A stretch of 63,981 nucleotides of DNA, filler included, from an uncultured bacterium (GTDB lineage Bacteria > CAYJOG01), in NCBI GenBank assembly GCA_964371695.1. It is 5 parts of 5 records of this genome, joined end to end, with 100 filler letters (N's around TTAATTAATTAA, not from the genome) between each part and the next. Parts side by side here need not be neighbours in the genome. Positions count along the whole stretch, not along the records: positions 13,303 to 26,471 come from CAYJOG010000034.1; 4 more parts are not named here. The stretch is one strand, 5' to 3'. Below, one piece after another: positions 1-63,981 of the stretch. Numbering within the stretch: position 1 is the first letter of the stretch; the number at the start of each line of letters is the position of its first letter. The translations under genes were made by a program, and so were the position numbers. Below the pieces are notes generated by a model that was not told the DNA's origin, did not search any database, and saw nothing but the letters and a program-made list of their open reading frames with translations.

Positions 1-226
1 CCGTTGGCCCGGCGATCTGCACGCGGGTGCCCCCCACCAGCGACACCACCATCCCGGCCACGATGGCGGTGTAAAGCCCCTGCTCGGGCTTGGCCCCAGA
101 AGCAATGGCAAAGGCCATGGCCAGGGGCAGCGCCACCACCCCCACCAGCACACCAGCCGCCAGATTGGAGAGAAAGTGTTTTCTCTGAAACAGTCCGGCT
201 TTCCAGGCTTCTTCCAACGCGGTCAT
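1..226 (-). CDS. SulP-family anion permease, N-terminal fragment (runs off window)
   Basis: Manual translation from ATG at 226: MTALEEAWKAGLFQRKHFLSNLAAGVLVGVVALPLAMAFAIASGAKPEQGLYTAIVAGMVVSLVGGTRVQIAGPT, the SulP N-terminal signature. Not in the ORF track because there is no stop in the window. Confidence 0.9.
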   Translation of the reverse strand, partial: MTALEEAWKAGLFQRKHFLSNLAAGVLVGVVALPLAMAFAIASGAKPEQGLYTAIVAGMVVSLVGGTRVQIAGPT

Positions 227-332
227 TCTTTGACTTTCCTACCCCGCCAGGGGGTTACACGAAATTAACATGCCATGATAATAGGATGCCCATTATGCGC
301 TGCAAGGGGAAAACGGGCTTTTCCCTATCTAT

Positions 333-483
333 CAGGTTGTTGAGAAAGTCCGTCCTGGACTTTCTCAGTCCATTTTGCTCAAGCAAGGCTCTCGCAAAAT
401 GGCGCTTTTGCAGGGGTTTTTGAAACCCCCTGCAAGCGGCAAAATCCATCCATGGATTTTTCAGGGTGTTTATCAACATCCTG
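333..483. mobile_element. MITE-like element (family E) with imperfect terminal inverted repeats and internal hairpins
   Basis: Left end CAGGTTGTTGAGAAA vs reverse complement of right end CAGGATGTTGATAAA; internal hairpins TGAGAAAGTCC-GTCCT-GGACTTTCTCA, GCAGGGG...CCCCTGC and AAAATCCA-TCCA-TGGATTTT. Confidence 0.55.
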
Positions 484-615
484 CTATATTCCACCATCAG
501 GCCCTGATTTGACCGGGAAATCACAGGGAGGCTGCTCTGCCACAACCATTTTGGAGTAGGCGCGGTGTCCGCACTGCGCGCAGCCACAAGATAAATCAAG
601 GGTTTTTGTTTTTTA

Positions 616-798
616 GAGCCTGTTTATAAAGTCCGTCCTGGACTTTATAAACTTACCGCCAGCGGAGGCAAAGCCTCCTCGGCGGGCAAAAACCTCAGTG
701 TTTTCAACACTTCGGCTTTTGGGGCGGGACATCCATGTCCCGCAAGCGCCTGTTTCTATGACACCATGTTTCCCATGGCGCAATTTAGAAACAGGCTC
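616..798. mobile_element. 183-bp MITE (family A), TIR GAGCCTGTTT, TTA target duplication (IS5/IS1031-like ends)
   Basis: GAGCCTGTTT at 616-625 and AAACAGGCTC at 789-798, TTA on both sides (613-615, 799-801); homologous copies at 13303-13392, 60080-60516 and 61072-61254. Confidence 0.8.
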
Positions 799-965
799 TT
801 ACGGCGGTGGGAGTTCGAGCGGAGGCACTCTGGGTGCCCATTGGGGCACCCAGCCGCGAGAAGGCGATAGCCCGTCGCTGCTCCGTAAGATTAACGGCTA
901 TGCCCCTTTGGGGAGCGGGAACAAAGGGGTCGTTTCTTTTACCAACTTCCAGGTTCCAAGCCCGG

Positions 966-2195
966 TCAGGGATAAATCACCACCACTGGGTCCAGCAGTG
1001 TGCGGGGGGTGAGGTGAGGGGTGGTGGCGGAGGGTGTGGTGATGTCCCATTCCGGCGCGGGGTGGCGGAAGCCCTGGTTGTCCCACACGGTGTTTTTTTC
1101 GTCGCTGGCGAGAATCCACCGGGGCCGCCGGGCTTCCTGGCCCAGGGCAGACAGTTTGTCGGGCCGGGCCTGGGCAAAACCCGTGTCGGCGGGCAGGTAA
1201 GGATTGGGTGTGCCGGGAGGCGCTTCCAGCAGGGCGCTGAGGCCCTCCAGCGGCCCCCGCAACAGGGCGTGGTGCAGGGAGACGCCCCGCTGGTGCAGCA
1301 GCAGGGTGCGCTCGGTCCACTGGCCGGTTTTTTCGTCTGGCCACGGAAAACGCCCGTGCTGCACCGCCAGAAAGGGGCTGTCCCACCAGAACGCCGGCTC
1401 CACGGGCAACAGGCCCTTCATGGCCCGCACCGCCATCAGGGCCTGCGTGCCCAGCACCAGGCGGTTGCACAGGGCAAAGGTGCAGGCGGCCCCGGCGTGG
1501 CGCAGGGCGGCTCCCGCCTGGGGGCTGTGCAGCGGCAGGGGAACGGTGTCCGTGGTGGCGAAAACCCCCCGGCTGCCCGCCTGCACCGCCAGCATCAGGT
1601 CTCCGGCCACCAGGGTGGTTTCTGGCTCCTGGGTCTGTATCACCCGCGCCAGCATCACCCACTGGTTGCCGCGCCCCAGGGTGCCCAGGCGCTTGCCGAG
1701 CGCGCTCAGGGTGTCTTCTGGCAAGTCCAGCCGGTCGCTGAGGGGGTGCAGGCCGCGCCAGGGCAAAAGATGCTGGGGCACGGTGTGCAGGCCCATGTTG
1801 CGCATGGCCTCGCTGCCCGTGAGAAAAACTTCCTGCACGCCCCCCGCCGAGAGCACCATCTGACCGGCGGCTTTTTTGCCGTGGGGGCGGGCGACGGCCT
1901 CATAAAGCGTCTGGGCCAGTTTTTGTTCCTTGCGCACCAAGCGAATGTCTTTTTCCATGGGCAGCCGCCACAGCGACACGCCCAGGCCGGGGTCTGGCGC
2001 CAGCAGGGCCGGGAAGAAATGCCCCCGGTCGGGGTGGCTGGCCACGGCCACGCCCCAGGGCAGGCCCACCGACGGGCTGAGGTTGGACTGGAAGGAAAAA
2101 TGCGGCGACAGGCCACAATCCCCCGCCAGGGACTGAAGCGGTCCCAGCAGCGTCGCTCTTGTTCCGGTATTGACTGCTGCTGTCCCGTCGCTCAC
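966..2195 (-). CDS. Hypothetical protein (~409 aa)
   Basis: Long ORF; GTG at 2195 overlaps the TGA of the upstream DUF151 gene (GTGA coupling). No family recognised. Confidence 0.6.
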   Translation of the reverse strand: MSDGTAAVNTGTRATLLGPLQSLAGDCGLSPHFSFQSNLSPSVGLPWGVAVASHPDRGHFFPALLAPDPGLGVSLWRLPMEKDIRLVRKEQKLAQTLYEAVARPHGKKAAGQMVLSAGGVQEVFLTGSEAMRNMGLHTVPQHLLPWRGLHPLSDRLDLPEDTLSALGKRLGTLGRGNQWVMLARVIQTQEPETTLVAGDLMLAVQAGSRGVFATTDTVPLPLHSPQAGAALRHAGAACTFALCNRLVLGTQALMAVRAMKGLLPVEPAFWWDSPFLAVQHGRFPWPDEKTGQWTERTLLLHQRGVSLHHALLRGPLEGLSALLEAPPGTPNPYLPADTGFAQARPDKLSALGQEARRPRWILASDEKNTVWDNQGFRHPAPEWDITTPSATTPHLTPRTLLDPVVVIYP

Positions 2196-2713
2196 TGATC
2201 CATGAAATCCGACGGTTTGATGTTCTCGATGAAATCCTTGAACTTTTCCCGCTCTTCCTCTTCGTTTTCCGCTTCTTCGCCTTTTTCGTTGATGCGGTCG
2301 AGCGCGCTTTCGTCCAGCACGTCCTGGCTCACAAAAATGGGGCACTGCACCCGCACGGCCACCGCCAGGGCGTCAGAGGGGCGGCTGTCGATGGCCAGTT
2401 CGGGGCCGTCGTTTTTTTTCAGACTCAACTGGGCGTGAAACACTTTGTCCACAATACTGTGAATGGTCACCCGCACCACCGATTGGCCGCTTTCTTTAAG
2501 CACATTGGCGAGCAGATCATGTGTCATGGGGCGGGGGGTGATCTGTTTGTCCAGGGCCAGTTGAATGGCGGCGGCTTCGGGCATGCCAATCCAGATGGGC
2601 AAAAAACGGTGCGATTCTTCGTCGCGCAGAATCACCACCGGACTCTTCTGGATCAGGTCATAACGGATGCCCTCAATGAACATGCGCACCAACATGCCGC
2701 TTTCCTGGTTCAT
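2192..2713 (-). CDS. Bifunctional nuclease family protein (DUF151)
   Basis: Motifs PVVIL, LPIWIGMPEA, RPMTHDLL, IDSRPSDALAVA and C-terminal FIENIKPSDF. Confidence 0.93.
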   Translation of the reverse strand: MNQESGMLVRMFIEGIRYDLIQKSPVVILRDEESHRFLPIWIGMPEAAAIQLALDKQITPRPMTHDLLANVLKESGQSVVRVTIHSIVDKVFHAQLSLKKNDGPELAIDSRPSDALAVAVRVQCPIFVSQDVLDESALDRINEKGEEAENEEEEREKFKDFIENIKPSDFMDQ

Positions 2714-2797
2714 GTGGCCAGATTATAGGCGGGTCGGTGAAAAAACGGGGGGGTTTTGTGAGGCAAGTGGATGAATCAGACGCCGCAGGCAGGCTTT

Positions 2798-3058
2798 TCA
2801 GCCTTCTTTGTTCACCACATGCACCCGGCGTTTTGCCCGGCCTGCGTGGTCAAAGGTCACCACGCCATCGGCCGTGGCAAACAGGGTGAAGTCCTTGCCC
2901 ATGCCCACGTTGTCGCCGGGGTAAAACCGCGTGCCGCGCTGGCGGATGAGAATGTTGCCCGCCGCCACTTTTTCGCCGCCATAACGTTTCACGCCCAGAT
3001 ACTGCGGGTTGGAATCCCGACCGTTTTTGCTGGAGCCAAGACCTTTTTTGTGTGCCAT
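2798..3058 (-). CDS. rpmA: 50S ribosomal protein L27
   Basis: [24 protein letters not shown]...RQRGT; directly downstream of rplU. Confidence 0.99.
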
Positions 3059-3070
3059 GACAACTTCTCC

Positions 3071-3388
3071 TTAATTCCCGGTGTTGACCGAGATCACCTT
3101 GAGCAGGGTGTATTTCTGCCGGTGGCCCTGATGATGGCGGATCCCTTTTTTGGGCTTGAAGGTGCTGATGCGGATTTTTTCGCCCTTGGTCTGGGCCAGC
3201 ACCTGGGTTTTGACAGAGGCGCCTTCTATTGTGGGAGCGCCGAACTGGCTGCCTGGGCCATCCAGCAATGCCAGCACTTCCGTAATCACCACTTCCTGGC
3301 CTGCCTCGGCGTCGAGTTTCTCTACAGAAATCTCGTCGCCTTCTTTGACGATGAACTGCTTTGCTCCGGTCTGAATCACGGCCTGCAT
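3071..3388 (-). CDS. rplU: 50S ribosomal protein L21
   Basis: AVIQTGAKQFIVKEGD...GHRQKYT; GGAGG RBS upstream. Confidence 0.98.
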   Translation of the reverse strand: MQAVIQTGAKQFIVKEGDEISVEKLDAEAGQEVVITEVLALLDGPGSQFGAPTIEGASVKTQVLAQTKGEKIRISTFKPKKGIRHHQGHRQKYTLLKVISVNTGN

Positions 3389-3433
3389 AACGCCTCCTGT
3401 TGCCCCAGCGAAAGACGGGGCGGGCAGAAGATG

Positions 3434-4438
3434 TTAATGACGGGTCAAAAACATGTCAATGGCCTTTACGGCCCAGGGGGGAAGTTCCTGAAGTTTGGCC
3501 CGGCGGGCCTCGCGGGCGGCGGCAAAAATCTCTCCCAGAGACCGCTGGGGCGCATAACCCGTGGTTTCGCGCAACAGGCCGTCGTCTACCGTGCAGGGAT
3601 ATTTCAGAAAATCCAGGCTGGTGGGGGGGAAAGGAAACACATGGCGGCGAAAAAGAGACCCCACTGCCTGGCGCAGGGGGGTCTCTGGCAGCGCCAGGGG
3701 CACGGCCCCGCATTCCCGCACCGCCACCGAAAGCGGCACGGCTCCTGGCCCCGACACGTTGAACACCCCCCGCACGCCGGGCTTGAGGGTGGCGGCCACG
3801 GCGGCGCTCAGGTCTTCTTCGTGCAGAAACTGGCACATGGGGTCAAACCCCAGGGGCGTGACCACCACGGGGCTGAGCAAAAACTGGCCAATGGCGCTGT
3901 GAACATGGGTGCCCAGGGTGTTCACAGGCCGCAAAATCACGGTTTCGAGCTGGGGGTATTTCCACAGATACATGCTGGCCAGTGAGTCCACCTCTACCAG
4001 ATCGCGAATATAGGGATTGGTGCGGGCGGCGTTCAGCGGGGCGGTTTCGTCCATGTAAAGCGGGTTTTCCGCAAAAGCGCCATACACATAGCTGCTTGAG
4101 AAAATGATCATCTTTTTCACGCCATGGTTGATGCAGAGGTCCAGCAGGCGGCGGGTGCCCTCCACATTCACGCGGTGGCGGGTGGCCGAATCGGTGCGAA
4201 AATGCCGCACCTGCGCCAAGTGAATCACCGCGTCGGGCCGCACGGCCCGCACCTGGTTTTCGCCCTTGCGACTCATGATGTCCGCCAGGTGAAAATGCAC
4301 GTCAGGCAACGGCTCGGCGGGCGTGGCGCGGTCAAAACCATGCACCTCGAAGTCATCCTTGAGCAGGGCCGACAACAGACGCCCCTGGCCTCCGCTGACA
4401 CCGGTGATCAGCAGGCGAGGTTTGGCGGCGGCGGGCAT
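3434..4438 (-). CDS. NAD-dependent epimerase/dehydratase (extended SDR)
   Basis: LLITGVSGGQG Rossmann motif, VIHLA, NVEGT, FSSSYVYG. Confidence 0.88.
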   Translation of the reverse strand: MPAAAKPRLLITGVSGGQGRLLSALLKDDFEVHGFDRATPAEPLPDVHFHLADIMSRKGENQVRAVRPDAVIHLAQVRHFRTDSATRHRVNVEGTRRLLDLCINHGVKKMIIFSSSYVYGAFAENPLYMDETAPLNAARTNPYIRDLVEVDSLASMYLWKYPQLETVILRPVNTLGTHVHSAIGQFLLSPVVVTPLGFDPMCQFLHEEDLSAAVAATLKPGVRGVFNVSGPGAVPLSVAVRECGAVPLALPETPLRQAVGSLFRRHVFPFPPTSLDFLKYPCTVDDGLLRETTGYAPQRSLGEIFAAAREARRAKLQELPPWAVKAIDMFLTRH

Positions 4439-4492
4439 GGGGGGATTATAACCGGGTGGTTCGGATAGAAAACGGTGATGCGGACATCGCCG

Positions 4493-5092
4493 CTACACCA
4501 CTTCAACAAACCCCGCTTCTCCCAAAGGCGCATAGGTGACACCACGGGGTTCCGGCTCTGACGAAAAAAGCGTTACGCCCTGCACCTGCCACAAAGAGTT
4601 CTCAGGCCACTGGGGCCAGACCACCTTTTTCTCTGCGCGACCGGGCCAGTTTTCTCCCCGGTGCCGCGCCAGTGTGACATGGGGCCTGAGGGGCGGGCCA
4701 AACCGCTCGCCCTTCACATTGGGCGTGAGCGACAACAGGGTTTGATGCAGGGCGTCCAGCGCTTCGCTGGGGTTCCACTCCAGCCACACCATGGTGGGTT
4801 TTTGTCGGTTGGGGGCCATTCCCACGCGGGGGCCTGAGAGTGAAAACGGTTTTTGGCCCGCCAGCAGCCGGGTGGCCTCGGTCAGCAACGGGGGAGCATT
4901 TCCTGCAGGGACATTGCCCAGAAACAACACCGTCAGATGCCAGTTGCGGGGCGCAGTCCAGCGCCAGTCCCGGCGAAAAAGTGGTGAGCCTCCCGGCCGG
5001 GTCATCTCCTGCAGGCCCGGCAGCAGGTCTGCCGGAAACGTCACGCCCCAGAAAAGCCGCAACGGGTCTGAACTGGTTTGGTCCTTGTCCAT
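4493..5092 (-). CDS. thpR: RNA 2',3'-cyclic phosphodiesterase (2H family)
   Basis: RLFWG start and two HxT motifs (HLTV, HVTL); start moved to ATG 5092. Confidence 0.88.
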   Translation of the reverse strand: MDKDQTSSDPLRLFWGVTFPADLLPGLQEMTRPGGSPLFRRDWRWTAPRNWHLTVLFLGNVPAGNAPPLLTEATRLLAGQKPFSLSGPRVGMAPNRQKPTMVWLEWNPSEALDALHQTLLSLTPNVKGERFGPPLRPHVTLARHRGENWPGRAEKKVVWPQWPENSLWQVQGVTLFSSEPEPRGVTYAPLGEAGFVEVV

Positions 5093-5125
5093 GCCGGTGC
5101 ATCTTACGAGAGTTATAATTGATCT

Positions 5126-5704
5126 ATGCCGCCCTTTGTGGACATCACGCTGGGGCGTGTGCAAAAGTCGCCCGCCCAATCGCCCAAGGCCGCTTCTCAG
5201 GCCGGGGCAGCCCCTGCCGAGGCGCGCCACCAGCGGCCCGCCCACCTCACCAACAGTGTTTACGCTTCGTTTCGTCAGGCCATCGCCCAGGGCGAAGCCG
5301 ACCTGCGCAAGGGCAAGGCCACCGCTTATCGCCGCCACCTGCGCAAACTGGGGCTGATGGACATCGAAGAACTCACCCTGCTGCCCCACGACACCGACGA
5401 CGACGTGTTCACCGCCGTGTATGACACGCTGGACACCTGGCCCCAGGAGTCCTCTTTTTTCGTGCTGCAGCAGCTGCTGAACGGCGGTCACGACACCACC
5501 CCCTGGGGCAGGACGCCCCCCGCGCCGCTTGGCAGCGCCGAGGCCACGCGCCTGTGGCTGGGCAATCAGGAAAAAGCCATTGACGAGGCCGTGGCGGGTG
5601 ATCACTCCGCCGAATCCCGCCTGTGGATGGTGAGCCGCCAGCGGGAGTTCCGTGAAATCCGCGAACGTCTGGAAGACCTGTTGACCGATCTGGACAGACT
5701 GTGA
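5126..5704 (+). CDS. Hypothetical protein
   Basis: 192-aa ORF with host-like codon usage; stop overlaps next start (GTGA). Confidence 0.7.
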   Translation: MPPFVDITLGRVQKSPAQSPKAASQAGAAPAEARHQRPAHLTNSVYASFRQAIAQGEADLRKGKATAYRRHLRKLGLMDIEELTLLPHDTDDDVFTAVYDTLDTWPQESSFFVLQQLLNGGHDTTPWGRTPPAPLGSAEATRLWLGNQEKAIDEAVAGDHSAESRLWMVSRQREFREIRERLEDLLTDLDRL

Positions 5705-6261
5705 AAACGCCCGCTCAACCCCCTGTTTCTTTTGGCCTGTTCAGCGCGATTTTGCGCAGAGACGTACACATGGGCGGCCTGCTGGTGCTGGACACCCTGG
5801 CCCTGCCCCTGGCTTTTCACCACACCCAGCCCTATCGCCCCAGCACCATCGGGCGGTTGCTGATGGGCACCAAAGACAACACCTTTGTGCGCGCCCGCGT
5901 GTTGTTGCCCGCCCTGATGCAGACGCTGGCGGCCCCGCCCACCCTGTTGCTGATGCACGACAAAACCACCTTCGAGGCACTCACGCCAGAGTTCCTCGCG
6001 GCCCAGCCCACGCTGCTGATTGCCGAGGGAAAGGGTGACCCGTTGCCCAGCCCCGGCGACCAGACCCCCCAGGAAGACGGCAGCCTGCTGGCCCAGCTCT
6101 ATGACGTGGGGCCGCCCCTGCACCTGTGGGGCGAGAACGCCGCCCAGTGGATAGATCCCCTCATGGCCTTTGCCCGCCACGGTGATTTCACCGAAACCTT
6201 CAGCCACATCGATCAGGCCCTGCAAACCCAGTTTGACGAAGAAGTGCGGAAAGAGGGCTAA
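5701..6261 (+). CDS. Conserved hypothetical protein (GGxLVL..xPLxFHxT.PxRP motif)
   Basis: Coupled ORF; motif resembles an uncharacterised family I recall from Planctomycetota and other lineages. Confidence 0.7.
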   Translation: MKTPAQPPVSFGLFSAILRRDVHMGGLLVLDTLALPLAFHHTQPYRPSTIGRLLMGTKDNTFVRARVLLPALMQTLAAPPTLLLMHDKTTFEALTPEFLAAQPTLLIAEGKGDPLPSPGDQTPQEDGSLLAQLYDVGPPLHLWGENAAQWIDPLMAFARHGDFTETFSHIDQALQTQFDEEVRKEG

Positions 6262-6263
6262 GC

Positions 6264-6710
6264 GTGGCGCTGCGCGTGAGCAAGAATCTGCTGGAGCCGC
6301 CAGCCCTGGTGGTGAAACCGGTGGCGCTGTTTCCGCTTTCACCGCTGGAAGTGGAAACCGTATCGCCCGCGCCGCTGAAGGCGCAGGTAGAGACGGTTTC
6401 ACAGTTTCCGCCAGACTTTCCCTTTGCCCGACTCACCCGCCCGCTCAAACACGTCAGTCCCCACGAGGAACATCTCCTTCCCGATGAAGACGCCATTCTG
6501 CTGGGGTTTTTCCATGACGTGCCGGTGGGTCAGGGCGTGGTGCTGAAGGTGGCGGGCGAAAACCGCCTGCACATCCGTCTGAGCCGCCCAGGCCCCGGAC
6601 GGGGATGGGAGCGGGTGACCCATCTGGCCCTGACGCGTCACGAAAAAACCATGGCGCAGCAATTGTGGGACACCTCCGCCACGCCCTGGCGGGTGCTGCA
6701 AAAATCGTGA
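6264..6710 (+). CDS. Hypothetical protein
   Basis: 148-aa ORF starting 2 nt after previous stop; no family recognised. Confidence 0.5.
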   Translation: MALRVSKNLLEPPALVVKPVALFPLSPLEVETVSPAPLKAQVETVSQFPPDFPFARLTRPLKHVSPHEEHLLPDEDAILLGFFHDVPVGQGVVLKVAGENRLHIRLSRPGPGRGWERVTHLALTRHEKTMAQQLWDTSATPWRVLQKS

Positions 6711-6757
6711 CGACCGTAACAATTCGCCGTCACGGGGAGATTTATACTTTTCGGGTG

Positions 6758-8821
6758 ATGCAAATACGGGCGCGGGCCAGGGGGTATGTGTGGGGGGCGT
6801 TGAGCCTGTTTTTGTTTCCGATCCATGCGTCGGCGCACCCTTTGGACAAAGTGGAAAAACTGGCCCGCACCGCCAGCCTGAGCGGCGACACGTTATGGCG
6901 TTACAGAATCCTGGGTGTGTATGCGCCACAGCAATTGCCCAAGGCTTTTCAGGATGCTGCGCCCACGCGGGAAACCACCCTCACGCGACTGGAACTTTTC
7001 AAGGCGCGGGACAGCCTGAGCGCCGAAAACCGCGCTCTGCTGGACAGCTTCACCGCCCGGCGCAGCGCCCTGGCAGATGGCGAAGACATCACACTCAGCG
7101 GCCCCGCCGTGTTTCTGGACGTGGGAACTTACCGGGTGCATTACACCCAGCAGGGGCAGGACACGGCTTCTGCCGAGGTGCTGGCCAATGTTTCGGGCGT
7201 CATTCAGCAGACCCTGACTGCGCAGCGGGACACCCTGGGTTACACCCTGCCCCCCGTTGCCGAAGACGGGCGTTATCACGTTTACCTGTCCGACAAAGAA
7301 GGCGGCCAGTCGGGTGTTTATGGATATGTGCAGCCCTATGAGGTGGTGAACGACAACCCCAACAGCGCCACCGTGACCGAAACCGCCGCCATGCGCAGCT
7401 ACATGGTGCTGGACAACGATTTTTCGCCAGATCAGTTTCAGGGCAATGCGCTGGACAACCTCAAGATTACCTTCGCCCACGAGCATTACCATTCCATCCA
7501 GTTCGGTTATACCAATTTTGGCGTGAACACCGGCCCGCCCCTGGTGTGGACGTTGGAAAGCGGCGCCACCTGGATGGAAACCAAGGTTTATCCCGACCTG
7601 TTCGGAAACTATCTGGAATACGCCGACAACATCCTGGGTTTCCCCCAGTTGAACTTTTTCACCGTGGGGGGCGACACGGCCCCCCGGCTACGGCAATACG
7701 CCAGTTTTCTGGTGCATGTTTATGTGGATGAACACGACCCCAAGGGCACCGCCATGCAAAAGTCCATCCTCAGCCGCGCCGTGGCCTCGCCCGACACCAG
7801 CCCGCTGGATCATTTTGTAAACGCCCTGACACAGGAGACGGGTTTTGTCTCTCTCGGTGCGCTGGTGCAGGAACTCACCGTGGCCTGGGTGCTGCACACC
7901 CCCAACCACACCAGCGGCAGATACACGTTCAAAAACGCGGCCCAACTGGTGGACGGCGGCGGCGCGCCCCTGTCTGTGCCGCTGAACTCAGGCAACCTGG
8001 CCGCCGCACCCCTGGGGGCGGACTATGCCCGTTTTGAAGTGCCGGAAGGCTCGCTCACCAAACTCACCCTGAATACCGAAGGGAATTTTTCCGTGGCCGT
8101 GGTGACGGTGGAAGGCGATGATTTTTCCAAGGCTGTGGTGAGCGCCGAAAGCGTTGTTTCCTCTGACAAAAGCGCTTCGCTGGAGCTGAAAAAGGGCGTG
8201 CATTATCTGCGGGCGCTGAACACCAGCACCAGTTACACCAGCACCCAGCAGGCCATTCTTTCGGTGAACAGCGAAACGGTGGAAGACCCCGGCGGGGCGC
8301 TCGCCTGTCACCCCGCCTGCACCCTGAGCCTGACGGTGGACCTGATTGCCGCCGCCAAAAACCTGGGGCAGACGGCCCCCGACGTGCTGGTGGACGTGGT
8401 GAAAACCGGCGACACCGCCGTGTCGTGTCTCAAGACCCCCATGGCCGCACCGGCCAAGGGGGGCATCACGCTCAGCCTGGACACCACGCTTTGCCCCGGC
8501 AGCACGCCGGTGAATCTGGTGCTCAAGAACATCCCCGCCGGTTTCACCCGCTCGGCCCAGGGCAGTTTTGACTGTCAGAAATCGGCGGCGCTTTCTGCGC
8601 TGGTGGCGGCGGAAAGCTCCCTGTGTGAACTGGCCACGCCCGCCACCGCAGGCGACGCCAACGGCGACACCAAAATTGATCTGAAAGACCTGGGCGTGAT
8701 CAAACAGAAGTTTGGTCAACAGCCCGGCGGACAGGACGCCGCTGATTTCAACGGCGACGGAAAGATTGACCTGAAGGACCTGGGTGTGCTGAAAAAGTAT
8801 TTCAACTTCAAGGTGGATTAG
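6758..8821 (+). CDS. Secreted HExxH metallopeptidase-like protein with C-terminal dockerin-like domain
   Basis: Signal-like N-terminus ending IHASA; FAHEHYHSIQFGY followed by WTLESGATWME; duplicated GDANGDTKIDLKDLG / ADFNGDGKIDLKDLG Ca-loop repeats. Confidence 0.82.
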   Translation: MQIRARARGYVWGALSLFLFPIHASAHPLDKVEKLARTASLSGDTLWRYRILGVYAPQQLPKAFQDAAPTRETTLTRLELFKARDSLSAENRALLDSFTARRSALADGEDITLSGPAVFLDVGTYRVHYTQQGQDTASAEVLANVSGVIQQTLTAQRDTLGYTLPPVAEDGRYHVYLSDKEGGQSGVYGYVQPYEVVNDNPNSATVTETAAMRSYMVLDNDFSPDQFQGNALDNLKITFAHEHYHSIQFGYTNFGVNTGPPLVWTLESGATWMETKVYPDLFGNYLEYADNILGFPQLNFFTVGGDTAPRLRQYASFLVHVYVDEHDPKGTAMQKSILSRAVASPDTSPLDHFVNALTQETGFVSLGALVQELTVAWVLHTPNHTSGRYTFKNAAQLVDGGGAPLSVPLNSGNLAAAPLGADYARFEVPEGSLTKLTLNTEGNFSVAVVTVEGDDFSKAVVSAESVVSSDKSASLELKKGVHYLRALNTSTSYTSTQQAILSVNSETVEDPGGALACHPACTLSLTVDLIAAAKNLGQTAPDVLVDVVKTGDTAVSCLKTPMAAPAKGGITLSLDTTLCPGSTPVNLVLKNIPAGFTRSAQGSFDCQKSAALSALVAAESSLCELATPATAGDANGDTKIDLKDLGVIKQKFGQQPGGQDAADFNGDGKIDLKDLGVLKKYFNFKVD

Positions 8822-8853
8822 AGCAAAGCTAGCCTTAATGAAGGCTCGAAAAA

Positions 8854-9030
8854 TGCCCTCTCCCTCAGGGAGAGGGCAGCCGAGGGTTGAGCAAGCGAAA
8901 CCCAAGGCGGGTGAGGGGGAACGGTTTGCTAAAAAAGCCGTTGTTGTAACAAGTGTTTTCTTTCCCCCTCACCCGGACATGGCTTCGTTTTCACTTAGCC
9001 ATGTCCCGCCCTCTCCCTCAGGGAGAGGGC
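8854..9030. repeat. Inverted pair of BoxC-like palindromic units (family C)
   Basis: GCCCTCTCCCTCAGGGAGAGGGC hairpins at both ends with GGGTGAGGG / CCCTCACCC between them. Confidence 0.85.
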
Positions 9031-9169
9031 AAATAAAAACACCTCGTTAATCCAGAGCCTTTTCTCGGCATCTCGCCGCAGCGATGCGCAAGCACTGGCA
9101 GAGCCGCGAACCGCTTTTATAATGCCGCCTCCAAACGCCGGGGCTTTCGTCGCCCCCAGGAGGCCGACA

Positions 9170-10468
9170 ATGGGCATGACGCTGACCGAAAAAATCCTGG
9201 CCCGCCACGCGGGCAAGTCTTCCGTGCAGGCGGGGGAGAACATCTGGATTGACGTGGATGTGCTCATGACCCACGACGTATGCGGCCCCGGCACCATCGG
9301 CATTTTCAAACGTGAGTTCGGCCAGAACGCCCGCGTGTTCGACACCGAAAAACTCGTCATCATTCCCGACCATTACATTTTCACCAGCGACACCCACGCC
9401 AGCCGCAACATCCAGATTCTGCGGGAGTTCGCCAAAGAGCAGAGCCTGCCCTATTTCTATGACGTGGGCACCGAGCGATATAAGGGCGTGTGTCACGTGG
9501 CCCTGCCCGAAGAAGGCCACACCCGCCCCGGCGAGGTGCTGTTTGGCACCGACAGCCACACCTGCACGGCGGGGGCCTTTGGTGAGTTCGCCACGGGCAT
9601 CGGCAACACCGACGCCGCCTTTGTGCTGGGCACGGGCAAGCTGTGGGTGAAGACGCCCGCCACCATGCGTTTTGTGCTGGAGGGCCACATGCCGCCCTGG
9701 CTCATGGCCAAGGACATCATCCTGGCCATCATTGGCGAAATCGGCGTGGACGGGGCCACCTACCGGGCCATGCAGTTTGACGGCGAAGCCATTTCCGCGC
9801 TCACCATCGAAGACCGCATGACGCTGTGCAACATGGCCATCGAGGCCGGGGGCAAAAACGGCGTCATCGCCGCCGACGCCGTGACCGAAAAATTCGTCAA
9901 GGCGCGCACCAACAAACCTTATGTGGTGGACACCGCCGACGCCGACGCCAGTTATTACAGCACCCACGTGTTTGACCTCTCCAAACTGGAACCCACCGTG
10001 GCCAAGCCTCACAGCCCAGACAACAAGGCCGTGGTGAGCGAAGTGCAGGACGTGAAGCTGGACCGCGCTTATATCGGCAGTTGCACCGGGGGCAAACTTT
10101 CGGACTTTGTGGCGGCAGCCAGGGTGATGAAGGGTCACAACGTGAAGGTGGACACCTTTGTGGTGCCCGCCACCACCCAGGTGGCGGCAGACCTGAAAAC
10201 CACCCAGGTGGACGGCCTGTCGCTGGAGGAAATTTTTCTCGCCGCCGGAGCCAAGGTGGGGCCGCCGAGTTGCGCCGCCTGCCTGGGCGGCCCTGCGGAC
10301 ACCTTTGGCCGCCTGAACGCCGCCGAGGTGTGCATCAGCACCACCAACCGCAACTTTCCGGGTCGCATGGGCAGCGCCAAAAGCGCGGTGTTCCTCGCCA
10401 GCCCCTTCACCGTGGCGGCCAGCGCGCTCACCGGCCACATCACCGATCCAAGAGAATATCTGACCTGA
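9170..10468 (+). CDS. leuC: 3-isopropylmalate dehydratase large subunit (LeuC/HacA family)
   Basis: MGMTLTEKILA, GTDSHT, YIGSCTGG, CAACLGG, STTNRNFPGRMG; CAGGAGG RBS. Confidence 0.92.
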   Translation: MGMTLTEKILARHAGKSSVQAGENIWIDVDVLMTHDVCGPGTIGIFKREFGQNARVFDTEKLVIIPDHYIFTSDTHASRNIQILREFAKEQSLPYFYDVGTERYKGVCHVALPEEGHTRPGEVLFGTDSHTCTAGAFGEFATGIGNTDAAFVLGTGKLWVKTPATMRFVLEGHMPPWLMAKDIILAIIGEIGVDGATYRAMQFDGEAISALTIEDRMTLCNMAIEAGGKNGVIAADAVTEKFVKARTNKPYVVDTADADASYYSTHVFDLSKLEPTVAKPHSPDNKAVVSEVQDVKLDRAYIGSCTGGKLSDFVAAARVMKGHNVKVDTFVVPATTQVAADLKTTQVDGLSLEEIFLAAGAKVGPPSCAACLGGPADTFGRLNAAEVCISTTNRNFPGRMGSAKSAVFLASPFTVAASALTGHITDPREYLT

Positions 10469-10516
10469 TTCCGTCGCACCGCACGGAATTGGCCGGATTG
10501 GGTGTAAAATCCTTGC

Positions 10517-10759
10517 GTGAGCAATGCCTCTGCCATTTTGCTGGAACCGGAAATCCTGCAGGCATTGAAGCAGGAGGCGTCGCGTTGCGGTACCGACGAA
10601 ACCCGTCTGGCCAACGACATCCTCAAACAAGCGCTGGGAGCACCCAAAAGCGAAGGGTGGTCAAAAGAGTTTCTGGCTTTTGAAGGAGACCCGGATTTTC
10701 CGGACGTGGCGGAACTTAGAAAAGACCTGCTTCCTCCACGGGATATCTCCTTCGAGTGA
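10517..10759 (+). CDS. Putative antitoxin (VapB-like)
   Basis: 80-aa ORF overlapping (GTGA) a PIN toxin gene. Confidence 0.7.
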   Translation: MSNASAILLEPEILQALKQEASRCGTDETRLANDILKQALGAPKSEGWSKEFLAFEGDPDFPDVAELRKDLLPPRDISFE

Positions 10760-11166
10760 TCAGGTATTTACTGGATACTTGTGTTATCAGTGATGTTGCC
10801 AAAGGGGTTCCACAGGTTCAGTCGCGGATAAAAGCCCTTCCACCCAATGAGATGGCCATTAGTGTTATTTCCAGGTTTGAACTTCTTTTTGGTGTTCTCA
10901 AAAATCCTCGAATGAGTCCCAAGACCCGGGACTCTGTTTTCGAAATGCTCCAAAAACTGGTGTGTTTTCATTTCGAACCGCAGGATGCCGACATCGGTGC
11001 GCAAATCCGCGCCACCCTTGCTCAAACCGGCCGACCCATTGGCCCCTATGACCTCTTGCTGGCCGCCACCGCCCTGCGCCACGGCCTGACGCTGGTCACT
11101 TCTAACGAAAAAGAGTTCAGCCGGATTCCAGACCTCAAATGGGAAAATTGGCGGTTAATGGTTTGA
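10756..11166 (+). CDS. vapC: VapC-family PIN domain toxin
   Basis: YLLDTCVIS, ELLFG, IGPYDLLLAATA, LVTSNEKEF...WENW. Confidence 0.95.
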   Translation: MIRYLLDTCVISDVAKGVPQVQSRIKALPPNEMAISVISRFELLFGVLKNPRMSPKTRDSVFEMLQKLVCFHFEPQDADIGAQIRATLAQTGRPIGPYDLLLAATALRHGLTLVTSNEKEFSRIPDLKWENWRLMV

Positions 11167-11192
11167 ACAGGCGCCTGCCCTAAACTCCCCCC

Positions 11193-12971
11193 ATGTCCGT
11201 CCATGTCCGCCCCTATGAGCCAAGGGACTACGACGCCGTGTGCGCCGTGGCGCGGGACACCGCCTGGTTTGGCGAACCCATGGAAAAAGGATATGGGCAG
11301 AGCCACGAACTGGTGGCGCTTTTGCGGGTGATTCCCTATCTGGAACACTCCCCCCATCTGGCCTTTGTGGCTGAAGAGCACGGCCAAGTGTTGGGATATG
11401 CCCTGGCGGTGGCGGACAGCCACACACATCACCGCTGGCTGGCGCGCCACCTGCCGGGGCGGTTGCTGCAACTCGCGCCCGCGCTGGCCTGGGCCGACGC
11501 CCAGTTGCTGCTGCGCCATGCCATGAACGGCGGTGGCGGCGAACTGGATGAAAATTTTCTCAAGGATTTTCCCGCCCACCTGCACATCAACCTGTCGGCG
11601 GCGGCGCGGGGCAAAGGCGTGGGTCGGCAACTGATGCAGCGGGTGCTGGGGGCGTTGAAAAACGAAGGCGTCACCGGCGTGCATCTGGGCACCTCCAACC
11701 GCAACCAGGGGGCGGACGCCTTTTTCCGCGCCATGGGTTTCAGGCTGATCAGCCAGCGGCCCTATCGCCTGTGGCCGGGCCTGGGCGGGGGCGATAACCA
11801 CCTGCTGATTTATGGTCAGTCTTTGTCTCACCAAACCACGGTGAGGACGGGCCAGCGCCCGCCGCTGGCATGGGGTGATCGGCTGGCTTGTGGCGTGCAT
11901 CATCACGATTTCGCACAGCTCATGCCGGGGCCGGGCATTCCGCCCGATGCTCCCGCCCAGCCCTCGCTGAACAACTGCGATGTCACGTTATACAAGGGGA
12001 CGTATTACCTAGCCTATCGCACCGCCCGCACGCACTTCGCCAGCGGCGGCTCCACCCTGGCCATGTTGTCTTCGCAGGATTTCAAAACGTGGCGTTTTGT
12101 GGGGGCACTCAGCGAAGAGGGGTTTGATTTCCGTGAGCCCCGGTTTTTGGTGCTGGGTGACAGGCTGCTGTTTTATTACTTCGCCAGCCGCGACAACCCC
12201 ACCGATTTTGACCCCGCCGGGTCGTTTGTCATGGACCTGAGCGAAGGCCGGTTCCCGGCAGAAAAACATTCCCTGCTGGCCCCCGGCTGGGTGCCCTGGC
12301 GGCCCCGCGCCCACGGCGTGCGGGTGGTTTTCAGCGCCTATTGGGGCGAGGGGTTTCACCGGGAACTGGGGCAGAAAACCTGCGTGCGCCTGTTTGAAAG
12401 CAAAGACGGTTTCAACTTTTCGCCCCTGACGGAAACACCGCAACTCGGCACGCCGGGGGCCAGCGAAACCGACTTCATCTTTTTGCCCGACGGCTCGGCC
12501 ATCGGGGCCATTCGCAATGACCTCACCGGCGGCCATGTCTTCCGCACCGCACCGGGCGACCTCACCCGCTGGACGGTGACCGACGTACCCTGGCGGCTGG
12601 ACAGCCCCCTGGTCTTCACCCTGGGTGGGCGGGTGTTCCTGGCCTGCCGCCGCCACCCCGGCACACCCATCGCCAGTGGCGCGGAATCGCGCCTGCCCGG
12701 CGGCCTGGGGGTGATGGCCCGATGGCTGCGTTATTCCTTCACGCCCAAACGCACGGCGCTTTATGAAATCCACACGGACAACCTCAAGCTCGAACACTTG
12801 TTCGACCTGCCCTCGAAGGGCGACACCGCTTTTGCCGCCGTGGCTCCAAAAAACTCGAAAAGCCTGTGGCTGGTGAATTACACCAGTCCGGTGGATGGCC
12901 CCGACGTGTCGTGGATGGCGGGCCAGTTGGGCCACACGGTGCTCACCCAGGCCGTGTTGAGTCTGGGATAA
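11193..12971 (+). CDS. GNAT acetyltransferase fused to a sialidase/BNR-like beta-propeller domain
   Basis: N-terminal HLHINL..ARGKGVGRQL...GVHLG..N..A..FF..MGF; C-terminal SSQDFKTW and ESKDGFNF Asp-box-like motifs, DFREP, GDTAFA. Confidence 0.75.
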   Translation: MSVHVRPYEPRDYDAVCAVARDTAWFGEPMEKGYGQSHELVALLRVIPYLEHSPHLAFVAEEHGQVLGYALAVADSHTHHRWLARHLPGRLLQLAPALAWADAQLLLRHAMNGGGGELDENFLKDFPAHLHINLSAAARGKGVGRQLMQRVLGALKNEGVTGVHLGTSNRNQGADAFFRAMGFRLISQRPYRLWPGLGGGDNHLLIYGQSLSHQTTVRTGQRPPLAWGDRLACGVHHHDFAQLMPGPGIPPDAPAQPSLNNCDVTLYKGTYYLAYRTARTHFASGGSTLAMLSSQDFKTWRFVGALSEEGFDFREPRFLVLGDRLLFYYFASRDNPTDFDPAGSFVMDLSEGRFPAEKHSLLAPGWVPWRPRAHGVRVVFSAYWGEGFHRELGQKTCVRLFESKDGFNFSPLTETPQLGTPGASETDFIFLPDGSAIGAIRNDLTGGHVFRTAPGDLTRWTVTDVPWRLDSPLVFTLGGRVFLACRRHPGTPIASGAESRLPGGLGVMARWLRYSFTPKRTALYEIHTDNLKLEHLFDLPSKGDTAFAAVAPKNSKSLWLVNYTSPVDGPDVSWMAGQLGHTVLTQAVLSLG

Positions 12972-13058
12972 AAGCTCCAAACCGGGCGAACAACTCCTTA
13001 TTCTGCCTTTTTGGTGCATTTCCAAGGGTTCGTGGCTGCGGTGGCCTAAATTGCCGCC

Positions 13059-13202
13059 ATGGCCGAACACGCCCACACCAACCGGTTGATACACGAGACA
13101 TCGCCCTATCTCTTGCAGCACGCTCACAACCCGGTAACCTGGTTTCCGTGGGGTGAAGAAGCCCTGCAAAAAGCGCGGGATGAAAACAGGCCGGTGCTGG
13201 TG
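13059..13202 (+). CDS. Thioredoxin-domain protein YyaL/DUF255, 5' fragment cut by contig end
   Basis: [28 protein letters not shown]. Confidence 0.92.
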
Positions 13203-13302
13203 NNNNNNNNNNNNNNNNNNNNNNNNNNNNNNNNNNNNNNNNNNNNTTAATTAATTAANNNNNNNNNNNNNNNNNNNNNNNNNNNNNNNNNNNNNNNNNN
13301 NN
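13203..13302. other. Artificial contig-join linker
   Basis: N-run, TTAATTAATTAA (stops in all six frames), N-run. Confidence 0.98.
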
Positions 13303-13392
13303 AAAACACACAGGTTTTTGTTCCGCCAAGGGGGTTTTGCCCCCGCTGGCGGTGAGTTTTAAAAGTCCACGACGGACTTTTAAAACAGGTTC
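13303..13392. mobile_element. Family A MITE, terminal part (cut by contig start)
   Basis: GGGGGTTTTGCCCCC...TTTTAAAAGTCCACGACGGACTTTTAAAACAGGTTC followed by TAA. Confidence 0.75.
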
Positions 13393-13479
13393 TAAGGCCA
13401 TGCACACCGAGAATCTGTCCCCCTTGGTGGCGAAATAAACGGTGGCCCAGGCCAGATAACACAACTTTGGCGCCCACTC

Positions 13480-13510
13480 TTGCAAATCGGCGGGTCTTGT
13501 GTAGCATAAT
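13480..13510 (+). promoter_or_regulatory. Candidate sigma70 promoter of rplQ
   Basis: TTGCAA followed by TAGCAT/CATAAT at 16-19 nt spacing, upstream of rplQ. Confidence 0.35.
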
Positions 13511-13553
13511 CGCCCCTTTTCAGAAATCATCAGAAAGGGACAGGGGATAGGTC

Positions 13554-13901
13554 ATGCGACACCAAAAAGGCAACAAACGTCTCAACCGGCCCACGGGCCA
13601 CCGCATTCTGCTGCTGCGCAACCTCGCGAGCGACTTTTTTGTGCACGGCCACATCAAGACCACCGAGGTCAAGGCCAAAGAGGCCCAGCGCATGGTGGAA
13701 AAGCTCATCACCCTGGCCAAGGTGGACACTGTCCACGCCAAGCGGCAGGTGCGCAGCCTCATCAATCAGGCCGCCTACATCAAGCTCTACGACAAAATCG
13801 GCGAACTGAACGAGCGCACCAGCGGCTATACCCGCATTGTCAAGCTGCACAACCGCCGGGGCGACAACGCCCCCGTGGTGCTGCTGAGCTTTGTGGAATA
13901 A
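13554..13901 (+). CDS. rplQ: 50S ribosomal protein L17
   Basis: MRHQKGNKRLNR..GHR..LRNL...IKTT..KAKE...GYTRIVKL..RRGDNA. Confidence 0.98.
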   Translation: MRHQKGNKRLNRPTGHRILLLRNLASDFFVHGHIKTTEVKAKEAQRMVEKLITLAKVDTVHAKRQVRSLINQAAYIKLYDKIGELNERTSGYTRIVKLHNRRGDNAPVVLLSFVE

Positions 13902-14201
13902 ACCGGCGAACAAAAATCTGGCGAGGCAGGCAATCTGTCCATTGCTGTCCGGTTAACCCGAGTAGCGGCGCCGCCCCCGTCGCCGGGGTTGGCGAAAAAC
14001 CCAGACGTTATTTTGGCATGTGCGCGGGNNNNNNNNNNCTACTCCTGGGTTGTGGTGGCGCGCCGGGGGCGGCGCGCCTACTCCAAAAATAGCCTCCTTC
14101 TTCAGTGGGGCGGGCATCCTCGCCCGCCTTGAGGCAAAAAGATTCTTGTCTTTTTTTTCATGTCGGGCTTCCGGCCCACAGCCCTCTGTTACACTTGAGC
14201 G

Positions 14202-15506
14202 ATGGGCCTTCAGGCGGCGGTGACGCCAGCGGCGACAGAACAGGCGGCGGTCATCCGGCGCACCACCAGCCTGTGCCCGGTGTGCTTCGGTCTGCTGCCC
14301 GCCACGCTTGAGGAACACCACGGCGACGTGTGGATGCGCAAACAGTGCGCCCAGCACGGCGAGTCGTTTCAGCTTTACTGGAAAGACGCGGCGTTTTTCA
14401 GGGAAGCCCTCAAGCGCCACAGCGCCCGCCACTGCTGCCCCGAGCCTGTCTGCGCCACCGGCGGCGAGTGTTTTGACCACTGGCCCCGCACCACCAACAT
14501 CCTGGTGAACGTGACCGAGCGGTGCAACTACGACTGCCCCATCTGTTTCAGCGAATCGGGCCAGCAGCGCGACGACGTGACGCTGGAAAAACTCAAAGAG
14601 ATCCTGCCCGTCACCCAGCCGGGGCGAAAACCCAATCTGGTTTTCATTGGCGGCGAACCCACCCTGGCCAAAGACCTGCCCCAAATGATCCGCTACGCCA
14701 CCGACAACGGCTACATCTGCCGTCTGGCCACCAACGGCAGCCGCCTCACCTCGCCGGGTTATCTGGCCACGCTGCATCAGGCCGGGCTGCGGTGGATATT
14801 TCTTCAGTTCGACGGTTTTGACGAAACCGTGCATCAGCAACTGAGGCGGCGAAACTTAAACGCGATGAAGGAAGACGTGCTGGCGGCCTGCGGGCGGGCG
14901 GGCATGCGGGTGCAGTTCGGCATGATGCTCAAGGGCGGCGTAAACCTGAGCCAGGTAGGGCCGGTGATCCGCTACGCGCTCAAAAGCGAACAGGTGTTCT
15001 GGCTCAGCACTTACCCCCACAGCACCGTCAACAAAAACCAGTCCGGCGAACACCAGACCCACGTGGTGGACGTGATGGCCGCGCTGGAAGAACAGCTCCC
15101 CGGCGAAATTTCGCGCCAGGATTTTCTGGAAACCATGGACCTGTTCAACCGCCTGAACCGGGTGATTCGCAGCGAATACCTCGCGCAGAAAACCAGCATT
15201 TATCCCATGGTGCTGTTTGCGGAAAAAGGTCGCGTGGTGCCCATCAACCGCCTGTGGGGCCTGGGCCGGAGTTTTGAACACCACCGCACGGTGCTGAACC
15301 TGCTGCGCCACCTCAAGGCCTTCATGAACTTTGAAACCACCCAGCCGCCGCCGGGCACGCTGTTTTTCACCATCCAGAAGTTTCACAACGATGACACCAT
15401 TGATCTGCAAGAGGCCAGCGCCTCGCACCAGACCTATCTCACCGCCCGTGGACTGGTGCCCTTCGACATCCACAACACCTATTACCGCCGCATGGCGCGG
15501 GTGTAG
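14202..15506 (+). CDS. Radical SAM protein, COG1964 / MJ0619(Tes)-like architecture
   Basis: N-terminal TSLCPVC...KQCAQHG, Cys-rich linker, then VNVTERCNYDCPICF (CxxxCxxC), GGEPT, LQFDG. Confidence 0.85.
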   Translation: MGLQAAVTPAATEQAAVIRRTTSLCPVCFGLLPATLEEHHGDVWMRKQCAQHGESFQLYWKDAAFFREALKRHSARHCCPEPVCATGGECFDHWPRTTNILVNVTERCNYDCPICFSESGQQRDDVTLEKLKEILPVTQPGRKPNLVFIGGEPTLAKDLPQMIRYATDNGYICRLATNGSRLTSPGYLATLHQAGLRWIFLQFDGFDETVHQQLRRRNLNAMKEDVLAACGRAGMRVQFGMMLKGGVNLSQVGPVIRYALKSEQVFWLSTYPHSTVNKNQSGEHQTHVVDVMAALEEQLPGEISRQDFLETMDLFNRLNRVIRSEYLAQKTSIYPMVLFAEKGRVVPINRLWGLGRSFEHHRTVLNLLRHLKAFMNFETTQPPPGTLFFTIQKFHNDDTIDLQEASASHQTYLTARGLVPFDIHNTYYRRMARV

Positions 15507-15550
15507 CAGGCCAGAGGTTGAAGCCCGGACGTTGGGAAAAGTAAAAAACC

Positions 15551-15609
15551 GGTGGGGCAGGCATCCTGCCTGCGTTCATATAAAAGGCAGGCGGGACGCC
15601 TGCCCCACC
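15551..15609. repeat. REP doublet (REPIN-like)
   Basis: GGTGGGGCAGGCATCCTGCCTGC ... GCAGGCGGGACGCCTGCCCCACC inverted pair between convergent genes. Confidence 0.75.
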
Positions 15610-15734
15610 AGATAAAAAGCGGGCGGGGGTTACGCCCGCCCCCCCCCCCCGTTTTTTACCCCCCCGGGTGGGCGCCCCAGGGTGGGGTGATTTGCGCCCC
15701 AGGAAGATGGNNNNNNNNNNCCCGCCCGCCTCGT

Positions 15735-18700
15735 TTATTCACCCGCCTGGGTGGCCGCCCAGGGTTGCTTGAATTCCAGCACCTGAAAGATGGCCACCGG
15801 CTCGGTCTTGCCCTTCACGATGATCTTGTCCAGCGCCCGCCAAAAACAGAGATCCTTGACATGGGCCAGGGTGTTCTCTGAAACAATCAGCCCCACACCA
15901 TATTGTTTGGTGATGGATTCCAGACGCGCCGCGAGGTTTACCGTGTCGCCGATCACCGTGTAGTCCATGCGTTTTTCGCTGCCGATGTTGCCCGCCACGC
16001 ACACGCCGGTGTTCAGGCCACAGCCAATCTTGATGGTTTCCTTCTGCCCCCGCGCAGCCCACATCTCGCGCATTTCGGCCAGCTTGTGCTGCATTTCGAC
16101 ACCGGCGCGCACACCGCGCTCGGCGTGGTCCTCCAGCGGGAACGGCGCACCCCAGAAGGCCATCACGGCGTCGCCGATGTATTTGTCCAGCGTGCCGCCG
16201 TATTTGAACACGATGTCCGTCATCGCCGTGAGGTATTCGTTGAGGAACGTCACCAGTTCGGGCGCGGTCATGCGCTCGCTGATGCTGGTGAATCCGCGGA
16301 TGTCGCTGAAGAAGATGGTGAGTTCCAGCGCCTTGCCGCCCAGGCCCAGACCCTCTGGATTGCTCAGCAACTGGTCCACCACTTCGGCGTTTAGATATTT
16401 GCTGAACATGCGCTTGATGCGGTTTTTCTGGCGGCCTTCCGTCACGGCCATGAACACCGTGACCAGCATGGTGGCGATGAACATGGCCATGGGGGGCATG
16501 AGCATGTCGAGCACCACGTTTTTCACCACCAGGGTTTTCAGCCCCGGCAGATACAACGCCACCGCCGCCGCCAGAATGAGCGGCACAAACACCAGCATCA
16601 CCTTTTTACTGTGCACCATGGATTCCTGCGCCTTGACGAGGTGATATTCCTGATCCTGCGTGCTTTTGGTTTTGGCCCACAAAAACTTGGGAATGATTTT
16701 TTCGGCCACGGCCTGGGGGCTGAACACAATGCCCCAGAAGAACAGAAAATAAACACTCAGGCCGATGGCGGTGCCGAAGAGGTGTGTCTGGTCTTCCATC
16801 AGCCAGATCACGCCGTCAATCACGCGCCCCAGGGCAAACAGCACCAGCAGCGTGGCAAACACCAGGGCCGTGCCCCCCAGCAGGAACTGCGCCCCCCGGC
16901 GCTTGGCCCCGCTGGCCCCGTTGTAATAGTCCAGGGTGATGGGCACGAATTCCTCCATGCTCACGATGACGGTGAGCAGGAACACCACCAGGGCGCACAA
17001 CACGGGCAGCGACACGCCGATGAACACGAGATAACACACCACCCACCACAGCAGCAGAAACCCGGCGGACATGCCCAGGGCCTTGAGCTGGCTCATGCGC
17101 TGGGGCATGAGCGCCCCCAGAATGGCCACGATGAACGCCAGCACGATGATGTAGCGCTTGTCGGGATAGACAAGATAGTTCTCGTCCAGCAGTGTCTGAG
17201 CGGCGTTGGCGTGGATCTCAACGCCCGCCGTGCGCATCATCGGCTGGAAATCGTCGAAGTCCTGGCCATAGAGAATCTTGATGAGGGCATACATCTGGTG
17301 CGTGGTGACGCTGGATTTGTAGAAAGGCGTGGGGAAGTTATCGTGCAGGGCCTCGGCGGTGGGGCCGATCATGACCAGGGTGCCACCCATCATTTCGGTG
17401 AAGGTGGCTGTTTGCACCGCACCCCGGCGGTAGTTGTCATAACCCATCACCTGAATGGCCGGCGCGGGCTGGCCGCCCTGCTTGATGATCTTGTTGGCGA
17501 AGACAAAGTGCATTTTGCCGCTCGCCACCCCCACGCCGGTGATGGGCAGGGGCTTGAGGCTGCCACCTTCAGAATTGTCCAGATAGGGGTAGGCCTCGTT
17601 GATGTTGATGACGAACTCGTCGGTGTAGGGGTCAAAGGGAATCACCCAGTTGGGGCCCACCAGCCGCTGCCACTGGCCGTCGCCCGCCGGGGCCATGGCG
17701 TTCACGGCATAACGCAGCACTTCGTTGTCCGGCTCATAAAGCACCTCGGTAAACGCCAGACTGCTGCCGGTTTCTGGATATTTCTGCGTCAGGCCCAGGG
17801 ACTGCACCCAGTCGTCGTATTCAAACGGCGGATTGCCGTAGACCATGAGGTCCACGATGTTGCTGGAATAATCCTGCTGAATGCCCTTGGGCACGTAACG
17901 CACGATGAGCTGGCGGGTTTTCAGCCCCGCAGGGGTTTTGTCCACACGGAACACGTGCAGGCGGCGCTGCTGCGAGAGATAGAGTTTTTCCACCTGCACC
18001 TTCACCGGGTCAGATTCGGTTTCTTCCATCAGTTCAAACGAAAAACTGGCCAGTGTTTCGGCCTTCAGATCGGTGGGCAGGCCCGCCACCACGGCGGCCT
18101 GGCCCGTGGCCAGGTCCAGGCGTTTCACCACGCCGTCATAACCCAGCACATAGGCAGCCATCGCTCCCGCCGTGGGGTTGAAAAGTTTGACCTGCGCGGC
18201 GGCCACGCGGGGTTTCTTGCCCGCCTGATACACATAAAGGTCTTTGGTGAAGGGGTTTTTGATGAGCAGGGATTTGCTGTCTTCGTGCCACNNNNNNNNN
18301 NACGCGCCTTTTACGCTCTGGGCCCCCAGCATCCACACCGGCGCGTACTTGGACACCACCTGCTGATAGGCCATCACCTGCTGCGGCGCAAAGGCCAGCA
18401 CTTCCAGTTCCTCGCCGGTGCGCGGGTCGTGGCGGGTCACGCGGTTCTGGTTCAGGTCATAGACCCACAGCGCGCCATCCGCCACGGTGAGATAACCCGG
18501 CACCCCCCGCGTGGCGAAGCTGGCCACCACCTGCATCAGGCTGTCCTTGTTTTCGGTTTCTTCGGTGCGAAAGGCGACTTTCGCCTTGCCGAGATCCAGC
18601 ACACCGCCCAGCGCCTTGCCGCCCTTGAAAAAGAAACCGGCCTGGGTCTGTTCCAGCCAGTCGCTGCCGCCGGGTTTGACAATCTGGCCCAGGTTGCCTC

Positions 18701-20294
18701 CGGCTGCCATCAGTTCAAAACACTGGTGCTGATCCAGGTCATACAGCCGCAGGCGGCCTTTTTCCTGCTTCACATACAGGTCGGCTTTTTCATTGCGGAA
18801 CGAAGCAAAGCGGTTGAAAAAAGCGTCCCAGGTTTCGTCTTCGGGTTCAAAATCGGCCTTGACCGAACGCCAGGCTTTTTTCAGGTCCGCCACCGAGGCC
18901 GCCGTGAGCGCCCCGGTCTGAAGGCCCTTCAGCATGTCTTCATCCAGGGGGTCCACCTGCTGGCATTCGGCCTGCACGCTCAGTTTCAGGCGGTGGATGG
19001 GGCTTTCGCCGGGCAGGTCGGCCATGGAGGCGACCTCGCCCAGGTGGCTGAGGTCGTTGATGAAAAAGCCTTCGTCCGAGGCTTTCATGGTGTGTTCGGT
19101 GGTGCTGCCCGTGGTGCGGCTCACCACGGGTTCGGTGAAGGTGTCGTCGTGGGCGATGGCGGTGGTGGCGGGGGTAAGCGTAAGGCTCACCGTGCGGCGG
19201 AAGGGGTTGAACAGCTCCTCGCGCACGCGTTTGAGCTTGATGAACTTGTCCTTGGTTTCGGAATAACCGTCGGCGTTGGCGTCCACGCCCAGCAGATAAC
19301 GGGCGTCGAGTTTGAGCAGCAGGGCGTCCATGAAGCTCATGGACTTGAAGGTGTTCTGGGGGCCGTAATAGTTGATCTGCAACTGGCCGTCGTCGTTCAT
19401 GGGCACCTTGCTGATGCGCTTTTTGTCCACGGGAAACGCAGCGTCGGAATCGAAACGTTCAAAGGCTTTGTAGCGTTTCTCCTGCCAGGGCTTGGGCAGG
19501 GGCACGTTTTTCCATTGCTGGTTGCGGAAAAGCGACACGCCGTGCAGCGAATAACCCGGCAAAAAGTAGTTCAGTTCGGTGGCCCTGAGCAGCATGGTCT
19601 CCTTGCGCACCACGCTGTCGTTGTCTTCGGGCTGGTTCACCACCGCCAGCTCGCCGCAGTCGTTCCACAGGGCGTCCGAAGGGCGCAGCACTTCTTCCAC
19701 ATAACCCTGGGCGGTGTGTTCCTGACGCAGGGCGCTGCCGAGAATCACATAGGTTTTCTGAGCCTCACGCCTGCTTTTTTCGCACACGTCGCGGATGGAC
19801 GTGGCGAACAGGGCGTCGTCGCCCGCGATTTTCTCCTGCGTGTTGAAGAAAATATCGAAGTCCACCACGCGGGCGCCCATGCGGTTGAGGTTGGCCACCA
19901 CCTGGCCGGACCAGGAGCGGGGAAAGGGCCACACCTCCGAGAGGTTGTCCTGGCTCTTGTCGTCAATGGCCACAATGCGCACGCCGCCGTTTTTCTCGGG
20001 GCTGGGAGCGGGACCGCGCACCTTGAAGCGGCCGTCCAGCGTGGTGAGGGTGGATTTGTCGTAACCCTCCGTCTTGCTCATCATCATGGTCACACCAAAG
20101 CCAATGAGGCCCGCTATCAGCGTGATGAGCACCACGCGGCCCAGACCGTCGTGCTTGAAGGACATCAGGCGCTTGAGCAGCGACTCCTCTGGTCGGCCGC
20201 CCTTGGCCTTGGCCTTGGGTTTTTTCTCTTTTTTGGCCGCTGGGGCCGGGGGTGTTTTTTCGGGTGTGGCGGCGGGTGTGTCCTGTGGACTCAC
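15735..20294 (-). CDS. Very large CHASE2-domain class III adenylate cyclase (contains a 10-N gap at 18292-18301; start uncertain)
   Basis: CHASE2 motifs IVAIDDKS, WPFPR, DFDIFF, INYYGP, GVEIHANA; cyclase motifs FFSDIRGFT, LDKYIGDAVMAFWG, DYTVIGDTVNLAARLE. Confidence 0.9.
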   Translation of the reverse strand: MSPQDTPAATPEKTPPAPAAKKEKKPKAKAKGGRPEESLLKRLMSFKHDGLGRVVLITLIAGLIGFGVTMMMSKTEGYDKSTLTTLDGRFKVRGPAPSPEKNGGVRIVAIDDKSQDNLSEVWPFPRSWSGQVVANLNRMGARVVDFDIFFNTQEKIAGDDALFATSIRDVCEKSRREAQKTYVILGSALRQEHTAQGYVEEVLRPSDALWNDCGELAVVNQPEDNDSVVRKETMLLRATELNYFLPGYSLHGVSLFRNQQWKNVPLPKPWQEKRYKAFERFDSDAAFPVDKKRISKVPMNDDGQLQINYYGPQNTFKSMSFMDALLLKLDARYLLGVDANADGYSETKDKFIKLKRVREELFNPFRRTVSLTLTPATTAIAHDDTFTEPVVSRTTGSTTEHTMKASDEGFFINDLSHLGEVASMADLPGESPIHRLKLSVQAECQQVDPLDEDMLKGLQTGALTAASVADLKKAWRSVKADFEPEDETWDAFFNRFASFRNEKADLYVKQEKGRLRLYDLDQHQCFELMAAGGNLGQIVKPGGSDWLEQTQAGFFFKGGKALGGVLDLGKAKVAFRTEETENKDSLMQVVASFATRGVPGYLTVADGALWVYDLNQNRVTRHDPRTGEELEVLAFAPQQVMAYQQVVSKYAPVWMLGAQSVKGAXXXXWHEDSKSLLIKNPFTKDLYVYQAGKKPRVAAAQVKLFNPTAGAMAAYVLGYDGVVKRLDLATGQAAVVAGLPTDLKAETLASFSFELMEETESDPVKVQVEKLYLSQQRRLHVFRVDKTPAGLKTRQLIVRYVPKGIQQDYSSNIVDLMVYGNPPFEYDDWVQSLGLTQKYPETGSSLAFTEVLYEPDNEVLRYAVNAMAPAGDGQWQRLVGPNWVIPFDPYTDEFVININEAYPYLDNSEGGSLKPLPITGVGVASGKMHFVFANKIIKQGGQPAPAIQVMGYDNYRRGAVQTATFTEMMGGTLVMIGPTAEALHDNFPTPFYKSSVTTHQMYALIKILYGQDFDDFQPMMRTAGVEIHANAAQTLLDENYLVYPDKRYIIVLAFIVAILGALMPQRMSQLKALGMSAGFLLLWWVVCYLVFIGVSLPVLCALVVFLLTVIVSMEEFVPITLDYYNGASGAKRRGAQFLLGGTALVFATLLVLFALGRVIDGVIWLMEDQTHLFGTAIGLSVYFLFFWGIVFSPQAVAEKIIPKFLWAKTKSTQDQEYHLVKAQESMVHSKKVMLVFVPLILAAAVALYLPGLKTLVVKNVVLDMLMPPMAMFIATMLVTVFMAVTEGRQKNRIKRMFSKYLNAEVVDQLLSNPEGLGLGGKALELTIFFSDIRGFTSISERMTAPELVTFLNEYLTAMTDIVFKYGGTLDKYIGDAVMAFWGAPFPLEDHAERGVRAGVEMQHKLAEMREMWAARGQKETIKIGCGLNTGVCVAGNIGSEKRMDYTVIGDTVNLAARLESITKQYGVGLIVSENTLAHVKDLCFWRALDKIIVKGKTEPVAIFQVLEFKQPWAATQAGE

Positions 20295-20421
20295 GGGCGG
20301 TCTCCTTATAGCGCGGTGCGCGGGCTGGGGATGAAACGACATGATAACGGAAAATGGCGAAAGCCTCTTCAGGCGGCAGGTTGGAGGCTGGCGGTTGGAA
20401 AAGAAAAAAGCCTTCATCGCT

Positions 20422-20612
20422 CCCCCTCTCCCGTGCTTTGCATGGGAGAGGGCAGCCACAGGCTGAGTGATAACGAAACCTGTGGCGGGTGAGGGCGATG
20501 TAAAAAACCACCAAATCAGGTTTTTTGTCTTTTTTTCACGCCCTCACCCGGTTTCCCCGTGGCAAAAGCCACGGGGAAACCACCCTCTCCCAGGCAAAGC
20601 CCGGGAGAGGGA
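20422..20612. repeat. Inverted pair of family C palindromic units
   Basis: CCCTCTCCC..GGGAGAGGG hairpins with GGGTGAGGG / CCCTCACCC. Confidence 0.8.
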
Positions 20613-20643
20613 ACTTTATGCCGCTTTTGTCAAAAACCCCGCC

Positions 20644-22707
20644 TCAGCCGATGATGTCTTTTTTGAGGAACGACATGTAGCTGGCGAAGAAAAACGCCAC
20701 GATAAACACCGCCAGCAGCGCAATGGGCGCGAGCACTTCGTTCAGGCGCTGGTCCATGGCGCGGGGTTTGTATTGGAACACCGGCATGTCGGAGATGTCG
20801 AACTTCTGCTCCTTGAAACCGAAGCTGTTGGTGACGCCCTCTTTGGTGCTGCTGTTGATGCGGTTTTCGATCCAGTTGCGGTAGTCGTCCTGAAAACGGT
20901 TCATGTATTCCCGCAGGTGACGGTCGCGGCCAATGCCCGTGTCGGCCACCTCGGTGGCGGCATAGGTAAAGGCCGAGAGCGGCGAGACAAGGCTCACCAT
21001 CTGCGTCAGCTTGATCTGTTCGTCCAGTTCGCGGCGATAGGCGCGGTCCTGTTCCTCCTGAATGGCGTTGGTGCGGTCGCGCACCTTGGTGAGGGTTTCG
21101 TTGAGGAACTCCTGCAACTTGGCGATGTTGTCCTTGTATTTCTTGAACGCGCCCTTTGCCTCGTTGGCCACTTCGCTCACCACGCCCCCCAGGGCCTCTT
21201 GCGTTTTGGCCTGCATCTGGCTGGCGCTGGTGACAGGTTTGATCTGGTCCACCACATAGGGCGAGGCGTTGGGAATGATGAGCACAAAGATCACCCAGAT
21301 GAACAGCAGCACCGCAATGGCCGTGCTGCTGCGCAGCACCGTCACACTCACGAACAGGCCCACGGAATACATCACCGCGATGTACATGAGCGAAAGCAGA
21401 ATGCACACGCCAAAGGAACTCCAGTCCGCCCCCTGCAGGTTCAGCACCTTGGCCTTCGCCAGCACAAGGATGGCGCTCAGCATCACCCCCACCAGAAAAG
21501 GCAGCAGCAGGCTGATATAGCCGCCTATCCACTTGCCCAGAATCACGAGGTCGCGGGGCACGGAATAACTCAGCAGCAACTTGAGCGTGCCGCCCTCGCG
21601 CTCGCCGGTGACGGCGTCGTAACTGAATATGAACGCCAGCAGGCTCATCACCACGCCCACGATGAAAAGGTAATCCACCATGGGGAACATGTTGGGCGTG
21701 GGGTCAATGTCCATCTCGCCCTGAAAGGCCGGGTTCAGAAAGCTCCACATGCGGGCGCGGCGATCGGGGTTTTTCTCCAGGCCGGTGAAGAATGCCTGGA
21801 GCGTGGTGGGGGGGCGCTCCAGGTTGATGCCTTTCAGCTCCAGGATGTAATAACTGTTCTCGCCCCCCGCGCTGGTGCGGTAACCGCTGGAGTTGGCGTC
21901 GAAACTGTCCTTGCGGGTGGCGTAGTTGTCCAGCAGCACAAAACTGGACAGCGCCATGAGCGCCACGCACATCACCGAGGACACCAAAAACCGGAAGCTC
22001 AGCAGGTGGTTGAGCACCTCTTTGCGCACCAGCGTGGCCAGCATCAGGCCGCTGCTGGCCCCCGGCGTGCGGGGCGGCGGCGTGTAGGGTTTTTCTTCGA
22101 CAGGTTTGAACGCTTTGGCAGGCTTGGGGGGCGCCGTGGGCGCGGGGGCCAGGGGCGCGGGGGCCGCCGCCACGGCCACTGGCGCGGCGGGGGCGGGCGT
22201 GGGCAACGGAGCTGCGGGGGCCAGCACGGCGGGCGCGGGCCGGGGGGCCACCGGCAGCGCCGTGGTGCTCACCGGCGTGCGGGAAAGCCCCTGGGCCGAG
22301 TCGGCAGCCAGGGCGGCATAAACGTATTGCCCCGGCGCGGTGAGCTGGCCCGCTGCGCCCAGTTGGCGGTCCACCTGTTCCAGCAGGTGCGCCATGGCGT
22401 CGGTGTTCTGTTTCAGAAAAAGCGAAAGAGTGGCGGCGCTGGGGCCGTGACTGCCCGTGAGCCAGGCAAAGGGCAACTGCTCGGCGCAGGCCTGGGCCAG
22501 GTGCGTGCTGTCGTTCAGACCCACCCAGCGGCCATAGGCCCACAACTGGGCCAGCAACAGCGGATAGGCCCCCCGCTCGGTGAACAGTTCCGGCGGCAGG
22601 GCAATGCCCCCCAGGCCCACGGCCTCCACTGCGGCGGCCACGGCCCGCACCGGATGCTCCGGTGATATGGCCGCATCGGCCCCCAGGTGGAAAAACCCGC
22701 CGTTCAT
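20644..22707 (-). CDS. ABC-2 type permease with N-terminal transposase-like (DUF772) domain and Pro/Ala linker
   Basis: C-terminal part: KEVLNHLLSFRF, YDAVTGEREGGTLKLLLS, GKWIGG; N-terminus resembles IS1182 transposase N-termini; ATGA overlap with upstream permease. Confidence 0.85.
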   Translation of the reverse strand: MNGGFFHLGADAAISPEHPVRAVAAAVEAVGLGGIALPPELFTERGAYPLLLAQLWAYGRWVGLNDSTHLAQACAEQLPFAWLTGSHGPSAATLSLFLKQNTDAMAHLLEQVDRQLGAAGQLTAPGQYVYAALAADSAQGLSRTPVSTTALPVAPRPAPAVLAPAAPLPTPAPAAPVAVAAAPAPLAPAPTAPPKPAKAFKPVEEKPYTPPPRTPGASSGLMLATLVRKEVLNHLLSFRFLVSSVMCVALMALSSFVLLDNYATRKDSFDANSSGYRTSAGGENSYYILELKGINLERPPTTLQAFFTGLEKNPDRRARMWSFLNPAFQGEMDIDPTPNMFPMVDYLFIVGVVMSLLAFIFSYDAVTGEREGGTLKLLLSYSVPRDLVILGKWIGGYISLLLPFLVGVMLSAILVLAKAKVLNLQGADWSSFGVCILLSLMYIAVMYSVGLFVSVTVLRSSTAIAVLLFIWVIFVLIIPNASPYVVDQIKPVTSASQMQAKTQEALGGVVSEVANEAKGAFKKYKDNIAKLQEFLNETLTKVRDRTNAIQEEQDRAYRRELDEQIKLTQMVSLVSPLSAFTYAATEVADTGIGRDRHLREYMNRFQDDYRNWIENRINSSTKEGVTNSFGFKEQKFDISDMPVFQYKPRAMDQRLNEVLAPIALLAVFIVAFFFASYMSFLKKDIIG

Positions 22708-24104
22708 TTCACGTCGTACCTCATGAACTGCACAAACGCCAGAATGAACGAGAGGATGAGATAACCCGCCAGCACGCCGATTTCCATGGCGCTGTTGTTG
22801 AGGCTGTCTTTGAGCGACATGGCGGTGGGCAGAAAGGGTTTGAGTTTTTCGGTGTCCACGGGGGGCAGGGGCGTGCGGCCCTGATAACGTTCGGGAATCG
22901 TCTCTTTTTTGCCCATGTCGATTTTGGCTTCTTTGGCCATGTCCTTGTAACCGTCGCGGTAAAGCTGGGCCTGAGCGCGCAGGTGCAGATAATCCTGCAC
23001 CCCCGTGCCCGCCATGTTGGTGGCCAGGAACATGTAGGCCGCGCTGGGACTCAGGAGCGAGAAAAATCGGGTCTTGCTGATCTGCTCGCGGATTTTGTTG
23101 CGCTTGATTTCCACCATGGCCCCGAACTTTTCGGAGATGCGTTTCTGCACTTCGTCGTCGCCCCCCAGGCCGCCGCCTTCGCCCGGTTCGCGCCGGGGCT
23201 GGCGATCAAGATTTTTGGCGTATTCCTCTTGCTCTTCCTGCTCAATGGCCATGCGCATGAGCTGCATTTTGCCGCTGCTGGGCACACTCACCTGCTTGGC
23301 GGCCAGGATGGGCGCGATGTTGGGCACCGCCAGCACCATGGCCACCCACACAAACAGGCTGATCATCAGCGTGGTGCCGCTCTGGCCGCTGCTGGTGCTG
23401 ATCAAAAGACCGATGCTGAAAAACACGGCGATGTAAAGCAGCGCCGTGAGATAGAGCATGAACAGGCGCACGGGCAGGTCGCCCGTGAACAGATTGACCC
23501 TGCTCATCATGGCCCCTGTGAGCACCGCCAGCAAAAACGCCACGGTGAACGGCCCCGCCAGACAGACCAGCCCCCCCAGGAACTTGCCCAGCAGCACATT
23601 GGCCTTGCTCACCGGGTTGGTCATCATCAGTTTCAGGGTCTGGTCTTCTTTTTCACCGCTCACGGCGTCAAAGGCGAACAAGAGCGCCAGCAGGCTCAGC
23701 ACGATGTTCACCACATACACAAAATCCGGCGGCGGAAAAAGGCTGAACACCGGGTTGTTGTAGCGGTTGGCCCCCACCTGGGTGCCCATCACCTCGCTCA
23801 GCTCGCTGTAGGTGAGTGCGCGGGTGCGATCCGGCTCGGTGCCAATCGCCAGCACGCTCAGCGGCGAGGGGGGCACCTCCTGCGTGAGGCCAAAGATGGT
23901 GAACTCCTCGCCGCTGGTCATGTTCTCCACGTTGCTCAAGTGGGTTTTGGAAAGCGCCTGATAGGTGTCGTTCTGTTTTTTGTAGTTCAGGCTCATCATG
24001 GCGGTGCTGCTGATGACCAAAAGCAGGAACAACGCCACCGTGACCTGAAAACGGAACTCCAGAAAGTTGTTCCGCACTTCCTTCATGGCGATGACGCCGA
24101 TCAT
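22704..24104 (-). CDS. ABC-2 type transporter permease
   Basis: KEVRNNFLEFRF, FDAVSGEKEDQTLKLMM, GKFLGG; paralog of the downstream permease. Confidence 0.9.
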   Translation of the reverse strand: MIGVIAMKEVRNNFLEFRFQVTVALFLLLVISSTAMMSLNYKKQNDTYQALSKTHLSNVENMTSGEEFTIFGLTQEVPPSPLSVLAIGTEPDRTRALTYSELSEVMGTQVGANRYNNPVFSLFPPPDFVYVVNIVLSLLALLFAFDAVSGEKEDQTLKLMMTNPVSKANVLLGKFLGGLVCLAGPFTVAFLLAVLTGAMMSRVNLFTGDLPVRLFMLYLTALLYIAVFFSIGLLISTSSGQSGTTLMISLFVWVAMVLAVPNIAPILAAKQVSVPSSGKMQLMRMAIEQEEQEEYAKNLDRQPRREPGEGGGLGGDDEVQKRISEKFGAMVEIKRNKIREQISKTRFFSLLSPSAAYMFLATNMAGTGVQDYLHLRAQAQLYRDGYKDMAKEAKIDMGKKETIPERYQGRTPLPPVDTEKLKPFLPTAMSLKDSLNNSAMEIGVLAGYLILSFILAFVQFMRYDVK

Positions 24105-24117
24105 GATTTGAACCCGA

Positions 24118-24858
24118 TCATGACTTGGCGGACACCGTTTTGCCGTGTGTGACGGCGGAATGGATGTAGCGCAGGTAAAGCTCGTTGAGGTCGGCGTGGA
24201 GAAACTCCTCGCGGCTCATGCGTATGACAAAGTTGCCTGCGGCCATGATGCCGATGTTGTCGGAGCAGTCCTTCACGCGGAAGATGTCGTGGGTCACCAT
24301 CATGATGGCCTTGCCTTCGTCGCGCAGTTCCAGCATCAGGCGGATGAACTCGTCGCCGCCCGCCGGGTCCAGGCCGCTGGTGGGTTCGTCCATGAGAATC
24401 ACCGCCGCCTCTTTGAGCATGGCGATGGCGATGCCCACGCGCTGGCGCATGCCCTTGGAGAATGTCTTGACGCGCCGGAGCTGGGCCTCTTGGGCCAGGC
24501 CGGTGCGATAGAGCACGTTGCTGATGTGGTCGCGGCTGTGTTTCTTGCCCGCCAGACGGCTGAAAAACTCGGCGTTCTGGATGGCGTTGAAGTTGCCGTA
24601 GAGCATGACGTTTTCACTCACATAGGCCATGTGCTTTTTGGCCTCCAGCGGGTCTTTGGCCACGTCCACGCCGCACACCCGCACGCTGCCGCTGGTGGGT
24701 TCGGTGAACCCCAGGCACATCATGACGGTGCTGGTTTTGCCCGCCCCGTTGGCCCCCAACATGCTGAACAGCTCACCCGGTCGCACGGTGAGATTCAGAT
24801 GGTCCACGGCCAGGATGCCGCCTTCATATTCTTTGACCAGATCAATGATTTCGAGCAC
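24118..24858 (-). CDS. ABC transporter ATP-binding protein
   Basis: GANGAGKT, FSKGMRQR, MDEPTSGLD, VTHD. Confidence 0.96.
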   Translation of the reverse strand: MLEIIDLVKEYEGGILAVDHLNLTVRPGELFSMLGANGAGKTSTVMMCLGFTEPTSGSVRVCGVDVAKDPLEAKKHMAYVSENVMLYGNFNAIQNAEFFSRLAGKKHSRDHISNVLYRTGLAQEAQLRRVKTFSKGMRQRVGIAIAMLKEAAVILMDEPTSGLDPAGGDEFIRLMLELRDEGKAIMMVTHDIFRVKDCSDNIGIMAAGNFVIRMSREEFLHADLNELYLRYIHSAVTHGKTVSAKS

Positions 24859-24973
24859 AGGTCCTCCCGGAGGCAGGGAGTATATAACACGGCGGCAGCA
24901 TCCTGACGAGTGCGTCAGTGGGGGCGACGTGGGCGTCTATAGCCGTTAACCTTCCGGGAGTAGAGGCGACGCC

Positions 24974-25184
24974 CATTCCTGTCAGGTTTGTGAGAAACGT
25001 CCCGGATTGTCAGGGGTTTTTTGAGGTAGCCCCGGCGTCCCGCCGGGAGTGTCAACCGCGCCAAAGGCGCACACCATTTAGATTCCTTTTTGTATCTCCC
25101 TGAAAAAACCTTGTTTTGCGACGCCTTCGGCGTTTTTTTGCTCCCGGCGGGACGCCGGGGCTACAAATAAACCTGACAGCAATA
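24974..25184. mobile_element. MITE (family D) carrying an inverted GTAG-REP pair, 11-bp target duplication
   Basis: Ends CATTCCTGTCAGG / CCTGACAGCAATA; GAGGCGACGCC on both flanks (24963-24973, 25185-25195); internal GTAGCCCCGGCGTCCCGCCGGGAG and its reverse complement. Confidence 0.75.
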
Positions 25185-25228
25185 GAGGCGACGCCCCCAT
25201 CGCCTTTGCCGCCTGATAAACTGCGGCC

Positions 25229-26305
25229 ATGGCGTCCGTGTTCGGCACGTTGTTCCGCGTGAGCACCTGGGGAGAATCCCACGGTGGCTCGGTGGGGTGC
25301 GTGGTGGACGGCTGCCCGCCCCGTCTGGCCCTGAGCGAGGCCGACATCCAGCCCTGGCTGGACCGCCGCCGCCCCGGCCAGTCAAAACTGGTGACCCAGC
25401 GGCAGGAGGCCGACCGCTGCCGCCTCACCAGCGGCGTGTTCGAGGGCCACACGCTGGGCACCCCCATTCATGTCGAAGTGGACAATGAAGACCAGAAATC
25501 CCAGGCCTACGCCGACTTCAAACACCTCTATCGCCCCAGCCACGCCGATTACACCTATCAGGCCAAATACGGCATCCGCGCCTGGGCGGGCGGCGGACGG
25601 GCCAGCGCACGGGAGACCATTGGCCGCGTGGCCGCCGGGGCCATCGCCGCCCAAATACTCGCGCCCCTGGGCGTGAGCGCCGTGGCCTGGGTGGAGGAAG
25701 TCGGCGGCATTGTGTGTCCGCCCCAGGATTTTGAAACCATCACGCTGGAACAGGTGGAGGCGCACCCCACCCGCTGCCCCCACCCCGACACCGCTGAGGA
25801 AATGGCCGCCGCCATAGAGGCCGCCCGCAAGGCGGGCGCCAGCCTGGGGGGCGTGCTGCGCTGCGTGGTGCGGGGGGCGCCTGCGGGCCTGGGCGAGCCG
25901 GTGTTTGACAAGCTGGAGGCAGACCTGGCCCGCGCCATGCTCAGCCTGCCCGCCAGCAAGGGGTTTGAAATCGGCTCTGGTTTTGCGGGCACACGCCAAA
26001 AGGGCAGCGAACACAACGACCCGTTTTTTATGGAGGGCAGCCGTGTGCGCACACGCACCAACCACAGCGGCGGCGTGCAGGGGGGCATCAGCAACGGCGA
26101 GACCATTCACTTTCGCGTGGCGTTCAAACCCACCGCCACCATTCGCCACGAGCAGGAGACGGTGAGCGAAACCGGCGAATCGGCCCGCCTGAGCGCCGGT
26201 GGCCGCCACGACCCCTGCGTGCTGCCCCGCGCCCCCGTGATGGTAGAGGCCATGGCCCTGATGGTGCTGGCGGATCACGCCCTGCGCCAACGGGCGCTGG
26301 GGTGA
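25229..26305 (+). CDS. aroC: Chorismate synthase
   Basis: [36 protein letters not shown]. Confidence 0.98.
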
Positions 26306-26471
26306 AGAACAGGAAGGTGTGGCTGAAGGTCTGAGGTTGGAAGTCGGAGGTCGGCGGTTGGCAAAAGAAAAGGCCCCATTGTTCCCGCCGTCATTCCCCA
26401 AACCCCCCCCCGCCGTGCATACCGCGCAAACGGCCGGGCCGTTAAAAAAGGCTAAAAAAACCAATTTATTG

Positions 26472-26571
26472 NNNNNNNNNNNNNNNNNNNNNNNNNNNNN
26501 NNNNNNNNNNNNNNNTTAATTAATTAANNNNNNNNNNNNNNNNNNNNNNNNNNNNNNNNNNNNNNNNNNNN
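26472..26571. other. Artificial contig-join linker
   Basis: N-run/TTAATTAATTAA/N-run. Confidence 0.98.
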
Positions 26572-26768
26572 AGCAAAGGCGATAGCGACACCGCGCCTAC
26601 TCCTTGAATTAAATCTGATGAACCACGAGGGGATCTTTTCCTTTACCACCTTCCAGCTTCCCAAAAAATGAACTTTCATTTGCCCTGAGGCGTGTTATGC
26701 TCAGGCCTCAGGCATTACGCGCCGCGGCTCACTTGGCCAGGACAGCGTTTTTGCCCCAGGTTTTTTCC

Positions 26769-27428
26769 ATGAATGGCGACGCCATAAGGTTATTGGTGGG
26801 TTTGGGAAATCCAGGTCCGCAGTATGTGCAGACAAGGCACAACATTGGTTTCATGGCGCTGGATGCCCTGGCGCGGGTCGAGGGCCTGACTTGGCGCACC
26901 CGTGGCCGGGGGCAAGAGACCATCTGGCACGCAGCGGGCAATAAAGTGGTGCTGCTCAAACCCCTCACCTACATGAACCTGTCGGGCTTCGCCCTCACGG
27001 ACACCATGGCGTTTCACAAGATTCCCCTTGCCCAAACCGCCGTGTTGAGCGACGACGTGGCCCTGCCCCTGGGCACGCTGCGCATGCGTCCGAGCGGCAG
27101 CGCCGGGGGACACAACGGCCTCAAACACATCATCGAGCAGACGGGCACGCAGGACTTCTGGCGTCTGCGACTGGGCGTGGGAGGCAAAAAACACCCTGGC
27201 CAGGAACTGACCGATCATGTGCTGGGGCGTTTTTCGCCCCAGGAACTGCCCGCCGTGCAGGACCTGCTCACCCGCACGCTGAACTGCCTCACGGTGATGA
27301 CCACCGAGGGGCCCCAACTGGCCATGAGCCGCTTCAACACCAGCCCCACCGAAAAGAAAAAAGAAAAACCCGCCGATCCACAGGCGGTGGCAGGGGTTAC
27401 CACCCCGGAGCCGAAAGGACAAGAATGA
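26769..27428 (+). CDS. pth: Peptidyl-tRNA hydrolase
   Basis: LVGLGNPG..Y..TRHNIGF, KPLTYMNLSG, GGHNGLK. Confidence 0.97.
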   Translation: MNGDAIRLLVGLGNPGPQYVQTRHNIGFMALDALARVEGLTWRTRGRGQETIWHAAGNKVVLLKPLTYMNLSGFALTDTMAFHKIPLAQTAVLSDDVALPLGTLRMRPSGSAGGHNGLKHIIEQTGTQDFWRLRLGVGGKKHPGQELTDHVLGRFSPQELPAVQDLLTRTLNCLTVMTTEGPQLAMSRFNTSPTEKKKEKPADPQAVAGVTTPEPKGQE

Positions 27429-30400
27429 ACGCCACCCTGCTGCGCACCCGCGCCGATGAAATCATGGACCACGTGGCCGCCCGCTGCCTTGAACTGGTGC
27501 GTGGCCCGGAGCCCAATCTGGTCACCAGCGCCGTGGCCTTTGCCGCCCGCGAAGCGCTGAAACAGTCTCCCCGGCTGCTGATTCTGGCCGCCGACGATTT
27601 CACGCTCAAAAACCTGCTCTCAGACCTGGAAACCGTGGCCCCCCACGCCCAGCGGTTTTTGCTGAACGACTGGCCCGTCTCGCCCTGGCAGGACGAAGGC
27701 GAGCGCCGCCTGATGGCCGCCGACCGCCTCAAGGCGTTCCGGGCGCTGGCGGCGGCCACGCCTGAGAATCCCGCCGTGGTGGTGTCCGACATGGTGGCGG
27801 CCCTGCGGCTCAAAAGCCCACTGCCCCACCTGGGCCAGACGCTGGACATCACCCCGGGGCAAACCCTTCCCCACAACACGCTGGTGGGCACACTGCTGGA
27901 GATGGGCTTTGTCCGCATCACCGAAAACCACGACCCCTTCATCGGCCAGTTCCGCTTGGTGGGCGAGCGCCTGTGGCTGCATTCCTACGCCTATCCCGTC
28001 GTCACCGTTTCGTTTGACGGCGACATGGTGGAGGCCGTGCGGGTGGGCGAGAGCACGGTGGACCGGGTGGAGATTCCCGCTGCGGGCGAAGTGGCCGCCA
28101 TTCCTTTTAACGACTACGGCCTCTCCTCGCTGCACGAACACATCAGCACCACCATGGACAGCCTCAACCAGGGGGCCGTGACGCTGGACGCCAGGCGCGT
28201 GATGGGTTTTCTGGGCGAGGCGATTCTCGCCATCAAGGCGGGCGAAGGCCCGGCGCACCCGTTTTTTGCCCACTACCGCAGCGGCAGCACCTGCCTGCTG
28301 GAAGACCTGGCCGACCACGAAATCTGGCTGCTGGACGAACCGGCCCTGCGGGGCAACGCCAAAAAACATCTGGCGGGCACGCGGGAAATCTGGGGTCAGG
28401 TGCAGGCCCCCTATCGCGGGGCCGACGCCCCCACGCTGGCCGAGCGCGACACCCTGCGCATCGCCACCGACTGTGCCGCCGAAGAGGGCATGCGCCACGC
28501 CCATTTTCTGGAGGCGGTGGACCAGGAAACCCTGGAAGCCCTGGCCAAACCCTTTCCCCACAGCGTGTTGTTCAACGTGACGCCGCTGGGGTTTTCGGTA
28601 GAAGAAGACCGTCTGGCGCAGGTCTACAAACCCCTTTCGCGCGGGTTTTTCATGCCGGGCAAGTTTCTGGTGCTGAGCGAGCACGAACTGTTCCCCAGCC
28701 GTTTCAGTTTCCGCACCGAAGACGTCACCGCCCTGGACAACCTGGACCGGGGTGACCTGGTGGTGCATGAGCAATATGGCGTGGGGCGTTTTGCGGGCAG
28801 TCAGGTGATGGCCATGCTGGGGGTGGAGAGCGAATACATCCAGGTGGATTACGCCGGATCAGACAAGGTGTATGTGCCCGTGCAGCAGATGCAGCGCCTG
28901 CGGCGTTACATCAACCTGGGGGGCCACGTCCCCACCATTTCGGGCCTCAACAGCACCAAATGGGAGGCCCTGAAACGCAAGATCAAAAAAGGCCTGGAAG
29001 GTTATGCCCAGGAGCTTTACGCCCGTTATGCCGCGCGCATCGCCAGCCCCGGACGGCGTTATGAAGTGCTGCACACGCCGCTGTTGCAGCGGGTGAGCGC
29101 CGATTTTCCCTATGAAGAAACCTATGACCAGACGCAGGCCATTGACGCCATCAAGTCAGACATGGCGGGGGTCAAACCCATGGACCGCATCATTTGCGGC
29201 GACGTGGGATTTGGCAAAACCGAAGTGGCCCTGCGGGCCGCCGCCATGGCGCTGGACAACGGTTATCAGGTGTCGGTGCTGGCCCCCACCACGCTGTTGT
29301 CGCGTCAGCATTACGAACTTTTCCACCGCCGCCTGGGGCCTTATGGCGTGAAGGTGGAACTCTTCAACCGGCTGAAAACCAGCAAGGAAATCGAAGAGGG
29401 CATCCGGGGCATCAAGAGCGGCGCGGTGCGCGTGGCGGTGGGCACCCACCGGCTCATTTCCGACGACGTGGCCTTCAAAAACCTGGGCCTGCTGGTGGTG
29501 GACGAAGAACAACGTTTTGGCGTGAAACAGAAAGAACGCATCAAGGCCATGCGCAGCGATCTGGACGTACTCACCCTCACCGCCACGCCCATTCCCCGCA
29601 CGTTGCAGATGTCCCTGGTGGGCACACTCTCGCTCAGCAAAATCTATACGCCCCCCAAGGGCCGCGTGCCGGTGGAAACATTTCTGGAACCCTACAACCG
29701 GGGCATGGTGCGCCAGGCGGTGCTGGCAGAGATAGAGCGTGGCGGCCAGGTGTTTTATCTGCACAACCGGGTGGAAGACCTGAGCCTTGTTTACCGCGAC
29801 CTCAAGGAACTGCTGCCCACTGTGCGCATCACCATGGCCCACGGCCAGATGCCCCCCGCCGAGTTGGAAAAAGTGATGGTGAGTTTTTTGCAGCGCGAAG
29901 TGGACCTGCTGCTGTGTACCACCATCATCGAAAGCGGCATTGACATCGAATCGGTGAACACGATTCTGGTGGACGACAGCGAACGACTGGGCCTGTCGCA
30001 GATGTACCAGATCAGGGGCCGCGTGGGCCGCAGCGACATGCGGGCCTTTGCCTATTTCTTTTATGATCAGGTGGGCCTGTCTGACGAAGCGAAACGGCGC
30101 ATGGAATCGCTGCTGGATTTCACTGCGCTCGGCAGCGGTTATGAACTGGCGATGCGCGACCTGGAACTGCGCGGCGCGGGCGTGTTTCTGGGCACCAAGC
30201 AGCACGGCATGGTGGCCAACGTGGGCTTTGACCTTTATTGCCGCCTGCTGGAGGAATCCCTCAGCGAAATCAAGGGCGAGGTGCAGGTGAACACGCGCCG
30301 CGAGGTGCTGCTGGATTTTGACCACCCGGCCTATCTGCCGTCGCATTACATCGATCAGGAAAAACTGCGCCTCTCGCTTTATCGCCGGGTGCTGGAGGCC

Positions 30401-30751
30401 AGCACGCCCGGCGAACTGCGGGCGCTGTCCAACGAAATCCGCAGCCAGTTCGGCCAGTTGCCCGAAGAAGCCCGTGCGCTGTTCCAGTTGGGCCTCACGC
30501 GTCAGATGCTGGCGCGGGTGGGCTGCGACCGGCTGGTGGGCAAAAAGAACAACAGCTTCATGCTGTTGTTTTTCAACACCACCGAGTTCATGGACCGCCT
30601 GGCCAAAAAAGCCCAGCGCCACAAACTGTCCGCCAAAAAAGAAGAAAAGCGCGTGCGCCTGGACGCTGACACGCTGGACAGCGCCTTTAAGCTACACAAC
30701 CTCATGAACCTGCTGGCAGACGTACTGGACGACGACCTGATGGTGTTCTGA
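27425..30751 (+). CDS. mfd: Transcription-repair coupling factor
   Basis: LVVHEQYGVG (RID), GDVGFGKTEVA, DEEQRFG, TATPIPRTL, QIRGRVGRS, TRCF domain; coupled to pth. Confidence 0.95.
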   Translation: MNATLLRTRADEIMDHVAARCLELVRGPEPNLVTSAVAFAAREALKQSPRLLILAADDFTLKNLLSDLETVAPHAQRFLLNDWPVSPWQDEGERRLMAADRLKAFRALAAATPENPAVVVSDMVAALRLKSPLPHLGQTLDITPGQTLPHNTLVGTLLEMGFVRITENHDPFIGQFRLVGERLWLHSYAYPVVTVSFDGDMVEAVRVGESTVDRVEIPAAGEVAAIPFNDYGLSSLHEHISTTMDSLNQGAVTLDARRVMGFLGEAILAIKAGEGPAHPFFAHYRSGSTCLLEDLADHEIWLLDEPALRGNAKKHLAGTREIWGQVQAPYRGADAPTLAERDTLRIATDCAAEEGMRHAHFLEAVDQETLEALAKPFPHSVLFNVTPLGFSVEEDRLAQVYKPLSRGFFMPGKFLVLSEHELFPSRFSFRTEDVTALDNLDRGDLVVHEQYGVGRFAGSQVMAMLGVESEYIQVDYAGSDKVYVPVQQMQRLRRYINLGGHVPTISGLNSTKWEALKRKIKKGLEGYAQELYARYAARIASPGRRYEVLHTPLLQRVSADFPYEETYDQTQAIDAIKSDMAGVKPMDRIICGDVGFGKTEVALRAAAMALDNGYQVSVLAPTTLLSRQHYELFHRRLGPYGVKVELFNRLKTSKEIEEGIRGIKSGAVRVAVGTHRLISDDVAFKNLGLLVVDEEQRFGVKQKERIKAMRSDLDVLTLTATPIPRTLQMSLVGTLSLSKIYTPPKGRVPVETFLEPYNRGMVRQAVLAEIERGGQVFYLHNRVEDLSLVYRDLKELLPTVRITMAHGQMPPAELEKVMVSFLQREVDLLLCTTIIESGIDIESVNTILVDDSERLGLSQMYQIRGRVGRSDMRAFAYFFYDQVGLSDEAKRRMESLLDFTALGSGYELAMRDLELRGAGVFLGTKQHGMVANVGFDLYCRLLEESLSEIKGEVQVNTRREVLLDFDHPAYLPSHYIDQEKLRLSLYRRVLEASTPGELRALSNEIRSQFGQLPEEARALFQLGLTRQMLARVGCDRLVGKKNNSFMLLFFNTTEFMDRLAKKAQRHKLSAKKEEKRVRLDADTLDSAFKLHNLMNLLADVLDDDLMVF

Positions 30752-30798
30752 AATCTGGCGATTGGGAGTTGGCGGCTGGAAAAAGAAAAAGCGACATC

Positions 30799-30975
30799 GT
30801 TCCCTCTCCCCTTTACGGGGAGAGGGTGGCCCGTAGGGCCGGGTGAGGGGTTTAGTCAAAAGCAAAAAAACCAACCAGGGTTTTTGTTTTTTGTTTAAAC
30901 CCCTCACCCGAATGGATTGGCCAAAAAGATGCCAATCCATCCGCCCTCTCCCCATAAAGGGGAGAGGTGAAGGAC
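30799..30975. repeat. Inverted pair of family C palindromic units
   Basis: CCCTCTCCCC..GGGGAGAGGG, GGGTGAGGGG...CCCCTCACCC; right unit and its tail are similar to 45258-45365. Confidence 0.85.
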
Positions 30976-31011
30976 CGCTCCGTTTTTTGCTTTACCATTT
31001 TCAAAAATGCG

Positions 31012-31353
31012 TTATTCCTCTTCCATCCCCAACACGTCCGACAAATCCTGAAACAGCGCCAGTTGCGGGTCCACCACCTGGGCCACCACGGCGTTGTGCA
31101 TGATCTCGATGCCGGGGTCCGCCAGCGCGGACTGGCGGAACTGCTCGCCGAACTGGTCGCGGTCGAGAATCGTCAGCGTGATGTTGAAGTCTCCCTCGGT
31201 GCTGGGGTTGGCCTTGGGCGCACGCCGGTAAGCCTGCCAAGCCTGAATCACGCCCTTCTGCGTCAGGGCGTCCAGATACACCCCGGCCTCGCGGAAAAAA
31301 CTTTTTTGTCCGGCTGGGTTTTTCAGGTTGAACCAGATCTGGTAGTAGTCCGT
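31012..31353 (-). CDS. Small hypothetical protein (DUF6614-like), apparent ACG start
   Basis: Frame of ORF 31012..31281 stays open upstream as (T/M)DYYQIWFNLKNP...; GGAGG lies 5 nt before ACG at 31353. Confidence 0.6.
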   Translation of the reverse strand, partial: TDYYQIWFNLKNPAGQKSFFREAGVYLDALTQKGVIQAWQAYRRAPKANPSTEGDFNITLTILDRDQFGEQFRQSALADPGIEIMHNAVVAQVVDPQLALFQDLSDVLGMEEE

Positions 31354-31522
31354 GGCGGCCTCCGTGGGAGGGCATTTTAGCCACGAAAAACCATTTGCGC
31401 CTCAACCGCGCCCTGGCAAAAAAGACCCCGACGCCCAATTTTTCCCCTTCCATGCCAACTTCATCAGCACGCCTCTACAATGCCTCTCCCTGCGGTTCCC
31501 TCCCGCAAAAGGAATCCTCACC

Positions 31523-34447
31523 ATGCACACCCACATCGTTGTCAAAGGCGCACGCGAACACAACCTCAAAAACCTCACCGTGTCCATTCCCCGCGACCAG
31601 ATGGTGGTCATCACGGGCTTGAGCGGCAGCGGCAAATCGTCTCTGGCGTTCGACACCATTTATGCCGAGGGCCAGCGGCGTTATGTGGAGTCGCTCTCCA
31701 GCTACGCCCGCCAGTTTCTGGGGCTGATGGAAAAACCCGACGTGGACCAGATTGACGGTCTTTCCCCCGCCATCAGCATTGACCAGAAAACCGTGAGCAA
31801 AAACCCCCGCAGCACGGTGGGCACCGTCACGGAGATCTACGACTACCTGCGCCTGCTGTTCGCCCACACCGGCCTGCAGCATTGCCACCAGTGCGACGCG
31901 CTGATTCAGCGCATGAGCGTGCAGGAGATGGTGGACTGGGCCATGACGCATCTGGCCGGACAAAAAGCCATGGTGCTGGCCCCCATGATCCGGGGCCGCA
32001 AGGGCACCTATGAGGCCAACTTCAAGGAATGGGCCACACAGGGTTTTGTGCGGGCGCGCATCAACGGCGAGGTGCGACGGCTGGAAGAAGAAATCAAGCT
32101 CGACCGCTACAAGGCTCACACCATTGATCTGGTGGTGGACCGCCTGGACGTGAGCGCCGAAAACCGCCCCCGGCTGGCCGAGAGCATTGAAAGCGCCCTG
32201 CGTCTCACACAGGGCCGCGTGCTGGTCTGGGGGCCAGAGGCGGGCAAAAAGGGTCTGGAACAGTTGCTCACCGAGGGCGGCGGCGTGTGCCACCAGTGCG
32301 GCGCCAGCGGATTTGAAGAACCGGAGCCGCGGTTTTTCAGCTTCAACAGCCCCTATGGAGCCTGCGGCGTGTGCGATGGCCTGGGCGTGGACCTGACCGT
32401 GGACGAAGACCTGATTGTGCCCGACCCGGAGCTTTCCATCGGCGAAAAATGTTTCGCGCCTTTTTCCAGTTGGGCCAACAGTTATTACCAGGTGATGTTC
32501 AAACGGGCGGCGGCTTCGCTGGGCATTTCCATGCACACCCCCTGGGCCGACATTCCCAAAGCCAAACGCCAGAGTCTGCTTTTTGGTGAAGACGGCGGGC
32601 ATCTCTCGGTGGCGTTCAAAACCGCCATGGGCCGCCGCAGGCAGGTGGTGGTGGCGTTTCACGGCGTCATCCCCATGCTCAGCAAGGCGTATAAAGAGAC
32701 GGACTCCAACGCCGTGCGCGAAGAGCTGGAGCCTTACCTCACCGAAAAAGACTGCCAGGCCTGCGGCGGCGGGCGGCTCAAGCCCCAGCACCTGGCCGTG
32801 CGGGTGGGGGGTGAGAACATGGCCACCCTGTGCGCCATGGCGGTGAAGGACCTGCTGGTGTTTTTTAACGCCCTGCCGGGGCGCTTTGACGAACGCCGTC
32901 AGCGCATTTCGCGGGACATTCTGCGGGAGGTGCAAAGCCGCCTTACGTTTCTCGCGGACGTGGGCCTGGATTACCTCACCCTCAACCGCAAAAGCGCCAC
33001 TTTGAGCGGCGGTGAAACCCAGCGCATACGCCTCGCCAGCCAGTTGGGCAGTGCGCTCACGGGTGTGTTGTATGTGCTGGACGAACCCAGCATTGGCCTG
33101 CACGCCCGCGACAACGCCCGCCTGATTGACACCCTGGTGAAGCTGAGCAACGCGGGCAACAGCGTGTTGGTGGTGGAGCACGACGAAGAGATGATCCGCC
33201 GGGCCGACTGGGTGATTGACCTTGGCCCCGGCGCGGGCGAGCACGGCGGCGAAGTGGTGGCCCAGGGCCTGCCCGCCGAGGTGGAAAAAACCGATGCCAG
33301 CATGACGGGGCGTTACATGCGGGGCGACCTGATGGTGCCCCTGCCCCAGTCCGCACGCCCTGGCACCGGCGAAAAACTCACCGTGGCGGGGGCCAGCCAC
33401 AACAACCTCAAAAACATTGACGTGGGGTTTCCCCTGGGCACCCTCACGGTGGTCACCGGCGTGAGTGGCAGCGGCAAAAGCACACTGGTCAACGACGTGC
33501 TTTTTGAAAACCTGCACCGCTACTTTCGCACCGTGGGGGGCGAGCTGAAAATGCAGCGGGGGGCCACGCTCAGAGGCTGCAAGGCGTTCAAGGGCATTGC
33601 CCACCTCGATCGTTTCATATTGGTAGATCAAAGCCCCATCGGCCGCACGCCCCGCAGCAACCCGGCCACCTATGTCAAGGTGTTCGACCACATCCGCAAC
33701 CTTTTCAGCATGACCAAAGAAGCCAAGATGCGCGGCTGGTTGCCGGGGCGGTTCAGCTTCAACGTCAAGGGCGGCCGCTGCGAAAGCTGCTCTGGCGACG
33801 GCATGAAAAAAATCGAGATGCACTTTTTGCCCGACGTGTACATTCCCTGCGAGGTGTGCCACGGCAAGCGGTTCAACAAAGAGACGCTCACCGTCACCTA
33901 CAAAAACAAAACCATCGCCGACGTGCTGGGCATGAGCGTGTCGCAGGCGCTGGACCACTTCATGGACATTCCGCCCATCACACAACGCCTGAAAACACTC
34001 GAAGACGTGGGGCTGGGATACATTCGCCTGGGCCAGCCCGCCACCACGCTTTCGGGCGGCGAAGCCCAGCGGGTAAAGCTCGCGCTGGAGCTTTCCAAAC
34101 GGGCCACGGGCCGCACGCTCTACATTCTGGATGAACCCACCACGGGCCTGCATTTTGAAGACGTGCGCAAACTGCTGGAGGTGTTGAACCGGCTGGTGGA
34201 TCAAGGCAACACGGTGGTGGTGATTGAGCACAACATGGACGTGATCAAACAGGCGGACTGGCTGGTGGACCTTGGCCCCGAAGGCGGCGCGGGTGGTGGA
34301 CAGGTGGTGTATCAGGGAGAGCGCGACGGCCTGCTGGCTCACACCAAAAGCCACACCGCCGGTTTTCTGCGCCAGCACCTGCAACTGCACCATGGCAAGG
34401 GTGCCCCCAAAACCACGACACGGAGAAAAAAAGCGGCGGGGAAATAG
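31523..34447 (+). CDS. uvrA: Excinuclease ABC subunit A
   Basis: GAREHNLKN, GLSGSGKSSLAFDT, two LSGGE motifs, zinc fingers. Confidence 0.99.
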   Translation: MHTHIVVKGAREHNLKNLTVSIPRDQMVVITGLSGSGKSSLAFDTIYAEGQRRYVESLSSYARQFLGLMEKPDVDQIDGLSPAISIDQKTVSKNPRSTVGTVTEIYDYLRLLFAHTGLQHCHQCDALIQRMSVQEMVDWAMTHLAGQKAMVLAPMIRGRKGTYEANFKEWATQGFVRARINGEVRRLEEEIKLDRYKAHTIDLVVDRLDVSAENRPRLAESIESALRLTQGRVLVWGPEAGKKGLEQLLTEGGGVCHQCGASGFEEPEPRFFSFNSPYGACGVCDGLGVDLTVDEDLIVPDPELSIGEKCFAPFSSWANSYYQVMFKRAAASLGISMHTPWADIPKAKRQSLLFGEDGGHLSVAFKTAMGRRRQVVVAFHGVIPMLSKAYKETDSNAVREELEPYLTEKDCQACGGGRLKPQHLAVRVGGENMATLCAMAVKDLLVFFNALPGRFDERRQRISRDILREVQSRLTFLADVGLDYLTLNRKSATLSGGETQRIRLASQLGSALTGVLYVLDEPSIGLHARDNARLIDTLVKLSNAGNSVLVVEHDEEMIRRADWVIDLGPGAGEHGGEVVAQGLPAEVEKTDASMTGRYMRGDLMVPLPQSARPGTGEKLTVAGASHNNLKNIDVGFPLGTLTVVTGVSGSGKSTLVNDVLFENLHRYFRTVGGELKMQRGATLRGCKAFKGIAHLDRFILVDQSPIGRTPRSNPATYVKVFDHIRNLFSMTKEAKMRGWLPGRFSFNVKGGRCESCSGDGMKKIEMHFLPDVYIPCEVCHGKRFNKETLTVTYKNKTIADVLGMSVSQALDHFMDIPPITQRLKTLEDVGLGYIRLGQPATTLSGGEAQRVKLALELSKRATGRTLYILDEPTTGLHFEDVRKLLEVLNRLVDQGNTVVVIEHNMDVIKQADWLVDLGPEGGAGGGQVVYQGERDGLLAHTKSHTAGFLRQHLQLHHGKGAPKTTTRRKKAAGK

Positions 34448-34469
34448 TGGGACGTTTTTCCTGCAGCGG

Positions 34470-35879
34470 CTACCACAAATGGCCGGTGCCCAGCAGGCTC
34501 ATGGCGTTGCGGGCCAGATAATAAACATCGCGGGGGCTGCGCAGGCGGCGGCTGATGAAACGCCCCACTGTGCGGGGGTTGAGATAAAACCGCCGGTTGG
34601 CCAGGCGATAGAGCCGCTCCAGTTCTTCACGGCTCAGGTTGGGGTGCTCAAAGGCGCGGCGGCCCCCTTCAAAATGCACCTGTTCTTCGTAGAGATCCTC
34701 TGTCACCCGGCCCCCCTGCGACTCGATCACGCGGTTCATGGCGGTGCCCGCAAAGGGCGTGGCGATGAAGAACATGGCCTGATCAATGCCCAGCGAAGCG
34801 GCGTAGGCGATGGTTTTCTCCACCGTGGCGGTGGTGTCGTGAGGCAGGCCCAGCATGAAATAAGCCGTGAGATTGAAGCCGTATTTTTTGGCCCACAACA
34901 CCGTTTGGTGCATTTTTTCAAAATCCAGATTTTTTCGCGTGCCGTTCAGCACGCCTTGATCGGCGCTTTCTATGGCCAGACACAACCAATAAAAACCCGC
35001 CCTTTTCATGAGGGCGAAAAACTCTTCGTCGGTGTTGTCCCCGCGAAACGAATTGGGCAGCGCAAAACGGATGGGCAGATTCAGGCGAATGATGCCCTCC
35101 AATATCGCCTTGGCCCGCGGCAGGTGCCAGTTGAAAATATCGTCCCACACAAAAATTTCCCGCACGCCATATTCATGGTGCAGATATTCGATTTCCGCCA
35201 GCGTGTTCTGAATGGACCGCACACGAAAGCGGTAACCGTGGATGTTCTTGTTGCAGTTGATGCAGGCATAGGGACAGCCCCGGCTGGTCATGATGCCCGA
35301 CAGGGGTGAGCGGCTGCCGTTGTTGAGGTAATACTTGCGGGTGTCCTCGGGGTTCCAATAGGGAAAGGGCAGGTTGTCGAGGTCTTCCAGCCAGGGCCCC
35401 TGGGGGTTTTCAGTCACCTCGCCGTTTTCGCCGCGCCAAGTGAGTGAAGGAATGGCGGCCTGCGCCTCGCCCCGCAGCACGGCCGCAAAAGCCCCTTCGC
35501 CCTCGCCCCGCACCACGGCGTCGCAGTGGCCATCCCGCACCAAACGGGCGGCGTAATCGGTGGCGAAAGGCCCGCCCATGAGCACGGTTTTTTCGGGATG
35601 CTTTTCTTTCAGCAGACGGCCCATCTCTTTGGCAGTGCCAAAGTTGCCCACGTTCACATACAGGCCGATCACGTCGGCCCGCCGGGCTTCTTCCAGCAAC
35701 AGGTCCATGGGGCGGTTTTTGCCGATGAGCGTGTTGCGCCACACATGGGCCTCGCTCTGCCGCCCCAGGGCGTGCAGATAACTCAGGCCCAGATTAGGGG
35801 CGAAGTGGCGTTTCATCACGGTGGGCGGCTCTATCAACACCACCCGCGGGCGGCCCTGCGTGTTGAGCAACGAGGCCAT
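34470..35879 (-). CDS. Cobalamin-binding radical SAM protein
   Basis: PNLGLSYL, MGGPFAT, VVRGEGE, TSRGCPYACINC, DDIF. Confidence 0.92.
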   Translation of the reverse strand: MASLLNTQGRPRVVLIEPPTVMKRHFAPNLGLSYLHALGRQSEAHVWRNTLIGKNRPMDLLLEEARRADVIGLYVNVGNFGTAKEMGRLLKEKHPEKTVLMGGPFATDYAARLVRDGHCDAVVRGEGEGAFAAVLRGEAQAAIPSLTWRGENGEVTENPQGPWLEDLDNLPFPYWNPEDTRKYYLNNGSRSPLSGIMTSRGCPYACINCNKNIHGYRFRVRSIQNTLAEIEYLHHEYGVREIFVWDDIFNWHLPRAKAILEGIIRLNLPIRFALPNSFRGDNTDEEFFALMKRAGFYWLCLAIESADQGVLNGTRKNLDFEKMHQTVLWAKKYGFNLTAYFMLGLPHDTTATVEKTIAYAASLGIDQAMFFIATPFAGTAMNRVIESQGGRVTEDLYEEQVHFEGGRRAFEHPNLSREELERLYRLANRRFYLNPRTVGRFISRRLRSPRDVYYLARNAMSLLGTGHLW

Positions 35880-36014
35880 GGCCCGCCATTGTAGGCGCGG
35901 GGGCGGCTGGCATGGCCACGAGGCCGGAATGGGGTGGTTTCAGGAGTCTGGGTTCTGGGTTGGCGCTCAAGACTGATAACGTGAGGACGTAACGAAAAGA
36001 CCCAGGAGCACAAC

Positions 36015-36482
36015 ATGCACAAAATCCACTTTCCCTCATTCACCCGCCACCACGAACCCGCCGCCAGAGATGTCAACGCCCTGTTGGAGATACGGGCCAC
36101 GGTGGGAGACAGGGCCGCAGACTGGGTGGCGGACAAGGTGGGCTCCTGGGGTTTTCTGATTACCCAGACCATTCTGCTGACGGTCTGGGCGGCGCTGAAC
36201 GTCACCGCCTGGGTGAAACACTGGGATCCGTACCCCTTCATTCTCATGAACCTGATGCTGAGCATGCAGGCCGCTTATGCCGCCCCGGTGATCATGATGA
36301 GCCAGAACCGCAAGGCCGACCGCGACCGCCTTGAGGCTCACAACGACTTTGTGGTGGACGTGCGATCGGAGGAAAACAGCGAGCGGATTCTGGAAATTCT
36401 GGAGGCCCAGAATCAGGCCCTGCTGGTGATTCATCAGATGCTGGCCGAGAAGTTCAACGGAAATGCCGAAGCCCAGAGCTGA
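36015..36482 (+). CDS. DUF1003 membrane protein
   Basis: GDRAADWVA..VGSWGF, WDPYPFILMNL, APVIMMSQNR. Confidence 0.93.
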   Translation: MHKIHFPSFTRHHEPAARDVNALLEIRATVGDRAADWVADKVGSWGFLITQTILLTVWAALNVTAWVKHWDPYPFILMNLMLSMQAAYAAPVIMMSQNRKADRDRLEAHNDFVVDVRSEENSERILEILEAQNQALLVIHQMLAEKFNGNAEAQS

Positions 36483-36507
36483 ACACGAAAGTCTTTTTTG
36501 CACTTGA

Positions 36508-36536
36508 TTGACTTGTCAGTCATTACGCCTTAGCCT
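36508..36536 (+). promoter_or_regulatory. sigma70-like promoter overlapped by palindromic operator TGACT-N4-AGTCA
   Basis: TTGACT (36508-36513), 17 nt, TAGCCT (36531-36536); palindrome at 36509-36522. Confidence 0.55.
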
Positions 36537-36667
36537 TGTCTCAATGACGGTTTTTGATGATCTTTTGTTCGGCATCACCCGCCGGAGTACCTTATCGGTC
36601 CTCACCGGCAAACACCCATCCCCATCCCTCGCCCCCTCGCAACACGGGGTCTGAAAAGGAGCGCGTC

Positions 36668-37792
36668 ATGGCAGTGCATCAGTTCATTCATCTTCACAAC
36701 ACCACGGTGGAACAGTTCCCCCGCGACAAAACGATTTTCTTTGGCACCGTGGCCCCCATGGAACCCCACGGCCCCCACTTTCCGCTGGGAGCGGACATTC
36801 TGCAGAGCGAGGGGTTTCTGGACATCGTGGCCAAACGCTGGACCAAGGAGCACCCCGACTGGGAAGTGGTGATGATGCCGCCCCTGTGGTTTGGCGCAGA
36901 CGTGCTGGCGCACCCCGGCACCATGGTGCTGCCCGCCGAGTTTCTGGAGCAACTGGTGTATTACTACCTCAAAAATCTGGCCTATCACGGTTTTGAGCAT
37001 GTGTACCTCATGGGTTATCACGGCGGCATCCGCCACAACGTGGCCATCGAAGACGCCATCCGGCGCATCCACAAAGATTTCGGCGTGCGTTACAACTACG
37101 GCCTCGGCTCGGTGGGGGCGCGGCTGTTCGTCACCGAAGAAATTCACAAAATGCTGGTGGAAGAAGGCGGCCTTTCCCAGGAACAGGCCAACCGCGACGC
37201 CCACGGCGGCGCCATGGAGGCGAGCATCGGCCTGCACCTGTTCCCCCACGCCATGAACGGCCTGCACAAAAACCTGCCCGACGTGTCCATGGTGGATTTC
37301 ACCCCCACCGGCGAGGCGGGCGAGGCGTTCATCCGCAGCACCCACGGCACGCCATTTGAAATGGTGGGACGAATTCTGGGCGTGCTCAACGGCTTCATGG
37401 GCTGGCAGCGCATCACCAACGAAGAACTGGGTTATGTGGGCAGCCCCAGCATGGCCACCAAAGAGCTGGGCAAAAAACTCACCAAGCTCATCACCGACAC
37501 CATGTACGACGAACTGAAAATGGAAGTGGCCCGGCCCAAAACCGACGAGCCGCTGGATCAGTCCGCCTACAACATGGGCCGCGCCATTGGCCCCGGCACC
37601 ATCGGCAGCCGATTGGTGGGCACCTATCGCGGGCCACGCCGCTTGACCCCGGTGCGCGACACCCACCCCCTGCAACTGCCTGAAGCCGTGAAAACCAAAT
37701 CGGTGGCACAGACCAAAAAACGCCCCGCCGAAAAAACCGTGCGGGTGAAGGTGAAGGCAGGCAGCGGCGAAAAAACCCGGCGGAAAAAATAA
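36668..37792 (+). CDS. Creatininase-family amidohydrolase
   Basis: MEPHGPHFPLGAD, YHGG, DAHGGAMEAS metal-binding motifs; AAAAGGAG RBS. Confidence 0.88.
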   Translation: MAVHQFIHLHNTTVEQFPRDKTIFFGTVAPMEPHGPHFPLGADILQSEGFLDIVAKRWTKEHPDWEVVMMPPLWFGADVLAHPGTMVLPAEFLEQLVYYYLKNLAYHGFEHVYLMGYHGGIRHNVAIEDAIRRIHKDFGVRYNYGLGSVGARLFVTEEIHKMLVEEGGLSQEQANRDAHGGAMEASIGLHLFPHAMNGLHKNLPDVSMVDFTPTGEAGEAFIRSTHGTPFEMVGRILGVLNGFMGWQRITNEELGYVGSPSMATKELGKKLTKLITDTMYDELKMEVARPKTDEPLDQSAYNMGRAIGPGTIGSRLVGTYRGPRRLTPVRDTHPLQLPEAVKTKSVAQTKKRPAEKTVRVKVKAGSGEKTRRKK

Positions 37793-37825
37793 TCCCGGTT
37801 TGCCCGGTTTGCCACGCACCCCGGC

Positions 37826-38090
37826 CATTGCTGTCAGATTCGCGAAAAAAGCTGAGAGATTGTGAGGGTTTTTCAACGTAGCCCCGGCGTCTCGCCGGGA
37901 GCATCCATCGCGCCAGAGGCGCGCACCTTGCAGTTTTTCCGTTTCCCCCCAAAAAACTTCTGTTTTGTGCCACCGACGGTGGCTCTTTTTCTCCCGGCAG
38001 TTCGAGCGGAGTCTTTCTGGGTGCCCATTGGGGCACCCAGCCGTGAGAAGGCGATAGCACGCCGGGGCTACAAATGAACTGACAGCAATG
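37826..38090. mobile_element. Family D MITE
   Basis: CATTGCTGTCAG ... CTGACAGCAATG TIR; GTAG-REP pair inside; 10-bp flanks GCACCCCGGC / GCCCACCGGC match 8 of 10. Confidence 0.75.
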
Positions 38091-38134
38091 GCCCACCGGC
38101 CAGATAAAAAAACACCTGTCATAATGTTCTGGTT

Positions 38135-38836
38135 GTGAGCGACGGGGCAGCCAGCCGGTTTTGTGGCCAGTGCGGCGAAGCCGTGCGGGCAGCGGGGCAG
38201 AAGTTCTGCGGCGGCTGCGGCGCGGTATTGCCGGGCGTGACCCCCGCTGCGAACCCGACGCCAACCACGGGGGCAGAGCATTTTGACGCCGCCGCAGTGA
38301 TTCAAAACGCCGTGGCGCCCCCCGTGCCAGAGGGTTCAACCCCGGCGGGCCAACCCAAGGGCAACATCAACTGGGACACCTTTCACCGCCAGCCCCTGCC
38401 GCAGCACACCGGCGGCGGCAACACAAAAAATCTGATGGCCATCGCCCTGGTGGCGCTGCTGTTGCTGGTGGGGGGCCTGCTGAGCCGCACCGGCAGGGTC
38501 AAAAGCTGGTTCCAGCCCCCGGACACCAACGAAAACTGGGAAGCAAGCGCCACACAGGCCTGCCGCGGCCACGTCCACGGCTATCTCGACAAACAGAAAA
38601 CCGACCACAACCCGCGCCTGGCCCCCTATCACACGTGGGATCTTTCCGCCTCTGCCGCCACGGTCACGTGGTCAGCAACGCAGAACCTTTTTGATGTGCG
38701 GGGACAGGGCGACCTCATCGTGGCCATCAACAACAACCGCGTGGGCCTGCCCTATGTGTGCCAGTTGGCCAAGATGCAGGCCAACCGCCCAGACGCCGGT
38801 TTCACCCTGCAAAAACTGTGGGTGCAGTTGCCGTAG
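38135..38836 (+). CDS. Zinc-ribbon domain membrane protein
   Basis: FCGQCG...FCGGCG, Pro-rich linker, one TM segment, C-terminal domain. Confidence 0.75.
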   Translation: MSDGAASRFCGQCGEAVRAAGQKFCGGCGAVLPGVTPAANPTPTTGAEHFDAAAVIQNAVAPPVPEGSTPAGQPKGNINWDTFHRQPLPQHTGGGNTKNLMAIALVALLLLVGGLLSRTGRVKSWFQPPDTNENWEASATQACRGHVHGYLDKQKTDHNPRLAPYHTWDLSASAATVTWSATQNLFDVRGQGDLIVAINNNRVGLPYVCQLAKMQANRPDAGFTLQKLWVQLP

Positions 38837-38870
38837 CAGGCACGAACGCCCCCGCCGTTACAATCAGGCC

Positions 38871-39649
38871 ATGGTGGTAACCCGGGAGAGATTATCGGCG
38901 GCCCTGGGGGCGGACACACTGGCGGCCCTGCTGTTGCTGGAAAAACGCCTGGGTCAGCCCCTGTTGCTGGCCGGGGGCACGGCGCGGGACGTGTTGTGCG
39001 GTTATCCTCCCCGCGAGCTGGACCTCAGCACCCCCGCCCGGCCAGAGCGCATCACCCAGGCCCTGGACCAGTGGATAACCGGCGACACCCCCTTTGGCGT
39101 GTTCACGTTGCGGGTGAACGAAACCACTGTGGAACTGGCGGCGCAGCGCACCGACGGCCCCTATGACGATCACCGCCGCCCCGCCTGGGTGCGGTTTGCA
39201 GGCATCGAAGAAGACACCGCCCGGCGCGACTTCACCCTCAACGCGCTTTATGTGCCTCTGGATTGCGGCGAGGTGGTGGACCTGTGCGGCGGTCTGGCAG
39301 ACCTGCGCGCCCGGCGCATCAACATGGTGGGGCCGGTGGCGCGGCTGGGTGAAGACCACGTGCGGCCCATTCGTCTGGTGCGGTTTTTGGCGCGCCTGGA
39401 ATTTGAGGCAGACCCGGCGCTGGTGCAGGCGGCCAAAGATTTCGCCGCCGAAAAAAAGCATCTGTCTTTGAGCGGCCAGCGGTGGTTCATGGAGATCAAC
39501 CATTTTTTCAGCGGCGGCGGCGCGGCCAGGGCTTTTGAACTGCTGGACGAGTGGGGATTGCTGCAGGGCGTGCTGCCCGAAGTGGCCGCCATGCGGGGCG
39601 TGGAACAGGGGCCGCCCCACCACCCCGAAGGCGACGTGTGGGTACACAC
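38871..39649 (+). CDS. CCA-adding enzyme / poly(A) polymerase family nucleotidyltransferase, 3'-truncated
   Basis: AGGTARD...ELDL, DTARRDFTLNAL, EDHVRPIRLVRF, HHPEGDVWVH. Confidence 0.9.
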
Positions 39650-39749
39650 NNNNNNNNNNNNNNNNNNNNNNNNNNNNNNNNNNNNNNNNNNNNTTAATTA
39701 ATTAANNNNNNNNNNNNNNNNNNNNNNNNNNNNNNNNNNNNNNNNNNNN
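39650..39749. other. Artificial contig-join linker
   Basis: N-run/TTAATTAATTAA/N-run. Confidence 0.98.
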
Positions 39750-39750
39750 G

Positions 39751-42700
39751 TTCACCCCCGCGCAACCCCTGCGCAAAAACACCCGTTATGAAATCACCCT
39801 TTCCCCCCCCCTCAAGTCTCTCAGCGGAAAAACCCTTGCGCCCTCTGGCCCCTATGCCTTTGAGACACAGCACCTGAAGGTGGTGGACTTCTGGGGTCGC
39901 GTCAGCCCCCTGGTTGACCCGGAAGACTATGACCCGCCAGTTTCCAACGACGGGCCGTTTTTTGTGCGCTTCAACCAGCCGGTGAACCCCGAAGCCCTGC
40001 GCCCGCTCCTGAGCATCGACGGCAAGCCGGTGAAAAACCTGGAAGTGGCCCAAAAGGGCGAAGGCAGCGATGGGACCGGCGCGCTGGTGCTCAAAATGTC
40101 GCCCGCCGACACGCTGCCCATGGGAGCAAAGGTTGATCTGGTGGTGCAGGAAGGCCAGTTTGGCCTGGAAGGCCCCCTGCCCATGTTGGGCGGCCATTCC
40201 CAAAGCGTGAGCACTCCTGAGCCTTTTGGCTTCACTTTTTCAACACCGGACACCAGTTATTGCGAAACGGGGTTTTCTATTTATGCAACCCGTCTGGTGA
40301 CAGAAAAAGAACTGCTGGCGCACCTGACAGTGGATCCCCCCGCCCCATCCAGCGGTGTGCGCGCCGAGCAAAAACCCCGCGAGGAGTTCCACGCCCTGTT
40401 CAATTTTGCGGCGGGCCAAACCTATAAAGTCACCCTGACGCCGGGACTGCGGGCCGAGACGGGCGAAACCCTGACGGGGGCGATTTCTGTTTCCTTTGCT
40501 GTGCCCAACGGCCTGCCCATCGTGGGGTTCCGCGCCCCCAACATGATTCTGGAACCGGCTTGGCGCGACACAGTGGCGCTGATGCAGCAAAACCTTGGCC
40601 CCATCACCCTGTGGGCCGCGCCCCTGAGTGTGGAAGACCTCATCACGTGGTGGGAAAAGGAAAAGTGGCCCAAAAACTATCAGCGCCACGCCGCCCCGGC
40701 GTCGGCTGCCCTGAACGCGTTTTCCCGCGAGCCGCTTGAGCTGCCCCCGTGGCAGCCGGGGCAGGCCCAACTGGTTCAGGCCGAGGCCCCGCCCGCCCTG
40801 GGGGCCTGCGAGATAAAAGACGACCAGAACAGCAAACCCAAAAACTATCAGGACACCACCGTTCTGCAGTCCAGCAATCTGGCCATCACCACCAAGCTTT
40901 CACCCACCGGCGCGACAGTTTGGGTCACCCACCTCAAAGACGGTCAACCAGCGGCAGGGGCCAAGGTGTCGGCCCTGGGGCAAATGGGCGAACCCATCAC
41001 CAAAGCCCAGACAGGCAAAGACGGCGTGGCGTGGCTGCCGCTTAAACCCAACACCGACGAAGACGTGCGTTATGTCGTGGCCGAAAAAGGCCAGGACCGG
41101 CTGGTGAGCAAGGCGGACTGGACCGAAGGCATCCGGTCTTATGAATGGAACCTGAGCGACTGGCGTGTGCCCGAAGGTGAAGCCGAGGGGCATTTTGTGC
41201 TGGAGCGCGACCTGTACCGCCCCGGCGAAACGGTGCGCTACGCCCTCATCCTGCGCCAGCGCCACGGCAACGACCTGAAAACCCGGGCCGGTTTCCCCGT
41301 GGAACTACGCATCACCAGCCCCGATGGCGAGCGTCTGGCCACACAAAAACTCAAAACCGATGCCTTTGGTCTGGTGAGCGGCCAGTTCGCCGCCACGGGA
41401 AACCTGGAGGGTTATCTTTCCATCGAAGCCACGGCGGACGACAAGTGGGTGGCCAGCACCGGTGTGCGCATCACCAGCTTCCGCCCCATCGCCTTTGAAA
41501 CCCTGGTGGACGCCCCCACCGACGCCGCCTGGAACAAACCGGTGAAGGCGGCCATCTCGGTGCGTTATCTGGCGGGCGCGCCCATGGGTGACGGCCCGGT
41601 GGAAACCTCACTCACCCGCCAGCCCGGCGTGTTTGTTGACCCCGATGGCGAGGACTATTCCTATGTCACCTGGGCTTGGTGGGAAGACCCCTATCTCGAA
41701 GGTCAGTCCAAAACACTCGTACACCAGACCCTGCTCACCAACAGCCAGGGTCAGGCCACGTTCACCTTCACACCCAAACCCGAAAAACCCACCGACCTGC
41801 CCATGGATTACACCCTGGAGGCCACCGGTCAGGACCAGAGTTATCAGCGGGTCAGCGCCCGGCGGGTGGTGCGCGTGCATCCCGGCCCGGCCTATGTGGG
41901 CCTGCGGCTGAAAGACTGGTTTTTGCAGGCGGGCGACCCCCTCCTGCCCCAGCTCAAGGTGGTCAGCCCCCAGGGCAAACGGCTGAAAAACCAGAAGGTC
42001 ACCGTGCGCCTGGAGCGCGTCAGTTATGACCTGGTAAAAACCCTCAGCGACTGGGGCGAAGTGGAATATGTCTCCAAAGAAAATGTGACACCGGCGGGCA
42101 GTTGCACCACCACGGCGGACTCCTGCAAGCTGCGCCCCACACAAGCGGGTGAATATCGTGTCATCGCCCAGGTGGGCGAAAAAGGTCAGCAGCACCGGTC
42201 TTCAGCCTGGGTGTATGTGTTTGGAAAAGACACCGACCAGACCTGGGCGGCCCCCCGACACAACCGCGTGGACATGGTGGCGGACAACAAGGAATACCAT
42301 CCCGGCCAGACCGCCAGCCTCCTTTTCAAAAGCCCCTTCCCCACCGCCAGAGTCCTCATCACGGTGGAGACCAACAAGGTGATCAGCCGCGGTGTGGAAA
42401 CCCTGAAAGGCCCCATGGCGCGCATCCGCATTCCCATCACGCAGGACATGGTTCCCGGCGCTTATGTGTCGGTGTTTGCCGTGCAGGGGCGCACCGGCGA
42501 AAAAATCAGCAACACGGGCGAAGACCTGGGCAAACCCACCTTTCGCATGGGCGTGATCGAACTGCGCGTCAACCCCGAAGGCCGCCGTCTGAAGGTGGCC
42601 CTGTCTCACCCCGCAGCCGTCAAGCCGGGGGCCATGCTGAACGTGAACCTGAAAACCACCGACCACCGGGGAAAACCCTGTGACTGCCAGTTGGCGGTGA

Positions 42701-45033
42701 TGGTGGTGGATGAAGCGGTGCTCAAACTCACGGGTTTTCAGGTGGCCGACCCCATGGCCACTTTTTACCGACCCCAGCCCCACGGCGTGGTCACCAGCAC
42801 CAGCCTGCTGCACGTGGTGGGCCGCGAGCATTACGGCAAAAAAGGCCACAACCCTGGCGGCGACGGCAAAGGCTCCGGCACCGCCAACCTGCGCAGCGAC
42901 TTCCGGCTCAGCGCCTATTTCAACCCCGCCGTGCGCACGGGGCCAGACGGCACGGCCAGCGTGCAGTTCAAATTGCCGGAGTCGCTCTCCAGCTTTCGGG
43001 TGATGGCCGTGGCGCTGAACCGCAAAGACCAGTTCGGCCTGGGCAAAACCAACGTGCGCACCCAGTTGCCGCTGATGGTGCGGGCGGCGCTGCCCAAGTT
43101 CGCCCGGCGCGGCGACGTGCTGGACATCGCCTTTACCGTACAGCAAACCGCTGCCGAGCATCAGCGGGCATCGCTGGACTGGACCATGAAAGGCGGCCAG
43201 TGGCTGGAAGACCCGCCCTCTTCGGTGGAACTCGCCCGTAACACCGCCACCCGTGTGTCGGCCTGGATCAAACCCACCGGCGACAAACTGGAACTCACGC
43301 TGTTGGCCTCGGTGGGGGACAACAAGGATGGCGTGAAAATCAGCGTGCCCATCCGCCCCGGCCTGGAACCCAAGGTGGTGGCCGCCCGCCAGTTGTTCCG
43401 CAAAGAAGGCAAACTGAGTGTGCAACCCTCGGCTTATGTCCACCGTGAGGGTAGCCGCGTCACCGTCACCATCGCACCGCCCCTGGTGGGCAGCCTCTCG
43501 CGGGCGGCGCAATTTCTCGCCCCTTATCCCTATGACTGCCTGGAGCAGCGCACCAGCAAGCTGGAAGCCTATCTGGGCCTCACCGAACTGGAAAAAGTGC
43601 TCGGCCCCTGGCTGAGCAAAACACAGCGCAGCCAGTTCGACAAAGACCTGCACCGCCTGAGTGATTACGCCGCTGAAGACGACAACCTGTGGGCCTTGTG
43701 GCCTAGCGGGGCCAATGGCTCGCCCTATCACACCGCCCGCGCCCTCAACCTGCTTTATTCCGCCCGTCGCCAGGGGCTTTATCACGGCCCGGACCCCAAA
43801 GATCAGGTGAGCGCCCTGTGGAACTGGCTGGACAAGCAGAAAACAAGCAAATCTCCCTGGCCAGAAGGAGAACTGCTGTCGCTCATCGCCGTGCGGCTGT
43901 GGGGAAAACCCCACCAGGCCATGGAAGAAGCCTATGCAGGCGTGGCCAGCTCGGCAGAGGCCCGCAAGGACTACACCATTTACCAGACCCTGGACCTCAT
44001 CGGCCTGCTGCGCCTCACCCAACCAGCCCTGGCGCGCCGGTTGTTTGACCAAACCGTGGCGGACATGCCGCTGCTCAAGGGCCGCAACGCGGCGGGCGCC
44101 CAGGCACTGCGGTGGGACGCCGCCGCCGGATGGTCGTTTTATTGCGGCGGCTGTGAATATGCCAGCCTGCTGGAGCACTTTTTGGCGCAGCGGCCCAAAG
44201 ATCCGCTGACCGACCGCGTGGCCCTCACGTTGCAGGATCACCTCGTGCAGCAGAAATACCTCACCACCTACGAAAGCGCTCGCGCCATTTCGGCCCTGGG
44301 ACTTTACGCCCGCAAAAATCGCAAACAGTTGAAAGCCTTTAACAAGGCCACGGTGCGCGCCGGGGCGATTCCCGTGGCGCTTTCACCCGTGAAGGGCCAG
44401 AAGTTTACGCTGGCCAAAACCGTCACCTTTGCCCCCACCGGCCCCATGCCCTGGAACATGACGGTGAACACCCCCGCCCAAACACCCTTGCTGGCCACGG
44501 CGGTCTACACCATTCAGCGCGGTTTCCACCTTTCCGCCGCCGAAGAAAGCGGCATGGTGCTGGACGTGGAATATGTGGCCCGCAATACACAAAAGGGCCT
44601 GCGCGCAGGGGAGAAAGTGGACATTCAACTGCTCATGGCCTCGCCGGAACTGCGCCATCAGGTGCTGCTTGAAATCCCCCTGCCCTCTGGCGTGGAACCC
44701 ATTGACCTGAGTCTGGCCACCAGCGAACAGGGAGAAGCGCAGTCCGGGCCGGAAGAATATGACTCCTGGTGCGACTGTTACCGCAGCAAAGGCCAGGAAG
44801 GCCAGCGGGCCAATCAGCGGCTCTCGCCCTGGAGCATTGAACACACCGGTTTTTACGACGACAAACTGGCCATTGTGCTACGGGAACTGCCCAAGGGCGT
44901 GAGCACCTATACGCTACCCGCCCTGGCCCTGTCTGCGGGCCGCCTGCAGGTGAGCGAAGCCCAGATCAGCCCCATGTACCTGCCCCACGTCTACGGCCGT
45001 GCGGGCTCACGTTTGTTGACCGTGGAGCGGTAG
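39751..45033 (+). CDS. Bacterial alpha-2-macroglobulin (5'-truncated by contig start)
   Basis: ERDLYRPGETV (MG2), VDEAVLKL, LRSDF, LPESLSSFRVMAVA, thioester motif YPYDCLEQ; frame open from 39751. Confidence 0.93.
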   Translation, partial: FTPAQPLRKNTRYEITLSPPLKSLSGKTLAPSGPYAFETQHLKVVDFWGRVSPLVDPEDYDPPVSNDGPFFVRFNQPVNPEALRPLLSIDGKPVKNLEVAQKGEGSDGTGALVLKMSPADTLPMGAKVDLVVQEGQFGLEGPLPMLGGHSQSVSTPEPFGFTFSTPDTSYCETGFSIYATRLVTEKELLAHLTVDPPAPSSGVRAEQKPREEFHALFNFAAGQTYKVTLTPGLRAETGETLTGAISVSFAVPNGLPIVGFRAPNMILEPAWRDTVALMQQNLGPITLWAAPLSVEDLITWWEKEKWPKNYQRHAAPASAALNAFSREPLELPPWQPGQAQLVQAEAPPALGACEIKDDQNSKPKNYQDTTVLQSSNLAITTKLSPTGATVWVTHLKDGQPAAGAKVSALGQMGEPITKAQTGKDGVAWLPLKPNTDEDVRYVVAEKGQDRLVSKADWTEGIRSYEWNLSDWRVPEGEAEGHFVLERDLYRPGETVRYALILRQRHGNDLKTRAGFPVELRITSPDGERLATQKLKTDAFGLVSGQFAATGNLEGYLSIEATADDKWVASTGVRITSFRPIAFETLVDAPTDAAWNKPVKAAISVRYLAGAPMGDGPVETSLTRQPGVFVDPDGEDYSYVTWAWWEDPYLEGQSKTLVHQTLLTNSQGQATFTFTPKPEKPTDLPMDYTLEATGQDQSYQRVSARRVVRVHPGPAYVGLRLKDWFLQAGDPLLPQLKVVSPQGKRLKNQKVTVRLERVSYDLVKTLSDWGEVEYVSKENVTPAGSCTTTADSCKLRPTQAGEYRVIAQVGEKGQQHRSSAWVYVFGKDTDQTWAAPRHNRVDMVADNKEYHPGQTASLLFKSPFPTARVLITVETNKVISRGVETLKGPMARIRIPITQDMVPGAYVSVFAVQGRTGEKISNTGEDLGKPTFRMGVIELRVNPEGRRLKVALSHPAAVKPGAMLNVNLKTTDHRGKPCDCQLAVMVVDEAVLKLTGFQVADPMATFYRPQPHGVVTSTSLLHVVGREHYGKKGHNPGGDGKGSGTANLRSDFRLSAYFNPAVRTGPDGTASVQFKLPESLSSFRVMAVALNRKDQFGLGKTNVRTQLPLMVRAALPKFARRGDVLDIAFTVQQTAAEHQRASLDWTMKGGQWLEDPPSSVELARNTATRVSAWIKPTGDKLELTLLASVGDNKDGVKISVPIRPGLEPKVVAARQLFRKEGKLSVQPSAYVHREGSRVTVTIAPPLVGSLSRAAQFLAPYPYDCLEQRTSKLEAYLGLTELEKVLGPWLSKTQRSQFDKDLHRLSDYAAEDDNLWALWPSGANGSPYHTARALNLLYSARRQGLYHGPDPKDQVSALWNWLDKQKTSKSPWPEGELLSLIAVRLWGKPHQAMEEAYAGVASSAEARKDYTIYQTLDLIGLLRLTQPALARRLFDQTVADMPLLKGRNAAGAQALRWDAAAGWSFYCGGCEYASLLEHFLAQRPKDPLTDRVALTLQDHLVQQKYLTTYESARAISALGLYARKNRKQLKAFNKATVRAGAIPVALSPVKGQKFTLAKTVTFAPTGPMPWNMTVNTPAQTPLLATAVYTIQRGFHLSAAEESGMVLDVEYVARNTQKGLRAGEKVDIQLLMASPELRHQVLLEIPLPSGVEPIDLSLATSEQGEAQSGPEEYDSWCDCYRSKGQEGQRANQRLSPWSIEHTGFYDDKLAIVLRELPKGVSTYTLPALALSAGRLQVSEAQISPMYLPHVYGRAGSRLLTVER

Positions 45034-45053
45034 TTCATTTTGCATAAGCCTGA

Positions 45054-45462
45054 TGCCCTCTCCCTGAGGGAGAGGGCGGGACAAGGCCGAACGTATGTGA
45101 GGCCGATGTCCGGGTGAGGGGTTTATTCAAGAGCAAAAAACCACTGTTTTTTGGTTTTTTCTCATATTTGACCCCTCACCCGGCGCTACGCGCCGCCCTC
45201 TCCCCATAAAGGGGAGAGGGAACGATGTCGGAGTGTATAAACTTACGAAAAATGGGCTAAACCCCTCACCCGGATGGCTTGGCCTTTTGGGGCCAAGCCA
45301 TCCGACCTCTCCCTCAAGGGGAGAGGTGAAGGACCGCCCCGCTTTTTGATCTACCATTTCCGAAAACGCTCTAGCGTTTTTGGGGTCCAACCTTTCCCCC
45401 TCACCCGCCGAAGGTTTCGCCTTGGCTCAACCTTCGGCTGCCCTCTCCCTCAGGGAGAGGGC
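45054..45462. repeat. Cluster of four family C palindromic units
   Basis: Four CCCTCACCC/GGGTGAGGG plus CCTCTCCC..GGGAGAGG units between convergent genes. Confidence 0.88.
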
Positions 45463-45613
45463 AAAGAAAGGCCATCTTTTCCCGGTTGGACAGAGGGCCG
45501 TCCGCAGGGCGGGGAGTGAGCGCAGAAGATGTTCTGTTGTTTGTTTAACAGACCGGACACGGCACAAAACCGTGCAAAAACTTTTGAAAAATGGACTAAC
45601 GCCTCGCCATCCC

Positions 45614-46291
45614 TCAATCCACAAACCGGTATTTGATCAGCGCCCAGAGCGCCTCGAAAGCGTCTTTGATGCCGATTTTTTTGCCTTCTTCATAACCCCG
45701 TCCGTAATACTGAATGGGCACCTCCACCAGGCGCGCCCCCCGCTTGAGCACCTTGGCCGTGATTTCCGGCTCGAAATTGAAGCGGTTGGACTTGATGTCA
45801 ATGCTTTGCAGAAACTCGCGGCGGAACACTTTGTAACCCGTTTCCATGTCGCTGAGGATGGAGTTGTAAAGAATGTTGGTGAGCAGCGTGAGCGACTTGT
45901 TGGCCACGTAATGCAGAAACATGAAGGCCCGGCCACTGCCTTTGAACCGGCTGCCATACACCACGTCGGCCCGCCCCAGCAGCATGGGGCGCAGCAGCAC
46001 TTCAAAATCGCTGGGGTGATATTCCAGGTCGGCGTCCTGAATCAGCACCAGCTCGCCTTTGGCCTCTTTGAACGCCGTGCGCAGGGCGGCCCCCTTGCCC
46101 TGATTTTTTTCGTGCAGCAGCACCTTCACGCGGGGGTCCGTCACGGTGGCCAGGGCCTCTCGCGTGCCGTCGGTGGAGCCGTCGTCCACAACCACCACCT
46201 CTTTGTCAAACGGCGTGTCCAGCACCGCCTGAATCACCTCCAGGATGGTTTTGTGCTCGTTGAACACGGGAATGACGACGGTGAGCAGCAT
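45614..46291 (-). CDS. Glycosyltransferase family 2 (DPM1-like)
   Basis: VVIPVFNE, VDDGSTDGT, NQGKGAAL, IQDADLEY, DMETGYK. Confidence 0.95.
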   Translation of the reverse strand: MLLTVVIPVFNEHKTILEVIQAVLDTPFDKEVVVVDDGSTDGTREALATVTDPRVKVLLHEKNQGKGAALRTAFKEAKGELVLIQDADLEYHPSDFEVLLRPMLLGRADVVYGSRFKGSGRAFMFLHYVANKSLTLLTNILYNSILSDMETGYKVFRREFLQSIDIKSNRFNFEPEITAKVLKRGARLVEVPIQYYGRGYEEGKKIGIKDAFEALWALIKYRFVD

Positions 46292-46345
46292 GGGGGGTTT
46301 TATCGGCGAAATGGTGTCTCTGAAACAGCCTGAAAGCCAAATAAA

Positions 46346-47761
46346 TCAGTCAGGCAAAATGCCACCCTGGGGCTTGCCGCCCCGCGCAGGGGGAGCCGGG
46401 GGCCGGGTGGGCGTGGTGACGGGCGCGGGCATGACCACCGGCGAAGGGGTCTCGCCCATGGCGCGGATTTCTTCCTGCGCCACCGAAGTGAACGGGTTGG
46501 GTGGGTTCACCAGCCCCTGCAGCACCTTTACTGCGCCTTTTTTGTCGCCGTCTTCCTTCAGCTTGAGCGCCAGATAAAACCGCACGCCGCCCTGTTTATA
46601 GGGGTCGTCCTTGAGCATGGCCACCACCTCGCGCAGGTGCTTGGCCCCATCGGTTTTCTGGCCGTTCTGGAACTCCAGGTCCGCCTGGGCGAACAGCAGC
46701 TTGCCCTGGGTGAGCGGGTCGGTGTTCAGTTCCCGCAGGCGTTCAATCAGTTTCAGCGCACCCGCGTAGTCTTTTTTGGCGGCCTGGGCCTGGGCCACCT
46801 GCATCAGCTCGGTGACAAACCCAAGCTGGTTTTGTGTTTTGTCCAGCAGGGGCAGCACCTTTTCTGTCGCCTTGGCCATGTCGCCCCGCTGGCGGTGAAT
46901 GCGCATTTCATACATCAGCGCCTGCTGGTATTGGGGGTTGGTGTTCAGGTCGATGATGGGCTGCTTTTTGGCTTCCATGTCCTTGTTATAGGCCGCGACT
47001 TTTTCTTCGAGCGTGCTCACCACTTTCAGGGCGTCGTCTTCGCGGCCCACCTGGGTGAGGCTGGGGATCAAACGGTTGAGCAGGTTCAGCGTGATGGGCT
47101 GGCTCAACAGGTCGGGCTGGGCCACCACCTTGTCAAACAGGTCCATCGCTTCGTCGAATCGTTTCTCCTGGGCATAAAGGCTCACCAACTGGTTCACCAC
47201 CGCCCCCTTGAAGGCGGGCAGTTCCACTTCGTCCATCATCTGCAGGAACACCGAAATCTGCTCGTCGGTCTTGCCCATCAGGCCATAAAGATTGGCGATG
47301 TTCTGCATGATGTTGTAACGCTGGTTGGGGTCGGCGGTTTCCTGGGCTGTTTTGTTGTACAGCTCGATGGCCTCGGCTTTTTTGTCTTCCTGCATCAGGC
47401 TGTGGGCCTCCAACTGATAGGCCCGTGTGCGGATGTCGGTGAACAGCGGCCCTTCCAGTTCCTTGGCCAGGTCTTCCATCATGGGAATGGTGGAGCCGGT
47501 CCAGCTCAGGGACAGCAAAAAGTTGTGTTTGACCTGGGCGGACTGGAACTTGCCCCAGGCCACGCGGATTTTCTCGTTGTCTTCGGGTGTGCGGGCCGGG
47601 GGGGTTTTGAAGGCCGCCACCACTGCGGGGTCAGCAACAGGCACCAGTTTTGCCTCGCCCCCGCCCCGTTTGCAGCCTGTATAAAAAGCTGTCGAAGCCA
47701 CGGCCACAAAAGCGGCCAGGAGAAAAACACCTGAAAAGCGACGGTTTTGCATGGACATCAA
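46346..47761 (-). CDS. Exported TPR-repeat protein (possible lipoprotein)
   Basis: Basic-hydrophobic leader ending YTGC; repeated helical TPR-like segments; start overlaps ccmI stop. Confidence 0.75.
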   Translation of the reverse strand: MMSMQNRRFSGVFLLAAFVAVASTAFYTGCKRGGGEAKLVPVADPAVVAAFKTPPARTPEDNEKIRVAWGKFQSAQVKHNFLLSLSWTGSTIPMMEDLAKELEGPLFTDIRTRAYQLEAHSLMQEDKKAEAIELYNKTAQETADPNQRYNIMQNIANLYGLMGKTDEQISVFLQMMDEVELPAFKGAVVNQLVSLYAQEKRFDEAMDLFDKVVAQPDLLSQPITLNLLNRLIPSLTQVGREDDALKVVSTLEEKVAAYNKDMEAKKQPIIDLNTNPQYQQALMYEMRIHRQRGDMAKATEKVLPLLDKTQNQLGFVTELMQVAQAQAAKKDYAGALKLIERLRELNTDPLTQGKLLFAQADLEFQNGQKTDGAKHLREVVAMLKDDPYKQGGVRFYLALKLKEDGDKKGAVKVLQGLVNPPNPFTSVAQEEIRAMGETPSPVVMPAPVTTPTRPPAPPARGGKPQGGILPD

Positions 47762-48696
47762 TACTCCTGTGATCTGGTTTTGGCCTGTTTTTCGAGGGCC
47801 TTGATGAGTGACTGAATTTCGGCGACCTGTTTTTGCAGCAGGTTGTCCTGGGGGTTGGTCTTGAGCCTTTTCGACATGATTGTACTTAAATGACGCAAAA
47901 GCGCCGCTGCCTTTTGTGGTTGTTTTTCTTCATCGGCAAACAGGCGCGCCCGCAGATAGAGCGCCTGCTCAAAATCACCGTCCCGCGCCAGGGCCGCGTC
48001 CAGCGCCACGGCGGCGGCTTCTTTTTCGCCACTCGCAAGCAGCACCATGCCCAGACCCCAAAAAGCCTCGGGGTTTTCGGAGTCCAGACGTGAGGCGGCC
48101 ATGTAGGCGTCTTTGGCCCCCACCGCGTCGCCCAGTTCCAGCAGGGATCGCCCCAGCAGCAATTGGCCCTGCAAGTCGCCGGGTTCTTTTTTCAGACGAT
48201 TCTTCAGGCGGTCCACCATGGCCCGCACCTGGGGGGGCACACCGGCGCGCTCCTGAGCGGCCTGCTGCTGCATTTCTTTCAGTACCTGAGAAAGTTCCCG
48301 GCGGGCGGTTTTCTGCTCACGGTCAAACCGGGCCTGCTGCATCCGGGCCGCCCCCAGACTCACCAGGGCGCACACCAAAAGCAGCCCCATCACCGGGCGA
48401 GAACCAACACCACTTTTTTCGGCTGCGGCCGCTTCAGTCTCCGGCTCTACCAACCGCTGGGGCAGTTCCTTCAGCACAGCCTCCCGCGCCTGGGCGAACT
48501 CCTCGTCATTCAGCTTGCCCGTGGCGTGGTCCAGTTGCAGTTCCTGAATGGTGCTGAGCACGTCGGGGGGCAAGTTGGTCTCCTCACCCGGCCCTGTTTT
48601 GTCTGGGGCCGGTGAGGAAGCCCCCCCCAGAGACCACAACAACACGCCCCCGGCAAAACACACCAGCGCCAGTGTCACGCTCCACCAGAGGGTCAT
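47758..48696 (-). CDS. ccmI: CcmI/CycH-like cytochrome c maturation TPR protein
   Basis: IQELQLDHATGKLNDEEF, LKKEPGDLQGQLLLGR, TPRs; position after ccmH. Confidence 0.8.
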   Translation of the reverse strand: MTLWWSVTLALVCFAGGVLLWSLGGASSPAPDKTGPGEETNLPPDVLSTIQELQLDHATGKLNDEEFAQAREAVLKELPQRLVEPETEAAAAEKSGVGSRPVMGLLLVCALVSLGAARMQQARFDREQKTARRELSQVLKEMQQQAAQERAGVPPQVRAMVDRLKNRLKKEPGDLQGQLLLGRSLLELGDAVGAKDAYMAASRLDSENPEAFWGLGMVLLASGEKEAAAVALDAALARDGDFEQALYLRARLFADEEKQPQKAAALLRHLSTIMSKRLKTNPQDNLLQKQVAEIQSLIKALEKQAKTRSQEY

Positions 48697-49193
48697 GGTT
48701 TTTCCTCCAGAAGGCGGCGGGCTTCGTCCATCTGTTTCTGAAGAGGGCCGTCCACGGGCGGCGGGGTGCTTTCCGGGGATTGGGCCACCACTGCCGCCAC
48801 CGCCAGCCTTTGTTTTTTGCGGAACTGGCTGAGCACCAGACCCGCCCCGCCCAGCAACATCACCAGCGGACCAAACCACAGGGGCCAGTTGGTGGGTTTG
48901 TTTTCAGGCTCCATCAACACAAACTCGCCATAACTGGCTACAAAAAACCGTTTGATTTCTGCGTCTGTTTTGCCCTCTGCCACCATGCGCCGCACCTGCC
49001 TGCGCATGGCCTTGGCCACCTGCGACTGGCTGTCGGCGATGGACTCGCTCTGGCACATCACGCAGCGCAGGCCATATTCCAGCCGCCGGGCGCGTTCATC
49101 CTGATGGTTGCTCAAGGCCGGATTTTTGGCCGCAAACGCCAGACCGCCCCACAGCATCGACAACATCAAAACCATGGCGAGCCAAAACCTCAC
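48693..49193 (-). CDS. ccmH: Cytochrome c biogenesis protein CcmH
   Basis: LRCVMCQSESIADS, YGEFVLMEP, LWFGP. Confidence 0.93.
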   Translation of the reverse strand: MRFWLAMVLMLSMLWGGLAFAAKNPALSNHQDERARRLEYGLRCVMCQSESIADSQSQVAKAMRRQVRRMVAEGKTDAEIKRFFVASYGEFVLMEPENKPTNWPLWFGPLVMLLGGAGLVLSQFRKKQRLAVAAVVAQSPESTPPPVDGPLQKQMDEARRLLEEKP

Positions 49194-49211
49194 CGGCCCA
49201 CCTGACAACAC

Positions 49212-49467
49212 AGATTCCAATTCAAAAAAAACAGAATTGGAATCTTTTAATTGGCCTTGCCATTCGTCGTGAATAGCTGCGGCCCGGCGCTGCGCAGGCA
49301 AAGCCAGCTTGCGCCGCAAACGCCTGCGGCCCTTTCCGGGCCTCGGCGTTTGAGTCGAATTCATCCATGAATTCATACCAATTCTTTTCCTCTCTTTCGT
49401 TTTTTCCTCTTGGGCTGACAGCCCACACTGCACATGGTTTAACACTATCTCGGTTTAGAATTGGTAT
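49212..49467 (-). mobile_element. Family B structured repeat inside the ccm operon
   Basis: ATACCAATTC...GAATTGGTAT-bounded 93-bp unit followed by GAATTCATGGATGAATTC and hairpins; homologous to 58222-58432 and 60222-60480. Confidence 0.75.
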
Positions 49468-50002
49468 GGCACATGGCCCCCTGTTTGTCCAGGTTGATGT
49501 CCATGGCCACCGACGGATAAGTGAGCGGCCCGGTGTATTTGCGGATCACCAGACCTTTGGGGTTAATCAAAAAACTTTCTGGCGTGCCCACCACGCCATA
49601 TTTCAGCGACACCAGGGCGTCTTCATCCACCAGCGTGGGAGACACCTTGCCTTCCTGTTTTTCGATGCGCAGGGCGTCAGCCGGTTTGTCCTGAAACAAC
49701 ACCCCCACCATTTGAAAATCCTTGACCGGCGGTTGGGTGGAAAGCCGCAGGAGATGGGGATGTTCCACCTTGCAGGTGGCGCACCAACTGGCCCAGAAGT
49801 TCACCAGTTTGTAACCCCTGGCCCTGGGGCGCAGGGTGGCTCTGGCGTCGGAAAGTCCCTTGCCCGAAAAAGCCGGTGCGGGTTTGCACAACAGGGGGCT
49901 GGGCACGGCGCGGGGGTCGCGGCCTCCGCTCATGCCCCAGATGAACACATAAAGCAAGCCCGCCACCAGCAGACCCGCAGCACCGCGCAACGCCCATTTC
50001 AT
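49445..50002 (-). CDS. ccmG: Thiol:disulfide interchange protein CcmG/DsbE
   Basis: LVNFWASWCATC, YGVVGTPESFLI; N-terminal TM anchor. Confidence 0.9.
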   Translation of the reverse strand: MKWALRGAAGLLVAGLLYVFIWGMSGGRDPRAVPSPLLCKPAPAFSGKGLSDARATLRPRARGYKLVNFWASWCATCKVEHPHLLRLSTQPPVKDFQMVGVLFQDKPADALRIEKQEGKVSPTLVDEDALVSLKYGVVGTPESFLINPKGLVIRKYTGPLTYPSVAMDINLDKQGAMCHTNSKPR

Positions 50003-50021
50003 GGCCTTTCCTCCTTGTGCA

Positions 50022-52037
50022 TCATGCCTTCACCACCAAGGGATCCACGGGTGGTTTTTCACGGTGGGCCAGACTGAGCAGCGCCCCCAGAATCACCACC
50101 ACCGCCCCCCGGCCGTCTTCGTCCACCTCGGCCAGCACGGAATAAAGGTCTTCGCGCAACGTGGACACAATGCTGGCTTCGGTGGTGGGCATCAGGCCTT
50201 CGCCATATTCGCGTTTCTGCGGAATCAGCCGGGCAAAGGGCGCGCCGTGGCGATAAACGTCCAGCGTGGCCTGGGTGGCGGTGTAATTGGGGCCCTTCAC
50301 GGGTTTCAACCCCTTGAACACCACGTGATAACCGTGGGTGAAAAAATGGTCGCCGGAGCGCAGGTGATAATCCGCCTCGGTCTTGAGCGACACACTGGCC
50401 ACGATGGCCAGGGCATAAAACAGAATGCCCAGGTGAATGATGAGACCGCCGTATTTTCGCCGGTTGGCGCCCGTGCGACGGTTCAGCACCGCCACCGACA
50501 AGCGGCCTTTTTGCCGCGCCGCCCACACAAACTCCTGACCCACCCCACCCAGGCAAAAAGCGATGGCAAACCCGGCCAGCGCGCCGCCCGGCGAGGGGCC
50601 CAAACCCACCACGGCCACCACCACACCCACCACCCCAACCAGCAGCGGCCAAAAAAAGTTGCGGCGGAAATAACCAGCCGTCATGCGCCGCCAGGGCAGC
50701 AGCGGCCCCGCGCCCATCAACACCAGCAGCCCCGCAAAAAGCGGCCCCAACACCTTGTTGAAATAAGGCGGCCCCACGCTGATTTTGAGATTGGGGTTGA
50801 TGGACTCCAACACCAGCGGATAGATGGTGCCGCCAAACACCGCCGCCGTGGCCACCACCATGAGCATGTTGTTGAACAGAATCGCCCCTTCACGACTCAG
50901 GGCGTTTTCCAGCTCCGTGGCGGTGTCGCGCAGGGCGGCGCTCTTGAGGTTGAGCAACAAAAAACTCAGCGCCATGACCACCGTGAGGAACCCCAGCAGA
51001 TAAACTCCCCGCTGCGGGTCCGCCGCAAAGGAATGTACGCTGGTGAGTACGCCGCTGCGTACCAAAAAGGTGCCGAACAGGCAGCCGCCATAGGTCAGGA
51101 TGCACAGCCCCAGCGTCCACATCTGAAACGTGCGGCGCTTTTGCTGCACCATCATGCTGTGCAGAAAAGCCGTGCCCAGCAGCCAGGGCAAAAAGCTGGC
51201 GTTCTCCACAGGGTCCCACCCCCACCAGCCGCCCCAGCCCAGCTCGCGATAGGCCCAGAAAGCCCCCAGGGTGATGCCCGTGGTGAGAAACAACCACGCC
51301 AGCAGCGCCCAGCGGCGCACGGTGAACAACCACAACCCGTCCATACGCCCACTCAGCAACCCCGCCATGGCAAAAGAAAACGGCACCGTGAACCCCACAT
51401 AACCCAGGTAAAGCATGGGGGGGTGAATGACCATGCCGGGGTCCTGCAACAACGGGTTGAGGTTGCTGCCCTCTGAGACAAACACGTTGGCCAGATTTTT
51501 AAGCCCCACCGCCATGTCTCGCACCGCCATCTGGTTCAGCCCCACCGCGCCATCGCCCGGAAAGATCGGGTCAAACGGATTGGAGAAAAAAATCAGAAGC
51601 CCCATGAAAAACGCCAGCAGCCCCAACTGAATGCCCACCACCAGAGCGATCTCCGCCGCGTGCCGCCGCCGGTTGAGCCAGGTGCTGAGCGCCGCAAACA
51701 CACTCAGCAGCCACGCCCACAACAGGAGCGAACCTTCGTGGCCGCCCCACAGCGCGGCGGCGGTATAAAACGGCGGCAGGGCTGAGTTGGAATGATCGAA
51801 CACATAACGCAGGCTGAAATCCCTCGCAAAAAAAGCCGACTCCAGTGCCCCCATGGACAGGGTGAGGCAAAAAGCGCACAACAGGGCCACCGTCACGCTG
51901 AGCCTCCCCAGGCCCGTATCCCGGCGGACCAGAGAAAGCGCCGTCAAGCACAGCCCCACCACACACAAACCCAGACACACCGACAGCGACGAACGCCCCA
52001 ACTGGGCCACGAGTGGCGACCAGGCGCTCACACCCAC
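50022..52037 (-). CDS. ccmF: Heme lyase CcmF
   Basis: WGGHEGSLLLW, HPPMLYLGY, WAYRELGWGGWWGWDPVEN, LVRSGVLTSVHSF. Confidence 0.96.
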   Translation of the reverse strand: MGVSAWSPLVAQLGRSSLSVCLGLCVVGLCLTALSLVRRDTGLGRLSVTVALLCAFCLTLSMGALESAFFARDFSLRYVFDHSNSALPPFYTAAALWGGHEGSLLLWAWLLSVFAALSTWLNRRRHAAEIALVVGIQLGLLAFFMGLLIFFSNPFDPIFPGDGAVGLNQMAVRDMAVGLKNLANVFVSEGSNLNPLLQDPGMVIHPPMLYLGYVGFTVPFSFAMAGLLSGRMDGLWLFTVRRWALLAWLFLTTGITLGAFWAYRELGWGGWWGWDPVENASFLPWLLGTAFLHSMMVQQKRRTFQMWTLGLCILTYGGCLFGTFLVRSGVLTSVHSFAADPQRGVYLLGFLTVVMALSFLLLNLKSAALRDTATELENALSREGAILFNNMLMVVATAAVFGGTIYPLVLESINPNLKISVGPPYFNKVLGPLFAGLLVLMGAGPLLPWRRMTAGYFRRNFFWPLLVGVVGVVVAVVGLGPSPGGALAGFAIAFCLGGVGQEFVWAARQKGRLSVAVLNRRTGANRRKYGGLIIHLGILFYALAIVASVSLKTEADYHLRSGDHFFTHGYHVVFKGLKPVKGPNYTATQATLDVYRHGAPFARLIPQKREYGEGLMPTTEASIVSTLREDLYSVLAEVDEDGRGAVVVILGALLSLAHREKPPVDPLVVKA

Positions 52038-52388
52038 GACCCGGCTGTTGCAATCCTGTCCAGCACTGCCTGCCTGCCCACCAAGCGCAGGGTGAGAAAC
52101 AGGGGTGGGCTTTCCAGCCGTCCTGTCACCGCTACCCGCAGCAACTGGAACACCCGCTTGGGTTTTTCACCCGACTTCTCCACCATGTCCCGTAGGGCCT
52201 GCTCCACCGTCTGTTCATCGTTCAGGTCCAGATTTTCCAACACCCCGCGCAAGGCTTGCAAAATCGCCCCGGCCCCGTCCTTCTCCAGTTCCTTTTGGGC
52301 CTTCTGGTCCAGGTTTTCCTTGCTGGGAGATTCATAAAAATAACGGGCCAGATCGGGCAGTTCGGGCAACAGACGCACACGCTCCCAC
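52028..52388 (-). CDS. gltX: Glutamate--tRNA ligase, C-terminal anticodon-binding fragment
   Basis: ERVRLLPEL...VFQLLRVAVTGRLESPPLF..LRLVGR..VLDRI; cut by contig end. Confidence 0.85.
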
Positions 52389-52488
52389 NNNNNNNNNNNN
52401 NNNNNNNNNNNNNNNNNNNNNNNNNNNNNNNNTTAATTAATTAANNNNNNNNNNNNNNNNNNNNNNNNNNNNNNNNNNNNNNNNNNNN
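52389..52488. other. Artificial contig-join linker
   Basis: N-run/TTAATTAATTAA/N-run. Confidence 0.98.
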
Positions 52489-52630
52489 TGGCGCGGTTGA
52501 TGCTCCCGGCGGGACGCCGGGGCTACCTCAAAAAACCCCTGATTTCTCGCCCTTTTGGGGCGTCGCCGCTACTCAAAGGTGCTTCGGCGGTGGGGACACC
52601 GCCGCTACTCCCGCCGGGTTAACCGCAGCG
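52489..52630. repeat. Partial family D / GTAG-REP cluster at contig start
   Basis: Reverse complement of TCAGGGGTTTTTTGAGGTAGCCCCGGCGTCCCGCCGGGAG plus two CGCCGCTACTC motifs. Confidence 0.75.
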
Positions 52631-52663
52631 GAAAAAGAAGAAGGCAATGGTTTTTTGTTTCAA

Positions 52664-52691
52664 CTGGATTCCCGCTTTCGCGGGAATGACG
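52664..52691. repeat. CGTC-type REP (dRS3-like) palindrome
   Basis: CTGGATTCCCGCTTTCGCGGGAATGACG. Confidence 0.7.
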
Positions 52692-52739
52692 CCGGAGGGC
52701 GCAGGGCTTTTTCCATTTCCATCCTCCAACTTCCTCTTT

Positions 52740-55700
52740 TCACGGCGTGACGTAGCGGTTGCTCACCAGCACCAGCGTGGGCTGGTGGCCCATGGCGCCG
52801 ATTTTGTCGAGGATGTCGTTGCGCTTGAGCAGGTCTTCGGGCAGCGGCGCGATGACGAGATAGAGCGTGCGGCCTTTTTCCATGCGGCTGCGGATGAGCG
52901 AGGGAATCTCCTTGGCCAGCAACTGATCCTGCACCTGGGCCGCCATGGCCTGTGTCTCGAAGGTGGCCACCAGGGCCACCACGCGGGGCGTGGTGTCCAT
53001 GGCCTTCACGGGGGCGCTGCGCTGGGTGCTCTGCACCAGCACATCCTGTGGGCGCGTGGCCACCAGGGCGTTGCGGTCGGTGTCGCGCAAAAGTTCGGAC
53101 TTGCTCTCGAAGGTGCTGAACAGGCTGCTTTCGCCATAGAGCCTGCCCCCCACCAGAATGCTGATGACCTTGCCCTGCACGCTCAGCCAGCATTCCCCGG
53201 CGTTGAAGCCCCGCGTGAGGCGGGTCTCGCCCAGTTGGGCCAGCAGGCGGGTGAGTTCCCCCACCTTCACCAGATTGGTGGCGTCCATGGGTTTGCTGTA
53301 TTCAAAAAGAATGCGGTCGTTTTTGGTGATGAGGCCGTTCTGGTCGAGATCCATGTAGCGCAGCGCCACCAGCACGGGGGGCACGTCGCGGGCATAGTCG
53401 CCCTGCACCAGCGCGTCGGCGCCTTCTGCGTTCAGGTTGCCGCCCGTGTCTTTCACCACTTCGCCCCGCAGGGTGAACTTTCCCCTTGGCGCGGCGCTGC
53501 CGGGGGCGCTTTCGGTCACTTCCAGTTTCAGACCCAGGGCGTTTTTTTCGGCCTTCACGCGGGCCTGCTCAAAGCCGCCGGGGCTTGAGAAATATCCCAC
53601 CTTCGCCAGCACTTCCTTCACGGTGCCTTCGGCGGGCACGTCTGCCAGCCAGGTGACTTCTTCGGTGAAATCAAAAAACACCAGGTCGCCCTTGCCGGGG
53701 CCGAACTGGCCGTCTTTGTCTTGCAGCACCACCCGTTTGAGTTTGGGGGGCACGGCGTCTTTGAAACTGCCGCGCACGGGGGCGGGCACGGGGTCGGTCA
53801 GGGTGTTGCCCGCGTCGTCGTCCACGCTGCCGGTTTTGGGAATGAAATGTTGGGGGGTGTCCACGATTTCTTTGGTGTCTTCCTTGAGCAGCACATACAC
53901 CTCGTTGCGCTGCACCAGGGCCTGTGCCCTGGCGGCCAGCGCGGCGGGCGAAAGGCCGGGAAACTCACCCAGCAGCGCCAGAATCTCACCCAGGGGCGCG
54001 GTGCGGGCGATGGCCTTGCTCTTGGCGCCGGTGAGGGGTTCGGAGTATTCCAGCAACAGGGCGTCGCCCTGGCCCAGATCAGGCCGCTGGTTGCCGTCCA
54101 GCAGCGTGACGGACTTGAGTCGGGGGGCGGACTGGTCGTCAAAAGAGCCTTCCACCGGCGCGCCGCCCTCGGTGGCCAGCAGGTTGCGGGCTGCGTCGGC
54201 AAAACTGGTGCGCACGGGGGTGAACTGGCCCTTGGGCGGCTCGGCCATGGCGGGCATGTCGGCAAAGGTCACCACCAGATCATTGCCCCGCATCGCGAGC
54301 GTCACCGCGCCCTCCATGGGGCCCCCAGCGTCGAACTTGCCGATGTAGCGGGTGAACTGGGGCCAGTTCAGGCGGGTTTCGGGCACCAGCAGGCGCACCG
54401 GCTCGTTGAACCGCAGCACCATGCGGTCGCCGGGGCCGATGCCTTTTTGCCGGTCGCCGTCCCGCAGATATACCATCTCCAGCATGGGGGCGCTGCTGTC
54501 GGCCAAGTTGCCCTCTACCAGCACCGAGGCGGTGAGGACAAGGGTGTTGCCCACGGCGTCGCGCACCAGTCCCGGCAGGGGGGTGAAACGCCGGGGCGGC
54601 TCCATGGCGCTGAAGCTGGCTTTGGGCGCGGTGAAGCGCCCCGCCGCCAGCAGCGTGAGTTGCACCTGGCTGCTGCTCAGTGTGAGTTCCGAGGAGGGCG
54701 CGCTCAGCACCGCGCCTTCGGCAAACTGACCCAGCGCCCGCAGCACCGACTCGGCGGAGGTGCCTTTGGGGGGCACGGCGGCCAGTTTCACCGGCTCTGA
54801 AAAAACAAACGTCAGGTGGTCACCGGGGCCGATGCCCGCCGCGCCATCGCCGTCTTTCATCAACACCCGCAGCAGGCGCGGGGCCACGCTGTCGTTCACG
54901 GTGCCTTCGGGGGTGACGGGCGAAACATCTTTGAGCAGGTTGCCCGCTTCGTCGGTGAAGGCCCCCGCTTTGGGCAGAAATCCCCCGCCAAAAGCCATGG
55001 CCGGTTCGCCGCCAATCTGTTTGAGGGTGAGGCTTTTGCTCAGCCAGCCCACTGACACGGTGAAGCGGTCGGTTCCGGTTTCGGTCTCGAACTGCCCCAG
55101 CACTTCCAGGGCGTTTTTCAGCGTCATTTCTTCTTTGAGTTTTTCCCGGTTGGCGTCGTTGTCCACGGCCTCGGAGAACACAAACTGGATGAAGTCGCCG
55201 GTGCCGAAACCCTGGGCGGCGTCGTTGTCCTTGAGTCGCACCGAAACCAGACGCGGCGCGGTGACGTCGTCCAGCGAGCCTTCCAGCACCGCTTTGGCGG
55301 CAGAGGCGTGGTTGCCCGCCATGTCGGTGAGCGAAGGGGCCGCGCTGATTTTGCCCGCCGGGGCCTGGGCGTTTTCGCTCACCGCCCCCTGTGCCAGCGT
55401 GATGACGATTTGTGCGCCCTGCACCGACCACTGGCAGTCGCCGCCGGTGAGGTTGCCCTGCTCGAACAGCGCCACCGCCCGCTGCACCGCGCCGCAGGGG
55501 CCAAGGCCGCCGGGGGTGAGGCCGGGGGCCTTCACCGGCTCGCTGAACACAAACACCAGCCGGTCGCCCGCGCCCACGCCCCGCTGGCCGTCCACGCCCT
55601 TCAGCACCACCTTGAGCAACTGGGGGGCGGTGGTGTCGCCAAAGTGCCCCATCACGGGCACGGTGTCGCGGGCATAAAGGGGGTTGCCCGCTTTGTCCCG

Positions 55701-58208
55701 CACAATGCCCAGGGCCGGTGTGAAGCGCCGGGGCGGCTTGCTGGCGTCAAAGGCGGCCTTGGGGTGATAAAGCGTGCCGGGGGTGAGAAAGGTGATGAGG
55801 ATTTCAGAGCCGCTCACGGTGAGGTCGCTCTGGGACACGCGGATTTCCGCGCCCCCTTCCAAGACCCCCAGGCCCCGCAGCAGGTTCATCACCGGCAGGC
55901 GGGGGGGCAGGGGCGAAAGGGAAATGGCCTCGTTGAACACCAGCGCCAGGGCGTCGGATACACCCAGGCCCTTCTGGCTGTCGTGGTTGCGCAGCTCCAC
56001 CCGCAGCAGGCGCGGGGGGGTCTGGTCGTTCACGCTGCCCAGCACCTTCACCGGATTTCTGGCGGCGAGGGTGTTGCCGGAAACATCGGTGATTTCTCCT
56101 GCCAGCGGCGTGAATGGCCCCGTCATGGCAGGAATGGTTGGCCCCCCGGCGTGGGTGAGCACCACCACGCGCCCCGATACCCGCGCCGAAATGGGGGCGG
56201 ATTCGGTCTGGGACTGCTGGGCAAAACGCCCCAACACCGCCAGAGCCTGCGAGAGAGTGGCCGCCCCCGTCAGTTTGTCGCGGTTGGTTTCGTTTTTGAC
56301 AGATTCGGAAAAACGAAAGCGTATCTCATCCCCTTTGCCAAAACCCGCCTGCTGGTCGGTGTCCTTGAGGGTGACTTCTTCGAGACGCGGGGGCGTGGTG
56401 TCGTTGAAGGTGCCGGTGATTTTCACGGTGTCGTCTGCCGTGGGGACATTGCCGGAGGCGTCCTTGAGTCCCCAGCCCGCTTTCACCGGCCCCTGGGGCA
56501 TGGCCCCTCCCTGGGTGACCGCCCCCTTGCCCAGGCGCAGGGTTACGGTGGGACCGGTCCACAGCAGGGTGCAGTCGCCGCCGGTGAGATTGCCCGATGC
56601 AAAATTCGCCACTGCCCCCAGCAGGGTGAGGCAGGGGCCTTGTTTGGCCACGCCGGGGGCCTTCACCGGCTCCGAAAAAACAAACCCGATTTCATCACCG
56701 GGGCCGGGGCCGGGGTTGTGACCGGTGTCCCGCAAACTCACCGACAACAGGCGGGGGGCCACCTGATCGTTGAAGTGGCCTTCCACCGGCGCGGGAGAGG
56801 TGTCCTTGAGTTTGTTGCCGCTTGCGTCCAGCACGCTGCCGGGCAGGGGGCTGACGCGGCCCTTGAGCGCGCCGCCGCTCACCTTGCCCCCCAACGTGAA
56901 CACCAGATTCAAACCCTGGGGCGACAGACTGCTTTCGGTGGCCTCCAGGGGCTGACCGGGGGGCAGGGTGATGAACTGGCCCAGCAGGGCGCGCAGGGGG
57001 CCCCGCAGTTTTTTGCGGCTGACAAAGGTGCTGTCCAGCGGCTCGCTGTAATGCAGGGTGAGGGTGTCTTTGGGTTGGGGCCCCGGCTGGCCCGCGGTGT
57101 CGCGCTGGCTCAGTCGCAGCAGGCGGGGGGCCATGGCGTCGTTGAAGGTGCCGGTGACGGGGGCGGGTTTTTCCTGCACGGGGCGTGTGCCGTCGGTGAG
57201 GTCCAGCACCGTGGCGCGGGGGGTGAACAGGCCCCCCGGCGGCTGGTTGCCGGTGGCCGGGCTGTCCAGCACCACCACCAGTTCACGGCCCATCTGGCGC
57301 AGCGTGGCCTTGGGGGCGCTCAGGTTGCCGGGCTGGGAGAAGGCCCCCAGCAGGCCCAGCAGTTCGGCCAGTGAGCCGGTTTCTGGTGTGGGGCCGTCGT
57401 CTTTTTTCACCGTGACGGGTTTGTTGAAAACAAAACGCAGGCTGTCGCCGGGGCCGGGGCCGGTCTGGCCATCGGCGTCGGTGAGCACTACCGAGAGCAA
57501 CTGGGGCGGGCGCAGGTTGTCAAAAGAGCCGCCCAGGGGAACAGGTGTGGTGTTGTCCACGCCCTGGCCGTCTTTGCCCACGGCAAACGTGGGCAGAGGC
57601 AGAAACGCACCGGCGGGTGTGTCGTTCTGGCGCACCACGCCCCCCAGCACCAGCACCACCCGCTCGCCGCGTTCATAAAGGGCGGCGCTGGTGGCCGAGA
57701 TGGGAAAGGCCGTGAACTGGCCCATGGCCGCCAGCAGTTCCTCGAGCGAGCCGCGCTGGGGCACGCCCTGGCTCAGGCGCACGGGCATGTTGAAGGTGAA
57801 CACCACGCGGTCGCCCGGCCCCGCGCCACTGGCGAGGTCTTCGTCTTCCATCGTCACGCTCAAAAGGCGCAGGGGGGGGACTTCCACCTCCACGCTGGTG
57901 ATGACGAACATGAATCGCTGGCGGTTGAGCAGCCCCTGGGCCTGCAACGCCTGGGCCTGACTGTTGAAGGTGCCCGCCGAGACCACAAAGGTGGTGGCGC
58001 CCTCGCCGGTGAGTTTGACCACCCGGGGGGAATAACCCAGGGCCTTCACCGAGCGGGCGAGGTCCTGCGCGACTTCTTCTTCCACCATGGCGAAACTTTC
58101 CACCGTGTAGCGGGTGAGGGTGGCGGCGCGGACGTGGATGGAAAGGAAAATCCCCAATAGACCCAGAAGGAACCCAAAAGGTCTGAACCATCGCGCCAGA
58201 ACCGGCAT
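52740..58208 (-). CDS. 1822-aa exported protein: SPOR-like, 13 tandem ~125-aa repeats, SPOR-like
   Basis: Signal peptide ending VRA; N-terminal YTVESFA...A..LA..VKALGY...FVVSAGTFNSQAQA and C-terminal LVATFETQAMA..VQDQL...LYLVI; 13 copies of xP(R/Q/K)L..V...D.....G...GD....F.F(S/N)EP. Confidence 0.85.
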   Translation of the reverse strand: MPVLARWFRPFGFLLGLLGIFLSIHVRAATLTRYTVESFAMVEEEVAQDLARSVKALGYSPRVVKLTGEGATTFVVSAGTFNSQAQALQAQGLLNRQRFMFVITSVEVEVPPLRLLSVTMEDEDLASGAGPGDRVVFTFNMPVRLSQGVPQRGSLEELLAAMGQFTAFPISATSAALYERGERVVLVLGGVVRQNDTPAGAFLPLPTFAVGKDGQGVDNTTPVPLGGSFDNLRPPQLLSVVLTDADGQTGPGPGDSLRFVFNKPVTVKKDDGPTPETGSLAELLGLLGAFSQPGNLSAPKATLRQMGRELVVVLDSPATGNQPPGGLFTPRATVLDLTDGTRPVQEKPAPVTGTFNDAMAPRLLRLSQRDTAGQPGPQPKDTLTLHYSEPLDSTFVSRKKLRGPLRALLGQFITLPPGQPLEATESSLSPQGLNLVFTLGGKVSGGALKGRVSPLPGSVLDASGNKLKDTSPAPVEGHFNDQVAPRLLSVSLRDTGHNPGPGPGDEIGFVFSEPVKAPGVAKQGPCLTLLGAVANFASGNLTGGDCTLLWTGPTVTLRLGKGAVTQGGAMPQGPVKAGWGLKDASGNVPTADDTVKITGTFNDTTPPRLEEVTLKDTDQQAGFGKGDEIRFRFSESVKNETNRDKLTGAATLSQALAVLGRFAQQSQTESAPISARVSGRVVVLTHAGGPTIPAMTGPFTPLAGEITDVSGNTLAARNPVKVLGSVNDQTPPRLLRVELRNHDSQKGLGVSDALALVFNEAISLSPLPPRLPVMNLLRGLGVLEGGAEIRVSQSDLTVSGSEILITFLTPGTLYHPKAAFDASKPPRRFTPALGIVRDKAGNPLYARDTVPVMGHFGDTTAPQLLKVVLKGVDGQRGVGAGDRLVFVFSEPVKAPGLTPGGLGPCGAVQRAVALFEQGNLTGGDCQWSVQGAQIVITLAQGAVSENAQAPAGKISAAPSLTDMAGNHASAAKAVLEGSLDDVTAPRLVSVRLKDNDAAQGFGTGDFIQFVFSEAVDNDANREKLKEEMTLKNALEVLGQFETETGTDRFTVSVGWLSKSLTLKQIGGEPAMAFGGGFLPKAGAFTDEAGNLLKDVSPVTPEGTVNDSVAPRLLRVLMKDGDGAAGIGPGDHLTFVFSEPVKLAAVPPKGTSAESVLRALGQFAEGAVLSAPSSELTLSSSQVQLTLLAAGRFTAPKASFSAMEPPRRFTPLPGLVRDAVGNTLVLTASVLVEGNLADSSAPMLEMVYLRDGDRQKGIGPGDRMVLRFNEPVRLLVPETRLNWPQFTRYIGKFDAGGPMEGAVTLAMRGNDLVVTFADMPAMAEPPKGQFTPVRTSFADAARNLLATEGGAPVEGSFDDQSAPRLKSVTLLDGNQRPDLGQGDALLLEYSEPLTGAKSKAIARTAPLGEILALLGEFPGLSPAALAARAQALVQRNEVYVLLKEDTKEIVDTPQHFIPKTGSVDDDAGNTLTDPVPAPVRGSFKDAVPPKLKRVVLQDKDGQFGPGKGDLVFFDFTEEVTWLADVPAEGTVKEVLAKVGYFSSPGGFEQARVKAEKNALGLKLEVTESAPGSAAPRGKFTLRGEVVKDTGGNLNAEGADALVQGDYARDVPPVLVALRYMDLDQNGLITKNDRILFEYSKPMDATNLVKVGELTRLLAQLGETRLTRGFNAGECWLSVQGKVISILVGGRLYGESSLFSTFESKSELLRDTDRNALVATRPQDVLVQSTQRSAPVKAMDTTPRVVALVATFETQAMAAQVQDQLLAKEIPSLIRSRMEKGRTLYLVIAPLPEDLLKRNDILDKIGAMGHQPTLVLVSNRYVTP

Positions 58209-58221
58209 AAGCGGTGATTTT

Positions 58222-58432
58222 ATACCAATTCACAATGAAAACAGGTGTAAGGCTGCCCGGTGGACAATGTGCAAAAGGTTGAGGTAAAGACAAGGTGGGT
58301 TGGAATTGGTATGAATTCATGGATGAATTCAACTCGAACACCGAGGCGTTATAAGCGCCGCAGGTGTTCGTGCGCGTGGCCGGGGTTTTACCCAGGCCAC
58401 GGCGGTCGAAAAAATCCACGGAGGGATTTTTG
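58222..58432 (+). mobile_element. Family B structured repeat
   Basis: ATACCAATTC (58222) ... GAATTGGTAT (58312) then GAATTCATGGATGAATTC and GAACACC..GGTGTTC stem. Confidence 0.7.
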
Positions 58433-58509
58433 AGATAAGTTTTAACGGTTTCGAGGCATCCAGTGGTGGATTGTCATGTGTGGGCGGGCGGATGCCTTAA
58501 AATTGAGGC

Positions 58510-59034
58510 ATGTCCCCCGATGAAAACCAAGAGGCCCTGCTCAAACGGATTGAACACCTGGAAAAACTGCTGGGTGTGGGAGAAGGCCAGGACCACGGGC
58601 CAAACGGGGCGGTCAGGGCGCGCCGTCTGCAACTGGTGGATCACAACGGCGACGTGCGTGTGGAACTGGCCTTTGGGGCAAACGAAGAACCGCAGATGAC
58701 CATGACCGACGAAAAGGGTGTGTTGCGCCTGCGTCTGGGGCTGGAGATGGACGGCACGCCGGGGTTGTTCTTTTTTGATGACGCGGGCAAGGAGCGTCTG
58801 GCGCTGGACATGGCCCGCAGCGGTCTGATCGGTGTGTATCTGCTGAATCAAAAAGGCAAGCGGCTGCTGAGTTTCAAGATTGGTTCTGACGGCTCACCGG
58901 CGCTCGCCATGTCTGACGAACAAGGCAACACCCGCACGCTCCTGAGTCTGCTGGAAAACGGCAGCCCGGTGTTTCATCTGCTGGATGCAGACGGCGGCAC
59001 ATTGGCGGCCCTGCCAGGGGAGGCTGTTGAATAA
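58510..59034 (+). CDS. Hypothetical protein with N-terminal coiled coil and ~6 23-aa beta repeats
   Basis: EALLKRIEHLEKLL then repeats of G.P.L.L.D..G..R..L.L. Confidence 0.8.
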   Translation: MSPDENQEALLKRIEHLEKLLGVGEGQDHGPNGAVRARRLQLVDHNGDVRVELAFGANEEPQMTMTDEKGVLRLRLGLEMDGTPGLFFFDDAGKERLALDMARSGLIGVYLLNQKGKRLLSFKIGSDGSPALAMSDEQGNTRTLLSLLENGSPVFHLLDADGGTLAALPGEAVE

Positions 59035-59106
59035 CAGGGTGTTTGTGGCCCTCGGCGCCCCCCATTGAAGCCGCCCCGCAGCCTGTTACCATGTTTCACT
59101 ACATTT

Positions 59107-59181
59107 TGGGGCGTAGCCAAGCGGTAAGGCAGCGGGTTTTGGTCCCGCCATTCGTAGGTTCGAGTCCTACCGCCCCAGCCA
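59107..59181 (+). tRNA. tRNA-Gln (anticodon TTG)
   Basis: TGGGGCG/CGCCCCA acceptor stem, AGCCAAGCGGTAAGGC D arm, GCGGG-TTTTGGT-CCCGC anticodon arm, GTTCGAGTC T loop, encoded CCA. Confidence 0.98.
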
Positions 59182-59275
59182 AGAGTTGTTTCTTTGGGTT
59201 GGGTTAGCAGGGTGTTGACAAACACCCTGTTGGTTGTGATTGGGATAAAAAGGAGCCGCTGAAAACAAAAATTTC

Positions 59276-60082
59276 ATGACCGATGCCGCCCTGCCCACCG
59301 ACTGGAGCACCTGGACCCTGTATCAGGTGAGTCTGTTCATGCTCATTCTGGTGCGGTGTCTGTCGCTGTTTGTGATCACGCCGGTGCTGGGGTCGCAGCA
59401 GTTCCCCAACGTGGCCAAAATTGGCGTGGGGCTGGCGCTGGCGGTGATTTTTTACCCCCTGGCGCTGGCGGCGCACCCGGCGTTGCCCACCACCCTGCCG
59501 GGTTTTGTGGTGCTGGCCATCAAGGAAATCGGTGTGGGACTGCTGCTGGGATTTGTGGCGGTGATTCTGTTTGCGGGCATCCAACTGGCGGGCCAGGTAT
59601 TTGGTCTTCAGATGGGTTTTGGCGTGGTGAACGTGTTTGACCCGCAGAGCAACATGCAGATTCCCCTCATGGGGCAGTTCCAGTTTTTGCTGGCGTTCAT
59701 GCTGTTTATCGGCGTGGGGGGGCACCACCTGTTTCTGGAGGGGCTGGGGCGGAGTTTTGACCTGGTGCCAGTGGGTAAGGCGATTTATGCCAAAGGGCTG
59801 GCGGGTCAGTTTCTGCACCTGCTGCAGGCGTCGTTCATTTTTGCCTTCCGGTTGGGCATGCCGGTGATCGCCACCCTGCTGGTGGCCCAGGTGGCCCTGG
59901 GGGTGATCGCCCGCCTCATGCCCCAAATGAACGTGTTCATGGTGACGGTGCCGGTGCAGATTGCCCTGGGCCTGGTGGTGCTGGGTCTGTCGTTGGGTTA
60001 TCTGGGCAGTGTGCTCAAATGGGGCATGCTGGCGCTCAAGGGGGGCCTGGAAGGGGTGCTTCGGCTGCTGATGGGCGGATAA
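59276..60082 (+). CDS. fliR: Flagellar export apparatus protein FliR
   Basis: AGQVFGLQMGFG...FDP, GGHHLFL, ARLMPQMNVFMV..P.QI..GL. Confidence 0.93.
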   Translation: MTDAALPTDWSTWTLYQVSLFMLILVRCLSLFVITPVLGSQQFPNVAKIGVGLALAVIFYPLALAAHPALPTTLPGFVVLAIKEIGVGLLLGFVAVILFAGIQLAGQVFGLQMGFGVVNVFDPQSNMQIPLMGQFQFLLAFMLFIGVGGHHLFLEGLGRSFDLVPVGKAIYAKGLAGQFLHLLQASFIFAFRLGMPVIATLLVAQVALGVIARLMPQMNVFMVTVPVQIALGLVVLGLSLGYLGSVLKWGMLALKGGLEGVLRLLMGG

Positions 60083-60516
60083 CCTGTTTGAAAACGAATG
60101 AAGATTTGTTTTCAAACAGGTGCTTGCGGTCAGGGATGACCGCATCCGAAAACCGAAGTGTTGAAAACACTGAGGTTTTCGCCACGCCGAGGGGGCTTTG
60201 CCCCCGCTGGCGTTGGGTTTTATGTCAATTCTCAACCGAAACAGCATTAATCCGCCTTTATTGCCCGGTTGAAAAAAGGGGAGGGCGAAGTCAGCCGGGG
60301 TGAAGAGAATTGGTATGAATTCATGGATGAATTCGGCCCGAACACCGAGGCGCAGCAAGCGCCGCAGGTGTTTGCGGCGCAAGCGGGCTTTGCCTGCGCA
60401 GCGCCGGGCCGCAGCCATTCACGACGAATGGCAAGGCCAATTAAACCAATGAACATTCTGCTGTTTCGAATGTTCATTGGTTTTAAAAGTCCACGACGGA
60501 CTTTTAAAACAGGCTT
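60080..60516. mobile_element. Family A MITE interrupted by a nested family B element (60222-60480)
   Basis: A-type sequence to 60222, B element, then the A-type terminal hairpin TTTTAAAAGTCCACGACGGACTTTTAAAACAGGC; GGTTTTA on both sides of B. Confidence 0.75.
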
Positions 60517-60543
60517 CGAGAGGTTTTGTGGTACGATTTCTCC

Positions 60544-61065
60544 ATGCGAGCCAAAAAGGGTGGGCGGCGAGGCAGTCTGGCCTTGGCCGGTGTGTCGCTG
60601 ATTGAGTTGATGATTGTCATCGCCGTGATCGGGATTCTGGCGGGCATCACCATTCCCAACTACACGCGTCTGAGGGACAGGGAAAGGGCGAAGGGCTGTT
60701 ATGTGGCAGTCAAAACTGTGGTGCTGGCCCAGGAGATGTTTTACAAGGACGTGGGCAGCTACGCCACCACCCTGTCCAAGTTGAACAACTATCAGTTGCC
60801 CAATCTGGGAATGGCGGGCAACAACAGCTTTTATCTGCTGACCAACAAACTCACGGCGCCCATCAACCGCAATGGCTGCAACACCGTTTCCATCCTTTCG
60901 GCAGACAACGGCAACTGGCTGGCCAACGCCGTGCCCATGGGCAAATACGGTTCGGAAGGGTGTACTTTCCAGTTCAACATCACCAACCATCGGGCCAACT
61001 GGAACGTCATCAGTTGTGGGGGAGCGGACGCCCTCACCAAAAGGGATTTTTCTGCCTTGAACTGA
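60544..61065 (+). CDS. Type IV pilin-like protein
   Basis: G|VSLIELMIVIAVIGILAGITIPNY class III signal peptide. Confidence 0.9.
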   Translation: MRAKKGGRRGSLALAGVSLIELMIVIAVIGILAGITIPNYTRLRDRERAKGCYVAVKTVVLAQEMFYKDVGSYATTLSKLNNYQLPNLGMAGNNSFYLLTNKLTAPINRNGCNTVSILSADNGNWLANAVPMGKYGSEGCTFQFNITNHRANWNVISCGGADALTKRDFSALN

Positions 61066-61071
61066 GCCTAA

Positions 61072-61254
61072 GGGCCTGTTTTAAAATTAGGGCATGTGAA
61101 ACATGGTCTAATTTTAAGCAGGCTTTTGCGGTCATGGATGACCGCACCCGAAAGCCGAAGCTTTGTAAAAGCGGAGGTTTTCGCCCCGCAAGGGGGCTTT
61201 GCCCCCGCCAGCGGGTGGTTTTAAAAGTCCAGGATGGACTTTTAAAACAGGCGC
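61072..61254. mobile_element. 183-bp family A MITE (opposite orientation to 616-798)
   Basis: TAA-GGGCCTGTTT ... AAACAGGCGC-CAA; colinear with reverse complement of 616-798 and same length. Confidence 0.8.
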
Positions 61255-61553
61255 CAAGGGGTGTGGGCCAGCGGTGTATTTGGTAAAAATGGAGGAGTAG
61301 GTGTGGTGTCCCCACTGCGCCAATACAGCAGCGATGTCCTCATCGCTGCTACGCATTTTGAGCCGAATAAACCACCAGGGCCTTTTTGAGGGAAAAGCGC
61401 TTGCAACCGAAGGGACAAGGGCGCTAGACTTATACCTAAGGCTAATTTCCCCTTTCTTTATACTGTTTCTGTGTTTGTGCGCAGCAAGGCGCGAAAACAG
61501 GCGTTTTTCACATGAAAATTGACATTAAATCGGACAGAAAGGAGGTGAAAACC

Positions 61554-61976
61554 ATGAAAAATCTCAAGAAATTGAAAGGCACCGGCGGCTTTACGCTTAT
61601 CGAACTTATGATTGTTATCGCCATCATCGGCATTCTGGCCGCCATCGCCATTCCGAACTTCCTGAACATCCGCGCCCGTGCCCAGTTCAGCGCCTGCAAC
61701 ACCGGCATGGGCAGCATCCGCACGGCCGAGGAAATGTTCATGTCCGACAACGACGCCTACGGCAGTCTGGCCAACCTCAACAGCTACGCCGGCCGCACAT
61801 ATATTGACCAAGCCAAGGTTACGTCTAACTGCGTGGCAGCGCCCTTCATCACGCTGGGTGGCACCAACAACAGCACGTTCAACGTCAATGCCGTGCCAAA
61901 AGGCAAGTTCTCCAGCACCTGCAACATTTTCTTCACCGAGGTGGTCAACAACACCAACGGCACCTGCTGGATCTGA
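61554..61976 (+). CDS. pilA: Type IV pilin, probable major subunit
   Basis: G|FTLIELMIVIAIIGILAAIAIPNF; very strong RBS AGAAAGGAGGTGA; own terminator. Confidence 0.88.
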   Translation: MKNLKKLKGTGGFTLIELMIVIAIIGILAAIAIPNFLNIRARAQFSACNTGMGSIRTAEEMFMSDNDAYGSLANLNSYAGRTYIDQAKVTSNCVAAPFITLGGTNNSTFNVNAVPKGKFSSTCNIFFTEVVNNTNGTCWI

Positions 61977-62002
61977 TTCCGGCCCCAATGCCTGATTTTC
62001 AT

Positions 62003-62030
62003 GCCACCCGCTCCGGCGGGTGGTTTTTTT
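62003..62030 (+). terminator. Rho-independent terminator after pilin
   Basis: GCCACCCGC-TCCG-GCGGGTGGT followed by a T-run. Confidence 0.85.
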
Positions 62031-62101
62031 GTGCAGCCCGACCCATGCGGATTGAGTCTTGCGGTTTGAATCTTGAGGCTGGGGCCGGTTATCATGGGGC
62101 C

Positions 62102-63310
62102 GTGCCCACTTACAGCTACAAGTGCCGCGATGGCAAGGGCGCGTCCGTCACCGGCACCATCGAGGCCGACAGCGACGCTGCCGCACGAGAGGCCCTAAGA
62201 GAAAAAGACCTGCTGGTCATTTCCATCAATCAGTCGGCGGCGGGGGGCAAAAAACAGAGCTTCTTCGAGGCCATGAAGAAGGTGAAGCTCAAGTCTCTGG
62301 CGATTTTTACGCGCCAGTTCGCCACCATGATCAACAGCGGCCTCAGCTTGGTGCGCGCCCTGGATGTGCTGACGATTCAGACCGAAGACAAAAAGCTGGC
62401 GGACATTCTGAGCATGATCAAGGAAGACGTGGAGCAGGGCAGCACACTCACCGACGCCTTTGGTAAATACCCCGACACCTTCAACGCCCTGTTCATCAAC
62501 CTGGTGAGCGCCGGCGAGGTGGGTGGTGTGCTGGACGAAGTGATGGCGCGCTTGGCGATCTTCATTGAAAAAGACCAGGAACTGAAGGCCAAGGTGAAGT
62601 CCGCCATGACCTATCCCACCATCATCTTTATTTTTGCCAACGTCATCGTCATTTTTCTGTTGGTGTTCATCCTGCCCACGTTCATCGCCATGTTCACCGA
62701 AATGGGCGTGGAGCTGCCCGCTCCCACGGCATTTCTGGTGAACGTGAGCAAAAGTCTCACCAGTTACTGGTATATGTGGTTGGCAACTCTCTTTGGCATG
62801 GCGTTTGGCCTCAAGGCGTGGCGAAAAACCGAGAGCGGGCGGTATCGTTGGGATTCCCTGATGCTCAAGCTGCCGGTGTTTGGCATGCTGAACACCAAAA
62901 TCGCCGTCAGCCGGTTTGCCCGCACCATGAGCACGCTGCTTTCCAGCGGTGTGCCCATCATGCAGTCGCTGGAAGTGGTGGCCAAGGCCAGCGGCAACGC
63001 CGTGATGGAAGGGGGGCTGATGAACGTGCGCGAGCAGATCCGCGAAGGCTCCAACATGGCCGACCCCATCGCCGCCATGCCCATTTTTCCCCCCATGGTC
63101 ACCCACATGATCGCCGTGGGTGAAGAAACCGGTAACCTGGACGCCATGCTGGAGAAGGTGAGTGATTTTTATGACATGGAAGTGGAGCGCACCCTGGAAT
63201 CCCTCACCGCCATGATCGAGCCGTTGTTGATGGTGTTCATGGGTGTGGTGGTGGGGTTTATCGTGGTGGCCATGTTTTTGCCCATGTTCAGCCTGCTCAA
63301 CGCCATCTGA
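62102..63310 (+). CDS. pilC: Type IV pilus platform protein PilC (T2SS F family)
   Basis: FTRQFATMINSGL, AGEVGGVLD, KVKSAMTYP, VGEETGNLDAML, IEP; GTG start at 62102. Confidence 0.95.
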   Translation: MPTYSYKCRDGKGASVTGTIEADSDAAAREALREKDLLVISINQSAAGGKKQSFFEAMKKVKLKSLAIFTRQFATMINSGLSLVRALDVLTIQTEDKKLADILSMIKEDVEQGSTLTDAFGKYPDTFNALFINLVSAGEVGGVLDEVMARLAIFIEKDQELKAKVKSAMTYPTIIFIFANVIVIFLLVFILPTFIAMFTEMGVELPAPTAFLVNVSKSLTSYWYMWLATLFGMAFGLKAWRKTESGRYRWDSLMLKLPVFGMLNTKIAVSRFARTMSTLLSSGVPIMQSLEVVAKASGNAVMEGGLMNVREQIREGSNMADPIAAMPIFPPMVTHMIAVGEETGNLDAMLEKVSDFYDMEVERTLESLTAMIEPLLMVFMGVVVGFIVVAMFLPMFSLLNAI

Positions 63311-63346
63311 TAGAAAATTCTTCAAACGGGTATAGTTAAACCTCAC

Positions 63347-63805
63347 ATGAACAAACCCCTCTTGAAACGGAAGAAAAGCGGCACAAAGGGCTTGCGCGGG
63401 TTCACTCTGGTTGAACTTTTGTTGGTGATTTTCATCATTGCCACACTGGGGGCCATCGCCATCCCCTATTTTCAGGGCCAGCGCAAGCACGCCAGGGCCA
63501 ATGCGGGCGTAGCCACGCTCAAGAGCATCCAGACCGCCCAGGAGATTTATGAACAGGACATGAACACCTATGTGCCCGCTGCTGCGGATTTCAACCAGTT
63601 GGCGACGGCGTTGGGGGGGCGTATCAATTCCGACGGCGCAAACCTTCAGAAAACCCTGCAGGTGTTTTCCTCCTATGTGGGAACTCAAACCACGTGGCAA
63701 CTGGATGTGGTGATTGAAGAGGCCCAGATCCGCGCCTCTCAGGACGCCATCTGCTGCGTTTCCATGCCCACCTGCACTTATGCCGATGAACTGCCCTCCT
63801 GCTGA
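63347..63805 (+). CDS. Type IV pilin-like protein
   Basis: G|FTLVELLLVIFIIATLGAIAIPYF. Confidence 0.9.
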   Translation: MNKPLLKRKKSGTKGLRGFTLVELLLVIFIIATLGAIAIPYFQGQRKHARANAGVATLKSIQTAQEIYEQDMNTYVPAAADFNQLATALGGRINSDGANLQKTLQVFSSYVGTQTTWQLDVVIEEAQIRASQDAICCVSMPTCTYADELPSC

Positions 63806-63896
63806 AGAGGCCGCGACCTGGTGGTTCATCCGATTTGAGATGCGTAGCAGTGATGTCCTCACTGCTGGTGTATGGGTGCGGTGTCCCCGCCGCACC

Positions 63897-63981
63897 CATT
63901 GCTGTCAGGTTTGTGGGAAAAGTCCTGGATTATCAGGGGTTTTTTGAGGTAGCCCCGGCGTCCCGCCGGGAGTGTCAACCG
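63897..63981. mobile_element. Family D MITE, left part (cut by window end)
   Basis: CATTGCTGTCAGGTTTGTG...TCAGGGGTTTTTTGAGGTAGCCCCGGCGTCCCGCCGGGAGTGTCAACCG, near-identical to 24974-25058. Confidence 0.8.

Follow-up and report, generated by a model that had tools for sequence, protein, structure and literature searches.

A candidate domesticated IS1182-type transposase N-terminal domain on an ABC-2 transporter permease

A membrane subunit of an ABC transporter from an uncultured sediment bacterium carries an in-frame N-terminal domain that resembles the first part of IS1182-family transposases. On balance, we favour the view that this extension is a translated and selectively maintained transposase-derived module. 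A piece of an IS1182-family transposase would have been exapted, and its N-terminal helical domain, presumed to be the end-binding head of the ancestral enzyme, would have outlived the DDE part and the IS ends. In an ABC-2 transporter operon, the domain would now be coded in frame where the two permease genes meet. Ribosomes would most likely terminate permease 1 and reinitiate at the ATGA overlap. Permease 2 would then carry an acidic module of ~125 aa, helical and cytoplasmic, tethered by a disordered Pro/Ala stretch of ~75 residues immediately ahead of the permease's first amphipathic helix. The module would act by contact with proteins, either to recruit or to modulate a partner of the transporter in the cytoplasm; we offer this mechanism tentatively and regard it as somewhat unlikely in this form.

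The extended permease gene and its operon

The features of the locus are listed in Table 1. Positions refer to the window, i.e. the whole stretch of DNA that was analysed (63,981 nt, filler included). The ATPase gene lies on the same strand as the permease genes, with an 11-nt gap and, further on, the ATGA overlap. At this overlap the ATG of the extended gene (P0001, 22707-22705) shares nucleotides with the TGA of permease 1 (22706-22704), as the original prediction had read it. The junction leaves no space for an IS left end or a leader. The same prediction had described the second of two paralogous permeases as having ~220 extra N-terminal residues. Indeed, the extension measures 221 aa, and permease 1 (P0002) is paralogous over its whole length to the last 466 aa of P0001, with 29% identity. 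A CHASE2 cyclase is encoded in the neighbourhood of the operon. A promoter and terminator scan returned nothing useful within the extension. The sole match in an Rfam scan of the window was a tRNA at 59107-59178.

Table 1. Coordinates of the operon and of the segments of the extended permease P0001 (positions in the window)
Feature	Positions	Strand	Basis
ABC transporter ATPase subunit, 246 aa, operon gene 1	24118..24858	(-)	PF00005 ABC_tran, E 1.3e-26
Permease 1 (P0002, 466 aa), ABC-2 family, without extension	22704..24104	(-)	PF12679, E 3.9e-32
P0001 whole ORF, 687 aa: transposase-derived domain, linker and permease 2	20644..22707	(-)	
ATGA stop/start overlap, permease 1 / P0001	22704..22707	(-)	Read from sequence
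IS1182/DUF772-type N-terminal helical domain, aa 10-125, acidic, poor in basic residues	22333..22680	(-)	NF033551, PF05598
Relic of catalytic-domain start, aa 125-143; PGQY at DGTK position	22279..22335	(-)	Alignment A2; pLDDT <50
Pro/Ala-rich linker, aa 146-221, predicted disordered	22045..22272	(-)	30% Pro, 28% Ala; coil, pLDDT 26-43
Invariant 20-residue segment FKPVEEKPYTPPPRTPGASS, aa 200-219, closing the otherwise variable linker	22051..22110	(-)	Identical in P0001, P0003, P0274
Internal ATG of Met222, start codon of all other family members	22042..22044	(-)	Invariant Met column
ABC-2 permease body, aa 223-687 and stop, with DUF3526-type helical region	20644..22041	(-)	PF12679 E 8.7e-35; PF12040 E 4e-7

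The permease body is complete. P0001 matched PF12679 with 120.8 bits (cut-off 27.2), and aa 225-685 covered profile positions 2-283 of 283. Its C-terminal 466 aa correspond to a full-length family member, 30-50% identical to 147 relatives, and the predicted structure of this part has pLDDT values mostly of 80-97. The source annotation of these PF12679/DUF3526 permeases reads 'ABC-type transport system involved in multi-copper enzyme maturation, permease subunit'. P0001 resembles them in its full-length permease part and in its operon setting, next to genes for an ATPase and a second permease paralogous to it. Some of them have an insert in the middle of the protein, but the N-terminal domain was absent from 147 of the 148 permease relatives found, P0003 being the one exception to the lack of an N-terminal extension. 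This distribution suggests that the domain is young or rare. ABC-2 permeases have an N-in topology, and no hydrophobic segment was detected in aa 1-233; because of these two points we infer that the module is cytoplasmic.

All other family members start at the position of Met222. In alignment A4 this column is an invariant Met (51/51 sequences), and the equivalent residue is the first one in each of the 10 homologs that were read. This favours an alternative in which the extension is a relic in decay, without function. In this case, an IS1182 copy would have landed at the junction of permeases 1 and 2 and been mostly deleted, leaving either an untranslated spacer or an in-frame translation that is tolerated. 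Open frames are also cheap at ~73% GC, and two other long ORFs overlap the region. We consider such decay possible, though somewhat unlikely. Met222 lacks an initiation signal of its own, as none of the motifs GGAG, GAGG and AGGA is present in the 25 nt upstream, and this speaks against the alternative.

The extension begins with an IS1182-type transposase domain

The first ~125 aa had been proposed to follow the DUF772/InsH N-terminal domain motif by motif. Profile searches confirmed this. PF05598 (DUF772) was matched at aa 49-112 with 23.7 bits for the whole of P0001 and 26.7 bits when aa 1-136 were searched on their own (cut-off 23.1). The DUF772 score is thus marginal, which fits a decaying relic as well, since decay would also give such a score. 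The NCBIfam profile NF033551 (IS1182 transposase) was matched with an E-value of 8.5e-9, with aa 10-122 corresponding only to profile positions 14-134 of 488; the full-length score of 34.8 bits is below the equivalog cut-off of 270. In an exhaustive search, 145 of the 150 matches listed were DUF772 proteins with 26-46% identity, and 55 of these 145 had a DDE domain. The DUF772-linker-TM layout occurred in none of the 145. Four multi-stretch matches (P0124-P0127) were PKD/CHU_C/Kelch repeat proteins and were set aside as spurious. The closest transposases were at most ~45% identical in a search of 1.84 billion representatives.

A close comparison is with IS1182-family DDE transposases such as P0128, P0133 and P0131 (NF033551; PF05598 together with PF01609 DDE_Tnp_1 or PF13751 DDE_Tnp_1_6). 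Their N-terminal ~135 residues align motif by motif with aa 10-143 of P0001, and the residues kept include P19, R21, V27, G59, L70, W82, L83, G85, P89 and F97. P0001 differs from these transposases in lacking the DDE domain, the DGTK motif and inverted repeats; it is acidic in this part and fused to a permease.

Other collections yielded little. A tblastn search of a plasmid collection gave a single match with 35% identity and no annotation, and a sequence-profile search of the PDB a single match with E 0.48. Querying a genome contig collection with P0001 resulted in 77 pattern matches, of which 0 were confirmed. With alignment A1 as query, a metagenome contig collection contained one distant locus only (31% identity). 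The marker UvrA was also searched in the genome contig collection. Its best match was ~57% identical, with matches spread across many phyla, and thus the collection contains no close genome and gives no taxonomic placement.

Catalytic part and IS ends are missing

The original prediction held that the DGTK motif and the DDE domain are gone. At the DGTK position P0001 reads PGQY, and thus the first catalytic Asp is absent. No match to a DDE family (PF01609 or PF13751) was obtained in P0001 or in the alternative frames tested, and two open alternative-frame ORFs across the linker had no Pfam matches. The predicted lack of IS ends was found as well: none of the 21 inverted pairs in 20400-24300 flanks 22045-22707. 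No transposase was present among the 22 other window ORFs scanned. We also considered a 3-nt 'TGA' direct repeat flanking the 663-nt insert (AAATGA|AC ... CC|TGATG) as a target duplication, and rejected it as too short. The loss of the catalytic and basic motifs is what decay would produce. However, no IS end, leader or DDE remnant remains, unlike what passive decay would leave.

The domain has kept its predicted fold and lost its basic surface

The basic residues of the SSR and DHxTIxxFR motifs had been predicted to be replaced, and in the alignment both the RSSRKL and the PDHxTLWRF family motifs are substituted. The domain contains 5 Lys and Arg residues, the fewest in a comparison with 119 homologs (median 15, minimum 8); its net charge is -5 and its pI 5.3. 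Overall, about two-thirds of the basic residues of the family are lost, and therefore the domain probably no longer binds DNA. We then compared the residue classes over 52 family-conserved columns. Structural residues were kept in 21 of 35 cases and charged residues in 2 of 12 (Fisher p = 0.017); the contrast of structural against basic residues alone (2 of 7 basic kept) was not significant (p = 0.21). The more frequent retention of structural positions argues against a functionless relic. So does the confident predicted fold, with AlphaFold pLDDT values of 83-95 across aa 11-120.

Structural comparisons were less informative. The best Foldseek match of the domain model in the PDB had an E-value of 1.5, and the best hit of a wide VIA-align search had a Z of 5.3, which is under the tool's noise level for helical models. 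A likeness to helix-turn-helix domains appeared at the same sub-noise level (DnaA domain IV, Z 4.5-4.9; MarR and PadR, ~Z 4). A predicted complex of the ATPase with aa 8-125 received a score of 0.00 and a mark of 0.32, which speaks neither for nor against contact.

These data bear on a second alternative, a membrane-tethered DNA-binding regulator. The head might link transcription to the state of the transporter, or hold DNA close to the membrane. ToxR and CadC are built in this way, with a DNA-binding domain at the N-terminus and a sensor in the membrane, and a head on a long linker ahead of a membrane protein would fit such an architecture. The ancestral domain was presumably the DNA-binding head of the transposase, and the weak helix-turn-helix likeness points in the same direction. 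Nevertheless, we judge this alternative very unlikely: the low number of basic residues, the net charge, the pI and the replaced family motifs all speak against it, and the structural matches lie beneath the noise.

The reading frame itself resembles that of a gene. The GC content at codon positions 1/2/3 is 0.74/0.50/0.82. A codon model gave a log-likelihood ratio of 81.5 for aa 1-135. As reference, 135-codon chunks of real genes scored 106 at the median and 61.5 at the 5th percentile, and antisense chunks scored 25.1 at the 95th percentile. Gene-like codon usage in frame is a further point against decay.

Alleles retain the domain and vary in the linker

The domain was seen only in two protein clusters that are ~6-8% apart in DNA. 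This very narrow distribution is in favour of a relic. In two diverged groundwater relatives, P0003 and P0274, the fusion is in frame despite several linker indels. P0003 is the product of a 2,676-nt contig and P0274 of a 4,494-nt contig in run X5. The X5 contig is collinear with the window over the 3' end of permease 1 and the entire fused gene; the comparison covers two lineages only. Between positions 22270 and 22797, the X5 contig differs from the window in 42 of 528 nt (~8%). P0274 and P0001 differ in 10 amino acids over aa 1-146, for which 12 or more nucleotide changes are needed. Only 2 of the 91 core residues (aa 16-106) are different, and 8 of 466 in the permease. For random substitutions, 68-73% would be expected to be nonsynonymous. 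From these numbers an omega of ~0.2 was estimated for the domain, by counts and presuming that ~35 of the 42 nucleotide differences lie within it; the synonymous excess is derived from counts, not positions, and loses significance if fewer than ~25 of the 42 fall in the domain. Conservation of the core at the level of the permease, despite ~8% nucleotide divergence, argues against decay. Runs X9 and X10 contained short pieces only, mostly of low identity, and no RNA run was among the 10 runs found to hold the stretch.

The domain had been described as an old transposase domain rather than fresh IS debris. The second part stands: the nearest transposases are distant, the codons are host-like, the fold is kept and the core is conserved across lineages. 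The IS1182-type origin of the N-terminus stands as well. An old age holds in a relative sense, as the domain was seen only in two clusters so close to each other.

As predicted, a Pro/Ala linker follows the domain (Table 1). Fused alleles occur in three lengths (687, 688 and 694 aa). In the X5 contig, changes of -3 nt and +24 nt and a +1/-1 pair that compensates itself all preserve the frame. The linker DNA has repeats with periods of 8 and 10, which are not multiples of 3. The invariant segment at the end of the linker may be a peptide motif, or its nucleotides may be required for the start at Met222.

The expectation that relatives share the fusion holds for P0003 and P0274, and not for P0275, P0276 and P0123, in which the gene is split. 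In P0275 and P0276, codon 205 is a stop and the products are 204 aa long. P0123 has a deletion and a frameshift after aa 169, which results in 212 aa; in the shifted frame the terminal TGA overlaps the ATG of Met222 (cTGATG). The split alleles are on 3 contigs near-identical to the window, and the exact fused protein is recorded on 4. Because of these stop and frameshift alleles the fused state appears not to be strictly maintained, unless they are assembly errors in the 80% GC tract of the linker. The Logan contigs of run X1 do not fully cover this tract. A 'skips 521' joint in the same run, with just 21 nt on one side, was disregarded. Interrupted alleles in three near-identical contigs are in line with a relic, but every interruption lies inside the linker, and the domain ORF is intact in all alleles seen.

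The split alleles raise a third alternative. Domain and linker might form a separate soluble protein of ~200 aa as the functional unit, with the fusion to permease 2 an incidental and reversible read-through. Such a protein might interfere with IS1182 transposases; N-terminal-only transposase derivatives that repress transposition are found in IS1 (InsA) and IS911 (OrfA). The sizes of the three split products fit this, as does the cTGATG of P0123, a neat coupled two-gene layout, and so does the consistently intact domain ORF. We nevertheless hold it to be quite unlikely. Both diverged lineages are fused, with three different linker lengths, and the exact fused form is on more contigs than the split forms. 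Depletion of basic residues speaks against binding to IS ends, and no IS1182 copy was seen in the 64-kb window among the 22 other ORFs scanned.

Discussion

Hosts are well known to reuse transposase parts, both in eukaryotes and, where RNA-guided nucleases are concerned, in prokaryotes. Fusions or derivatives of transposase parts include SETMAR in primates and IS1 InsA, IS911 OrfA and Tn5 Inh in bacteria. To our knowledge, a DDE transposase N-terminal domain within an ordinary bacterial protein has rarely been described, and our literature search found no such host-protein case for DUF772 or IS1182. The TnpB-derived TldR regulators are a further parallel (PMC10705468). In SETMAR, InsA, OrfA, Tn5 Inh and TldR, as in P0001, a transposase part is without transposition activity and resides at a fixed host locus. 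These five have kept nucleic-acid binding or target transposition. P0001 is different in that its transposase part no longer has the basic surface and is joined to a subunit of a membrane transporter.

We return to the favoured reading, a maintained module on permease 2. The event appears to have been caught at an early stage: fused alleles are found alongside split ones, linker length is still changing, and the DNA-binding character of the surface has probably gone already. One may go further and propose that IS1182-type transposase heads have been recruited repeatedly and independently to the inner membrane face, which would imply an unrecognised non-DNA activity, here as a tethered transporter regulator. 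We consider this rather unlikely. If it is true, the domain has a non-DNA activity, for example binding of a conserved cytoplasmic partner, that is exploited by bacteria for the control of membrane machines. If the module is functionless, the locus shows cleanly for how long a relic that is translated may give the impression of being 'selected'. If it is functional, an IS insertion in an operon can yield a new regulatory appendage on a transporter.

The N-terminal domain derives from a transposase

The ABC ATPase gene and the two permease genes form an operon on the minus strand. As originally noted, P0001 is the second of two paralogous permeases (29% identity to permease 1 over the full length of its permease part). 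Its C-terminal 466 residues form a complete ABC-2 permease (PF12679 at 120.8 bits), making it a full member of this family. They are preceded by a 221-residue in-frame extension whose ATG overlaps the TGA of permease 1, read as ATGA at the junction. The proposed likeness of this N-terminus to DUF772/IS1182 transposases was borne out. PF05598 (DUF772) matched aa 49-112 with 23.7 bits in the whole protein and 26.7 bits in aa 1-136 (cut-off 23.1), and positions 14-134 of the 488 in the NCBIfam IS1182 transposase model aligned to aa 10-122 (E 8.5e-9). With aa 1-140 as query, phmmer was run exhaustively against 1.84 billion representatives and yielded 202 matches at E ≤ 1e-3. The best 150 of these comprised 145 DUF772 proteins, P0123 (a fragment from the self-cluster) and four spurious repeat proteins. 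The latter (P0124-P0127) contain PKD, CHU_C and Kelch repeats and were ruled out as transposase relatives. Among the matches listed, all 145 DUF772 proteins were 26-46% identical to the query; DDE_Tnp_1_6 was found in 55, DDE_Tnp_1 in 53 and an ABC-2 domain in none. Nor did any of the 145 have DUF772 followed by a linker and transmembrane segments.

In the alignment, the structural positions P19, R21, V27, G59, L70, W82, L83, G85, P89 and F97 of the family are retained. As predicted, the basic residues of SSR and DHxTIxxFR are replaced (RSSRKL by NDSTHL, PDHxTLWRF by PSAATLSLF), and PGQY stands in place of the DGTK motif. No DDE family was matched by P0001, by the shifted tail of P0123 or by either of the two further open frames spanning the linker. 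The IS ends are likewise missing: none of 21 inverted repeat pairs within 20400-24300 brackets the extension. P0001 thus falls outside the IS1182 transposase family by its lack of a DDE domain, its full-length score and its lack of inverted repeats, and shares only the N-terminal domain with it. Judged by these sequence comparisons, the extension is derived from a transposase, and the original observation holds throughout.

Features discussed in the text
Feature	Position	Strand	Remark
ABC ATPase	24118-24858	-	PF00005, E 1.3e-26
Permease 1 (P0002), 466 aa	22704-24104	-	PF12679
P0001, 687 aa	20644-22707	-	N-terminal extension + ABC-2 permease
Last 20 linker residues	22051-22110	-	FKPVEEKPYTPPPRTPGASS
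CHASE2/cyclase protein, 1,574 aa	15735-20459	-	directly downstream
Palindrome region	20420-20615		intergenic, ~190 nt
Repeated palindrome motif	20424-20452, 20583-20611		CCCTCTCCC...GGGAGAGGG
Perfect palindrome	20550-20581		14-nt arms
UvrA	31352-34447	+	
Genes cited in start survey	3434-4438, 34470-35879, 45614-46291, 52740-58208	-	
Gene starts cited in start survey	5126, 9122, 14202, 25229, 38135	+	
Paired 44-N runs	13203-13302, 26472-26571, 39650-39749, 52389-52488		~every 13.2 kb
10-N runs	14029, 15711, 18292		one inside cyclase gene

The extension is lineage-specific

A search with the permease part of P0001 gave 148 relatives, the best 120 of which were examined as listed; among these only P0003, a fused protein from groundwater, carries an N-terminal extension. 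In the 10 homologs read, the start Met is the counterpart of Met222, where the permease body of P0001 begins, and this column is invariant in a 51-sequence alignment. On these sequence grounds the extension is specific to the P0001 lineage. The domain occurs in two 90% clusters and one 50% cluster only. The homologs read among the permease relatives of 630-690 aa are long because of an insert in the middle of the protein, not an N-terminal one. This subgroup (P0007, P0009, P0014, P0016, P0020, P0027, P0030, P0044) carries ~180 aa within the helical DUF3526 region, containing stretches rich in Ser/Gln and a conserved motif that includes Cys (…GC..W/F…K … QCE…); the insert has no listed Pfam family.

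The extension resembles maintained coding sequence

GC content by codon position in aa 1-135 was 0.74/0.50/0.82, resembling aroC of the same window. A codon model trained on 26 window genes scored this stretch at a log-likelihood ratio of 81.5 in frame 0, compared with a median of 106 for real gene chunks of 135 codons (5th percentile 61.5, n=99) and a best-frame 95th percentile of 25.1 for antisense chunks. AlphaFold2 (33 homologous rows) folded aa 11-120 into a six-helix domain at pLDDT 83-95. Across 52 family-conserved columns, structural residues were kept at 21/35 and charged ones at 2/12 (Fisher p = 0.017); basic residues alone (2/7 kept) gave no significant difference (p = 0.21). The transposase-like sequence starts within ~4 residues of the usual transposase start (profile position 14 = aa 10), directly after the intact permease-1 C-terminus, with neither leader nor IS end between. 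Several independent lines therefore favour maintained coding sequence over debris.

The narrow occurrence of the domain in so few clusters speaks against this reading, as do split forms among cluster members near-identical to the window. P0275 and P0276 (204 aa each) carry the changes A197P and F200L and have codon 205 replaced by a stop, and P0273 is a 466-aa permease called from Met222; the longest contig on record is 8,807 nt for both P0273 and P0275. P0123 (212 aa) switches after aa 169 to what is the +1 linker frame in the window, and its terminal TGA overlaps the ATG of Met222. The exact fused protein is found in 4 contigs on record and split forms in 3. All interruptions lie in the linker, where the Logan contigs of run X1 fail to cover part of an 80% GC tract. 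The split forms may be real alleles or assembly errors in this tract. Codon usage, fold, conserved core and tidy junctions support the claim that the extension is not fresh debris; these forms are evidence to the contrary.

The window derives from sediment metagenomic data; a relative is present in groundwater runs, one of which (X5) has a 4,494-nt contig extending across the P0001 gene. It differs from the window at 89 of 1,560 nt (20644-22203) and 42 of 528 nt (22270-22797). Length changes comprise -3 nt at 22172, a 90-nt stretch in place of 66 nt (+24) and a +1/-1 pair separated by three bases. Each is divisible by three in net length, unlike the linker's own DNA repeats with periods of 8 and 10. 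The product, P0274, has 694 aa, and P0003, from a second relative, has 688 aa. Between P0274 and the window, 10/146 domain residues differ, needing at least 12 nucleotide changes; the domain core (aa 16-106) differs at 2/91, matching the rate of the permease (8/466). Random substitutions in the domain codons would be nonsynonymous in 68-73% of cases. We estimate omega at roughly 0.2 if ~35 of the 42 differences fall in the domain, and the significance of the synonymous excess fades below about 25. The expectation of the same fusion in relatives held in part: it is in frame in P0274 and P0003, but interrupted in P0275, P0276 and P0123.

Location and proposed activity

The anticipated Pro/Ala linker comprises ~75 residues (30% Pro, 28% Ala). 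In the full-length model, aa 139-217 are low-confidence coil and the first permease helix starts at aa 218. ABC-2 permeases have a cytoplasmic N-terminus. Since aa 1-233 also contain no hydrophobic segment, the modelled module is most likely cytoplasmic, on a ~75-residue leash. Aa 10-125 contain 5 Lys+Arg (median 15, minimum 8 in 119 homologs), and the domain has a net charge of -5 and a pI of 5.3. The domain has probably lost the ability to bind DNA, and contact with other proteins is the more likely activity. The last 20 linker residues are identical in three fused alleles, while the remaining linker is scrambled; the P0275/P0276 stop codon lies within these 20 residues. Their invariance may reflect a peptide motif, or nucleotides required for starting at Met222.

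Translation start

SD-like motifs (GGAG/GAGG/AGGA) lie within 25 nt upstream of only 8/27 longest-ORF starts in the window; these starts were assigned mechanically and some may be incorrect. Because Met222 has none within 25 nt, we infer that, in the fused allele, reinitiation at the ATGA overlap probably produces permease 2, which would then carry the extension. No run on record as RNA contains the stretch. A TATAAT-like box was seen by eye 1-12 nt ahead of the start codon of at least nine window genes, with the same reservation on start codons, which suggests many leaderless mRNAs in the host.

Neighbourhood and host

The downstream protein combines CHASE2, interrupted by a large insertion, with a class III adenylate/guanylate cyclase domain. 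From its position next to the transporter genes, it may be a signalling partner of the transporter. Four hairpin-forming palindromes between the P0001 and cyclase genes may be terminators or REP-like elements. In a collection of 185,579 species, each represented by one genome, the best UvrA match is only ~57% identical, with matches scattered over Chloroflexota, Calditrichota, Gemmatimonadota and others; the host seems to be without a close relative in this collection. The N runs resemble masking or scaffolding rather than biological features.

Relation to transposase-domain exaptation

Full-text literature searches turned up no paper describing exaptation of DUF772 or IS1182, nor one on a permease fusion of this kind. 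The portion of the review PMC8700633 considered here does not treat prokaryotic cases. In summary, the extension is a real transposase-derived module, probably maintained, on a transporter subunit. It probably falls within transposase-domain exaptation, a known phenomenon, with a fusion state that is polymorphic.
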